A stretch of DNA of 64,000 nucleotides from Tubulanus polymorphus (GCF_964204645.1 NC_134031.1:2976001-3040000); one strand, 5' to 3'. Shown: positions 1 through 64,000, counted from the stretch's first letter. The notes: generated from the sequence alone by a model not told the origin. Numbers and translations are program-made.

Positions 1-1230
1 CAGATTTTCTGTTCGGCTAATTGAATCAGGAAGAGCTGGTAAACACTGTCGATACAAGCAGGCACTCCGGCGTCGAGTGAGAGTCAATATTGGCCAAGAT
101 TCCTCTCTCTCTCTCGACTCGAGTGGAGTCAAGTAGCACTGCGCGAAGAAAGCGCCTTCGAATCACGAGCCGTCTTGAATGGCTTAATTGAATAAGCGAT
201 ACCCGGAAAGTGGCCACTTACGACAAGTGATTCTTAAAATTACGACAGATTGGCGATGATCGTGTGTCGGTTAATGAACGTGATATTAGATAGCCGAAAC
301 CTAATGAAATAATTGGCCGAACAGGCTAGATGAATATGGCTGTAGCCTCCAAACTGTCCGGTTGATTTGGCGAAGAATATACTCCACGAAATGCGTTCAT
401 AAAAGTTAACTGTACGCGGAGTGCCCTCGAAAAAAATGTTATCTCATAGCCCATTCTCAACATCCACCTTTAGATTTATTAATTGCGTTCTTAAGAAACA
501 AAAGCATCGCTTTGTTCGGAGTGGCGGGATATGGAGATGCTCTATTGTCCTTTTAAGGTCAGTTACGATAAAAAGGATATATTCGAAGCACAAAACCCGT
601 TATAGGCCTCTCCCGGTAAACTCCAAGAATTCGACCCATCATTGTACAAAAGTGTTTGTACAGTTCTCACTTAATCGCTTGTAGTTATTGTCTTGCCAAC
701 GCGGCCGTTAAGATGTAACTTGTTTACTCGGGTTTCGACCGGGCCCATTACCTCTGATTTCCCTATTGTGGCGACAGTTCGCTATCGCACTCCCGAGGAT
801 CGCTCGACCATCGTTTCAACAAAAACTTACGCCGCATTTCGGCGCGAATAAACCGATTAATAGCGGCTATAATATCGTTCGATTGCCGTATGATAGCTTC
901 CGTCCGTGGTATAAGGTCGATACACGTACTTAAATCCCGCCGATTTAAAGTCATCTTTTCCGCGATTCCGCCCTGAAGTCGAGGGTCAGCAAACAACGCA
1001 TGTGACTCCAACAAAGCGTTTCGGTCTTAGCCACTTCAGTTTACTCGGCAATAAAGTATCGCATAATGGTGCCTATGACTTTTATGTCTTACTAGGTTTC
1101 TTTATCTTTTTTTAAAAGGAAAACCACATCGGAATTTAGCCCGTACATGAAATTCGTTTCCCTAAAAATGTATTTCGAAGGATTTCACATACTTTTTAAC
1201 GGCGAAGTTTCGATGGAGGGTATTTCAATT

Positions 1231-1431
1231 CACACTATAGGATTTTATGCGATTAAAAATTCATTAAAATTTAACTGCGCCGTATCCGCTGTTGACTAAC
1301 AACCATCATCAGGTGCAATGATACCAACATCATCCAACATCATTCCACCTGATGACGGCTGTTAGTCAACAGCCGAAACGTTGTGGTTCAATTTTAATGA
1401 ATTCTTAATCGCATAAAACTTTATCGTGGGA
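1231..1431. mobile_element. Penelope-like (PLE) terminal-repeat palindrome
   Basis: Two ~90-bp inverted arms, each with a CTGATGA-stem-GAAA/GATA motif and ending in an ATCGTGGGA-like terminus. Confidence 0.65.
1345..1386 (+). ncRNA. Minimal type I hammerhead ribozyme motif (PLE-type)
   Basis: CCAC-CUGAUGA-C-GGCUGUU(AGUC)AACAGCC-GAAA-CG-UU-GUGG: stem I CCAC/GUGG, 7-bp stem II, palindromic AACGUU in place of stem III. Confidence 0.65.
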
Positions 1432-1886
1432 CATCTATTTCATCTAACGAAAATTACATCGTCATTTATCTCGTCCATGACAATATTATGTCTTCTAAAC
1501 TAACGCTCAATATTCAGCCCATTAAACGGTTACTTTCGTGTACAGAAAATAAAACGTGCTGATACTATGATCCATTGTTTGTAAATTTTGATAGTACGCG
1601 TATTTGTAATTTCGTGTTGTGCATCCTTAACAACAAGCTAAATATATTTCAATATAAAACCACTTAATCATTGCATCGATCGTGGGTATTGTACACCAGC
1701 TGGTGCGAACAAAGTAAAGCCTCGTCGCAAAATCTGTTACTGGCTTCACATACATATTGTCAATAACAATAATGTTGATCACTACCAGCATGCGGTGCGT
1801 ATAGACGCATCTTTATCACGAGCACTTACACGTGCGTACCGTCCACCAAGAGTCGCTGACCCACGGGTTCATTCACCTATTCGTAC

Positions 1887-1990
1887 CATCCTCCCTCTGC
1901 AGGGACTCGAACCTGATGGCATCGCTACACTCAGCAACGGCACGAACCCCTGCCATAAACGACCGTGTGCGCAGATACATGCGCAGCTTT
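1887..1990 (-). mobile_element. tRNA-derived SINE-like repeat (left copy of an inverted pair)
   Basis: Close reverse complement of 2127-2225; contains Pol III B-box GGTTCGAGTCCC. Confidence 0.6.
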
Positions 1991-2126
1991 CCGAACGAAA
2001 ACTGGCGGCACCAATCAGATTGCTCGTTGTATAATCGTTGAGGCAAATTTCAAGGAAGAACTATAAATGGGAAAACCCGGGATAAAATAAAACGGGATTT
2101 CTGATTGGCTAAAAATCACATCATCT

Positions 2127-2445
2127 GAACTACGCATGTATCTGCGCACACGGTCGATTATGGCAGGGTTTCGTGCCTTGGCAATCTCGATGCCATCAGG
2201 TTCGAATCCCTGCCGGGGAGGATGATTCGTACTTACGCACCATGTTAGTAGGGGTTTGTATAGGGCCTATTAACTCGTAGTTATAATCGGGCTCCAATAC
2301 CATCGCTATAGAACCAAATGACGTATCCATCATTAAAGTGTTACTTAAGGACAACCGCCAAGTTGCCTCGATTTTGATATTGGGGAAAGGTATCTTAAGA
2401 CCCGTCAATTAAATTCAATTTCATTTAATTCAATTCAATTCAAGC
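2127..2445 (+). mobile_element. tRNA-derived SINE-like repeat with (TTCAA)n-like tail; head fragments also at 3203-3235 and 53233-53305
   Basis: GATGCCATCAGGTTCGAATCCCTGCCGGGGAGGATG (B-box) recurs four times in the window; simple-repeat tail at ~2406-2445. Confidence 0.6.
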
Positions 2446-5400
2446 TTTATTTGGCATAAACGTTACGCGTCGTTCGATCAATGGTGATTTAATGACCGGG
2501 CGCTTATAGAATCAATGTTTACAAAATAACCGCATTTCTCGGATTCAAAGACTTTCAGCGCCAGCATCGACTGTTTTAGTGCATATAATATCTATCCGTA
2601 TTTCGAATAGCTGGAATTATTGAATGACCTGCTGAAATACAATAGGAAAGACAACAAACACAAAAGATGCGTTTTAGATTGAAAAACAGTAGACCTAACC
2701 ACAAACCACACGTTTTTAGAACAGTCGACGACATTTCGACTGAATGCAGTCTGCCGTTATTTTTATCATTGATACAATTAAACCGTTTTTTTTTCTTCTG
2801 AAAAGTCATCATAAATTATCAATTGATAAAATCTTTCCTGGCCCGACAATGTATACACCTGTCGCGCGCTATGCGGGTATTCGCGCTTTACAATTCCAGC
2901 GTCGCCTTATGGTTATTTCCGCAAAAAGAATTAATGGGTATAGTTTAAACGAGCCAATGAATATGACCGTAACGACCGCGCGTGGCTCGGTCACGGCGCG
3001 ACGGGGTTTCACCTCTAAACCGTTACTGACAAAACACGCACTGTGATCTACTGCATTCTGAGAACTGGGTCGGTTTCAACGCGCATGCAATAACCACGAA
3101 TTATTGGAGCTACGATGAAAATTACAATTTACGATCTTAATTCATTTATGTGCGAATGATTAGATTTGCGAACAGCACAAAACAGGTTCGTACAAGTCTC
3201 GCGATGGCATCAGGTTCGAATCCCAGCCGAGGGAGTTTCAGTGTTAGAGATCGAGCGAATTTGTTCGATATTTTCACATCAAATAACCGCTTATCCCCGT
3301 ATGAAAATAATACTAAGAGAATATCCCGCTATATTCATTAAAAAAGAAACTAGAATTCTCGATTTTATTACCCGACAATGTGTCGGAAAGAAAGGTCTTT
3401 ACGCCGGCGAGTTTTGTTTTGAAAACGTAAAACGGGTAATTTAGAAGACTTAGACGAGGAATAAGTCGCGGGTGCAGGTGTAAATTAGAGGTTTTTTCGC
3501 GCAGGTTCTTTATCGGATAAAGACGATTAGATTCTTTAGAAATCGGCTTCATTTTATTTACTTTATCGGATCATTGGGAACCGACGCCCAGAATCGAGAT
3601 CGGGTTAGTTTCAGTAATTGTTTTGAGAATGTTTTTACTCCGGTGCGATATATAAGACTTTCTAAACCGATCAGTTCACGAAGCGTCTGTCGATAAATCC
3701 GCCGCTAGCCGGCGATTATATTAACATTTCATCGGGTAGGGGCCTTAACTCAGCATTAACTCTTAAATCTATTTTACAAAAACTGATTAACCCCACAATG
3801 AAGAACTTAAATTCATTTATAAGAGGTATGTTTTTACGAAACTGATCCCTATGATGAGGTGCACAAGTACGCCCTAACTTCACGTAAATTACAATGAAAA
3901 TGAAAACGCTTAGTAAATCGAAGAAAAAAGGTGTAAGTTCATCTGTGTAGTATCTGTGGAGTGTGAACGGGGCGTTGTTTGTCTTTTCGACGGTTTAGTA
4001 ACGCAGACGATCGCCACGAACTCGCACTTAACCGGAATTATACGACAAGTTCCGGACAGTGCCGAGTGACGGGCGTAATTCGGGTACAGATTGTGTCAAC
4101 GATTCTGGATCAAGAGCCCGAGGCGACGCGCAGGATTTCTATAGAACCTGACACACATGAAGTGGCTAGAACGGCATGGCGCCATCACCTGTGGCTCGAC
4201 GGAATTTTCAAGAGGCCATAATCGGCGTTTTATATACATACATCTGTCAAACGTTACCCACGGGTCAACAACAAGTGACAACAATAAATAACGTTCGTTC
4301 AAATGATGTTGTTATTGTGCGCACACCTCTGCAACGGCTGTGACAGCTATGATCATGATGGGCCTCTCACTGGCCCGCCAGAATAGTTCTATATGCTCCG
4401 AATATTTTTTTCATAAACCAACATCCAATAAAAGCGTTAACGACTCGCGTTTAACGACACCGGAACTGAAACGAAACCTCACATGGGTAGATGATCCAAA
4501 GGGTAATTTTGAAGATGTTTCCATATCCCAAAAGGGCATTTAATTGTCCAAGAAGGCAATATTATGCGCACTCCCGCTCTGAAATTCACCAATTACCTTT
4601 GTTGATAAAATGAAAAACGACTTCCAAAATGATTTGATGGACTTCGATGGATTTGTACAAATCTCAAAAGTCCCCAAAGATCACTGCTTCGAGGATTCAG
4701 GTTGATTCATCGTACGTATCTTCAAACGGTCTGTATCACTAAAACATTAGTCGTACACGTATATCACTTCACGATCCTAAAAGGAACCGACCTCTGTCTC
4801 TCCCCTCTCATTGACAACAATAGCAAGAAAGAACCTCGAATAAACGGATAGTTACTTCTTGGACATAGAAAAATTACAATATTTGCTCGACAAACTTTTG
4901 TTGGCCGTACAACATCAAACTAATGCGAAAATCCATTACAAACTCACTAGCAAATCCAATACAAACTTTTAGAAGAGTTTGATCTACGGCGAATTTTGCA
5001 CCGTGGGAGGGAGTAAGGAAGCGCTTCACCCCGGGTTGTTCCGTCCTATTTGGATTTAATCGTTTTTACGATGTTAGGATTGTCCGAACTGCTGCAATTT
5101 ATTGTCTTGAAGGTAGCCGCGTTGGGATCTGGTGAGCTCGTAGGTCGTTAAGGCTCCGTATTTCTATTCTGGCCGATGAAACGAATTGCTTATCGTGTAT
5201 AAAAATCATGTCCACTAAGTCATGTGCGATGCATGGATTGGACTTTAATCACTGACCAACGTGGGATTGGATCGCCGGCCAGGTTCTGTAACTGGCTCCT
5301 GCGGGTGCTACAATATCACGGCAAGGACGCCGCCATGTTTGCTAATCGGACAATATTTTGATCAGTCATTGTTCGGTTTGTTACTGATGGAGCCCTTGAG

Positions 5401-8400
5401 ATGGCCCGGCAAAGCGGAAAAATCGATCGGACTCGTTCGAATGCCGAAGAAGACCAAACTTGGCAAACTAAATGCATACCATAAGCTAATTGGACAAGTT
5501 CTGGCCGGCATTCTAAAAGCGTTATATTCGTCGCATGTATTTTGCGGACACTTCGCGGATATAGAATGATGACCATCACAGCAAGGACAAGATGGAGGTC
5601 ATCTATGTTATCATCAGAGGCATCTATAATGATTAAGCCATGTTTAAGTCACGTTTCGAGTTTTCGTCGTTGACTATTCAGGTCATAGTTTGTATTTTCT
5701 GAATATTCTTCAGACCGAATTTGAAGATTCTATTGCTGTTGAAACGATGTTACAAGCAATAAAAAGAAACCATTCTTCATGATGATATGCATTGGGTGGC
5801 GAGTTTGCAGCCATCAGTGGGTTGCTCCGGGTGAACTTTGTTTTGGTGACCATATCGTTTTTCTTCTTTTCACGAGTGGTAACGCAGTTTACAATTCTAT
5901 GAATTTCAAATGAAAATGACTCGGATGAAAGAATACTAGCATTTCGGTTGATAATCACTCGAATCGGTTCATACACACAGCGCTCAAAGATTTCGCGTTG
6001 ATTTTTCATTTCGATTTTCCGTATTACGTTTGAAAATTGTCGGCGGTTTTCGACAAGCAGCGAATCTTCACACACGCCACAATGGACCAGATCACATTCA
6101 TTACGCACGTTCCCGAGTAAAAACATACCAACGACATTTCAAAGATCTTTTGAATCGGCGATCTTTAGCGTGTCAACAGAAATTAGTTTCTCGATTTGTC
6201 GGCCTTTTAAAACACCGATTTCCTGACAATTTAAAGGCAGCTGATGCTAGATGTGGGCGCAATTTCGCGTAGAATACAGAAAATGAACTTCTACAAAGCG
6301 TTCTGAGATACACGTTAAGTGCTCAAATACTAACTACAATAGGACATGTGCAATTAGACAGTTGAGCCCGTAATATTAGCGGGTTTCGCTTTTGTTTGGT
6401 GCGATTCTTACGCTGACAATGGCCACTCGAGAGTTGTCGATTTGAAAACGAAACCACCGACAAACCAAACAGCGAAGGACTATAGCACCAACAAATTTCG
6501 AACGATTTAAAAGTTGAATTTGTTATTTCTGTCTGGGAATCTGCCTTTTGCGACCGGTCTTTATGTTTCGCCTGCGGAGTGAACTCGAGTACGTACACAT
6601 CTCAATTATCACCCCTTCAATGAAGTCGATCGCGCTGCGACAAAACCCGAGTGATTTCATCAATTAGAGAATTCCTGACTTCAAACTCAACGGTGTGAAA
6701 GTCTCAGTCAATTAAACGCAGAACACAATAGACTCTTTAAACCAGCATCGGTAATTAGATTCTAATTGACATTGACGGGGCATGATTCGATTACGACAGG
6801 CGTTTAATTACTTTATGAGTCGATATAACGTCTTTCTGATTTGAATTATTATCTGCAATTTTTTTGTGTGTTTTTAAACTGAAACAAGTCCAAAATGGAA
6901 TTACTCGACTTAGACTGGTTTTGCGTAAGTTTTAAGATTGTATGTCGAACCGAAATCTACGCATTGAACTGAACCTATAGAACAAAATGTACGACCTAAG
7001 TTGAAACAAAACGAGGCAACGTTTACTTCAGACCTCATTTCCACTATCGCCGTGTGATTATGACGTAACTGATGTATTCGGCAGCTCATATTTCATACAT
7101 TTCTTCACAATTTCTAACAAGCGAGATGAGTCACTATACCAGAAACAGTTAGCATTCACACGCAATAATATGACCCGGACTAAGATTTGGGCACGGGCCT
7201 TGTCCAACGATTTTGGTGTGTGTAAACAAGCACGGGCTCATTTGGTACCAGTGTGAACGCTTCGCCCGGACCATTATCACTCGTGTGATCGCGGCTTATA
7301 ACGTCGAAATTTAAAACGCCTCGTTTTTGTAAGCCGTGCTATTATTGTGCCCGGCGATCCTTTATAGGTGTACACTCGACATTTATACAAATACACGGGT
7401 TAAACTCCTGTCGAGTTTTTACTGCGAAAATCGAATTTCAATCCCATTCGAAATAAAAGTGGTCGGTTCGGCATCAGTGGAAGATTATGTGTTGTATCAC
7501 CTGTTCAGTCATCACAAATTTCACCGACTCTGAATCAACACGTTCCCGCGTTTCAAATTATCTACACGTCGAGGAGGATAGGCCTTATTTGTATATGCAT
7601 AGTGTACCGTTACAGTACCGCTTTCAACGATTCAATCGAAATCACGAAGGAAATATGTACGTGAAATCCATGTTATTTCCCATATGTCAAAACTAACGCC
7701 TTGTATGGAATTGCTAGGCATTCAACGCTTCATGCTTTACCTTTCGGGTGATACTCATAATATACCTGGTATTCAACTTATACGTGATGAGTTGATATTC
7801 AAAATCCGCCATCGACGCTGAATTTAAGTGAATCCGATTTTGCTAATCGTATCGTAGAAGTTGCGAGCGAATTCGTGAACTTTTAATGCAAATATAATTT
7901 AGGGTATATAGTGAGTCCTTTAGCATCAACAAGTCCAACATCTTTATTAGATCTTAAAGAATACTTTCTTTCGGCCACATATCTGAAAGCCCGTTGAAAC
8001 CTCCACATTTGTCATGTACTTGATAAAAAATACGAAGTATAAGAGGCAATGTTTTGCCTGGATACATTTTAGTGTTGTTTGTACTTCGATTTCCGATTTC
8101 AAAATCAAACCCCCTGTTTCGCTCCCGGCAGGTGCGATGGGTCTGTAAGGGACACTCAATCAAAAAATCACGCGAAATTTACCAACCAAATAAATAACAG
8201 GGGCAATCCCTATTCTAAGATCAAAAACATAATACCAAACAAAAGTTATAAGCTTCTTCGAATCGAGCAGGGAGACTGCGCTGGTCTGTGATTGAGTTCT
8301 GTAGATCGAATAGATCTTCTATGTATATATTTTTCTAGTAGTCTTATCCCAGAGAATAAAGAAGGAAACATGAACATTTTACGGAAATTCGAATATGATA

Positions 8401-9237
8401 ACTTCCCGATTATTCGGGAAATTGTGTTCGATTGTGCAAGATTTGAAATGCTGCGTATTCGAATCCAACGCCAGCCAAAGTATAGCGGCTCTCAGCAGCA
8501 CAGTTGATTAGGAAATGTGTAAATAAATGCCAATAATCGATTATCAATTGAAAATATACGCAAAATCTACGTATTTAATCAGAGGCAGTTTTGAAGTTGT
8601 CGAAAGGGAAATACTTCAGTTTTTTCAATGGTAATCAAATGTGGTTGTTTCGTGCTTGTGTACATGGCCACCTGAATATTTTCTAGTGGACAGAGACACA
8701 GGACCCAGTTTCAAAGAAAACTAAACGGTTTCATTAGTTAGGAACACATTATACCGATGAAAATTTCAGGCCACTCTGTGATGAAACGGTCTATATAGGG
8801 CGGTGCGATACCTTAGACCCATTCCAACATTTCAGAATCTTACAGAACCTGGAAATTTTGATTCAATGAGTAAACCTCGTTAAAATAGATGTAATATAAT
8901 GAATTCCCTCAGCACATCCAAGGTTAAAAAAAACTAACTTTCAGTTCCAACTCCGAATCTGAAACCGTGTTTTATGCTTACCTACGACAACCGACAACCG
9001 TCTGGTTAATGGAGCATAATGTGTAAGCATCTTGATAAAAAAGTTTCTATTCTATCCTATTCCGTGCGGAGTTCGCATCCTCAATCAGTTTCAAAAATTA
9101 GTTTTATGAAAAACTGCATAAATAAATGATTGGAAATTGGATTGATTAGAGATTAGATCAAATAATTAAACCAGAACGTGGTTTATTTATTTGAACTGGG
9201 ATCTGAGTTTCAATTCCACGATTAAAACTATAAGAGA

Positions 9238-9513
9238 AAGAGCGGATCCAGAAATTTGAACAGATGGGAGTCCAGCCCTGTGTTTTCACGGATATAGTTT
9301 TTTCTAAATATCTAGATAAAAGATGCAATCTCCTGAGAAAAGAATTTCATTCATAAAAATGTACAGTCATTCTGGCGGACGCCGAAACAGCAATCGATAA
9401 TGATTTGAATTGTCGTTAGTTTCAACATTGATATGATTGATATCAACATCAGAAAGATTTCAAACACGGAGCAGCGGGGTCGAGACCCCCTAAACCCTTT
9501 AGATCCGCCCATG
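9238..9513. mobile_element. MITE-like element with GCGGATCCAG...AGATCCGCCC termini
   Basis: Imperfect terminal inverted repeats of a type common in invertebrate non-autonomous DNA transposons. Confidence 0.45.
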
Positions 9514-10836
9514 TGAGATAAGATCTGAATAATTTGAATTTCTTTTCAAATATATGCTTAAGCGAAAGTGGAAGTCACGGGGCGTTTAAAAATCACTGAC
9601 AACGAGTTGAAAAAATACCTCATCGACTCATAGCAGTCTTTTGACTCGTTCTAATCGAGTGGCGTTTCTATTACTATCTATTGTCTTTTTGAGTACTGCA
9701 CTCAACGGAAACGTAGTCACCAAACAAGAGAGAGAGTTTCATCTTAGCGCGACTAAGCTCTCGTTATAACGACCTGATACGCGCCGTGATGGGAATCGCG
9801 CCGCACGCCGGCAGCTGGTATCGGCTACAGGCACGCGGCCGCCTCGCCGAACAGTAGTCGCCCGAATAATAAAACCTCGGGCGTCCATTGATTTTCCACT
9901 CGTACAATTTCGATGAAATTTTAATGTAATAATTTTGCGTGTACGCGCACCGCGCGCGGCTCTCAGATTTTGACAGATTTCGACGAGCGCGTATAATGGG
10001 TGAAATTGAGAATGAATCAACCAATATTGCCGCACATTAAAGATTCATGCGGCATTAAGTACCGATGCTTGTACAACAAGGGTTGGTCTATATTTGGCTA
10101 ATATTTGTCGAGGATTCTTGAGCCGTATGTAAGCTTGTATTGTGGTTGCCTGATTGCTTGCGATAATAGTTTTTTGAGCGATTTCCAGCAGTCGAGCGAC
10201 ATATTATACGTTGATATCGGAGCCGTCACTGATTTCGACGACTGCAAAACGTCGATTTCAAATCGCAGGCGCTGATGAGGCCAAACAATCGCTCGAATTG
10301 AATTAATAATTGCTGTCGCTGCCACGTTCAAAAGCGAAAAAATCGACTTTATACCTATCATAATGCGCGCACTTTGAAACCGCATCGCAAACACGGGTCA
10401 ATTTGAAATAACGCACGTTTTCGCAGCTGCGAAAAAACCAACCAGTCGTGATAATATTTAAAGCAATACAAATAATCCATTTATATTTGCGGGTGGCGTT
10501 TAATTGAATTCGCCTATAGCTGTCTCACTTTTAATATAGCTGCCTTACTTTTAAAGTTCGAATCTGTGTTTGGTTTCGTCTGCGTGTATACAGCGTCCCC
10601 GAAGTTTCATAATTAAAATCTGAACGGGTTTCACTCGGTACACACACTATAGACAAGAGAACGGTTAGAAATCGAACCGCGATCTGTACACACACATATA
10701 CATATACATATAGGCTACACGTCGCAATTAATCTAAACTATAAAATTTAATAATCAGACGGAAAATCCTTTGAAAATCGATCAATGTGTAGAATACACAC
10801 GATATTGTCAGGCCTAGTTAACTACCACATACTCTG

Positions 10837-10987
10837 GGTCCATTACAAATAAGTCTAACTCAATTCATTGTCTTAATGTTAGTATATTGGTTACTTCATG
10901 TTTTCATCGAGGACAGCGATTCAAACTTAACCGTTTTAAGGTATAAACTTCTTCGTGAAACAGTTAACTTTTTCATGGAACTGGACG
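10837..10987. mobile_element. Dispersed MITE family copy (GGNCCAGTT... ends, CWG flanks); relatives at ~44710-44846, 52956-53003, 55056-55093, 55716-55763
   Basis: Internal segment ggttacttcatgttttcatcgaggac...aacttaaccgttttaagg closely resembles 44771-44830; shared termini flanked by CTG/CAG. Confidence 0.55.
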
Positions 10988-12453
10988 CTGACATGTTATA
11001 AACACCCCTCTGTGGCCCTTTTTGAACTTTCAAATAGCACGTGAGACATTCATTTCGGTGACGATTCAACCATTTCTAGAATCATTGCCATAGCATCGAG
11101 CTGAGCTATGCCGTCTGTTTTCATTAACTGTGCCAAGTTGTTATGCGGTTCATCGAATAAACGGTTTCATAATATAATTGACGAATAAAACAGAAATCAA
11201 TACGTGGTCCATTCATATTTCTATCAGCGACTCCTGAACTACAGCACGACCGATCTTTGCTTGCCTCGTTCTCTGCTGCCTCTCGCATGGCGACCAACAA
11301 GTTGATGGCGGTGTTCCTTTTCGGTTCCCTGATCTTCTGTATAGGTCCACATCCAATGCTATATTTGTATATAAAGGCCCGCACCACGTGGGTTAAAAAG
11401 CTCACAGAATCACGGATTGCGCAATATTGAACGTGTGGACGACAAGCTTTTACTTTTTAACTCTACAAGCGAAAGGGAAGCGAAGTATAAACACTTCGGT
11501 ACTGACTGAATCAACTCTCTAGACCGGCAGGATTTACATGTGTAATTACCTATATTCATCGTTTCTGGTTTATTTATCTAGCGCGCTTATTTGATGGAAC
11601 TCGATTAAATGGCAGCCTTGCAAGAGACATAATTTGTACAGCTTTGATATGCATAATAAATGTGGAAGCCACGACGAAAATTGAGGGAGATAGTCGCGCC
11701 GATTCCACGGCGCACACGTTACGGGGTCATTTACAAGTTATAGTATAAACAACACACTAAATGATAGGGAAATCTACCAATTATCCAGATAACAATCTAT
11801 ATAATCATTGATCAAGCATTTTTTCCACGCGCAATTATCATAGTTTGTTTCGTGCTGGCCAATTATATATCTAGTCGAAAATTGTTTGTTTATGCATTGT
11901 AAATCAAATCTGTTGTGATTAAGTTCGGCTTCATCGGTTAGATCAGCGAAGATCCCACTGTTTTCCTGTGCAAAATTGGGATTCAGTATTTGGTTTTTGT
12001 ATCCTAGAAAGACTGCTTTTGTTAACTCGTGTTTTGTAGTGACAGATATGTATTCGAACTCTGGCTCCAGTTTTATCCAGTTAGACAGGTTTATAGTTGA
12101 ATTCATCTATAGGCTGATTCTAAATCTGAGTCAAAATTGCCTGAAAACCTTTGAACACGAAGGTCCCTGTTGCTGTTCCATATTTTGTTTTGGGGTTGAC
12201 TCAAACCTAAGAGCAATCATCTCAAGTTTCATGCAAAGATTTTCAATCAAAGTTTCATCAGGTTTGTTGCATTATGACAACAATGAAACCACAAACGTGC
12301 AAACGGATCTTTTTGAAAATTACAAGATAAATACTACACCCTTAAAACGAGAGAGTTGATACTTTTAAGATTTTGATAGACCCCTTTCTTTTGACAGTGA
12401 ACACTTAAGTGTCGGAAAACACTGACATAAACCGTGGCCGAATAACCTGGTTT

Positions 12454-12522
12454 AACTGGGATTCGAACCCAGAACTCTCAGTCCAGTGGCCTGCTGGCAT
12501 GACCTTACAATCTATCCGCCAT
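12454..12522 (-). mobile_element. tRNA-like SINE head (different family)
   Basis: A-box-like TGGCGGATAG and B-box GGTTCGAATCCC with tRNA-like spacing, but no cloverleaf acceptor stem. Confidence 0.35.
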
Positions 12523-15500
12523 TTGTGATCTATCTTGCTCTTTTAGTCACTGACGAAGAAAAATTTCGTTCATTTTTTTCATTTTTTCCCTCAATTGGAG
12601 TATTTTTTTATGGAACTGAATATCATCATCCCACGGGAGGTTTATGGCCCCCGAAATCATGTCAAGCGATATCAGACGCATCATCTTTTTTTCCGTAGCA
12701 AACATCATTACGACGATATTGCATATTTCATATATAGATAGATAAATACACGCCATCACATAGAGATAAAAATAGTGCGGATATTTAATTCCATTCCGCT
12801 GCTGCAAAACAACGTAGTTTCGACTGATGAAGATAATGGTATTATTACACATACATGCACTATGTGTATGTATGTAGTATTGTATCTAATTGTTTGGATG
12901 ATGGAAATATGACCGATTCATCACAATCAACTGTCGTCGCAAACAGATTAAATCATTCGCAACTTTTTCCACGTTTCTAAGGCCGCGGCCGACGAATTGT
13001 ACGTTTCTAGTGAACTGTGCAAGCATTTACAGTGCGATGCCTGGGCCGCGATCCACTGTCGACTCCCTGGATATGCCCGGATAAATCCGTTCTGACCCTG
13101 TGCCGATTTCTCCAAGGAAATGAACGACCTAAAGCAAAATAGTAACTCGATTTTACTAACTACAGATCTATCTAGGCCTACGTACTTCCCATTAAGGTAC
13201 AAGAAATGACCACATGTTTATTTATCGGAACACCAATATCCCAATAGTTTCTGTCCCAAGAATTTATTCGTTCTAAAGCCCATGATTTGACGGATTTAGC
13301 CCCCTAGAGACTTGTCCGTTACGAAAGTCTCAGAACCATAGCATATGGAAAACGATGAGGGTGGGTTCGGACTGAAAAGCGATCTGATTTTGACGATTTG
13401 ATGCTCAGATATGAGCGTTTCCATCGATAAACGAAGATCTAAATTAATGAAACAAATTTAGTACAGATGTATAGTGTTGTAAAAGTTGTACGTGTGATAC
13501 GTTACAGCTTAAGAGTATTTGAAAATAATCTGACTCAGGACTGAATCGAGACTGAATCTTTTAGCGAGGAGAGGTTCGTTCGAACCAACGATCAAAGTCC
13601 ATTTTTGTCCATTTTTTTGCAGGTAAGAGCTACTACGTCACGAGAATACCACATTCAACACTCGCGCACCCGATCTGCATCAGTTATAGCTATAAGTGTT
13701 TCGTTATCCAACGGTTTTCGGTTACGACACGAACGTAAAATAAGTTGATTAACCGAACGACTATGAAGACTGTATCGCTGGGGAATCTGAGAACCGAACA
13801 ATACGTTCACTTTGCCTGGCGCTGTCGCATCTCTTTTTTTATTCTGGTATTTCACTGTCGCTATCGATCACATGGAGTAAACTCGATCGTGCCCCAATTT
13901 CGCGACGGATTCTTATCCGGTTATCTGTTCTCTATCTATCTGTCTACCCGCAGATTCGGCGCGCTGACCTCTCCAGCCGCCAAGTTCGCTAGGTTTATGA
14001 CGGTCAAAACGTTTCATTAGCGGCCGAGCAAAATGTATCATCCGAATTTTGTCCGGCCACAAAAATGTTGAAAACAATTTTTTAATTAATAGCTGCTCTG
14101 TTCCGAAGTAATGAGCATTCCACGCCTGTCCTAACGAGCGCATCCCTCGCGACCCGTTCAGCAATAGATATATTTTTAACGCGTTTTGAGAACAGGTATT
14201 AAACACCAGTGACAAGTAGGTATATATTATCATTGCTTCTATCGGGCGAAGTTTGTCGGCTTATTGCGCGGTGAATTCGTATAAAAGTTCGGTCGTTAAC
14301 CGATCCCGCGCGGTGTTGAGATTCACTAAATCACTTTAATCCAGACAAGTCGCTCACAGTAATCCGTGCCGTAGTCGGTCCCTATCTGATGCGCATCTTC
14401 ATTGCTATTCACCGGGTTCGCGGTGCTCGACAATTAACGCCAAATCCCCGATGATCACCTCCGCATTAATTGCCTCGACTCGTCGGACAAGACGCGCATA
14501 CGGACGAAGAAAAAGTGATAAAAACGCCGCCCAGTCGACATCTTTTTCGGATCAATTGTCATATAAGATATTCGTCGCTTGTTGCCAAATTAGAATTTAT
14601 TGGCCCCCGAATGTCGGGGATTAGCCCGTTAGATGAGCGGATTCGAAAATTAAATGTCAGAGGTGCTACGCGTCGTGCAGATATACCTGACTGACTTAAT
14701 TAATTAGGGCCCACGCTGTTAATGGCGATGTACGGCGAAGTAGAGGTAGAAACTGAAATCATTTCGGAATTCAAATCTGAAAATCTATTGCATGTTTTGC
14801 ATGTGGTGTAGAAAATGGACGCAGAATCGAACCCTATCCCTTATCATTTTGCTTCCCATATTTGCTGTCAATATTTCTGATCATAATACGTCACCGGTTT
14901 TTGTGTTGTAAAATACGTCAACAGTTCTTGCGGTAAGATCAACACTCCCACACGACCATCGTTTTAATTTGCTTTTGCGCTTTTTACTGCTATATACTTT
15001 AGACAAATATTGCATTTGAAATGTTATACTTTCCCCCATTCGACAACACTCGATTTAACTAAATGTATCCAGGTTGCGGGAATAGTCTCAACTGGGTCCA
15101 GATTCTCTTGAGAGAATACTCGTGGTTTCGCATGTTTGGCACTTACGGTGACATATGGTAACGGTTATTGACAGCGAGTTTAACTTCAAACAGATAAAAA
15201 CTGATTCGTCTAATTAGTCGGTAAAGCATTCAGTAAAGAAAAAATCTATTTTGAATCGCATAACGTTCATTGTGGTTAGTACGCGATTGATGAATTCAAA
15301 CCGCAGGTCTCACATAAAGTTAAACTTTATTCATTGCTATTAAATTACAAATGAGTTTGTTGTACAGACAAATAGAACTATTAGAGGGAAACGAGTCATC
15401 AATACCATGTAACATATGCGTTTCGTGTCACTATGAATTTCATAAATGGTTTTTTATTAGCTTTCAATATGGCTCTCAGTTTTGAGTTGCAGTGACCGAG

Positions 15501-16833
15501 TGTGTCTTTCATTTGTCGTGTCAATCAGTAGGAGGGAACAGAAACCACCGAACTCCCGAATAATAAAAATAATCATAATGATAATAGTGATGATTTATTG
15601 TTCAAAAGCGCTTTTAGAAGAATTTAAAAGCTTTTGACAGAATTTATTTCAAAAAGTGACTTATCATAAAACCTTTTTGAATAACCATGTCCCTAGAGCA
15701 CATTCTAGATGACGATTTCGACGTAAACTCTAAAAAGAATGATAAATTGAGAATTCTATATGTAAGAACCAGTATTTCAAAGTTAGTCCTTCGGTAGAAA
15801 TGGTGAATGTGCAATAATAGGGTAACATGCATACCCCGAGGTGGCTTTAAACAGCCAATGGAGATTGGTACAGTACAAGGGCATAGCATGCATGTCCCGA
15901 GGAGGGTACAGTTGGTTTAGAGGGGTGGACAAAATGTTTCCTATATTTTGTGAAATTTCAACCATTGATGGTTTCAAACCAATGCGAAATGAAGGAATTG
16001 AATTAGAGCCTTGTAACCGCGTAATGCGTTGTGCAGCAGCGGTCCCTGGATATGTAATCTCGACTGTAACACGCAGTTCATTTGTCGAAATTGAATTAAA
16101 CAATCATTAATGTCGACACTGAGGCAGAAATTTGAAATATATTTGTAATAAAATTCGAACTTGTCTCCAATTCACCGATATCACAAATTACTCGCGATGA
16201 CGACGGCCGAACTGGGGTGTTCCCCAGGGATACGACTTAAGACCGATCACCTAATCAGTTTTCGCATTATTAACCAATTCCCAAGCGAACGGGCCCTCAT
16301 TCAGAACTGCCGTTCGCCGAGGGAGTCGACACAATTCCCGTAGAAAATCTTAATTGTTATCAATAGACTCGAGCGAAGGAATATGCATTCAACGTTACTT
16401 CGGTAATACATCAGCAACGAACGCCGATACGACCGGGCCAAGTTACCCGCTCATAAAAACACCATTACTTCCTAGATTTAATCAATGTCGGACGTCAGGC
16501 TTTTTGTTGGAGTTTACATAAATCTCTGGTTTGCTGTCGCTGCGTCGCAATCATTGAAAACCTCGCAGTGAATGCGCGAAGATTGACTGTAATAATTTCG
16601 TTCTCTGATGCGGCGTGTTTTTCAATGTCGTCTGCGACGCGGCGAATTACGATCGACTGCGGATTCTGGCGGAGTGATTTATAAGCGCGATCGTTGATTA
16701 ATGACATTAACACGCGAACTTAGCGAAATATCGACGAGAAAAGTGACTCGAGGAATTTCTATAATGTTCATATGATTATATATGTTTTTGTTTTGAGAAT
16801 ATTAGGCTTACTATTCGTCAATCGTAATGAAAT

Positions 16834-17300
16834 TCATCATCATCATGACGCGTCTTAGCTGCGAGACCGTTGACGCAACACAGTCCTCCGCGCAGTTTTC
16901 CTCCACTCAGAACGGTCCTCTGTTAGCCGAAGTAGTGGACCAAGGCTCATTCCACTCATTAATGTCGTCCAACCACATTCGTCGCGGGCGGCTTCTCGAC
17001 CTCCTGCCTTCTGTAGAGCCCTGGGCTGGTTTTAAAGGCAGGTATTAACTTTTACCTGGGGGTTAACTCAATTCATTTTCATTTGAGTTAGCCCCCGGGT
17101 TAAAGATGATTCCGGCCTATAAAACCGAGCCCTGCAGAATGCCCTTCGCTCTAATGATATGTCCGAACACATGTATTTTCCTTTTTTAAAAATATCTACG
17201 AAATACTCGCGAGGGCCTATAATGTCGACGAGCATTTTTGTGACGTCAGTATTTGTTGTGCACAATCGAATTAGCTTCATAGAATCTTAGTGAAAAAACT
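16834..17300 (-). mobile_element. RTE-clade non-LTR retrotransposon, 3' fragment
   Basis: Degenerate translation TNTDV...IIGPREYFVDIFKK/RKIHVFGHIIRAKGILQGSTEGRRSRSRPRRMWLDDINEW...LTEDRSEWR matches the RTE ORF C-terminus pattern; (TGA)n tail at 16834-16846. Confidence 0.8.
17024..17131. mobile_element. Palindromic MITE (PIF/Harbinger-like) nested in the RTE fragment
   Basis: TIRs GGCTGGTTTTAAAGGC / GCCTATAAAACCGAGCC; CTG duplicated on both sides; removing it restores the RTE ILQGS codons. Confidence 0.8.
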
Positions 17301-18087
17301 ATGATTCTTATGCTATATGTAAATCTTTTTTCACGGGGCCAGAACGTCAATAGTGGCTGTACAGCGTTTATGGTTGTGTTCAGACCCCATCATCAATCTC
17401 TTATCATGGGCTTTCGTAATCTTCAATTGATAACGAAATTTATTTATTATCATTATCATTTCATCATTATTATTTTCATGGTAATTAGTTTAAAAGGAAA
17501 ATAAAATCGATCATTTTATTCCAGTAATTTCAGGGGAATTTCAAAGGGCGGAAATAAGAGAAAAACACAGTCTCTCAAAATATGATCACTGTACATTTCA
17601 AAGCTTTCGGGCATCGGATTGTATCTATTCTAAGCAGATTGTTGCACACTATGTCAAGAGGGATTTTCATGAGATTAAAATGAAATAAAACAGGGGACCC
17701 TCCCCCCGTTCTCAAGTCTTTTCAGACAGTAAATCCCTCACTGATTAGACACAAGTACCTTTCACGTACAATACGGTGCAGTTGCAAAGGCAGCATCAGC
17801 TTGGCGTTATTGATGAAAACTGAATAAACTTTTGGAATCCGCTTAATCCGTCTCTTTTAACAGATTCATAAAATCTCCTGCATATTTAAACGGGCGGCGA
17901 GTGTATTGGACAAAGCCTGCGGGATTTATCAGATTCGTCGTACTATGCCGCCTTACTGTTTGCGTTCGGGCAATCGACACACTTCTACCTCAATAAATCT
18001 GAATAATTTATCATATCTATCTTACGACAGCAACAACAACAAGGATAACAATGCAATTGCCGTATACAGTAGCGCACCGTGGTGGCT

Positions 18088-18325
18088 GGCTCGGAGCCAC
18101 CCATCACAGCAGTACGCCGTATAGGCTCGGAGCACTCCGGTACCCCAGTACACTGCGGCGGCTCGGAGCAACCCGGTGCACCAGTACACCGTAGCACCTC
18201 GGAACACCCCGGGGCATCAGACACCGTAGCAGCTCGGATTACCCCGGGCACCAGACACCGTACTCGGAGCAGCCCGGTACACCAGTGCACTATGGCGACT
18301 CGGAGCTTCCCTGTCCACCAGTAGA
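18088..18325. repeat. GC-rich minisatellite, ~36-bp unit, ~7 copies
   Basis: GGCTCGGAGCAACCCGGTGCACCAGTACACCGTAGC-like units starting at ~18088, 18124, 18160, 18196, 18231, 18261, 18297. Confidence 0.85.
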
Positions 18326-19999
18326 CTAGGATCAATCAGATATATGAAGCCGATTAACCACATCTGTCAGGATGTTGCTATTAACGGATGAGTCTCTCGT
18401 GAAGCAATTCAATAATAACACAATCATAAATCGGTTGAGAGCGAGGGAGATGAACCTTTCTAGCAAATGGCTTCGTTGACAATTGAAGAGATCACAAGCT
18501 AATGATAATCTAATCATCGTCAGCTCGACACGCGGCCAATAACTCGATAATGTTCGTCCTCGCGAGCGCGTTTTATCAGCGCTCTGTCGTGACTTCTAAG
18601 CGAACCGATTGCGGAGTCCGTCGCGTAGAAAACCATCGATGAAATCATAGGAAATATATGTAATAAGTTAGAAATATTAAGATGTACTTGGTATTCCAAT
18701 ATGCATGTGATCAAGTGACAGTGACTGTAGTATATACTTTCATACTTCTATACAGTCCTACGTATGTATCAAAGTTGAAGGTGCACTAAATGTTCAGATA
18801 TCGAGGCAATAAGTCTTACGTATTCTAACAAATCATTGAATTATTGAATATTTTTGTATCTACGTCGTCAGGGCGTCCTTACGACGGAAAGGTAACATGC
18901 CATAAATATGTAACGTGATGTTTTGTGTCTTGTAAGCATTATAGTAGGCTGGCTTTACTTGCAAAGATGACACTGTAATAAACTAAACCGTCTCCTCCCT
19001 GTGCATCAGTCATATCTCTCGCTGCGATGATGTATATACCTTAGACCGAGCAAATCTAAATTATCCTTGTTATAATGTGTACAAATATAATGTTGTACTA
19101 TTTGCCGTTCACTGCGGTTCTTTGAGCGCGTTCGCGAAAGGAAACAGATTTATCGAGAACAATGAGTTGAAATTATGTATATATTTAACCAGAAGGACCC
19201 ACATAAAAAACGTCTCTTCATATTTACTATTTGAAAATGGTGATGATAATTACTGGCCTCAATGATTATTGTTTGAACGAACTGTTTGCGCAGCCTCGCA
19301 GCGAGCGATCTTGATAGATGGTGGTTGGTTTTTTAAAATTAAAAACGTTTGCGCGAACAATCATAGACAATTTTTGAAGCACCTTTTGTGAATATAGGGG
19401 TTTGTCAGGTGTACAACCACAAAAGCCGTACAATGTTGATGTATTACAGGTGCATTGCTTGGTACCGCCATATACGTATCTATGGCCATTTTGCCCACCA
19501 CCATCTCCTAGTCGCGTCGTACCAGCATACTTAATTCGTTATTGTATCCCCAGAAACCGCCATCTTTCCAAAGCAGAAAGCCGCTCTAAGCTGCGCGTTG
19601 AGGCCTACTCAAAAAACATTTCATCGGCGGTATTTCATTCGTACCAACCTGTCGACGTGTCTCAACGAGAACACGTTTTATTGTCGATTATTTTGCCTCT
19701 TGTCATCTCTATCGGTGTTTCTATCTTCGAGCAGCTGGATTTCAAGTAGAGGTGTTATGCTCGACGAAACAGGTGCGAATTTTCGTCGATAAATTGGAAA
19801 ACCTGCGAAATATGTGCCCTTTCATAAGCCAGGTGAAACTCTACCTGTTTCGACTAAGGGATGTCAAGTTGTACAGCCGACTCTATGTGTATTGATCTAT
19901 ATTCGATCCACAAATATTCATACGAAAAAATCATCCTTTATTCGAGAAAGACTAGAAAAAAGTGAATTCACGAAACGTTTGCTTTTCGTTAATTTCAAT

Positions 20000-20803
20000 A
20001 ATTTTTTTATTCCCAACTTGCTAAACACGATTACTTCATAGATTCATATTGCACCTGCGTTTCTTCAGGAGAAAATATAATGATTTTCGTTTATGTTTAT
20101 AATATATATCTATATATTTATAAGTATCAATTAAATGCAACGAATATTTAATGCAATGAAAATGAGAAAATGAGAAAATCGTTCGATCTTCTTTCAGCTC
20201 TAACCAACAATCATTCGTATGCTTATTAGAATATTTATAAATGTCATTTCATTTTCAACCTTCTACTCTTTAGCTGTTGTTCCTTGCGACATCGTAAAAT
20301 GCAGCTAAATCCGAATCATTCAAACTTTATGATAAATCTAAAATATAGGCCTATAACGGTCTTGAAAAATGCTCACTTAAACACAGTTAAATACAAGACG
20401 GTATGAATCGAAAAAAACTCTTATTCTAAGTAAAGTAAGCATGGAAATTCTAAATGCATTTAACCCGACTGAATGATATTGAAGTGTACAAGTATTTTCG
20501 ATTATTTCAATGCTAGAAAATTTCAAAATATGAATTGATAATATAGGTAGCACATTATACAAAGATCCGTATTTACAATAGTCGCCACGACTGGCATATT
20601 GCAAGGCAAATGCAAAAATGTGTATGATATCTAAGATGTTTTTTTTTTGGTCTAAATTATTACATCGAAACGAACTGTCCGGTTTTTCGTAAATGAAATA
20701 AATGATTGGAAAAAAGATACAGGCTAGTTTTTCGTAAGAATGATAATAGAAAATGATAATAAGATTGAGCACATTTCATATATTGGCAGTGGGATTCTCT
20801 ATG

Positions 20804-20834
<31 letters not shown>

Positions 20835-21581
20835 GTACAATTTGTTTTTATGATATATACATAATATTTTACTGTGTACTTTAACATTCTTAATTTGATG
20901 AAAGCGCGAGTAAATTCAATATATGTTCGTTCCGTTGTGCACGAAAGTCTGATGTTCAAATGTACAAATAGAAGAGTGTCGGCTAATAACCGGGGTTTAT
21001 ATACATACACATTATACGTAAAAACTCGAAAACAACATTTTGAAATGCAGAAATTACGATATAATAATAAGAAGAGATATTCGTAGCTTTTTGTCAATTC
21101 GATCATATTATATAAGAATGAATGAATAATGTTTGAACACAAATGGAATTTTGAAGTACGTACGATGAACGCAATAGTGCGGCGTTCGACGAATTTCCGA
21201 TCGAATTTCATTCAAATATATCTCAACGTCGAAGCCGGGTTTGATGTTTTTCGAGTGAATGAGAAGATTTGTGTACGTGGATTCACCAGTCCGAAGCTTG
21301 AATTTTCGAACACCTGCGAATTAATCATTAAAATCGTTGGCTCAACTATTGTTTTCTGCATCACTACGCGCAGCTGATAATCAGTAAACCGCGGACCAGT
21401 GGTCGCCGTCAGCCGTTTGGCACATTGTTTTTGATCCCACGCGTTTACGTATAGCTTTCACCCGTCGTTCAGATGTTGTTATTGTTTTCTCCGCAAAATA
21501 ATGTCACCAGCAGCCGCGGGGTCAACCGCCGTTAAAAATCAAACATTTCAACAAATACACCTGATTCAAAGTTTTATACGC
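20000..21581 (-). other. Probable 3' UTR of the Gfi1-like gene (end uncertain)
   Basis: Very AT-rich stretch directly after the stop codon, with UGUAHAUA elements and miRNA seed matches. AATAAA on minus strand at 20006-20011. Confidence 0.45.
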
Positions 21582-22111
21582 TTAGTCGACTTCGATCGTT
21601 ACCGATTGGGCGCTAGCCGGGCGCGAGGGCGGCGACATATCCGCGTCTCGCAACAACATCGGTTCCGGGGATAGATCACGTGATGCGCATCGTGACGTGA
21701 CGTCACTGTGACTAAAGTGATACATAGGAGGCGAATGTTGACGGTGCATGGGCAGCGGTATGCTCAGCGGGGAAGAGTTCATCAGACTCGACGCCGGCGA
21801 GGTCAACGGTGACCGCATGGACGTCGGCACGGTCAGGCCGACCGGTGACGTCGGTATACGTATCGAGGGTGGTACCGACATCGACTGAGCGCTCAGTACA
21901 GTCGGCGCGCCTTGTTGCTGCACGGGCACGGGTTCCTCGACGGCGTGTTGCGTTTCCACGTGGCGTCGAAGGTCGACCTTTCTCTGGAAGGCGCGGCCGC
22001 ACTGTTGACAAGCGAACGGTTTGAAGCCGGTGTGTTTACGACTGTGAGTGATGAGGTTCGATGATTGACTAAACGCTTTCCCGCATTGGATACATTTATG
22101 CGGCTTTTCTC
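21582..22111 (-). CDS. Gfi1: Gfi1/senseless-family gene, coding exon 4 (C2H2 fingers 5-6 + C-terminal tail)
   Basis: tttttag acceptor (phase 1), then [56 protein letters not shown], continuing into ORF 21582..21959 to TAA. Total CDS 1476 nt = 491 aa. Confidence 0.93.
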
Positions 22112-25100
22112 CTAAAAAGACATAAGCAAAAAGTTCCGTTAATATTGAACAATCACGAGATTCTTATATTCGCCACAGCTGAAACTAGTCGGAGTTAGTT
22201 CGAACATAAATCATGAATCATCCTGACAGGGACCCGATCACGAAGTACCGAGCGAAGTCTTTTAGTGAGAAATCATTGTTTGATTATTATGAATTTCAAT
22301 TTTTTCCAAACCGCGCCTTCCAATTATGTAAAAATGATTACATTATTATGATTATGGATCATATTGTTATCATCATCATTATCATAATAATATATACTTC
22401 ACACCCAACGTGGCCTGAAAACTTGTTTTATGATTTTTTTTCAGAGATTTTCAATATATATTTATACGTTTAAAGCAAACGATGCCAGGTGATTTGTATG
22501 ACCCTTCAATAGAATCTCGATCTCTTAAAAAACGGTGATTTTCGCGCGTCGACCACCATTGATCTACGTGTTTGAAACATTTTTACTAAACGCGACGTCA
22601 GGTGGCTTCATGGCCCTTCAATATTCAGAACCTCTCTCCATCACAAAAAAACGATGATCCCAGATATCGATCGTCGCATGACGTGTACACGATAGCTCAA
22701 GTAATATGATACATTATCGGCTATTACACTACGTCCTGAAGTTATGTAGAAATACATCGATAGACATCGGAAAACAAGCGCTGGTAATTTAAAGAAGCAC
22801 CTGTCTTTCTACCTACATATCTGTTTGCAAATTTGAAGCGGAACATGTCAAATTATATGCATACAGCTGCGATAGAATCTGTTTATACATCATAATAATG
22901 ATGAACCCAAATTTGTCAGTTTGACTCGTTTGATAAAGTGAAATCAGCCAATCGTATACTCACGATGTCTAATTTATGATTCGAACTATGATGCGTAAAG
23001 TGCGGATGATATACTTTATAAGCCCAACGCACGTGACGCAGGAAAACACGGAATTGGGTAGCATGGTTAAGGAAAACTAGATCGAACATGTTTGATTCCG
23101 TGTTTCTGTGATTCCCTGTTTCCGTACGTCGTCTGAGTTAGGTTTACACCATTTAAATGTACTGTACCCTGAATAGCCTCAGTATAAGATATTTAAGAAT
23201 CATTGATTTCACGGGTTTTCAATGTTCTCCATATTTTTCTACTTCAGAAGCAGTCTCTGCGCTCTGGCATGTTTGAATGTAAGTTGTTTTTTTTTTCACC
23301 ACGCTTGAGGACTTTTTTTCATCGCGCGCGCTTAGGGTAAATCACGGATGTTTTTAGCCGGCGAGGTCTGACTAATTGCCGCGTATTAATAATGCATGCA
23401 GTTTGGCTGTAATTTGCTTCATGTAGTTCCAGCATTGCTAAATATTTCATGTAATATTCGCAAATGGATGATTGTGGTTGCGTTTGTTCGGCCAGGCGTT
23501 CAGTGTTGCTCTGATTTATTCAGTCCCACGATGGTATCGGTCACAATAGCGTGTCGTCGAAAGCGTTTGCAACCGTATATACAGTGAAAGCTCCCTAACA
23601 GCCCGCTAGCAATAAGATTGCGTAATATCAGTAGCGACCAGTAACCCAGCTTTACAGTCACATGTATTGAAGATTCGACTCGTGAGCTGCTTGAATGTTT
23701 AGAAATAAAAACCAGAACTGATTTTCAAGTTTAATCATTGGAAATTTGACTTATCGTTGTTCAATGTCCATTGGTGTAGCGATCCATCTTCCAGACATAG
23801 GCGAGATCAATTGTTCGTTTTATGTTAACCAGTGACTTACACATTTTACACATGAAATGCTATTTCAAATCGAACTCACTCGATGTTGATAGAAAACGAA
23901 TATGAAATATTTCTGAAGGAAACGCCGTCGGTTTGCCGTTCGATGACGATTCTATATGTAAGATCATTCATTCGTTAGGAATTCCGAGCGTTTCCGCGAC
24001 GCAGCAGAAAAATTTAATCCAATTCAATTACTGCTTGTATGAGTAAGTGATTAAGTCGTACCGGAGACGCGATTTCTCCAAGGACCGAAGACGAAGCCAG
24101 AGTGTGATGAATCCCGACTTGCAGGGAACCGTCACTGTTCCCGAACCGTCCCTGTAGGTCGGCGTCAATTAGATGAACGGGCGTAATAAAGAAAGAGGAG
24201 ACAGCGAGACTCGCGAACCGCTGGGGCTTCCAAATGGATTTCGTCAGATTTCGCCTCGCATGCAAGCAACTCTGATTGTGCCCTTTGTGAGAACTATAAC
24301 CGAGTAGGAACGATGAAAAAAAAACCCGTCACGAAAATACCAACACTGCGCACGAGCGCATCGCCGAGACGAGTATATACGAGAAAAAAAAACAACATGT
24401 TACTCTCTAGATCGTTGCTGAACGACGGTTGAAGAAAGTTATCTGCGACTGCGAAAAAAGGCAGAAACAAAAATAGAAACTATTTGCTCTGGTGTACGGA
24501 GTTGTCGACGATGCTTAATCCGTTGTTAAAGTCACTTCTGGCGTTTCGGCGCTATATTTATGTGTTTAATTAAGGGTCGAATGCTCGGTGTCAAGTGCGA
24601 TACGACTAAGATGCTCATCATTGTCACGGTTAATCACCTTTTCCGCTTTATCTGAACAGCCCACGAGGCAGATTGCCAATTTCGTGGCAATCTCATCGCG
24701 CGCGGTATGCACCGTCTCGAGACGAACATTTTTTTTTTACTTCGAGCACCTGCACGATTTGAGGCACCAGGTTATACCGGAATGTATCCGAGACGGCGGT
24801 TATTTCAAATTTCGAATCGTAGAGATTTTCTCGTTCGTAAAATTCTATTTTTTACATCTAACGCATTGGGCGTTTAAGTCGTTTGAAAATTTCTCAAAGC
24901 TCGAACAGATTGGCAAACGATGGCGGTTATTTTCATCGTAGCCTCTATTCAAATTTGTAAAATCAAGCTCACTTTTCTATATGATAGGTGATATGCCATC
25001 TATGCTGACGCTATGCGGCATGAAATACGGATGTATGCGGCATAAAAATCGTATGTGGCATACAAAAACAACTGCAGATCGAGGCCATGACGTTTTAAAT

Positions 25101-26695
25101 CTTTCAAATCCTTTTTGCTAATTTTATTTTCAAATACGCACGTTATATCGATCCATTTTTTTCGTATCAAGCGCATCAGAATGAATGGTTTATTGTTTAA
25201 ACTGCGGTGGCGAAAACATGTTTACGAGTTCTTGCTACCGCTCGCCACCTGTACGATGGGCCCGTGAACAAACAAAATCACCCAGCCCCCAAACTTCGAT
25301 TACGGCGAACGGGCTTTTTGTCTGCGGCGCGCTCGCAACCGATCTCTGTTCGACAGCGCCATAGTGAAATACAATCGCAGAAACAAACACAAAGCCCCCG
25401 TATTTCAGTCGCGTAGTCAAATATAATGATAAAAATCAGAATTTACCCAGGCGTCAGTCGCATGCGGTTGCTATAGGAGGGTCCTATTGTGCGGTGATGC
25501 GCTGCCACAGGTAGTCGTGTTGACCGTTGGCAGGTGCATGTATATCAGTGCACAAGGCAAGCACGGCTGAGATTACATAAATTAGAACGTGAAATCAAAG
25601 ACCGCAAGTCGCTGACGAAATTTTCCATTGTCGCTCGTCGAAATATTAGAATTGTATAAATAGTTCTGTATAGAGAATGGTGGCTGATTTTTATGAATCT
25701 AGTTTTTCGGAGGAGGATTCTTTTTTCAAATTTCGTCTATTCAAATCGTTTGTGCGCGTACAGACGTTTGAATGGACGAGTCGAGTTTCTTTGACTATAG
25801 TCGCCACGACACGCGGATCGTCTGAAATATATTCGTTCGTTTCTAACGGGAAGTGTTCCCAATTACGCCGTGAATGTCGACCGATTTTTCTATAGTCGAG
25901 GGAACGCGCAGCCTCAACCGAAATCAACAAAAGCGACTCTAAAATAACTACCAATTTTGCGTCTGATTTACGATCGTTCGAATAGGTTGGGGGACAGAAA
26001 TGATTGCAAACGTATAAAGGCCTTCAGGCCAGTTTTACAAAAATGGTTTGAAAGTCTTAATTCCATAAGTTCGTTATTAATCTAACCATGGACTCTAAAA
26101 CGATTCCTTTTAGAGACTACGATCAAACCATGCGATTTTAGAGTTGATCATTTTAACGTAACCAACCCCTTGACGAATGCGTTCCACGCGAATGTCGCAA
26201 AAAGTCGATAATTTCTGGAAACCGAAAAACAAATTCATTCGCAACAGACTTGACGCTATTAAATGTGTCCTATATGACGTGTCGTCTAAATATCACTGCT
26301 CCAAAATACACGCCGTAACTGCATCATCGTTTCGCTTTTCCATTAGCTTTTCGAGTCCATTAATTATTTCGCTTAGTTGATGTGTAAAATTGAATTTGAG
26401 CAACGGGCGACCGACGAGTAATTGCGTTAAGCGGGATTTGCCATTCTGATGATGGGCATGATCTGCGGGACCGGTTGAGCAATTTATTGAAGGTTTTCTG
26501 ATTTAGCGCTAATTCACACTAATGGCGATATCAAATATAACGCCGTAAAAGAACCAATTCGGTCGCCAGACTTCTGGGAATAGCGATTTGTGCGGACGAC
26601 CTTTGTGTATGCGCCGAAATGGGCCGAAGATCGATTGACTTTATTAAGCCGGGGAGATGGCACTGGAGTATGAACGAAGGGTTAAACATTCCATA

Positions 26696-26850
26696 AAAAA
26701 TGGCTGACCTCTAAATCCCCATATATCAAATTGCTTAATGGTTATGTTCATATGATTATAAAATTTTTCCGAAAAACATGGCCGACATGATCCAATAACT
26801 GGCAGGCAATTTGGTGATGTCATAAGGGGCTAAGAAGGCGGCCATTTTAG
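26696..26850. repeat. Dispersed inverted-end repeat (AAAATGGC...GGCCATTTT); related copy ~35757-35962
   Basis: Shared layout: AAAATGGCT..CCCC.AT at one end and TGATGTCATAAGGGG...GCCATTTT at the other. Confidence 0.4.
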
Positions 26851-29800
26851 TTAAGATATGCGCTGAAAATGAGTGCGTATTCTGTAACATTTTTGGGATT
26901 CGAACTCATGTAATAAAGGACCTATCGTCTGCCGATTCGAACTATTTTCCGAACCGGTCGTTTCCTCAAGTAACCCTGATTAAACCAATGACCAGATTGT
27001 CCCAGCGGGTTAATGGATACTCTAGTCGTATTGTCTGACGGTGGAATTCGATCGGAATCACGAGCGCAATAATTGCCTGAAATCCTCGTCCGGGATTTCC
27101 GATCAATCGTCCCGCTGAAACGACCAGTGACAACAATATCGCTGTCTGATTGCCGTTTCGAGTGAGGATTTCAGTTTTAGATTCAATCAATCTGGTAGCT
27201 GGCGCGGTTTTGTTGATTGCTTCCCCATTCCAACCGAAGACGAAAGAGCTTTTTATGTTTATGTTCGACTAATGTATTGTTTCTGGCGGATGGTGATTTC
27301 TGTTATGTCCCTATCCGCATCTGGCCTGGCTCGTTACCCCGAATTAGACAACATACAATTACTAAATTACTAATTTTCGGAGCTATCCTTACTATGATAA
27401 TTGCGTCGGCGCGTATATAGTAAAGTACAGTACCCGTCCACTATACAGTCAGTTACACTTCAGTAGGTGTCCGTCCGGTCATTACAACTAGAAAATGACC
27501 GTTCGTAACGGTTTTATGGCCGCGTCATTAATGGCTGCAGATTACAGTCTGCCATGCAACATTCATGGCAATTAACGCCGACGATGAGGGGCTAATTCAT
27601 CCCTTGATAACCTACCGACTTTGATTGATAAATCAGTATATGAATATTAAGACCGCAATGATGTAATTTAGCGAATTCGTGTTGATTCTCATTAAGGCCG
27701 ACATCTACACGACGCGCCACGTTCACGCGAGTTAGCATTTTAGATTATACCGCGCCGGCGGTGTCGTTCCGTGGGGACCGCGCTGCCGTGCCAAGACGCG
27801 CCGAAGCCCTATTTGTCAGGGAGTCGGTATCGTCACCATATCGCCTGATTAAGAGATTTCGTTATTTGGTAGTTAGCGTCAAGGTGTTGCCGATTTTGCG
27901 CTCAGTGGCACGTTTGACTGATTTTCAGTCACGATATGCGGACACCTTCCTGTCGGGATGTAATGACTTTTTCGCTAGGTACCCCGCCAGCTGCGCACTG
28001 CCAGTAGAAGGTGAAGAAAATGTATAAAGCAGCTTCATCGAACTTTAGAAAAAGATTCGAGCTTTTCATATAGAATTATTCTTAACCTGACAGGATTTTT
28101 TCCCTAAATGAATTTAACTATTTGATCAAATAACTTCTCGAACGGAATTAAACCGTTGAATAATGACTTTTCGTTTTTTCCTCTTCCATTCAACACCAAA
28201 CTACGGGGATTCGCCTACTGCAGGGCGCAGTCTGGCTTTTGGAAACAATCTAATAAGTTCATTTTTTCTTTCATTGTGACATCGGCTTTTATGTTTAGCT
28301 ACACGCCTGATGATATTGTGAATATGATCCCCAGTTTTCCAATGCTAATAAGTTTCGGGCAGATGTTCACGGACCATCTCTCATTGTGTATTACCCGGCA
28401 ATGTTGGCTGGGAGAAGATTTTTATGATTTATCTTGTCTGACCCGTAAAACGTCGAGCACCCGGACCGGCACGTTCGACCATATGGTTTTACGTGTCGAA
28501 ACAGAAGAGGCCCGGCTTCGAATGATTTCGTCAATTGGTGACTAGATTACAAGGCCGTGACAAATGTTTTCGCAATTTCGGGTGCGATTTAACCATCCCG
28601 CGAACATGGTTCACTCTCGTCCCGCATCATTCGAAACATTAAAAACCGCAGTTCTGTGTCTCGCCTTTCGCTCTGTCATTCAGTTTACAAAGGGAGTGTA
28701 ATCGTAATAGCTAAAAACGTATCGCAGGCTCTGTGTTTTATATAGCCAACCTATTGAGGTCGTTTCAAATCGATAGGGTGTGCCGCCGACTTGTCCCCGA
28801 ATGTCCTGTTTCATCAATGCCGTCAATAGCCTACCCAGATTTTGCCATTTGCCACGTATATGTCCGATGTTAGAATTATTTACCAATAGGGGCTGTATAC
28901 AAGTTTAGAAATTGTCTTTATATCTGGGCTTGTTTATAACCAACACCAGCACATTCATTAACACTCCCTGTTAGAGTCATAGGAAATTTCTGTGGTCGGA
29001 TTTTCTCATTCCGGAATCTATGGAAGATGTAATAGACGGGAAACAAATAAATGGATTTTGTCGTTCTCGAGTAGAATTGAAATGATTAAAAAAAAATACA
29101 AAACAAGCTCCTTCATACAATCTGTTTCTGTAATATCAACGTATAACAATTGAGTATGTCCCGACGTTTTGTGTTCACGTCTCGGGCGTCCGTGATTTTA
29201 CATAAGTTTTTCAACGATAAATCATTTGCTATCGGTCTCACAATCAGCACCCCGAAAGCGAACCAGTCTTTTTTCTTTCTTCCATATTGTCTTACGTGCC
29301 CCCGTTTTTTTTTTTTTGTCGGGTATAGTCTCTCGACGCTGACTAAAGTCCGTTTGGTCACGGACGCAAACGCGTCGCGACAATTGTCCGTGCGATTTGA
29401 GCAATTGTAAAAAAGGTACCGTCTAGAACATCATAACGTATGCTAGGCGCCACCTTATCTGTGTTACATTGACCAAAAACATATCATTTTCGGCAAGAAT
29501 TGAAATACGCAGACACGACCACCTGATAGAGCACACAGATCGATACAGACAGATTTTTAACCGTTAGATTTGAATTCTCATCATCGGAGAGGTTGACATT
29601 TTGTAGCCGGTACGAGACCCGAATAACCTTGACCCGTCAATATATTTACGAAACACTCGTAGTTCCCTGATTGATACCCCGCAATCAGATACAAGAGGCA
29701 ATTACTTGTTTAGTTGTTTTCGAGTTTCTGCGGTTTTCAGGTGCAGCAGGAACGGTTGGAACAACGACGGATTTACTTTTGGAGTTTTGAGAATACGCCA

Positions 29801-31164
29801 ACAAGGATCGGTCCGTTTAGGCTACGAAACTGTGAACCAAGCTTGAGATAAGATTTGAGGCCAATTTTGCACGTAATTTCGGAGTTAGGAACTAAGCTGG
29901 AGACGGAGTGATACTGAAATATATAGAAGATGGCTTTTGTTAATTTCTGTCAATATTCGTCATCGTTCATATTGACATTTTTTTCATTACGGAGAATCAA
30001 AATAGACTACATTGTTTCGAAGGTTTATGCAAATATAACAGTTGACGCACTACAGACAGTTTGGTTTATTGCCGAAAAATTACAGTCAATCAGTTGTTGA
30101 TATTCAAACAAATTAGATAGATCTAAACGTGCATAACGAGTCGATTTAAACCGCGCGGTTTCCGTGTGATTTATCAGATAATGCTACTAGTGGTATGCTA
30201 ATTACCGAGTACCGAAACTATGCGCCATGTCATCGGCGATCAAGTGGTCAATTACACGTCGTAAAACAAAGCGGGAAGCACCCTTCATCCGCCCCGTGAA
30301 CGCAATTACGATTTCTGACAAACTGCGATTTGTTCCAATTTCAGCGCGGCTCCACTAATTATAATCGTACACGATAACAGCCTCGAGAGGTAGCCATCGA
30401 TTTTACCATCGAAACAAAAATGTCCTCTTAAATATGAGATGTGCGTACTTTAAGGCGCGCACACGCGAATGGGCGGCCATACCACCGGCTCGAAAAACTC
30501 GAACAAAAAACTTATCGTCTGCTCACGAGGAGCGGAAAATGACGGTTCGTGAATGGCCATCGATATACGCTGATCATCGTCGAGTAAAAACAGCGTTTAG
30601 AAATCGCCGGGGAGTCATAAACCGCGAAACAAAACTACGTTAATTAGTATTTATTGTTTGCGTCTGTGTCGGGAAGCTCGTATTTTGCTGACGCCCGACA
30701 GCGAACCAGTACGCGGCACGTTCGCCCGAGTCCCTCGTACGTGATTTTTCGGGCCGATATAGTCCGGGCAATCATCGCCGTTTCATGACGGCGAATTTTC
30801 GTTTTGCGATCGCGGGCATACGGCGCACGCCGATTGGTCCGAATCGACCCCGGGTTCACCGGAAACAAACGCCGAGCGCTAACTCGAAAACCAAAATGTG
30901 CGTATTATACAATTCATTATTCTAAGACTGTTAGATTTGTTTGTCACCGGTTCAAAGATTACTTTCAAATATGCCTGAAAATACCGTCAACGGCACGAAT
31001 TTCGCTGTGGCTGTTTTGATTGATGAGACATTTTTTGTCGCGTCGTTGAAATCAAAATGGTCGGATATCTCTGTTACTAAGTTTTAAGAACTTCTTATTT
31101 TGTCTCGTTGTTATCAGATCCCTGAAAAGTGTGAACAATTCAAAATTCAGATAATTCGACCTAC

Positions 31165-31785
31165 CTGTGTGTATGTACGTATGTTTTTTCATGTCTGACT
31201 TCTGGTGGAATCTTTTGCCGCAGTATTGGCACGGGTAGGGTCTAGTATCGCTGTGAATCAGAAGATGCGTCGACAGCGTCGACGATCGCTTGAACGTCTT
31301 TCCGCATTGCTTGCACTGGAAACTCTTCTCTTGACTATGCACGGCCCGGTGCTGGCTCAAACTCACCGCGTGTCCGAAAGTTTTGTTACAGATGTCGCAG
31401 GCGAATGGCCGTTTACCGCTATGCGACCGACGCACGTGAACTTCAAGGCCGTGTGGCGTGCTGAACATCTTGTTACATTTGACGCATTCGTAATTGCCGG
31501 TTCCGCTGACTTCCAGTTCGGATTTCAGATCTGCCGGACTCGGTGGCATCTTCGTTTCGTACGGCGTCATGCCGGATGGCGGAATGCTGACCGGCGGTCT
31601 TAGTTTAGCGTTCACAGCTTCGTGTTTGAGCAGGGCGTTACGGTGCCAGAGAAAAGGGTTTTCCAGTTGAGTAGATAGGTTCTTCATCACCGTGTGGAAG
31701 TCTGTCGTAGCGAATGGTGACCGGTATATATCGGGATAGCCGAATTTGTGTTCGTTGTGTTTCATGAACAGTTTCAAATGCTCGC
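31165..31785 (-). CDS. Gfi1: Gfi1/senseless-family gene, coding exon 3 (linker + C2H2 fingers 1-4)
   Basis: cttcag acceptor, G|GTAGG donor, 621 nt, phase 1-1. Encodes [64 protein letters not shown] and [21 protein letters not shown], diagnostic Gfi1 fingers. Confidence 0.95.
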
Positions 31786-31901
31786 CTGAAGTGGAAGAAT
31801 ACACGATAAGATTAGTCATCTATTTCAATTTTTGAGAATCGGAATCGCCTTCAAGCTTCAACACAATTCCCAAATATTCGAAGCCACGGGTTTTAAGTGG
31901 C

Positions 31902-31949
31902 TTATTATTGTTGACATTTCATATTTTATTATTGTTGACATTTCATATT
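31902..31949. repeat. Exact 24-bp tandem duplication in Gfi1 intron 2
   Basis: TTATTATTGTTGACATTTCATATT x2. Confidence 0.9.
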
Positions 31950-32015
31950 TTGAGTTCATTTCTCTATTCAATCTTGAATCGATTTTACGTTTCGTGAAGA
32001 AAATGTGTATCTTAC

Positions 32016-32231
32016 CTGTATGAGCTGGAAGAGGACCGAATGCGTTGTACGCTGGAAGATCTTCAGGATTCCACGGCGGATAGAATGGAAAATACGGTTT
32101 TAAGTGTAGGTGACTCTCGTAAATCGGCGGCAGCCGATAGGGGGAGCTGAGTAACAAGGGTGACTGTTGCGGGCTGGCCGTACTGGCAGTAATAGGGCTG
32201 CTTCCTGGCTCCACGAGACCTTCGACAACTT
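32016..32231 (-). CDS. Gfi1: Gfi1/senseless-family gene, coding exon 2 (Pro/Ser-rich linker)
   Basis: ttgtag acceptor and G|GTAAG donor, phase 1-1, 216 nt, in frame with ORF 31858..32244 (EVVEGLVEPGSSP...GPLPAHT). Joins exons 1 and 3 in frame. Confidence 0.8.
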
Positions 32232-35055
32232 CTACAATGTACAAGAGATATAAACGATAAGATATACGACATCATAGGCCGCGTAAGGACGATTGCATTT
32301 TTTTCTATTACGATTTATATTGCTCATAAATAGCCAAGGGCTCAATAAAATTACGCGGCGACCGCCGTTTACAAATAAAGTGCTAAGATCTACGTCGCAT
32401 ACGTAGTATCGAATAAAATCTGTGTATCCCTCTTATTCCCCGACGAATGAGTCAGATTCCGACGCGTTCTCCGAGGACGAAATTTCAGAACAGCGCCGGG
32501 ACGGCCAATCAGGGTTAGATTTACTCGCCGTTTCGTTGTACTGTTAGTCGTTCACTTTGATGTCGTCTGCCGTGGTAATAATGCGTTTAACCCGGCGTAT
32601 GACAAATTCCGCGCTCGGTTTCCAACGGCGTTTATTTATACGATAAAAATGCATCGGGATAAAATCAGGATTGACTAATTTGCAATTGCGTAATTGGGAG
32701 GGTAATATTTCAATAGATAAACGGCAATTCTATGTTTAAATTGTTCTGAATATCTAGAAGGTAATTACTTTTTTTTTGATTTGACTGAATTAATTTGCAC
32801 ATTACGTATATATGATTTCATGTTTTAATGCGCGCTCTTTCATACGCGACATGTGCGCGCGTGTGCGGCCTTTAACCGGCACACGTAACGTTATACGACA
32901 ACACAGTACTAGAACAAATTCATGAATAATTTCATGAAAATATTTCAACATGTTATAGGCCTACATTTTATTATTCATCGAGTATTATGACGGCGGCGAA
33001 AAATTATACGGCCGGGGTTTCATTAATATTTGCGCGTAATTATCGGCTTCTGTGATTTTAGTAAGGTTTTAACTGTCGCGACACCTGTCGCCGGTGCGGA
33101 GAACGGCGCGTATACCGGGCAGCTGGGACCCTATGAATACATATATTGATACACATTGAACACGTTGTTGAATAATGCGCAATGCAAATTAGAGTCGGCG
33201 TATTGATAACATACGCGCAATTGGTTTAATTAAATCTCATAAAACGTGGAAGTCGCTTTTGCAAAACAATGTTTCCATCTGTGACGAGTGGTGATTTATT
33301 TTGATGGCGTTCGGCTTCGTATTGAAAGTTGTCGCACAATATTCGGCTTTAGGCGCGCACTTACAATAGCATCAAAGCCTTTTTTTATTGAAAACGCCCG
33401 GTATAGTTTTAAGGTTTTTACCATACGGTTCGAATTAATTGCGTGACTGGCTTTTCCTATGAATATGATTACGAATCTATAATGGAAATGTGTGTTTATT
33501 CATAATGCTGGTGGCATTTTGGATGGTCTACACGTATTTCACGTTAAGCTCCGGCCCGTTAACGAATACCATAATCATGTCATTCATATATATATATAAT
33601 ATGTCTGCGAAAAAAAAACCATTGATGAATATTATCGAAAAATCTATATTGACAAAAATCACACTATATCCTATCCTATGATATCATATGTCATTCGAGC
33701 TTTAGAACTGATCTGATTCCTCTCGGCTCGATATTATCTGGGACTCGAACCCTGCGCTATGATAGCGCTTGACTCGAAAGCGCGCGTATATTTGCACTCC
33801 AATTAGAGATGACAATTCGCGCAGACGTCGCTGTGAAGGGTCATCATTGACGACGAAGCCTGGTCTATAATTTTCGTTCAGTATCGCGCGAGCAGGTGTT
33901 AGTCATTGCGAATGTTTTAACAATCATCCCTCGTATAGAAATCATGTAATTTAATGCCTGAACATTACAATAATCCCATTGTATGCGATTCTGGCAGTTT
34001 CAATGATTTAGGAATCAGATGCAGTCATTTTCTATAAACTATGATCGCGGGCTAGTATTTTCGGAATAGATATCTTTAGAGTCGATGTCGGCTTCAATAT
34101 TACAGAAAAACATGATATACATATATATTTTTGTTCCTGCTTGCAAAAACTAAATATATTTCGTTATTGAATTCTAGATCGAGAGAAATGCGCCTCATAA
34201 GAGCGCGGGCCTCACGAAACAAAAATTTAAAGAACTACTTTATCACCTATAGTCTGATATATCAAATTGATCTGAATATTCATAGTCATAGAGCCTGATA
34301 GTCTGCATCGAGAGTCTGAAGCATCTCGTTTTTATCGTTTACACAATTTGCTTTTTAAATCTCTTTTTTGTCAATATTTGTATAGAGTATTTTCATGTTT
34401 TGATCGAGTCTGCTGAATTCTGGTGAATATATCAATGTATTGTATATAATATGCGCATACGTTTGACGTGTCACCACGAAATATGGTTTTGGTTTCTGTC
34501 AATATTTGAATTTCTACGAGAAAAAAAATAACAATATCGGAGTGTCAGCGAAAACTCATGAATTTTTCATCGAGTACCGCGTCGAAACTGATTTACTACC
34601 CGACGGCTGGTGAATGTATGAGTATAAATACTTGGCGTTCACGGCCACTTTCAAACGCGCAACGACGCTCGCGGAGAAAATTCGATAAATCGGCACCAAT
34701 TTCGAAATCTCGAAATTGGTTCGCCAGAATCGGAAAATGAAGCAAATATCGCACCGGCAGACGAGAGCGCACGAGAGTTAAACGCGATACGGTTGAGTAT
34801 GTGTAAATTGTGTTTGCGTGTTCGTCGAACGACTTGAGCGCAAATGAAGGGTGATAAATAATAAAGTGTCGTAGATTGTTTAAAAAAGCGACACGGTTTC
34901 GACACCTACAGTTTCGCCCTTAATAACTTATGAATTAATATAAGACTCGGCGTAACGCGACTTAAAGAACACAGGCTCGTTAGGTGACGGATTTGAAGAC
35001 CGCCGCCACAGGCGTTGCAGGGTCGGGGATAGAAACCGCGGGATAGCGAAGGGCT

Positions 35056-35320
35056 GGGGCAGTGTAGAGACACCACAAGCCCTGTTTATATCAGATTAGG
35101 GCTTGGAGCATTGACACCACAGATCACAGTGTGCTGCTCCGGGGCAGCGTAGAGACGACAAGTCCTGTTTGTTCTAGATTTATGGCTTGGAGCATTGCTA
35201 CCACAGCCAGTAGATCCCAGTGAAGTACTGAGGCCTGTATAGAGACCATATCCACGACTCTATGTAAAGGTCCTGAGAGCATAGAAATAACAATCCCAAA
35301 GATTTGCTTAGATCAGGGCC
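35056..35320. repeat. Degenerate ~85-bp tandem repeat (2 clear copies + partial third)
   Basis: GGGGCAG.GTAGAGAC..CAAG.CCTGTTT...AGATT..GGCTTGGAGCATTG..ACCACAG at 35056 and 35141. Confidence 0.7.
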
Positions 35321-36016
35321 TCGACGCGCATAAAGAAAAATTCAAAAAACTTGGAAACATGGTTTTCCAGCTGAAGACAGCGGTATCTAAATCAATGTCA
35401 CGCGCTGGGCGATGCTATATAAAGTCTAATCTATTTTCCGCGATTTCTCCCATTTTTGGCCGCCATCCATTAATCGTGCGCGGTATAAAATTGAATTCGA
35501 AGTCGATGAATTTTTGGCGTGTTTGGCGCCAATTAAAACCATCGCCGACTGCCTGGGAAACCGGCGAGGAATGTCCACCCGGGAACGCGTTAGATTAATA
35601 AGTTGACTGATTGCGAACCAAATCAGGACTGCTAGCATAAGGCATGAATTTGTCAAACGTTTGTCAGCGTCTCGATTTAGACCACGCAGCGAGATTTATC
35701 AACCGGCTTCTATTAAACTGCCATCTCGTAAGCTTAAATCTTAGACCGTTCCTTGAAGATGGCTACCTCATTTATTCCCCTTACGACTTCACCACCAAAT
35801 TGGTAAAATAATGATTTTGTCTGTAGATTTTTCTAGAAAACCTGGCTAAGATCCGGGCACTTATGATAGATAGTCTACTTTGATGATCAACGAGGCAGTT
35901 AGCTTTACTTGGAGGTTACTAGTATGATGACGTCATAGGGGGATTTTAGGAGATAGCAACCTTATATGGAAGGTGAATCGGTTTTAGATCTTAATATCCA
36001 CGATGAAACAATAAAA

Positions 36017-36177
36017 GTAAAATCCCACAATGGCTGGAAGACTAGAAACTTTATTGAAGTATTAGAAATATTTCGGGTGGTTCTTTTTGGACTGAAGAAC
36101 GTTGGTAGGAACCACCCGAAATATTTCTAGTATTCTTAAATAAACCTTTTAGTCCTTCGACTATTGTGGGATTTTAC
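36017..36177. mobile_element. PLE-type palindrome in Gfi1 intron 1
   Basis: GTAAAATCCCACAAT...ATTGTGGGATTTTAC termini, perfect 21-bp inner inverted repeat, central CTGAAGA...GAAATATT motif. Confidence 0.6.
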
Positions 36178-39165
36178 GTTCCTTGCACGGAAGGGTTTTT
36201 ATACGGAATACAATTTCTTTCGAAGCAACCATTCAACAAAAAATAAAACACGTTTCGACGAGTCGAACAAAATCACGACAATTACAATTGTAGCTGGTAT
36301 TATGGAGGCGATTTTCGCTCGGTAAATACTATAGAAAACGACTCCAATAGCTTAGTAACGAATCTCTATTATTTCTCGTGCGTCAAGGCACAATCGAGGC
36401 GTATTGTGTGTTTATATCGCGCCGGTGAAAGCGAGTCGTTGAGAATTCGTTACCGTGCGGGTCGAGTCGTCACGCTTAGCTTCGAAACCTCCTCCCGATC
36501 GCCACGGAAACGTATTCTATATATATATATATATATATACAAATGTGAAGGTGGAATATAATTGTGCAATTGAAACGCATATCTCACCCGTATCCCAACC
36601 GCAGCGAGGGCGAGAGCCTGTCGATATATTGTCCCTATATATTGTTGCTATAATACGTATCGAACGCCTTTGACTAATCAGAAAAACAACAGTCTTGTTA
36701 TAACAATTTTATGGCTACATATGAATGCGAGCTATGTTGTCAGTTTCGCGCGGGACACGTGTAGTTTTGAAAGGCGATGCGTATTTTTCAATTAAACTAT
36801 AGATTTCTTTATTTTCGCATCGTGCTTCAAACTGCCATTCGCGACACCGGCCCAGGCGACGTCTTTGTGCTTTGTTGCGATATATATGTGTGCTAGAAGT
36901 AATCGAGTCAAATCCGGCCCGTAGGTCTCACGTAGGCCACGTGCGGGCCAGACCTACCATTGGGTCTGGGAAAAAATCAGACGGATTTTAGTCGTATTAC
37001 TATATCAGCCTTTCTGCTCATATACAAGTTCATCGTTGATTCAGTGATAAAAACTGCCCGCATTAGATTTTTTTTTTGCTGAGAGATACATGAAAATAGG
37101 CTCATTTATCTCAAAATCTTGATACGCCATTTTTTTCTCATTTGCGAGACTGGGATATAAAATCACAATCGGACGCTTCGAAAATCGTTCGCGATAAAAC
37201 TCTGCTACTGACCAGTACACAGAACCGAATTTGACTGATCTATCTCGGCAAACGCCGAGTTCGATTTGGCGTTTAGTTGATGACCAGCGGGCAAATTGGA
37301 CCCTAATTAATGTCCCCGATGGGTCAGCACGAGCCACGGACTAGCGAACGACGGATGATGAGATAAAGATGACATAGCAGATAATATTGACGAGATGATC
37401 TCTATTTTGACATAATGTTACAGATTTTATCTGTAAGATCGGTCAATTCCAAGCGGGTGCGGTATTCATACACTCAGCGCGCGTGACTGTTCGCAAAAAT
37501 GTCACCGTTTTATATTCTAAACTGGATGATTGTGAGAACCATTAAAACTGGATTATGGATTTCAAAATAGGTTAAAACCGTTTGAAAACAGATTATCTAT
37601 GTGTATATTATATGAACATAATGTTTCTATTATGCAAATTCGTACGCACCGAAATTAGATTCATTTTCGAAAACCTAACAAATTGTTTCGAATCTGTTTT
37701 ATTTAGTAGCTTTAAGTAGGTTGCATTGATTAATGTCACCGTAAATTATAACGTATCATTGACACAAAACGTTTAATGCAAAGGGAAGTCTCAAGCTGCA
37801 CATGGACTCTAAAAACAAATTTTTAGATTTTTAGATTTTTGTCGCACGTGTTATCAAAAATACAAGAACTTATATATCAAGAATCGAATAGATGAATATA
37901 TGTACATAAAGAATGCCTGTCACGCTTGGCATCGGCACCAAACAAAGCGACGTCGGTTAGTTCAACATCCATTAAAGTTTCATCACGAATTTATCAGATG
38001 TATTTAATAGTTAGATCGTTTGCGCCGGCTCGCCGTCGAGTACCACCAGCATTCTTTTCGAGCCAGCGCCATTTTCGACTTTGAATTGTCGTCAGCTGTG
38101 GACATACAATTATTTTTAATTCGTGCGCTCTCGCGATTATTATCATGTTCGGTATAATAATGCGTAACTATAACGGGATAACTTCCCTTTCCCCCTTCAC
38201 CATTCTCTGCTGCGACTTATGAACGCGGACGCAAACAGGACTGGTTCTAAAACAAATAACGAGCGAATAGATGCGCGCATCGCGTTTGCCTGGCGCACGT
38301 GTCGGGCACAGAACAGGAAAATTGCCGTGTGGATGCTTTGCAATTTACAACGATTACGCCAATTATCTATCTATGAAAAGTATCCCGGTAATTGGACGAA
38401 CGTGAAGCTGTCTGTTGCGCTAAAATGCTAAATCATCTTTTTCCAGAGCAGACGGCTAGAGAATTTACTTCCCCAATAAGATTTAGAAATCGTTTCCATG
38501 TATCGAAGCATTAACTTCATATAATGTGATATATGTATTCTTAATGTCGGCATGAGAAGTTTACATATACTTTCATGGAGTCTGCCTGAAATTCAGATTT
38601 TGGAATAAAGAGAAGTCTTGATCTTTGTCCCTGGCCTCGCGGTCTTATATCTCTAGATGTATTTGTGTCAATACGTGATTCGCCTATTATTGTGTCACAC
38701 CAAAAATTATACTTTTGCAGATTTTTTTTTCGCCTGTTCCTCTCTCTCTCTCTCCCCTAAGTCAACAATTTGAAGAGCAGACCCTTGACGTCCGTAAAGA
38801 CTCGCCATTCATCCGGTGACAATGAAACCCAATGAACAAGATACCAAGATTATTTTCTTGTCTCATTCAACGCGCTGGCCTCCCGTTGATCGCTAGCCAA
38901 GAAGTTGCTTTTTCGAGGCGACCGAAAATGAATATGTTTTTAAGTCGAAGAATTGATGGACAGTTAGATAAATGCGTGCGAACTATTTCCCCCCGTATGA
39001 GATGACTCGTGTTACGTAGCGGCTTTGGGAGCCAAAGAAAAACCTATTTTTTTAAATCGATGAAAAAAGATAACGCTTATATCCATTCGGAATACTGCAT
39101 CAAACTACTTCAGATATAGGTTTAGATTTTCGAATTAAGAAAGAAAAAAAAGTCGTGTCTCTTAC

Positions 39166-39274
39166 CTCTGTTTTTCGGTGTGACCACTGTGAATGCGCTG
39201 CCGAGACCATCTTCACCGGTACCTTCGTGGTGACTTAGAAACTTCTTACTCTTCACCAGGAAAGACCGAGGCAT
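39166..39274 (-). CDS. Gfi1: Gfi1/senseless-family zinc-finger repressor, coding exon 1 (SNAG domain)
   Basis: Reverse strand reads ATG CCT CGG TCT TTC CTG GTG AAG AGT AAG AAG = MPRSFLVKSKK, the SNAG motif of vertebrate GFI1/GFI1B. 36 codons + 1 nt, then GTAAG donor (phase 1). Too short for the ORF track. Confidence 0.93.
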
Positions 39275-39468
39275 GATGCTTAAAGTATCCAGTGTGATAG
39301 GGTAACGAAGTAGTGGATGTAATTATTATGTGTCTTGTGAGTTAATAAGTCTCTTTTCGAAGCCGTGTAAACTCCCGCAAATCGAATATCCGAAAATCTT
39401 TGCCACAAGTCGCGTGGTTGAGGCGACGCAATTTCGACAAAATGTGACAACCTCCGACTAAAATCCGG

Positions 39469-39650
39469 TTTATATATAACCACTGACACCGTCAAACCAT
39501 ATGCTTTGAGGACTATAATAATGTTCGCTGTCCTCCGCAATCCGTCATAACAGTTACTAATAGCAACGGAATGATTTACATACGACAGACGACGAATTGG
39601 CGCACGTGGACGAGTCGGTTGACTCCACCCAGCGCGCTGATTGGACGATG
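39469..39650 (-). promoter_or_regulatory. Putative core promoter of the Gfi1-like gene
   Basis: TATATAAA on minus strand at 39469-39476 (~200 nt upstream of the ATG) and CCAAT boxes at 39596-39600 and 39640-39644, in a GC/CpG-richer patch. Confidence 0.5.
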
Positions 39651-41538
39651 CTGTCATCTTGGCGCGCGCGGTCCGTCAGGGCGGCGTCTGGATGGAAAGA
39701 TGCGCTAGTTAATGACGAATAAGTGGCAAATGACAGTCGCGAAAACCGGGAATCAACGGCGCACGGTGCGCGACTCGGCCGAGAGGATGACAAAACACAT
39801 CGATATCAGAGGAACATTCGTTCATATGCCGGGTGCACGCGTCTAGCAGGCGTTATGGGAAATCATGGGATGTTGTCGCAGGAAATCATGATTTTGTCGT
39901 ATTATAGGTGCGAGATTTCCTTCAGTTTCAGAGCCGGTAGTATGGGCTAATGATACGAAGAAAGCAGTCATTTCTAATTTTGGTTAAAGACAAATAATGT
40001 TTTCTTGTGTATTGCGGCAAAATCAACTCGAACTATTTTCATTTTCTTTGCAGAGATTACACGCGCCAATTCAATATGTCAATATTGTTAATATTGAGGA
40101 AATATTTTCCTTAATCTGATAAGGGCATCTAAATTGCGATAGTTTCAACATTTATTATTGCTAAACACACTATCCTAAGAAAATATAGTATGTGCGCTGA
40201 AATACTGCGTTACTTCGTTTCCTGGTAATGGCCGGTTTTATTCATTCTGCGTATAATATACGCGCTTTTTGATATCTTTTACGAAAATGATAATGAACGA
40301 CACCGTAATTCATCACATTATATTACCGAAATATCCCCTGCAAAAGGAAAACAGAAATGCACAACGTCATTTTGTTCATTACCGGAAATTCTCAATTAAA
40401 CGGCATCACGCACTACCCGTGGCGCCACCTCGCTATAACTGAGGACACTATAAGCAGACGTGTTTGCTGATGGTTGTAGTATGCCGGTAGCGCCTTTTTG
40501 CGGAATAGAAGCTTTCTCCTAAATGCACATTAGAGAAACAAGGCGTTAAACTACCTCGCGTACGCTTACCAGTACTATAATGTTCCCGGCGAAGTATATT
40601 AGGAACCTGTGCCACAAGTTGCGCTGACTTCGCACCCATAAATTTGTCTCTGTTGCGCACACGTGTGATTTTATTATCCCGGCGTTTGTCGGCGAATCCA
40701 TTTCTGAAGACATTATTTCAATTCTAAACAGTTAACATAACTCATAAATGTATTATTCGTCGATGACACGATGACGTATCGTCGTCGTAGTGCTCGCGAG
40801 GGTTTTATTTAAATCTGTGTGCACTACGTGTACGCTCGCACAGTACGGAATCTGTTGAGCAGAGATTATGCTGCAATAACAAAATTGATGGTCATGTCGC
40901 GAAAACCTGTCCCTTGTTTTTTTGTTGTCGTACGAAGCCGTTATAGTGTAGCGAGCTCGACACGTTTTTGCAGTTTGTTAAGAAAAGCGACCTAATCGGT
41001 GATATGCATACATTTCAAATATGTGTGTGTCTCGTGCTTTTGAGTCATCGCTGACTCTGATGATTCAAACCTGGCCGAGGAACACCTTGCATGCGTCAGA
41101 AAGCAGAAATCGTCGTCGTGATATATTTCGAAAATCGGCCGACACTCGGATGAAAATAGAAACGAAAATTCGCCAGCTTGTTTTAATCATTGTGAGCTGA
41201 TAGCAATTGTCGTGATATATTGCTATAGGTACCTGGGAGAATGCCGGTAAAACAACGTGGCTTCTTTGGTAAAGATCCAACTGCGGATCAAGTCCCACGT
41301 GTTAATGTTCAATGTAGAGTCGAAATGTGACTCAATTTTGTTTAAAAATGTGTTTATTACGATCAATCATTTCATCATTGTGATAGAACAAGAACAGGAT
41401 GATGAAACCTGTGAAAACCAAGAAGTTATTCAATTTGATACCTCAGGTCAGCCGAGTTCCTCAGCCGCATTACTATATTCGACCCAGTTTTAGCAACAAA
41501 TTACGTTTATGTTGAGTGGTTTTTCAGCACATGCCTCC

Positions 41539-41608
41539 TAAAGCCCAACGCAGACGACGCAGACAAACAGGGTTCAGCGTTTCCCTGCGTCGTTTGCGTT
41601 GGGCTTTA
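41539..41608. mobile_element. Short hairpin MITE (AGCCCAACGCAGACGACGCAG TIR); relatives at ~23020-23146 and ~56543-56636
   Basis: 24-bp near-perfect inverted repeat with TA/TAA flanks; same termini recur twice elsewhere in the window. Confidence 0.65.
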
Positions 41609-44600
41609 ACCATATCTAATATCTTAGATCCATTAGATCAAATTAAATTTTCTAGCGGTTGTTTTCATAACACACGCCTCCTTGAAGAGCGTATGGTGCG
41701 CATTTCGAATATTCCAGGTAAAAAGCGTGGTTATAACTTGTAAGGCAAGTAATATATGTAATTTCTAGACGAGAAATAATATCACTAAGTTCGACACCCG
41801 GTTTAAATGTCTTTTGAAGATCAGCTCTTAGTTTGAGGCAGCCTGACACTTTACACATAATGTATTACGGGGTATCGTAATTGTTGCGTCGATCGATACG
41901 TGAATTTAATATTAATTGGTCTACGATTTGTTCAAGTGCGACGTTAGTTTCGAATTTTTCGTGATTAGAGCCCTCGTCTCCAGATGTGATTTTCAGTTTC
42001 GAGTGGTCCTCGCTACAGATTTTTTTGCACATTAAACTTGACTCATATTAAATCGTGATTGCTCCGATATAAATACAGTTTTATTTCATTTTATGGCCCA
42101 CTCGGCCAACTGTCGGTGTGTCCGCCCGATTATAATGTGGGTGCCTTGTTAACGGCAACGCGCGTCGATTCCGTGTCAAGTCCCTAATGAAATGTCGCAT
42201 TCTCAAAAGGGGAAATTTAAACGTTTTGTAAGCGTAACCACAACTCTTTGTTTAAAAAACAAAGATACACGAACGTTTTCCCACAAATGTGATTTTACGC
42301 TCCTTCCGACAAAATAATGAAATAAAAAAGCTCGCTGTATATAAAAAAACAGCGCCGCCTGCCAACTACGTAATAGCGTTTCAATATAAGGTCGTCCGGG
42401 TTATTGATACATACAATCAGGCTTTCAATCAAGACCTAGTTTTAATCTGACGATTGATATGAAAATGTTTGACTGGTCACAGAACAGAAAAACATGGATT
42501 CAGTCGTGTTGCTAGAACGAATGGTTCTTTGGCAGTTCTTGAAAGAACCTATGAGTTCTTCACGGAACCTCGGGGTACTTCAGCCTCTAAAAGTGATATT
42601 CACGGTAAAGAGGGATTCTTCGTCAAAGTGAAAGGTTCTTCAAACAACCCACAACTTCCATTCCATTCAGAAGATATAAGAAACCCTCGTTTCTAGATAC
42701 CTAAGAATTTCAAGATCAGGAAATAATTTGTTCTACAAAATTCACTCATGACTTTTAATCATGATATTTTTGGCCGATATAGAACAGAGATGAATCTTTT
42801 ACTCGGATTTATTCTTGAAAGAAATTGAGCCGTTAATTGTGCGAAAAAAATCTTGAGACTTGGTATTAAGTTGGCCATAGAACCGTCATGGGCTCGGAAT
42901 GGTGTCCGATCGTGAGACTGGTCTTAGACTGGTTTAGGAACCAGAAGGGATCGTTCTTGAACTAGTATCGACTGGGCAGCAAGTCCCAGCAGTACACAAT
43001 CTTCGAATGACTTTGAATCGATTGCATAGAAATTATTTCCCAATCGTTTCAGAAACGAAATGTCTTCAGCGTGTAACGCGATCACTAAAAGCAAATACGG
43101 TAAATGCATTTGAAATATACACTACATGTGCTATGAATTGCCCACGTGAGCTATTGAAACTATGTTAGTTATCGACTGGAAAACACATGTTGCCATTTCT
43201 TTCGAGAAGGGTCACAAAAGTCCTACGGATTTTCGATTCATTTATAATGTTTTATCTCTTTCTCATTCGTTCGAAAAACGTCAGACTACAGGTTTATTTC
43301 CATTCGAGGAGATGTTTGTATTCGGTGGGATTAAGTTAAGTCGGCTCACAGGTGTGAGACCAGTACCCAGGCGTTACACGTGGATTGAGACAATGGGCGC
43401 GAGCCTCGCAAATGAGTTCTCAACTCCTAAAGTTAATACGATTATCGGGATAGCTTTTTAAATTCGCCGAGTGATTTAAATCATTTCAACTGTCAGCGCA
43501 GATCCTTAGATTCTGGCGACAACCACCCCAGCGACATCTGTGAATAACGCATTGAACTACGATCACACGCATTTCTCTCATTTTTGAAGTCTTTATTGCG
43601 TATAAAAAGTACAGACTTAGTAGAGAAAGAAAGAAAAATAAAAAAGGGAAAAATAGAATAAATAGAAAAATAACAAAAAATGAATAAAATAAAAAAATCC
43701 ATATTTACTTGGAAAAAATGTTCAATCTGAATAATCTATGGACAAAGATTCGAAAAAGTACAATTCTTATAGGCTACGTGACAGATACAATAGTAATTGA
43801 TAAGGTACTAATTTGATAGTTAGGAGATGGGTAAAACAGTACACGAATTTAGTCAAAAATATGCGGGCTGCTTCGATATATTCAACAGACGATGTATCGA
43901 AGCAGCCCGCAGCATATTTTTATTTCGACTTCGACGAATCTGTCGCTTACATCGGTTAAAAATGAGAAATAATTTTTCACGATATCGACGGATTATGACT
44001 AAAAAATGTCGTTTCGCTTCATCATCGGGCCAACTTTCCTCATTCTCTCTCCGCTTCAGAAAGTGTCGAACAACAAACTAATGAGATATCCGTGGCAACG
44101 CGCGACTCGGCCTCCTTTCACTGATTGCCAGAATGCGAATCTACCATCGCATATATTATTAATAACTTTCGGTTGAGATCCTTCACTTTTACTTCTGTTC
44201 ATCGTCGCGTCTCATCCACGGCGAGACTTCACAATATTAGATGCGTGCGCTTCATTTGTCAACAATGGCGACTTCCGGGCGCATTAATACACCAGTAAAT
44301 TGTTACACAGGTGATTGCGCAAGTGTATCGCAGTAATTAGACTTGTTTTACTCGGAATAATTCTGATTAGGAACAATCCTCTAGATCGTAACGACAATTT
44401 TGTGCCAATTCCTGCGGTGATTATGGCTCGACGGAAGTCCTCTAGTTTAGGGACATGGTTTGCGTTGGGTTCAGGTGTCGTCTGCAGATTTCCTCCTGCG
44501 GCTACTGTGTACATAGTGACCGAATCGTTATAGGCGAATCGGTTTTTAACTTGTTTTGTCAATCCAGCAGGGTTCATAGGTTCGAATCCTAGACCCAGCC

Positions 44601-47600
44601 CATAAATCCATCAGAAGAAATAGACCGATGAAAATATTTAGTTTTGAATGACTTGAAACAATGCGATACCCTGGTGGCGGGAGCGTTCGTGCTCGATTGT
44701 GTTTCTCTGGGACCAGTTTTATAAAAAAAAAAGTAATTGAATTAAAATCTTCGGTTTATTGTAACTGCAACTGGTAACTTCAAGTTTTCATTGAGGATAC
44801 TCAAAGCTAACCGTCTTAAGCTTGTACTTCATCATGTAAACGGACCCTAGCGCTCATTGGGTATAAAACCAAGCACCTGCTTATTAAACCCTCAGTGAAG
44901 TGCTCAGTGGGTCGACGAATTGAAAAGATGTCAACTCAAATCATAACCCCAAGCTCTGAGATGCTGATATAATCTATAGAAATCGGCTCTTTTTCGATCA
45001 TTCGTCGCAGAGAAAAAGTTTATAACGGGATATTTAAAAATCAGACGAACTCGCCCAGAAACCATCTGCCCGGCGCAGTCCGACACGCCATATTCAGATC
45101 AGTCAGTGTCCTCCGTCCGCGTTCGAGCTCCATCTTCGCATAAAGAAGTCCGATCTTAAACAACGTCTTGATAAATGTTTATTTAAAGTGAAATTTATTT
45201 TCATCATTCGCGCGTAGAAGTTCCCACGACAAAACCATCGTTTAAACCTCGGCAGACACTTAGTGGCGTATGTGAACTGATAAAATCAAAATTCTGAAAA
45301 AAAGCAAAAACGCACGCGAAATATATTTTGACTGACGGAGCGGCGCATGTGAACATCTTATCTCGAACGGGATTTTAGAAAAGATAAAAAACGTAAACTT
45401 CAAGGAAGTATTTTCGACGAACACTTTGCACATAACAAAAGCGAACTAGGAAGCTGTCGAACGAGTCGCTTCTCCGTTATGTAAGAGATAGCGCAAGATT
45501 AATCGCCGGCTTCGATCTCCTGACAATAAAAAAAGATAGAATAAACGGACAACAGTGGGCTTAATGGATTTTCGAAAAGCCCAGCAGTGCAATTATCATT
45601 TGTTCAAAAGGCCACCAACTTCCTCGTTGGAGGCAGTAGGGGCAGGTGTTGGGGTAGAAATCGTTGAATGCTGTCTGGGGTAAACAGAACCGGTGAAGTT
45701 GGACGCGTTTGGTTATCATTGCTTCGTCAAAATCTCTGTTATATAGCCCTCCGTGGAATATGGATCTCTCCTGATCCCTCTTGAAATCATAAAATCACGT
45801 ACAGTAACATAGACATTTCTATTTCAAATCTTTAAATAGGGATTGCCTTTCTTACTACTTATTTGATTGGTATAGATTTGATATGATTCGATTCTGTGTC
45901 CCTCACAAACCCGCACCAGACGTCCTGTCGGAAACGAACAAGATTTCGAAATCGGAAATTGAAGTACGATATAGCCGGGTGATCGGTTCAACATACAGAA
46001 TTGTTTGAAGTGAATTACAAAATTTCGATTCTATGTTTTCTAGAAGGGTACATAGATCAAACACCTTGTAATACACAATTTGATGATGTCATGGATAATT
46101 TAGGAGGCAGCTATGTTTTATGGATGACGATTTTTTGCCGTTTGATGAAACCGAAGACAAAGTTTCCTAGAAAATCGACTTCCACCTGCCGTAACCATGT
46201 TCGAGACGGTGTCTTTTTCATATTCTTTACTCCCCGAAGAATTCCATTCAAATCATACGAAAAATAGTAAATAATATCGCGCAGTTTTAGTTTCCTTTTT
46301 GATTTAATGACTTCGTATTCGGCCGCGAATCTCATCGTATCGTAAACCATATAAAGTGCACTTTCTTAAAGTCAACTTATGTAAGCATTTGTTCATTCGC
46401 TCAATAAAACGACCTCACGGATAAATACCTCTTCACAACGACACCGCGCTACTCGACAAAACGGTTTTTCGCGTCACTTCGCCGCGGCAATATGTCCAAG
46501 GTGCACCGAATTTCGGGGCGTGCACCACCTTCTTTCCGCCCCGCTGACTTCAACCGTGCTCCCGGAGACTCATTCGCCCGCCGGCTATAGAAATAAAACC
46601 TATACGCAGTTTTCTGAGCGTGATTTATAGCGAAGTCCTCGACGTGACGCATAAAAAAAACTGGCCGCATATTCTGGCTAGCAACGCGCATGCAACCGAC
46701 ACGTATAAAACGGTCGTAATAATGGTATAATAAGGTGTATATAAATATAAATAGGATTTCTACTATTCAGAATTATAAATGGTGCCTGATTTTTGCTTTT
46801 GCGGAATCGAATGCACATTTGAAACCGCAAGAAGCCGCGTTGACAAAAGAAACGCGGCCATGAGAACAATTTTTTGTGTGCCTGATAGTAACACACGGGT
46901 GCATCAAAGTCAAATCTCGCGTATTTGCTATTTTAAACAAATCGTGATTCGTGAGATATGTCGTAGAAGTATATTCGAGAATATAGACAAGAGGGATTGT
47001 CTATTTCGAGGATCGGCGGCCGTAGAGACTTAAAAAGAAAAGCGTCGAAACTAAAATTCGAGTCAATAACTATTAGTATAATAATTTGTTTCTTTGTGTC
47101 AATTTCGACGAGTTGAATACTACATTGGGAAGATTTCGAATCAATTGATTTAAAGAAAGTCATGAAATAAGATACGTTCAGACGAAGGTAGCCGCATTTT
47201 TATGGCTTTAAAAGGAAAATTGAAGAAAGAGCTGATCTTTCAACATCGGAAGTCAATTCATTTTCCATGAAATTATATAATCATTATTCTAAGTTAACAT
47301 GCAACACCCTTATCACATAGTTTGAACTTCGGTTTCAAGTCGGTCAGCGCGGGTATTCTATGATCGTAGCGATCAGGCAGTTTATCTCCCCAAAATAGGA
47401 TTCAAGTAGGCCGGTTTGGGTTTTTTAACGATCGTAGCGATCCCCGTCGTTTTTTTTTCTCCGGCAAAAATACCGGCCCGACCTAACCAACTTCCCGCGA
47501 GCCAGCAGATTCCCACGGACACGGAAATACCGTATCCGTGACTCGGCACAAAAACCCGCCTCAAACATCAATTTGCCACTTTTAAGACGCAGTTGAAATC

Positions 47601-50600
47601 TCTTTACTTCCTCGGCGATTTTAATGTTTGTTCAAAAACCACTCTGCGCCTATTGTAGCACGTCTCACCAGATATAATAATATAGGATAGTGCCTTTTAT
47701 GTTATATAACCGGCCGCTTTATTATTGTTGTAAGAAAGTTAAAAGATAATCGCGTCTTCACAAAACTCGTTTTTTGCCCGGTTGCTGAGGAGGGGATGTG
47801 ACGGTTAGCCGAAACTCGTAGTTTTGAGACATTGTTGTTTTTTTCATCGATGTCTGGTGCTCGCATTGGAATTAGACGTTCCCAGAGATGTCTTCACATT
47901 CTGATTTATATACTAAAACACACAATAATAGAAAAGCTTTTTTCGCTCGGGGTTTATTTGACCCGGACCTGTCACCTTAACTCTATGACGAGGTCACGTG
48001 TGGCTGGCAGCGTCTCCCGGTGTCGAACGTGAGGCCAGCTGCATTCTAGTCAAATATATGTCCCCCTTTTTCTCTTGTCGGAGCTTCGCAAACAATTCGA
48101 CGCGCTATACGATTCAAAGTGGAAAAATTCAAAAGTTAAGAATCACAGATTAGGTTCTCACAGCCCGAGTCGAAATCAAAAATATACCACGATCTATTTC
48201 ACAAACTGATTTTAGAAATTGATTGATAACCGGTTACGATATGGGCATCGATCGATAAATACATATAGTGAAGGACCCCAAAATATTAAAAACAGTATTT
48301 CCCGTAAGCCATTTCATTAGCTAATTCAAAAAACGTCGCGTTAGGCCAGGTATTGTTGAAAATATTAACAACTTTATAATTCAATGTAATCGAGCTTCAA
48401 ATTAGATTAAAAAACCTTATCATAAGTTGACAATTCATTTTCGCGTCCTTTTATAGACGAAAGTCTCGAGGTGATCCATCACTGTTTGTGTATGGAGATA
48501 TGACGTAATACTTATAGGCAGAATATATGTTTTATTTTCTATTCACAATCAAACTTTCGGTCAAGTCGGTATTATTTTTAAAAATATTTTTGGAATAACG
48601 TCAAAATTTTAGATGAAAATGAATTAATTATATATCCATCTATCGGATCAATCAATCGCTATGAAATCGATTGCATATTCACGATATGATCTAATTTTCA
48701 TATAAGATTTTTAAAGAAATCAATGAATAAATGAAGCAACAGTTGGCTTTATACAAATGAATTAAGCAGCTCACAGAAAAGAAGGAAAATAAAAATAAAA
48801 AGAGAAAATAAATTCTTTAACGATCAATATTTAGAAAACAATATTTCATGACTACGATATATCTAATCGGTAAAATACGAGCCACATTACCTTTAACTGA
48901 CATTATATGTACAACTCATGACGTATGGAAATCTGGAATTATTGGATAACATGACAAGCTTTTTCTTAAAAATGAATGAATTTATCCCAATATATTTTCA
49001 AGATCTTTATCTAATCCATCCCAAGTCTGGGAGCCAAGAGCTTTCAACGAAAAATGCTTAAGATATTCAATTCGAATTGTCCTCGACACTCGAAATTACT
49101 TCACACTTTCTTTTGGTACGGGGCGAATCAAATCCTCATTGAATAAAACCAGGTCCGAATATTTCGTGTTAAGGTGTGAAAATCCGACATGGCTTCGTTT
49201 GTGCTGTATGCGGATATATCATTGCCTTCATTTGCGCATTGTATCACCGGTCTCTGGGCGACCTCCTGGACAGCCGCACGAGGCTCCGATGGCGCCCTAA
49301 TTGGGTCCATTTCGTGTGTCGCCTTCGAGAAGTAGCCCGGCGAAAAGCGAAAGCCGTCACTAGCATTGTTCGTAAATCGTTTCAAATTGACCAAACCGGT
49401 GGAACAGATATAAACACTAGTATTATGATTATTTAATGGTTAGTATTTGATGGTGATTTGATTACGAGGAACGTCACCTAGTCTATGCCAACCGGTATTC
49501 GGGATGTCGCTTGACCAGCGGGACTATGTCATTATAGCTGGTCAGTTTAACTCGCGCATATACAAGTATTAATTAACTTAAGGTCAGATAAACAGGAACG
49601 AATCAACTGTAAAATAATTGTTATGCTCGTAGGGAAGATTGGTGAGGAAATGTATTCAAAACCGTGTGAAGAATGGAAGTAACAATGAATAACCTCACGA
49701 AATGTATTCATCTTTAATCAAAATACTGTGTTTAAAAGAATGCGTAAATATTTTAGATCCTGATGCAAACAGGATGAGGTGGGCTTACGCATATTTATTG
49801 AGGAAAGACATATTAGATCTTAACTCGAATGTAAAATACGAACATATTTTGTTTCTCGATAGACCTGAGGCCTTTGAAAAATGAACATTTCCCACAAAAG
49901 TTTAAAAAAAACTAAAAAAAAACCTTTGTTAAATGATGCCAAATGCAAGCAGTATGACGAAAAACTTATCCCAAATTCAAATCATAGATTTACTTTGTTT
50001 TCCTATAGATTTGAGGTTTAAAAAAATTTCCCTCAAAAGTATTAAAAGATTGGTGAAAATGATGCCAAATTCACACTCACCGGGAATCTCGAAAATATAC
50101 ACAAGACAGATATTTCAGAATTTGGTTTCGGTTTTCTTACTGGTGCAAATATCTTCTTCGCATTGGTATTCTTCCTACGATCGAATATATCGCGCCCGAT
50201 GACGTCAAACGCCTCTTCAAATCAGAACCCGGATGTTGGTAATGACCTAAGATATTGTTTACGTAAACGGTAACGTTCGTGAAAAATTGCGGTCGCGTCG
50301 CGTTTTCAAAAATTCAAATTCGGAAAAACGAAACATCCGTTTTCACCAATAACGTCTTCTGATTCGAAAATCACTTTGATGCCAAACGCCGCAATCTAGA
50401 AATCAGATTTGAAATTCAAAGTCTCGACCGAGCGCCGGGAACGCGACCCAACAATAAGAGACGTTACAACAGTCAGACGACACTCGGCAAATGATTCATA
50501 ATATTTTTTTCTAGTATAGACAATATATGTTCTTTTGAATGTATGCTAGAAAACTATTAATCAAATCCTCCGGTGACTTAAAAAAGATTCTTTAATTTAT

Positions 50601-52431
50601 AAAAAATGGCCTGCGATTTAAGATAAATAGCCGTTCAGGCAAAAAGATGCCAGCCCGGCACGTGGCACTGGTCGGCTGTTCATTGGGAAGACAATCGCGT
50701 CCAGCTGCTCCTATTGATTAGAACCTGGGATGCGACTGTAGGTGATACCTCCGAGAGAAATAGATGCAATACGTTAATATCGCGAACGTGATACAATCAA
50801 CTGATCTTTTGTAGCTTGTTATTTTGTCTGCGATGTTGTCTTTCACGGTGGATGTGCACGGATGAATGTGAATGGTCCCACTTCGTCCTGGACCATTTGT
50901 AAAAGATGCCTCTCTCGTTTTGACAGAATATTGTTGTCAGCAGGTAACGACATATATGCGGCTCAGTTCTCCTATACGTGGGAACGCGAATCATCCGAAA
51001 GCTGACGACGTTTTGTTTGGTGACGACAATGGTTGAAAATAAAAATAAAAATATTACACCGCATTCAAAGTTTTTGTTGACCGCGTTTTCCACGCTTTTT
51101 TTACTCCCACGAAGTCTCGGAGGTCGAAGCCGCCATTTATCACCAAATAGCTAGTCTATAACAATATATAATGCCATCGAATAAACACCATGTCTGCATT
51201 CGGTCGAAAATGCCGGTTTTTATTATTATGCCGCTTCTTCAAATTCAAAACGTATTAGCGGCTTTTCCAAACCATTAATGTGTCAGACTAAATTACCGTA
51301 AAAAATGCAACGCTACCGTTAGAATGTCAGATACACCTGAAAGTGAAAAGGCGGATAAAAGGAACCATTTCTTAAATGTTTTTATCTATAAAATTGTGCG
51401 TGTATATTTTAGAGGATATTTTCTTCGATTCTTATATCAACAAACCTTGAAGCACATTTTTTAGTTAGAGTTAACTCTCAGTTCATTTTCAATGTTTTTG
51501 CTCCGAGTCAAATATCATTCGTATTTGTGCAATTGGGCCCAGACAATTTCTCGTCGCGCATCGCGTCTCGTTCGTCGAAAGCTAAAATTGAACGCTGACA
51601 TTTTGGCGAGTAGTAAGAGAGAAAATATTCAAAGCTCTGTTGATAATTTATGGACGCTTTCAAAGGGTAGACATAATTGAACGTAGAAAGATTTAAAATT
51701 CTGAAAAAAGGACAGGACATGCATATAATATGGTCCAAATACAGTAACAAAACAGACATAATTGGAACACGAAATACAAATTTACCACATTAGGTCAAAT
51801 TGTTGATGTATTGATTTCGTGTATTATTTTGTATAAATGCTAGTATTCATCAGAAAGATCAACGTCGACTAAATGATGAAAAATACAATGGTGCAAAATC
51901 GGCACCAACGTACAACCTGTCTGTGTTGAGTGTGTGGGTCCAGTTAAAAGGGATATTCAGGATTTTAAACTGATTCTTGTATCAGTCGTTTGTGAAATTC
52001 AGCTTCTGTTGCATTTTCTACTCTGAAATGACTGTCGAATAGCGCATGCATTTGACTCTATGAAATTTCGATAGATATTCAGCAAAACGTATCGTATCAA
52101 ACTGCCGTTAGACTGAGCCACGTGGATACACAAGTCAAACGATCTTCGATTTTCTTATAGTCTTAACACTAAACTATAATAGCCAAAAATGTATAAAAAT
52201 CAATAAAGTGAATATTTTTCGCCATTCAACCATCGCCAAGCACTACAGAATCTCCAAATTCTGTCGCAACCTTTCCTGTACAGCCATCAAAAATTTCCAG
52301 AGTCCTATATCAATAGCTATAGAAAAAATAGAAGGATTCGAAGTCATCGACGACTGAACTGGCGTAATCTCCGGTGGATTTCGTGAACGTCATTTGTAAA
52401 GGTAAATTCTGTATTAAAGTCATCGTGATAA

Positions 52432-52453
52432 TCAAACTGCCGTGGTTTGAGTG
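52432..52453 (-). CDS. Four-TM protein, predicted terminal exon 3 (NTQTTAV*)
   Basis: Strong acceptor ttcttccttgtgttttccag, phase-2 compatible, gives NTQTTAV-stop. Spliced CDS 984 nt = 327 aa. Confidence 0.5.
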
Positions 52454-52512
52454 CTGGAAAACACAAGGAAGAAATCATTACAAAACTCATGATGAGTGGA
52501 GCTGTCGAGAAG

Positions 52513-52680
52513 CTATGAAAGTGTCCTGGGGACATAACTAAATTCCAGGTTAATTCCAGGTTTAATGTGGAATAAACAAGGTTTCTTAGTTCTGAGAAAA
52601 CTAGTTTATTCCAAGTAAAAAACTCGGAGTTAACCTGGAATTTTGTTTTAAATAGTTATGTCCCCAGGACACTTTCATAG
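52513..52680. mobile_element. Foldback MITE-like palindrome in intron 2 of the four-TM gene
   Basis: Perfect 28-bp TIR CTATGAAAGTGTCCTGGGGACATAACTA plus internal inverted matches across the whole 168 bp. Confidence 0.8.
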
Positions 52681-52704
52681 AAATCTCTGCAAATATATAC
52701 GTAC

Positions 52705-52867
52705 TTATTTAAAGCCGTAACGGCCGCGTCGTATGTGGGTGGAGCATTTTGAATAACGTCATTATATGACGGCGGAGGAGCTGCAATGTCGGCGTTTCCG
52801 GGTTGGGTGTTGTCGTCCAGTTCCGGTTCATGGTCCATGGAGTATCGCGGGCTCGCGGGATGCTCGC
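52705..52867 (-). CDS. Four-TM protein, exon 2 (cytoplasmic tail with PPxY motifs)
   Basis: ttttactag acceptor in phase with exon 1; encodes EHPASPRYSMDHEPELDD...AAPPPSYNDVIQNAPPTYDAAVTALN; AA|GTACGT donor (phase 2). Confidence 0.7.
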
Positions 52868-53008
52868 CTAGTAAAATAAAACATGCATGGTTTATATAGA
52901 CAAGTGTCTGTCCAATTAGAAAGGATAAAACCAATAATCAAAGTAAAACTAACAGGACCCAGTTCCACAGTTCTGTGTTAACATTTGACTCGGAGTTAAC
53001 TCGCTTCT

Positions 53009-53190
53009 GTAAAATCCCACGATGAACGTATCCGAAATGATTCCTCGAGCTGATATTATTTTCGACGTTTCGACTGATCCTTAATAGTCATTTTCAGGAT
53101 AAGTATTAAGTGTTCCATAGTTCATGATGATATTCTTGAAGATGACTATCAAAAATTAGTCGAAGAGTCGAATATGATATCAAATATCAG
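53009..53190. mobile_element. PLE-type inverted pair in intron 1 of the four-TM gene
   Basis: GTAAAATCCCACGAT terminus; arms CTGAAAATGACT..AGTCGAAACGTCGA (minus) and TTGAAGATGACTA..TAGTCGAAGAGTCGA (plus). Confidence 0.55.
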
Positions 53191-53652
53191 ATTTTCGTTT
53201 CAACACATGCATAAATAAATCGCTCCTTCAAACCTGGTGGCAACGCGAGTGCTGGACTGAGTCTAATGATGCCATCAGGTTCGGATCCCTGTCGAGGGAG
53301 GATGACTGCAATGCCTATATCAGGCATCGCAGTCTTTGTCGAGACCGAAACGACTGTAACACATATTACATGAATCTTGTAGTAGAATAGTTACACTAAA
53401 ATGTGCTGGATAGATGATAGCGTGATATACACCTGACAAACATCTCTAGAGCGAGAGTTCGAAATGCATTGTCCTGCATTTTTTTGATTTTAGAAAAATA
53501 ATATTTACTTGAATTTCTTCTCAATTTGTACATAGGTTTTAATCATAACAAATCAAGTGACTTAATACGATTAATTCTTACTCCATACCATCGTATTTTC
53601 CAAAATAATGGCTACATTAACAAAACGCTTACTAAATCAAGTCAATACTTAC

Positions 53653-54451
53653 TATTTGCTGAATTGGCGACTTCTGGTCCGTAAGCCTGTAGACAATACT
53701 GTTCAATCTGTTCACGAGTCATCGCTTGCAGTTGCTGCCGATAACTATGCAGATTGCTGATGCGTCCGTCCGACCGCAGCTCCCGGCCTCTCATTTCTCC
53801 CGAAACCTCCTGTCGATCTGAAGTCGGCTCATTACGACCAAAACTACTCTGATGTTGTTCGATGCGGTTTAGGATGTAATCCCTTTTTATTCGAAGTCCC
53901 ATCTTCGCGCAGAATATCATCGGGAACGCGGCCACCAGCCCTAAAATAGCGGCCACAAGAGCCGATATACCGGCCTGATTCATTCGCAGATAGTTCGTAC
54001 ATATTCGCTGGTCGCGTTTGTTCAACCTAAACTCAATAGCTATATAACCGAGACATCGGCTGCTGTGTGCTAAGTACAACGAGATGGCGTCGGCAGTCAC
54101 ACCGATCAGGGCTATCGAGAAAAGCGCCGTTAATGTACTGACGTACAGGTTTCCTTTCAAGCATGTTCCAGACGGCCGTTTATAATTATACCCGGCCACG
54201 GCTCCGGCTGCAAAATACACGAACACCGCAACGACATACAACGCTCCTTGCAAGTTGAGTCGAAACGACGACTGATCGATGTAAAAATGAAATATTGGCG
54301 GTATGATCGACGTCGAAAAGGCAAATATATGCATTAGTATACCGTACGTCATCCAGTGCCGACCACAAGCGACTCCGTCGGCGACCAGTCGGTCTTCCGT
54401 CGTCCACCGTTCGCTGGCGTCCTCTACGTTGTCCCAATTGTAATACGGCAT
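53653..54451 (-). CDS. Four-transmembrane (CD20/MS4A-like topology) protein, exon 1
   Basis: 269-aa ORF with four hydrophobic segments (WMTYGILMHIFAFSTSIIPPIF; GALYVVAVFVYFAAGAVAGY; LYVSTLTALFSIALIGVTADAISLYL; AGISALVAAILGLVAAFPMIFC), a Cys pair in the TM3-TM4 loop, an in-frame stop upstream of the ATG, and an A|GTAAGT donor (phase 1). Family assignment from topology only. Confidence 0.75.
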
Positions 54452-54458
54452 GCTTGAT

Positions 54459-54518
54459 TGACGTCAGGACTCCTTAGCTAGGTCAACACGAAGGTCATCA
54501 CGCGCTTGCCGCCATTTT
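54459..54518 (-). promoter_or_regulatory. CRE palindrome and YY1-type motif upstream of the four-TM gene
   Basis: TGACGTCA at 54459-54466. AAAATGGCGGC (YY1 consensus) on minus strand at 54508-54518, whose ATG opens a 5-codon uORF (MAASA*). Confidence 0.4.
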
Positions 54519-55245
54519 AGCGAGAATACTGCACGAGGCCCGCGGGCCTTAGATACGTGACATTAGAGATGTGTCTGTACGTAATTATCTTGTGAATTAG
54601 GTGCATTGGAATTGGATGTCGCATTTACTACTGTAAACCATTGCTTGGTAACTATCATGACCTACTGAGACTGAGAGATCGATAGTTATTTGAAAAACCA
54701 GTATATACTACTACAACACAGTATGCTACAGTACAGACTATATACAGTGTCGCGCTGTTAAAACACTTGCAAATGGTGACACAAATCATTCGATGTATAT
54801 GGATGCTGTACCGTTAGTACGCGGGAGAGCTCATCATCCACGTATTTAAATATAGTAAGACTTACAATTTTCTCGTTGTATCGCAGCAAGCGGTATACAT
54901 CCACATCCAGCACAGCATCTCTCACTGCAGCCTTCATCAGAAATTGATCGCGCTACGGCTGTTTTAGCGATACGAACGTAGCTTCACACGCGAGCGGTGC
55001 TCTAGTTCCGAGACGGCTGTTAGACAATCATTTTCGCGTCGTCGCACATTTGCAGGATTCAGTTCCACATTCGTGAAACCATGAAACTGGGTCTAGTTTT
55101 CCACTGTATAACCGTTTAAATACGCTAGCCAAAAATGCGTTCAGTTTATCGGGGTTTTAAGTCATTGTTGGAATTCATGGCTCTTTTTTCGTGTAGAATA
55201 AACATTTTAATAGAATTACATCAAATGAAATGAAAAATTCTTACG

Positions 55246-55282
<37 letters not shown>

Positions 55283-55620
55283 TATTCAGTGCGCAAAGTG
55301 CTGCTCTTAGAATTTACGGTTAACTAAATTGAATCCATCTATTTACTCAGTCTGTTACCGGTCCCAAAGCGTTCGTTCAACGTTGCATATTTAATGATTT
55401 TTCGTCAGTCGGAAACGGCTTGAATTTCAGTGCCACGAATTTAACACACGGTGACGTCGTCTCGACAATGTGTCGGCTGTTTTACCGCTTTGTATATGTA
55501 AAACTAAAGTTATGTTTTATTGATGGACTTGTCGTAGGTGAAGTCCATTCACGTAGCCTAATCATCAAAGCCAACCGTGCCACGTTTTTAAGTCCTATGA
55601 GTCATTGGTAAATGAAAAAG

Positions 55621-55710
55621 TTCCACAATATAATCTTTCATCTGATAAAATCCTCAGAATGAAACCACAGCATTTCGGCTGTTGACTAACATCCATCATC
55701 AGGTGCAATG
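55621..55710 (-). mobile_element. Further copy of the same PLE terminus with a degenerate hammerhead motif
   Basis: Minus strand CAC-CTGATGA-T-GGATGTT(AGTC)AACAGCC-GAAA-TGCT-GTGG; closely similar to the arms at 1285-1386. Confidence 0.6.
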
Positions 55711-57269
55711 ACCAGGACCAAATTCCGCAGTTGTGAATTAAGATTTGACGCGGAGTTTAAACTATATGTCTGTACCGTATCTGATTCTGTAAGCGGTCCG
55801 ACTGCTGCTTCTGATGACTCCCGAGTGGTGGCAGCACTAGCCAGTGCCTTTTATGAGCCTCGGTGGTCTAGTGGAAAGAAGCGTACGCTAGCAACATGCT
55901 GGGCCGAATTCCGTATATTCGATATCATATATGTTCGGCAAAACAAGGAAAGAATATAGCCGAAAATCAGTCGGCTCATAACTTCATATCTCGATATCCT
56001 TTTTTCAAATGCAAAAAATCAAAATTGTTGGCTTCCTGGAGGGTACATTTTCTGGGTTTTGTTTTTAGAAAACCATCTATGAAAAATTGAGTGGATGGGA
56101 CAATCTGGATCTTAGAACCGTGAAAAAAAAACAAAAAGCTTTTTTTAGCCTAACCATCCGCATTGTCGATTTCGTATTGCATACAGTAAACTCCGCTTAT
56201 GTTAGATCTTTAAGAATCGCGTAAAACCTGTCCGACTTGCCAGCGACATCCTAGGATGGTATAGATATACCGGAGATAATCTGTTCAACGAATATTGAAC
56301 GAATCTCTAAACGATAGATCTTCCTCTCTAGCCAGGCCAGCCCGTATCACACACCGAGCATTTTTGCCGTTACGACTCCATTTGAAGGCAATGTTGATTA
56401 CTGCAACTAAGCTGATTAGCGCTGGTCAGTGCGACTACAACAGACGTCAATTTACACTGCACCGTCGTCCAAATCGCCATTAGTATTAAAGCATTGCTCC
56501 ACATCATCGGCTTTGGGACCACTCATTTATAAATTACACGAGTAAAGCCCATTGCACACGGTAATGAAAAAGAACGATTTTTTCCTGGTGTTTTCTGTTT
56601 CGACGAAACAAATGTTTTGCTGGGCGTTGGGCTTAAGTGTGTTCAATTAAATAATATATATATACATATATTCATGTATATTCATACACATTAGATGTAT
56701 CGATCAACTTAATAAACCGTCCAACATTTTCACTAGAATTCAAATTTTTCGAATCGTGAATTACTACACATGTCTCATATATAAAACATTTTTACCGAAG
56801 TTTTCGTAGCGTTCTCGTGGCGGCGATAGTTCAACATTGGACAAAATACGAGCTATACGCATGCGGAATCTTTATGGCGATTTCGCTAAATTAACTTGTC
56901 GCATAAGTATATAAAACCCCGGCTCCAGTCAGGTGCATTTCGTCTACATAAAGTATTTTATTGCCGGATTTATTCTGCTGAAAACGGTGGCAGTCATTAG
57001 ACTTCGGACGGTGACACAGGTGCGTTGAGTAATGGATCCGTTTATTGGATACAAGCACCGTTATAAACGACAATCAAAAGCGACTTTAGAGCGCTCTCAA
57101 ACATTGAATGTTTTTTTTCTTTTCGTACAAGCGCGTTTTGTCGCTCTCGGGAAAACTCCGAAAAGAATATTATGCCATAATGCCGTGTATTTATCTGAAA
57201 ACATGTGGTCGGCTATGGTCAAGGGAGGATGTGTCTGTTGGTTCATTAATACAATACACATGGTTCCAG

Positions 57270-57395
<126 letters not shown>

Positions 57396-57551
57396 CTGGA
57401 ATATATGTATATATACATCCTATTGTCGTTGAAACGTAACGGTTAAGAGACGGGATATTGTTTTCCGATATTTACAATGTTTCTGTCAGTTCGGGTAGCT
57501 ATGCAGCAAGCCGCGTGTGTTATTGCGATGTTTCGAGCTATCGTATTGTAC

Positions 57552-58305
57552 TGTTATGCGGCCCGAAGAAGGAACCGAAATATCGTGGGAGAGCGTATCC
57601 TTCCTCAGCTCCGCACAACGACACAAATTGAATTTGACCCGAGACCAAAAATAAATAAACGACTAAGATGCAAATACTTCGAATATAAATACTCACAACT
57701 ATTTATTATGTTACTTTCGTCTTTCCTATTTATCGACACCTTTTACAATTTCGGGTTCTAGTTCCTTCCCCTCTTGGTTTCCCAGGTGCTCTCCGACTAG
57801 TTCAGCTATGTCTCTTATTTTTATACTATCCAAAATTTGGTTTCCAAGGGACTATTCTCGTGACCAACGCCACCGCATTTGGGGAGGGCCGACGACTAAC
57901 CTCGGGACCTGATTCGCCCACCAGGCCCCCAAGAATTAATGTTCTTAGCAACCTGGTTAAGAAACAAGCCCGGAGTTGTCTCGGTTTCCAAACACGTAGA
58001 CGTTGACACTTGACTAATCCCTTAGGATTTTTCTATTGTCTTGAAAACTAACTCCAAAATATTTCTTATTAATCCGAGACATAAACTGAACTAGTAACAA
58101 AGGCAAACAACATTAAATGACCGCAAAGCCAAAACTTGCCCGTTTATGAATTCCTAGTAAACAATAACAAATCTACATTGAAAAACCCATTAGTAAAACA
58201 TGCCCGTTCTGGATTTCCTAGTGAATAGAGTTGTATGCATTGTGAACATACAACTGCTATTGAACTATGCATGTTTTATAAATATAAAAATTGGCTATCA
58301 TAACA
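57552..58305 (-). repeat. 3' LTR (754 bp)
   Basis: Termini TGTTATG...CATAACA (7-bp inverted repeat). On the minus strand, TATAAAAA at 57818-57825 and AATAAA at 57702-57707 in U3-R-U5 order. PPT abuts it. Confidence 0.88.
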
Positions 58306-58320
58306 GTACCTCCAACCCAA
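58306..58320 (-). promoter_or_regulatory. Polypurine tract
   Basis: TTGGGTTGGAGGTAC immediately precedes the TGTT start of the 3' LTR on the minus strand. Confidence 0.6.
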
Positions 58321-59399
58321 ATTCAAAGTGTCCCACTTTGTCACAAAATATCAGCAAGCATGGAGTAACAATGTTATGATTTCAAATCTGAAGCGTGACT
58401 CAATACAGTAATAATAAACCAAGGTGTCGACGATAACGTACATGACAATAAAATAATCACAACAAACACAGCAACAAGCAACATATTCATACATAGACAA
58501 AATGAAATCGTAGATAAATGAAACAAATCGCAAACAATTAGAATGTAGCAAATAATCATTGGTCTGATAAATAAATAGAGTCACAAGCGCGCAATCAGCG
58601 AAACCCGATAAACCATTAGAGTCAGAAACGCAAACGTATCCGCGATTAATTCGAAACGCTATCAACGACACGCATTGACCACAACAACGCAACGTTAAAC
58701 ATCAAAGTCCGCAACATTACGAAAAAGAGTTCGTACGAGTTACCACCGCATCGGTACCACAAAATACTTCTTTTGTTGAATACGAATCGCTTCCATATTT
58801 TTCTGCAAAACAACAGTTCATCACGAATAATACATTGTGAATGTCCAACACCGCATTGCACTTCCACCATCAACCTGACTCGGCGATCAATAGGCGCAAT
58901 TTTCGGTCAGGCGGGCGCACCAGCCATTAAACTGTCAGGCGTCGGGAATTTACATCAGTCATCGTCTTCTTGATCAGCATGTGGACTGAGAACCTTCATA
59001 AAAGTGCGGAGTTAATGGATTGGTAACGATAGAGTCTATACGTACATTATATTTGCGGAAATTTTGAGTTTAAACGTGCGAAGAAGTGAGCAATAAACAT
59101 GAGTTGACCCGCGTACGTCCCTAGAAACAGTGTCGCATACTATTCCCGAACAATAGCGAGTCCATCCGGCGCGAGTTTAAAAGAACGTCGCGAAACAAGT
59201 TTGAACATTTCGTCGGAGAACGGATATAAGAGCGCATCGTTATTCTTCACCAACATCCATCACGGAGGAAATATGTTCACCAACACGCGGAACGGAGGAA
59301 CTGTTGAGAACGGTAAGCTAAAAGCCCTTTATTACCGATATCAGATACTAAACCTACAACTCAAAACATAGCACAAGTAATCACGGCAAACAACTTGTT

Positions 59400-60000
59400 T
59401 TTCATTCAACTACCTAATATAAAAATCATTAAATCATTCAAAATATCCCTCATTATAATACTTAGGAATTTTTCTTATATATATATATATATATAGATAT
59501 ACCGAAAATATAGCACGTATTTCAACCACTCAATTCATGAATCACGAAGAACATCTTATGTTTATCTTACGGATAATGAAGATAAATTTTCCCATCATTC
59601 GCTCAACCAACATATTATTGTGTAACACATTCTTGTTGAACAATATATTTTTTCTAACATAGTTCGTTTGAATATCATTCCATTTCCCTAGCAAGAGAGT
59701 TTTTTTTTTTTTTAACATAATAATAGCATAGTTTTCCACAATTAATTCAATCAATTTAACCTCAAAATATTATCAACTTGTATGCAATTACATCTTATTT
59801 TCATGCATTTCCAGCTCAACGAATCTACGTCGGCTGCATCGGCCTTTCCAACAATCGTATCATTTACCAACACCGGGTATCCACATTCCCAGTAAGTGAT
59901 TTCATTAAAATAACTGTTAAGAACGCGTTTAATACTCAATCGTCATGGGTTAAGGAAACAATTCAAGCCATAGTGTGTGTTAGCCATTAAAAAAAAAAAT
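59400..60000 (-). pseudogene. Heavily eroded RNase H / integrase remnants of pol
   Basis: Minus-strand fragments in Gypsy order: GKADAADVDSLSW (cf. GKxNxxADALSR), LSC*G (cf. LSDQG), NMLVERMMGK..IIRK (cf. NGLVERxNxT), DS*IEWLKYVL (cf. DWDxxLPYVLF). Many stops and frameshifts; recognised by eye only. Confidence 0.5.
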
Positions 60001-60271
60001 CCATTCTCATTTCAGCGATAGAATTGGCAGCGGAATGTTGAATTATCTGTTATTGTTATTGTCATCAGTAGGCGAAATAAAGAAATGGTTACATCCAAGC
60101 GACCTGTGTTTACGTTAGTTCATTGCTAAATTAAAAATGTGACCGCGAAAAAAATGAAACGATCTCAACCAATCATAAGCTTCAAAATAATCATTCAATT
60201 ATTTCGAATCAAAATTTATCCATTAAGAAATGTCTCGTCGCTCGTCACTTAAAAATAGTCGTCATCTTTTG

Positions 60272-61387
60272 TCAGGCAGAGTTTTCTTCCTCAACTTTCA
60301 GTAACTCTAACCTGTCGAGCCTTTTACCGATTATTCTTCCACAACGATTTTCGGGAGGGCGTACCCGATGATACAGCCTCCATTCCCGGAACAGTGGCGA
60401 TTCCGGATTCGCATGATCTAATCTATGTGGCCCTAAATATGACCTTTCGTGAATATTAACGAACCGTGGTGTGAGATTAGTAGAACTTGCGTGAATATTA
60501 ATCGATGAAATTGATATTGCAGCCGTGGCACCCACGACTTTCCTTTCACGTAACTGGTGTGAAAATTCATATACAGCCTTTTTGCTGTTAATTTTTTCGA
60601 CTAGGGCCTGTGAACAATGTGCATCGACAATCTTTTCAGAAATAGGTGGAATAATTGGATTGGTCGTGCTTTGAACCGAAGTTGTTTTATTTAAATCTAT
60701 CTTGTTAGTAAAATGAATTGGACTTGCTCCCGGTAGCTTGAGAAAATTCGATCCGTAATTAATACTTGCGTTGTTAGAGCGCAAAAAGTCGGAACCTAAA
60801 ATAATATGAGTATCGATTCCTGGGACCAAGTACATAGCGTGACGAACGTCATACTCACCAATTTTAAAATTTGTGGGCACAACGCCTTTCAACTCAAATG
60901 TCTTACCATCCACCGCTCTTGCCTCCATGAACTGACCCTGCATCACGGGACCCACGGCTATTGATGGGTTTTGGCGATACCAGGCCTCATTCAGGACGCT
61001 TATTTCAGCACCGGTATCGACCAAAACGGACAATGTATTTCCCGCATGGGTACCCGTTACACGGTTAGCCACGGATGCAAGAATAGGTGGCGTGTAATGC
61101 TTGTCGCCAGACGTCCTTTGTTTGTCGAAACCTCTAGTCGGCAACGGACGGTCTATCTCCTTGTCTGTCGGAGTACGTCCTCTCAGTGACCCTTGAGGGT
61201 CCCTCACTCTCTCCTCAGGCAAAGGCTGGGTGAATTGTCGTTCGATGGTGACTGGGTGTGTGAGTGGCCTGTCATGAGGTGTTCTTAATAGAGCTCGTTG
61301 GTCTCGTAGGGATACATTGGATGGCCGGGGATAACTGGGTACATTGAGGCCGTCATCGCGCCATCCTGCTGGTGACGACCGAAACCA
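60272..61387 (-). CDS. Retropepsin-type aspartic protease ORF, reached by -1 frameshift from gag; terminates before any RT
   Basis: Frame of ORF 60272..61576 is -1 relative to gag; contains VLVDTGAEISVL and IILGSDFL protease motifs; ends EEENSA*. Confidence 0.88.
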   Translation of the reverse strand, partial: WFRSSPAGWRDDGLNVPSYPRPSNVSLRDQRALLRTPHDRPLTHPVTIERQFTQPLPEERVRDPQGSLRGRTPTDKEIDRPLPTRGFDKQRTSGDKHYTPPILASVANRVTGTHAGNTLSVLVDTGAEISVLNEAWYRQNPSIAVGPVMQGQFMEARAVDGKTFELKGVVPTNFKIGEYDVRHAMYLVPGIDTHIILGSDFLRSNNASINYGSNFLKLPGASPIHFTNKIDLNKTTSVQSTTNPIIPPISEKIVDAHCSQALVEKINSKKAVYEFSHQLRERKVVGATAAISISSINIHASSTNLTPRFVNIHERSYLGPHRLDHANPESPLFREWRLYHRVRPPENRCGRIIGKRLDRLELLKVEEENSA

Positions 61388-62529
61388 TTTCCCGGCTGCT
61401 GTTGATCTCCCCTTTGACCCTGCATGGGTGGCAGCGGGTGTTGTGGCGGCGGGTGTTGTGGCGACCGCGGATATATCCTCCCCTCTTGTGGCTCTCTGTA
61501 TCCGTACTGTCGACCCGTATCTGGCGTATATGGACAGAACTTCCCATAGTGACCCGGTTGACCACACCTGAAACAATTATTGTGCCCCGCGAGATTTCTT
61601 TCTCTCCTAGCCGGGTAAGAACGTCGGGGCTCAAAGCGTGGGTTTTGGTCGTAACGAGGTCTCGCATCTTGCCATCGAGGGGCGCTGCGATTTCGACCTG
61701 GGGATTGTCGAATGAACGTGTCCCCCCGTCGATCACCTCTCATAGGCCTCTGTGCTTGCCTCTCACCCCTGTCACTAGGCTCTCTCAGCCGTAAGAACTG
61801 AGAGAACATTCCTTTTATCTCCTCCATGGTCTTGAGGAGTGACGCATCAGTTGGGGAGGTCTGGTTCACTGTCGGTTTCGTCAGATCTCGATCAGTCCAC
61901 TGCTCGGCAGTCCTCGCGTGCTCGACTGCCATTGAAAACGTGTCGGGCCTCATCATCATCACGTCCTTCCTGATCGCATTGTCCAGCCCGTTGAGAAAGA
62001 CGACCAATTTGTCTCGGTCCGATTTTTGTAATTTGTGAGCCAGTCGGTCCACTCGCTCCGAATAATCATCGACTGACTCCCCTTTCTTCTGCCGAAGTCC
62101 GGAGAAGTCAGTCTCCTCTCGGAGTCGCAGACTGTCCGACTCAAAGTGGTCCCTAAAAGAATTAACAATACTAGCAAATTTTGTAGATCGATCTATGACT
62201 AAATCGTCATAGAACCGTCTAGCCGGACCCTCTAAATATTGGAACATGAAATTTTTACATTGGTCGTCCGTCCAACCTCTCGCTTTAGCTACATTGTCAT
62301 ACGTTCGCAACCATTGCGAAAAGTCACTCCCGTTTGGTCTACCTGAAAATTTCGGGATGGAAACCACATCCCCAAGGTTTGTCGAACTACCTAGTCGTTC
62401 GGCGATCAGGAGGAGTATATCTCGTTCTGACATGCTCGTCCCCGTCGACGAACCAGCCCCCGCTGTCGGGCTCTGCGGGTCGTCAATATCCTCATGAGCC
62501 GTCTGACTCCTAGTACTCGGTGGCGGCAT
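61285..62529 (-). CDS. gag: Retrotransposon Gag (capsid + CCHC zinc knuckle), 414 aa
   Basis: IPKFSG...FSQWLRTYDNVAKARGW...YLEGPARRFY and LRQKKGESVDDYSERV...FLNGL capsid motifs; CFRCGQPGHYGKFC knuckle; open frame. Confidence 0.92.
   Translation of the reverse strand: MPPPSTRSQTAHEDIDDPQSPTAGAGSSTGTSMSERDILLLIAERLGSSTNLGDVVSIPKFSGRPNGSDFSQWLRTYDNVAKARGWTDDQCKNFMFQYLEGPARRFYDDLVIDRSTKFASIVNSFRDHFESDSLRLREETDFSGLRQKKGESVDDYSERVDRLAHKLQKSDRDKLVVFLNGLDNAIRKDVMMMRPDTFSMAVEHARTAEQWTDRDLTKPTVNQTSPTDASLLKTMEEIKGMFSQFLRLREPSDRGERQAQRPMRGDRRGDTFIRQSPGRNRSAPRWQDARPRYDQNPRFEPRRSYPARRERNLAGHNNCFRCGQPGHYGKFCPYTPDTGRQYGYREPQEGRIYPRSPQHPPPQHPLPPMQGQRGDQQQPGNGFGRHQQDGAMTASMYPVIPGHPMYPYETNELY
61348..61393 (-). 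promoter_or_regulatory. -1 programmed ribosomal frameshift signal
   Basis: G GGA AAU heptamer in the gag frame (61387-61393), 6-nt spacer, then 8-bp stem GGUCGUCA/UGACGGCC (61373-61380 with 61348-61355). Confidence 0.75.
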
Positions 62530-62822
62530 ATTGAATTATAAATTAACTCGGAGAAAAGAAAGTATAAAAAAAAACAGAGTAAAACAGAATATTAAAACAG
62601 AGCGTTCCTAAAAATGACCGCAACGCTAATAGTGGCTGCAATTCAAAATCTATGCAATTACAGTTTCGACACAGATTCTTATAAACCTTTCTATAAACCT
62701 ATTATCCCCAATATGGGATCGATATCTACACTATCGTAAATTATTTCGCGTAGCTTTACTACCGAAAATACTATATCTTAATCTATAATTCAGTACTGAT
62801 ATCAGTTATCAACACTATACCC

Positions 62823-63010
62823 TCAATATCGGAAACAAAATCATCGATATTGGATTTCATTTAAACCATATCCCTTCTCCTCAGTATCGGAATTTCCCGT
62901 CAATACTGGAATGTCACCATCAATATTGGAATATCACATCAACATTGGAATCTATCGTTAACTATTTAATTATTCCAAAATACTGGAATTTTCCATCAGC
63001 ATCGGAACAT
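62823..63010. repeat. Degenerate ~19-21-bp tandem repeats in the element's 5' leader
   Basis: About 8 copies of a TCAATATTGGAAT-like core (tcaatatcggaa, tcgatattgga, tcagtatcggaat, tcaatactggaat, tcaatattggaat, tcaacattggaat, aaaatactggaat, tcagcatcggaa). Confidence 0.65.
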
Positions 63011-63382
63011 TAGCTTGACTGTTCAACTCTTCGTACTACCTAAACCATTAATTAACAAAATACTCAGTACTGAGCGACAACCTCGGTGACATATATCAAA
63101 ATATCATCACAATAGGTAACTATATGTATTTTTAAAAACCTTCTATTGCGGTGCATATAGCTACCCATATCAATAAAAAATAACCTAAAAAATAATTTAT
63201 ATCAAACCAGTAGTAATTAGAATTCAATTCCTAATTAAATCATCAATTAAAATAATAAATCGCTATACCATAATCACTAATTAATCAAAATACTCATTCT
63301 CTAATAAACAATTAACCCTTCTGTAAACTTTAAGTAAATAATCTTATCTAACTATCTGACTGAATAAAAAAATAACTAAAGG

Positions 63383-63400
63383 TCCCGGGTTTCGGCACCA
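63383..63400 (-). promoter_or_regulatory. Primer-binding site complementary to tRNA-Phe 3' end
   Basis: TGGTGCCGAAACCCGGGA, 4 nt inside the 5' LTR; complement of the eukaryotic tRNA-Phe 3' end UCCCGGGUUUCGGCACCA. Confidence 0.88.
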
Positions 63401-63404
63401 AATC

Positions 63405-64000
63405 TGTTATGCGGCCCGAAGAAGGAACCGAAATATCGTGGGAGAGCGTATCCTTCCTCAGCTCCGCACAACGACACAAATTGAATTTGACCCGAGACCA
63501 AAAATAAATAAACGACTAAGATGCAAATACTTCGAATATAAATACTCACAACTATTTATTATGTTACTTTCGTCTTTCCTATTTATCGACACCTTTTACA
63601 ATTTCGGGTTCTAGTTCCTTCCCCTCTTGGTTTCCCAGGTGCTCTCCGACTAGTTCAGCTATGTCTCTTATTTTTATACTATCCAAAATTTGGTTTCCAA
63701 GGGACTATTCTCGTGACCAACGCCACCGCATTTGGGGAGGGCCGACGACTAACCTCGGGACCTGATTCGCCCACCAGGCCCCCAAGAATTAATGTTCTTA
63801 GCAACCTGGTTAAGAAACAAGCCCGGAGTTGTCTCGGTTTCCAAACACGTAGACGTTGACACTTGACTAATCCCTTAGGATTTTTCTATTGTCTTGAAAA
63901 CTAACTCCAAAATATTTCTTATTAATCCGAGACATAAACTGAACTAGTAACAAAGGCAAACAACATTAAATGACCGCAAAGCCAAAACTTGCCCGTTTAT
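63405..64000 (-). repeat. 5' LTR (partial; predicted to end near 64158)
   Basis: Matches 57552-58147; followed on the minus strand by a 4-nt spacer and the PBS. Confidence 0.92.

Follow-up and report, generated by a model that had tools for sequence, protein, structure and literature searches.

A locus on the minus strand of chromosome OZ123232.1 of Tubulanus polymorphus holds a 6,607-bp LTR element that encodes only Gag and a protease (PR), and it raises the question of whether such an element is what remains of a full-length retrotransposon or belongs to a mobile lineage that does without a reverse transcriptase (RT), RNase H and integrase (IN) of its own. The locus was analysed within a window of 64,000 nucleotides, the whole stretch of DNA under study, whose numbering is used below.

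Boundaries and insertion of the element

The 5' LTR is cut by the edge of the window, and its remainder was taken from the same locus in the public assembly (L007), where the public chromosome record matches window positions 64000..42432 with 100% identity over 21.6 kb. Within the window, positions 57551-58147 are the same as 63404-64000 with zero mismatches, and the visible part of the 5' LTR proper is the 596 bp at 63405..64000 (minus strand). The LTR runs on to the window-equivalent position 64158 (L007:294), exactly where a preliminary description of the locus had placed its end (~64158). The complete 5' LTR (L007:294-1047) and the 3' LTR (57552..58305, minus strand) are both 754 bp long with TG...CA inverted termini, TGTTATG...CATAACA, and they agree at 754/754 positions, which extends the identity already claimed for the visible 596 bp. 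A candidate TATA (57825-57814) and a candidate AATAAA (57707-57702) were picked out by eye within the 3' LTR on the minus strand.

The element is flanked on either side by GTAC, a 4-bp target duplication, with the 3' copy at 57548..57551 (no strand assigned) and the 5' copy outside the window at L007:290-293; the repeat of this flank past ~64158, proposed as a check, is indeed present. Because the LTRs are identical, the target duplication is intact and the Gag and protease frames are open, the copy is a true LTR element, recently integrated by an integrase-type insertion, and the very recent date first suggested for it is borne out.

The primer-binding site (PBS; 63383..63400, minus strand) is the 18-nt sequence TGGTGCCGAAACCCGGGA, which starts with TGG 4 nt past the 5' LTR and presumably pairs with the 3' end of metazoan tRNA-Phe. 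It is followed by an AT-rich untranslated leader of 853 nt (62530..63382, minus strand), in which a 19-nt unit is repeated in tandem (62881-62951). The purine-rich tract GGGTTGGAGG (10 nt, 58309..58318, minus strand), read directly from the sequence, lies 3 nt ahead of the 3' LTR and, being short and set apart from it, is a weak candidate for the polypurine tract (PPT). A search of the window with Rfam revealed no ribozyme or other RNA family. Apart from the weakness of the PPT, the structure first described (LTRs, PBS, PPT, gag and protease frame) holds throughout once it is read on the minus strand.

Reading frames and the missing pol

The gag gene (61285..62529, minus strand) encodes 414 residues, with the capsid at residues ~58-233 and a CCHC knuckle at residues 318-333. 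Gag matches the Pfam families Retrotrans_gag, Ty3_capsid and zf-CCHC, and Gag and PR together match PF03732, PF19259, PF00098 and PF13975. Exact look-ups of the Gag and the PR ORF in public assemblies returned no record.

The PR frame is an open -1 frame (60272..61576 including the stop, minus strand), of which ~371 codons would be translated after a frameshift. It carries DTGA and matches retropepsin Pfam families; the retropepsin core (60779..61057, minus strand) contains the DTG at 61018-61010 and an ILGSDFL motif. A model of PR with the post-PR domain reached a pLDDT of 90.8, and its PDB matches are headed by retropepsin-like proteases (TM to target 0.75-0.8). The post-protease β-barrel domain (60419..60685, minus strand) is common to autonomous Gypsy Pols and may be dUTPase-like in its fold: all the listed Foldseek PDB matches of its model are dUTPases (E 5e-4 to 3e-3, TM 0.42-0.57, 7-14% identity), and the dUTPase Pfam family gave no match at E up to 1. 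The frame ends in a C-terminal tail of 44 residues (60275..60406, minus strand) that has no homologue and a low-confidence predicted fold, the homology to Pol ending just upstream of it.

Inside the gag/PR overlap and in phase with gag lies the candidate -1 slippery heptamer G_GGA_AAT (61387..61393, minus strand). The Gag-PR fusion predicted through this heptamer has 381 + 371 = 752 residues, in line with the ~750 expected beforehand. A slippery heptamer is in phase in the T. polymorphus element and in its nearest relative, the sister family described below, despite poor conservation of the Gag tail around it. Beyond the two sites, on the downstream side, the RNA folds no better than shuffled sequences (z-scores of -0.4 and -0.1), which is therefore uninformative.

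The first description had the protease frame stop at 60272 with no RT, RNase H or IN ORF from there to the 3' LTR, and both Pfam and tblastn searches confirm it. The internal region between the stop and the LTR (58306..60271, minus strand; 1,966 bp) is AT-rich and has no detectable coding capacity by ORF, Pfam or tblastn analysis: it contains no ORF longer than 113 residues and no Pfam match, and tblastn, run up to E 1-10 with 19 full-length Gypsy Pols and with env-like ORFs from relatives, detected no remnant of RT, RNase H, integrase or env. Such signals were likewise absent elsewhere in the window (tblastn with the 19 Pols, Pfam on all ORFs), which contains no helper element. The homology to autonomous Pols stops at one motif, ~130 residues ahead of their RVT_1 domain. 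Judged by its coding content, the element is non-autonomous, as it cannot be autonomous without RT, RNase H and integrase.

It is likely, then, that the element is a non-autonomous Ty3/Gypsy (Metaviridae) LTR retrotransposon that makes only Gag and Gag-PR and receives RT and IN in trans. It retains the signals that retrotransposition needs in cis (LTR termini, a PBS of the tRNA-Phe type and the purine tract) and two products, namely Gag with its capsid and CCHC nucleocapsid, and the 752-residue fusion with retropepsin and the small dUTPase-like barrel, the latter produced by a putative -1 ribosomal frameshift at G_GGA_AAT. Its own Gag and PR would build and mature a particle that packages its own RNA. 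Since RT, RNase H and integrase are absent, the copy must have been reverse-transcribed and integrated by the enzymes of another element, whose Gag-Pol might be co-assembled into the particle, given a compatible helper Gag.

The sister family and the age of the layout

The nearest relative of the element is a family of three copies (L001, L002 and L006) found in metagenome-type records (SMVA01129763.1 of GCA_004566115.1, ERZ27251146 and Ga0114949). Its Gag is 37-42% and its PR core 49% identical to that of the T. polymorphus family. The LTR start TGTTATGA is common to the two families, as are the first 12 nt of the PBS in the corresponding position. The sister family has G_GGA_AAC in phase in its gag/PR overlap, and the Pol frames of both families end at one and the same domain boundary. 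In the PR tree the two families pair with an SH-aLRT of 99, and the pair is placed among chromodomain-bearing autonomous Gypsy elements.

At least two of the three copies, L001 and L002, are independent insertions, because their 5' flanks differ. Their internal regions differ by 0.2-0.3%, except for the post-PR stretch (2.5%). Two substitutions in gag and two in the PR ORF are too few for a dN/dS estimate, and synonymous sites between the two families are saturated. No RT was detected in the stretch of at least 1 kb after the Pol stop that both copies have in common, their contigs ending before the 3' LTR. In each of the two longer sister copies the reading frame shifts by 1 nt between the PR core and the post-PR domain. 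A second programmed frameshift was considered here and rejected, since the site lacks an in-phase slippery sequence, and the shift is thus a mutation; the sister family may be decaying. L006 does not represent a third lineage but belongs to this family and carries a frameshift.

Autonomous relatives are more distant. The PR-frame search returned 309 matches, none closer than 45%, and among 1.84 billion representatives no RT-bearing protein exceeded 31% identity to PR. The closest autonomous relatives, which come from other samples, are 24-31% identical in PR and 23-27% in Gag, and the tRNA-Phe-type PBS motif is absent from their contigs. In word searches of proteins of 228-724 residues, a range below that of long Gag-Pol models, Gag matched only the sister family, both by itself and as a profile; a metagenome scan with the Gag profile found only copies of the sister family, and a scan of viral contigs found no match. 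Among 20 matches none was a Tubulanus protein by name. One of the PR-frame matches (P0008) was rejected as spurious, as it aligns the low-complexity tail with a FAZ1 repeat protein of a trypanosome.

The layout shared by the two families argues for an old Gag-PR-only lineage and against a one-off deletion. The earlier idea that the element represents a lineage gains from this relative, so distant in Gag and PR core and yet of the same Gag-PR-only layout. One point concerns the age of the loss: pol was probably lost long ago, in common with the sister family, and not in a recent event. It would have been lost once, before the two families split. A further-reaching reading, advanced here tentatively, is that of an old, self-sustaining "capsid-bearing satellite" retroelement lineage in marine invertebrates. 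In such a lineage RT, RNase H and integrase might have disappeared ahead of that split, and selection might since have maintained Gag, the -1 frameshift and PR, because the element would package and mature particles of its own and obtain only polymerase and integrase from helpers.

The explanation that competes best, rather unlikely in our estimate, is a recurrent origin, in which every Gag-PR-only family arose independently, at a fairly recent date, from an autonomous partner of its own. A deletion at the PR/RT boundary, or an RNA that was spliced or switched templates there, would be the cause, and the common layout would be convergence. The 3' ends of the two families would fit such an origin. 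The Pol frame stops 21 residues past the last common motif in the sister family and 41 residues past it in the T. polymorphus element, these tails are unrelated, and the 3' internal regions have no similarity to each other. Domain boundaries are, moreover, natural break points, and nemertean transposable-element proteins are sparsely represented, so that missing partners prove little. Against separate derivation stand the PRs themselves, the nearest relative of either being the other (49% identity, SH-aLRT 99) with no RT-bearing protein above 31%, and the junction, where tblastn with Gypsy Pols detected no pol remnant in either family.

That a full-length Gypsy copy inserted here and lost its pol at the locus afterwards is very improbable. 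A single host copy is visible in the data examined, as such an event would have it, but the 754/754 identity of the LTRs leaves very little time since insertion, the 1,966 bp in the place of pol show no relationship to the RT, RNase H, integrase or env that relatives carry, and independent insertions of the sister family show this layout too. Still less credible is an old insertion whose LTRs owe their identity to a collapsed assembly or to gene conversion from one to the other. Such conversion is known to happen in general, but the target duplication is perfect, the window agrees fully with the public chromosome record over 21.6 kb, and both long ORFs are intact where an old element would be expected to show stops in its 785 codons. 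A Gag-protease gene domesticated by the host in the manner of PEG10/RTL3, which the order of Gag, G_GGA_AAY frameshift and PR and the match to a PEG10-type capsid Pfam family might recall, can be dismissed, as domesticated genes stand at fixed orthologous loci without the identical LTRs, PBS and target duplication that mark recent transposition here.

Comparison with known systems

Gag/protease-only non-autonomous LTR families are already known from plants, and the T. polymorphus element is a variant of these; no description of an animal Gag-PR-only LTR family was found in the literature. The 28 GAG/PROT-only families of sugar beet (PMC13570524) similarly retain only Gag and protease, have no RT, RNase H or integrase and are presumed to be mobilised in trans. 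Between its LTRs the element likewise has only Gag and protease domains, together with the dUTPase-like barrel that autonomous relatives also carry after PR. It differs from the plant families in its animal (nemertean) host, its intact -1 frameshift arrangement, the extra dUTPase-like domain and the recurrence of its layout in a relative that is only 37-49% identical.

TR-GAG elements, also from plants, possess LTRs, PBS, PPT and a Gag ORF but no polymerase, and are regarded as semi-autonomous (Chaparro et al. 2015, PMC4350172). The criteria by which they were selected include a length below 4 kb, a single ORF that does not resemble aspartic protease, integrase, RT or RNase H, and at least two genomic copies (PMC4350172). 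The T. polymorphus element, with 6.6 kb, a protease frame and an animal host, lies outside this group, and its two long intact reading frames separate it from LARDs, which have a long non-coding internal region.

Its LTRs with target duplication, PBS and weak PPT, Ty3-type capsid with CCHC knuckle and retropepsin are those of Ty3/Gypsy (Metaviridae) elements. RT, RNase H and integrase, which a Pol of this group carries in that order, are missing, and the element is a derivative and not an autonomous member of the group. The closest RT-bearing relatives, chromodomain-bearing autonomous elements (P0006/L008, P0072/L009, P0004/L003 and P0005/L004), have the same PR and post-PR barrel but also RT, RNase H, integrase, a chromodomain and in some cases a third ORF, and have no PBS motif of the tRNA-Phe type.

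The usual view of non-autonomous LTR elements is that they are short-lived wrecks of their helpers. In mouse, the defective elements of the IAP I-delta-1 and ETn/MusD pairs actively transpose with proteins of full-length relatives; they stem from recent deletions and are still almost identical to the elements that help them. The T. polymorphus element looks different, as it has no known close helper and a layout that appears old. A fresh transposition in an animal, together with a relative of the same layout at less than 50% protein identity, suggests that Gag-PR-only elements can persist as lineages, in which case selection would act on the retained capsid and protease. A helper Gag-Pol must enter the particles, for which co-assembly through a compatible Gag would be the natural route, and this defines a search target in the T. 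polymorphus genome.

PEG10 and RTL3 are domesticated mammalian Metaviridae genes with a Gag-PR layout (PMC11011659). As predicted for the element, Gag is followed by a -1 programmed frameshift into the protease, and, as in the element, RT and integrase are absent. The PEG10 heptamer is G_GGA_AAC, which also occurs in the sister family. Both are fixed host genes without LTRs, whereas the T. polymorphus copy, with its identical LTRs, PBS and target duplication, is mobile. The arrangement of Gag, -1 frameshift and protease that mammals have domesticated as PEG10 is seen here in an element that still moves.

Structure and age of the insertion

The minus-strand Gag-protease (Gag-PR) element of Tubulanus polymorphus, a palaeonemertean ribbon worm, is 6,607 bp long in total. 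The same locus in the public assembly (L007, OZ123232.1 of GCA_964204645.2) is identical to window 64000..42432 across 21,569 bases and extends 451 bases past the window, supplying the rest of the 5' LTR. Direct comparison of 57551-58147 with 63404-64000 shows no differences, and the complete 5' LTR (L007:294-1047, 754 bp) matches the 3' LTR (58305-57552, minus strand, 754 bp) at 754/754 positions, so that the LTR identity of the preliminary description now holds over the full length. The LTRs start with TGTTATG and end with CATAACA. The 5' LTR end, predicted near 64158, is located exactly there by L007, and the anticipated repeat of the left flank is GTAC (L007:290-293 and window 57551-57548, on both flanks). 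Because the target duplication is intact and the LTRs are identical, the element is one recent integrase-type insertion, in agreement with the very recent event proposed earlier. With zero differences in 754 sites, LTR divergence has a 95% upper bound of ~0.4%; under an assumed neutral rate of the usual kind, the insertion would be roughly a million years old or younger.

A long (TA)n microsatellite (57272-57400) and the insertion site are 150 bp apart, and a 16-nt inverted near-copy of the LTR terminus (58372-58387) occurs 66 nt into the 3' internal region. The host gene LOC141908700 (53642-54451, minus strand), which encodes a predicted membrane protein, has the orientation of the element and begins ~3.1 kb beyond the 3' LTR on the downstream side; its single-exon 269-aa ORF (53645-54451) gives a 99% match to the T. 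polymorphus protein of that name, annotated as uncharacterized and encoded at L007, searched with this single ORF only, the gene having an intron. A Gfi-1/Senseless-type C2H2 zinc-finger exon (31052-31819, minus strand; PDB code 2kmk, E 1e-33, 55 residues) fits an animal genome. An inverted 49-bp match of 90% connects 1340-1388 and 55663-55711, 54 kb apart.

Coding capacity and missing functions

The 18-nt primer-binding site (PBS; 63400-63383, minus strand), which begins with TGG 4 bases after the LTR, presumably matches the 3' end of metazoan tRNA-Phe. The AT-rich leader between the PBS and gag is unusually long, 853 nt versus only ~170 nt in the sister family, the nearest relative of the element; it contains a 19-nt tandem repeat of 3.7 copies (62881-62951). 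The 414-aa gag (62529-61285, minus strand) is intact as described, with Pfam matches to Retrotrans_gag, Ty3_capsid and a CCHC knuckle. It overlaps an open -1 frame (61576 to 60272, minus strand) matching a DTGA retropepsin, which likewise ends where it had been placed. Within the overlap lies an in-phase slippery heptamer, G_GGA_AAT (61393-61387, minus strand), and slippage at this pattern is predicted to yield 381 + 371 = 752 residues, in line with the proposed fusion of ~750 aa. The Gag and PR frames were used as separate search queries rather than as a fusion.

The protease core is followed by a post-PR domain of ~100 residues (60419-60685, minus strand), also present between PR and RT of autonomous Gypsy Pols. 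In an AlphaFold model of both parts (pLDDT 90.8), the protease half structurally resembles DDI1-type and retroviral proteases, while all PDB matches listed for the post-PR domain are trimeric dUTPases, and weak ones (E 5e-4 to 3e-3, TM about 0.5); it has no dUTPase Pfam match. The model indicates that it is probably a dUTPase-like barrel, with catalysis improbable. True dUTPases between PR and RT were reported in some fungal Gypsy elements (PMC2864245). Pol homology ends at the motif ...YLGPH, ~130 residues ahead of the RVT_1 domain in autonomous Pols, and a C-terminal tail of 44 residues without a match precedes the stop, 41 of them past the last sister-aligned residue.

The AT-rich 3' internal region (60271 to 58306, minus strand, 1,966 bp) contains no ORF >113 aa, and its ORFs have no Pfam matches. 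Neither 19 full-length Gypsy Pols (tblastn, E up to 1) nor, meaningfully, the env-like ORFs of relatives (E up to 10) match this region; the only env-query matches, of 16-28 residues at E 0.69 or worse, all lie outside it. Neither RT or integrase nor a second copy of the element was found elsewhere in the 64-kb window. The reported loss of RT, RNase H and integrase thus stands, and the element is incapable of self-copying or self-integration.

The sister family and autonomous relatives

The Gag stands isolated: among proteins of 228-724 aa, Gag word searches and a Gag profile recovered a single cluster, the sister family, seen three times: L001 (SMVA01129763.1), L002 (an ENA metagenome assembly) and L006 (a JGI metagenome). 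L006 was rejected as a separate lineage and is a frameshifted copy. L001 and L002 share the start TGTTATGAAAC and are separate insertions, because the sequences upstream of it are unrelated. They diverge by 0.2-0.3% in the interior, 2.5% in the post-PR stretch and 4.9% in the LTR, a contrast between LTR and interior that hints at recombination between subfamilies.

The sister PBS directly follows the LTR, its first 12-16 bases being the same as in the Tubulanus element, and a heptamer, G_GGA_AAC, is in phase in the gag/PR overlap. Identity between the families is 37-42% in Gag, 49% in the PR core and 33% in the post-PR domain up to the same final motif, after which the sister frame runs on for 21 unrelated residues before it stops. 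L001 and L002 then share at least another 1,020 bases that show no RT signal, these contigs stopping short of the 3' LTR. Both longer copies carry a 1-nt frameshift between PR core and post-PR domain (L001:2867-3121, L002:3923-4378), rejected as a programmed slip since a slippery site is absent there, and L001 has one further break; the sister family may be decaying.

A full-library search with the PR frame as single query gave 309 relatives, the best being the sister family (45%). The best RT-bearing proteins, 24-31% identical, are Gypsy Pols, nearly all ending in a chromodomain according to Pfam. Some autonomous-relative contigs carry a third ORF: that of L008:1-11330, a TARA Oceans scaffold and tandem or circular assembly with a period of 9,919 bp, has 846 aa. 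On another such contig a weak Baculo_F-like ORF (L003:6269-7012) follows the integrase. A quick maximum-likelihood tree built from 137 PR cores pairs the proteases of Tubulanus and the sister family (SH-aLRT 99) and places them in a group of 11 including these autonomous elements (support 90). The Gags of two autonomous elements from this group are 23-27% identical to the Tubulanus Gag, and therefore Gag and PR share ancestry. The PBS motif is absent upstream of gag in these autonomous relatives.

Origin and comparison with known elements

The element is best read as a non-autonomous Gypsy derivative, very recently transposed with RT and integrase that would have been supplied by another element. 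The break point, PBS and frameshift site shared by two families that are each other's closest kin suggest that the loss of pol predates the split between them. Each family could instead have been derived separately from an unseen autonomous partner, which is possible since nemertean transposon proteins are sparse in databases. A private deletion of pol at this locus is argued against both by these common features and by the mutual kinship of two Gag-PR-only families. Under the favored early loss of pol, Gag and PR are still recognisable between the families and similarity is no longer detectable in LTR bodies, leaders or 3' regions, the pattern that would be expected under selection on the proteins.

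Literature searches found no animal Gag-PR-only counterpart, a weak negative. Gag/protease-only LTR families are already known from plants; sugar beet has 28 such non-autonomous families (PMC13570524). Plants also harbour the TR-GAG elements (PMC4350172). In its way of working the Tubulanus element resembles the plant GAG/PROT group; it departs from the TR-GAG definition in its protease, length and host. PEG10 and RTL3 have the same layout (PMC11011659), whereas the Tubulanus element is still mobile.
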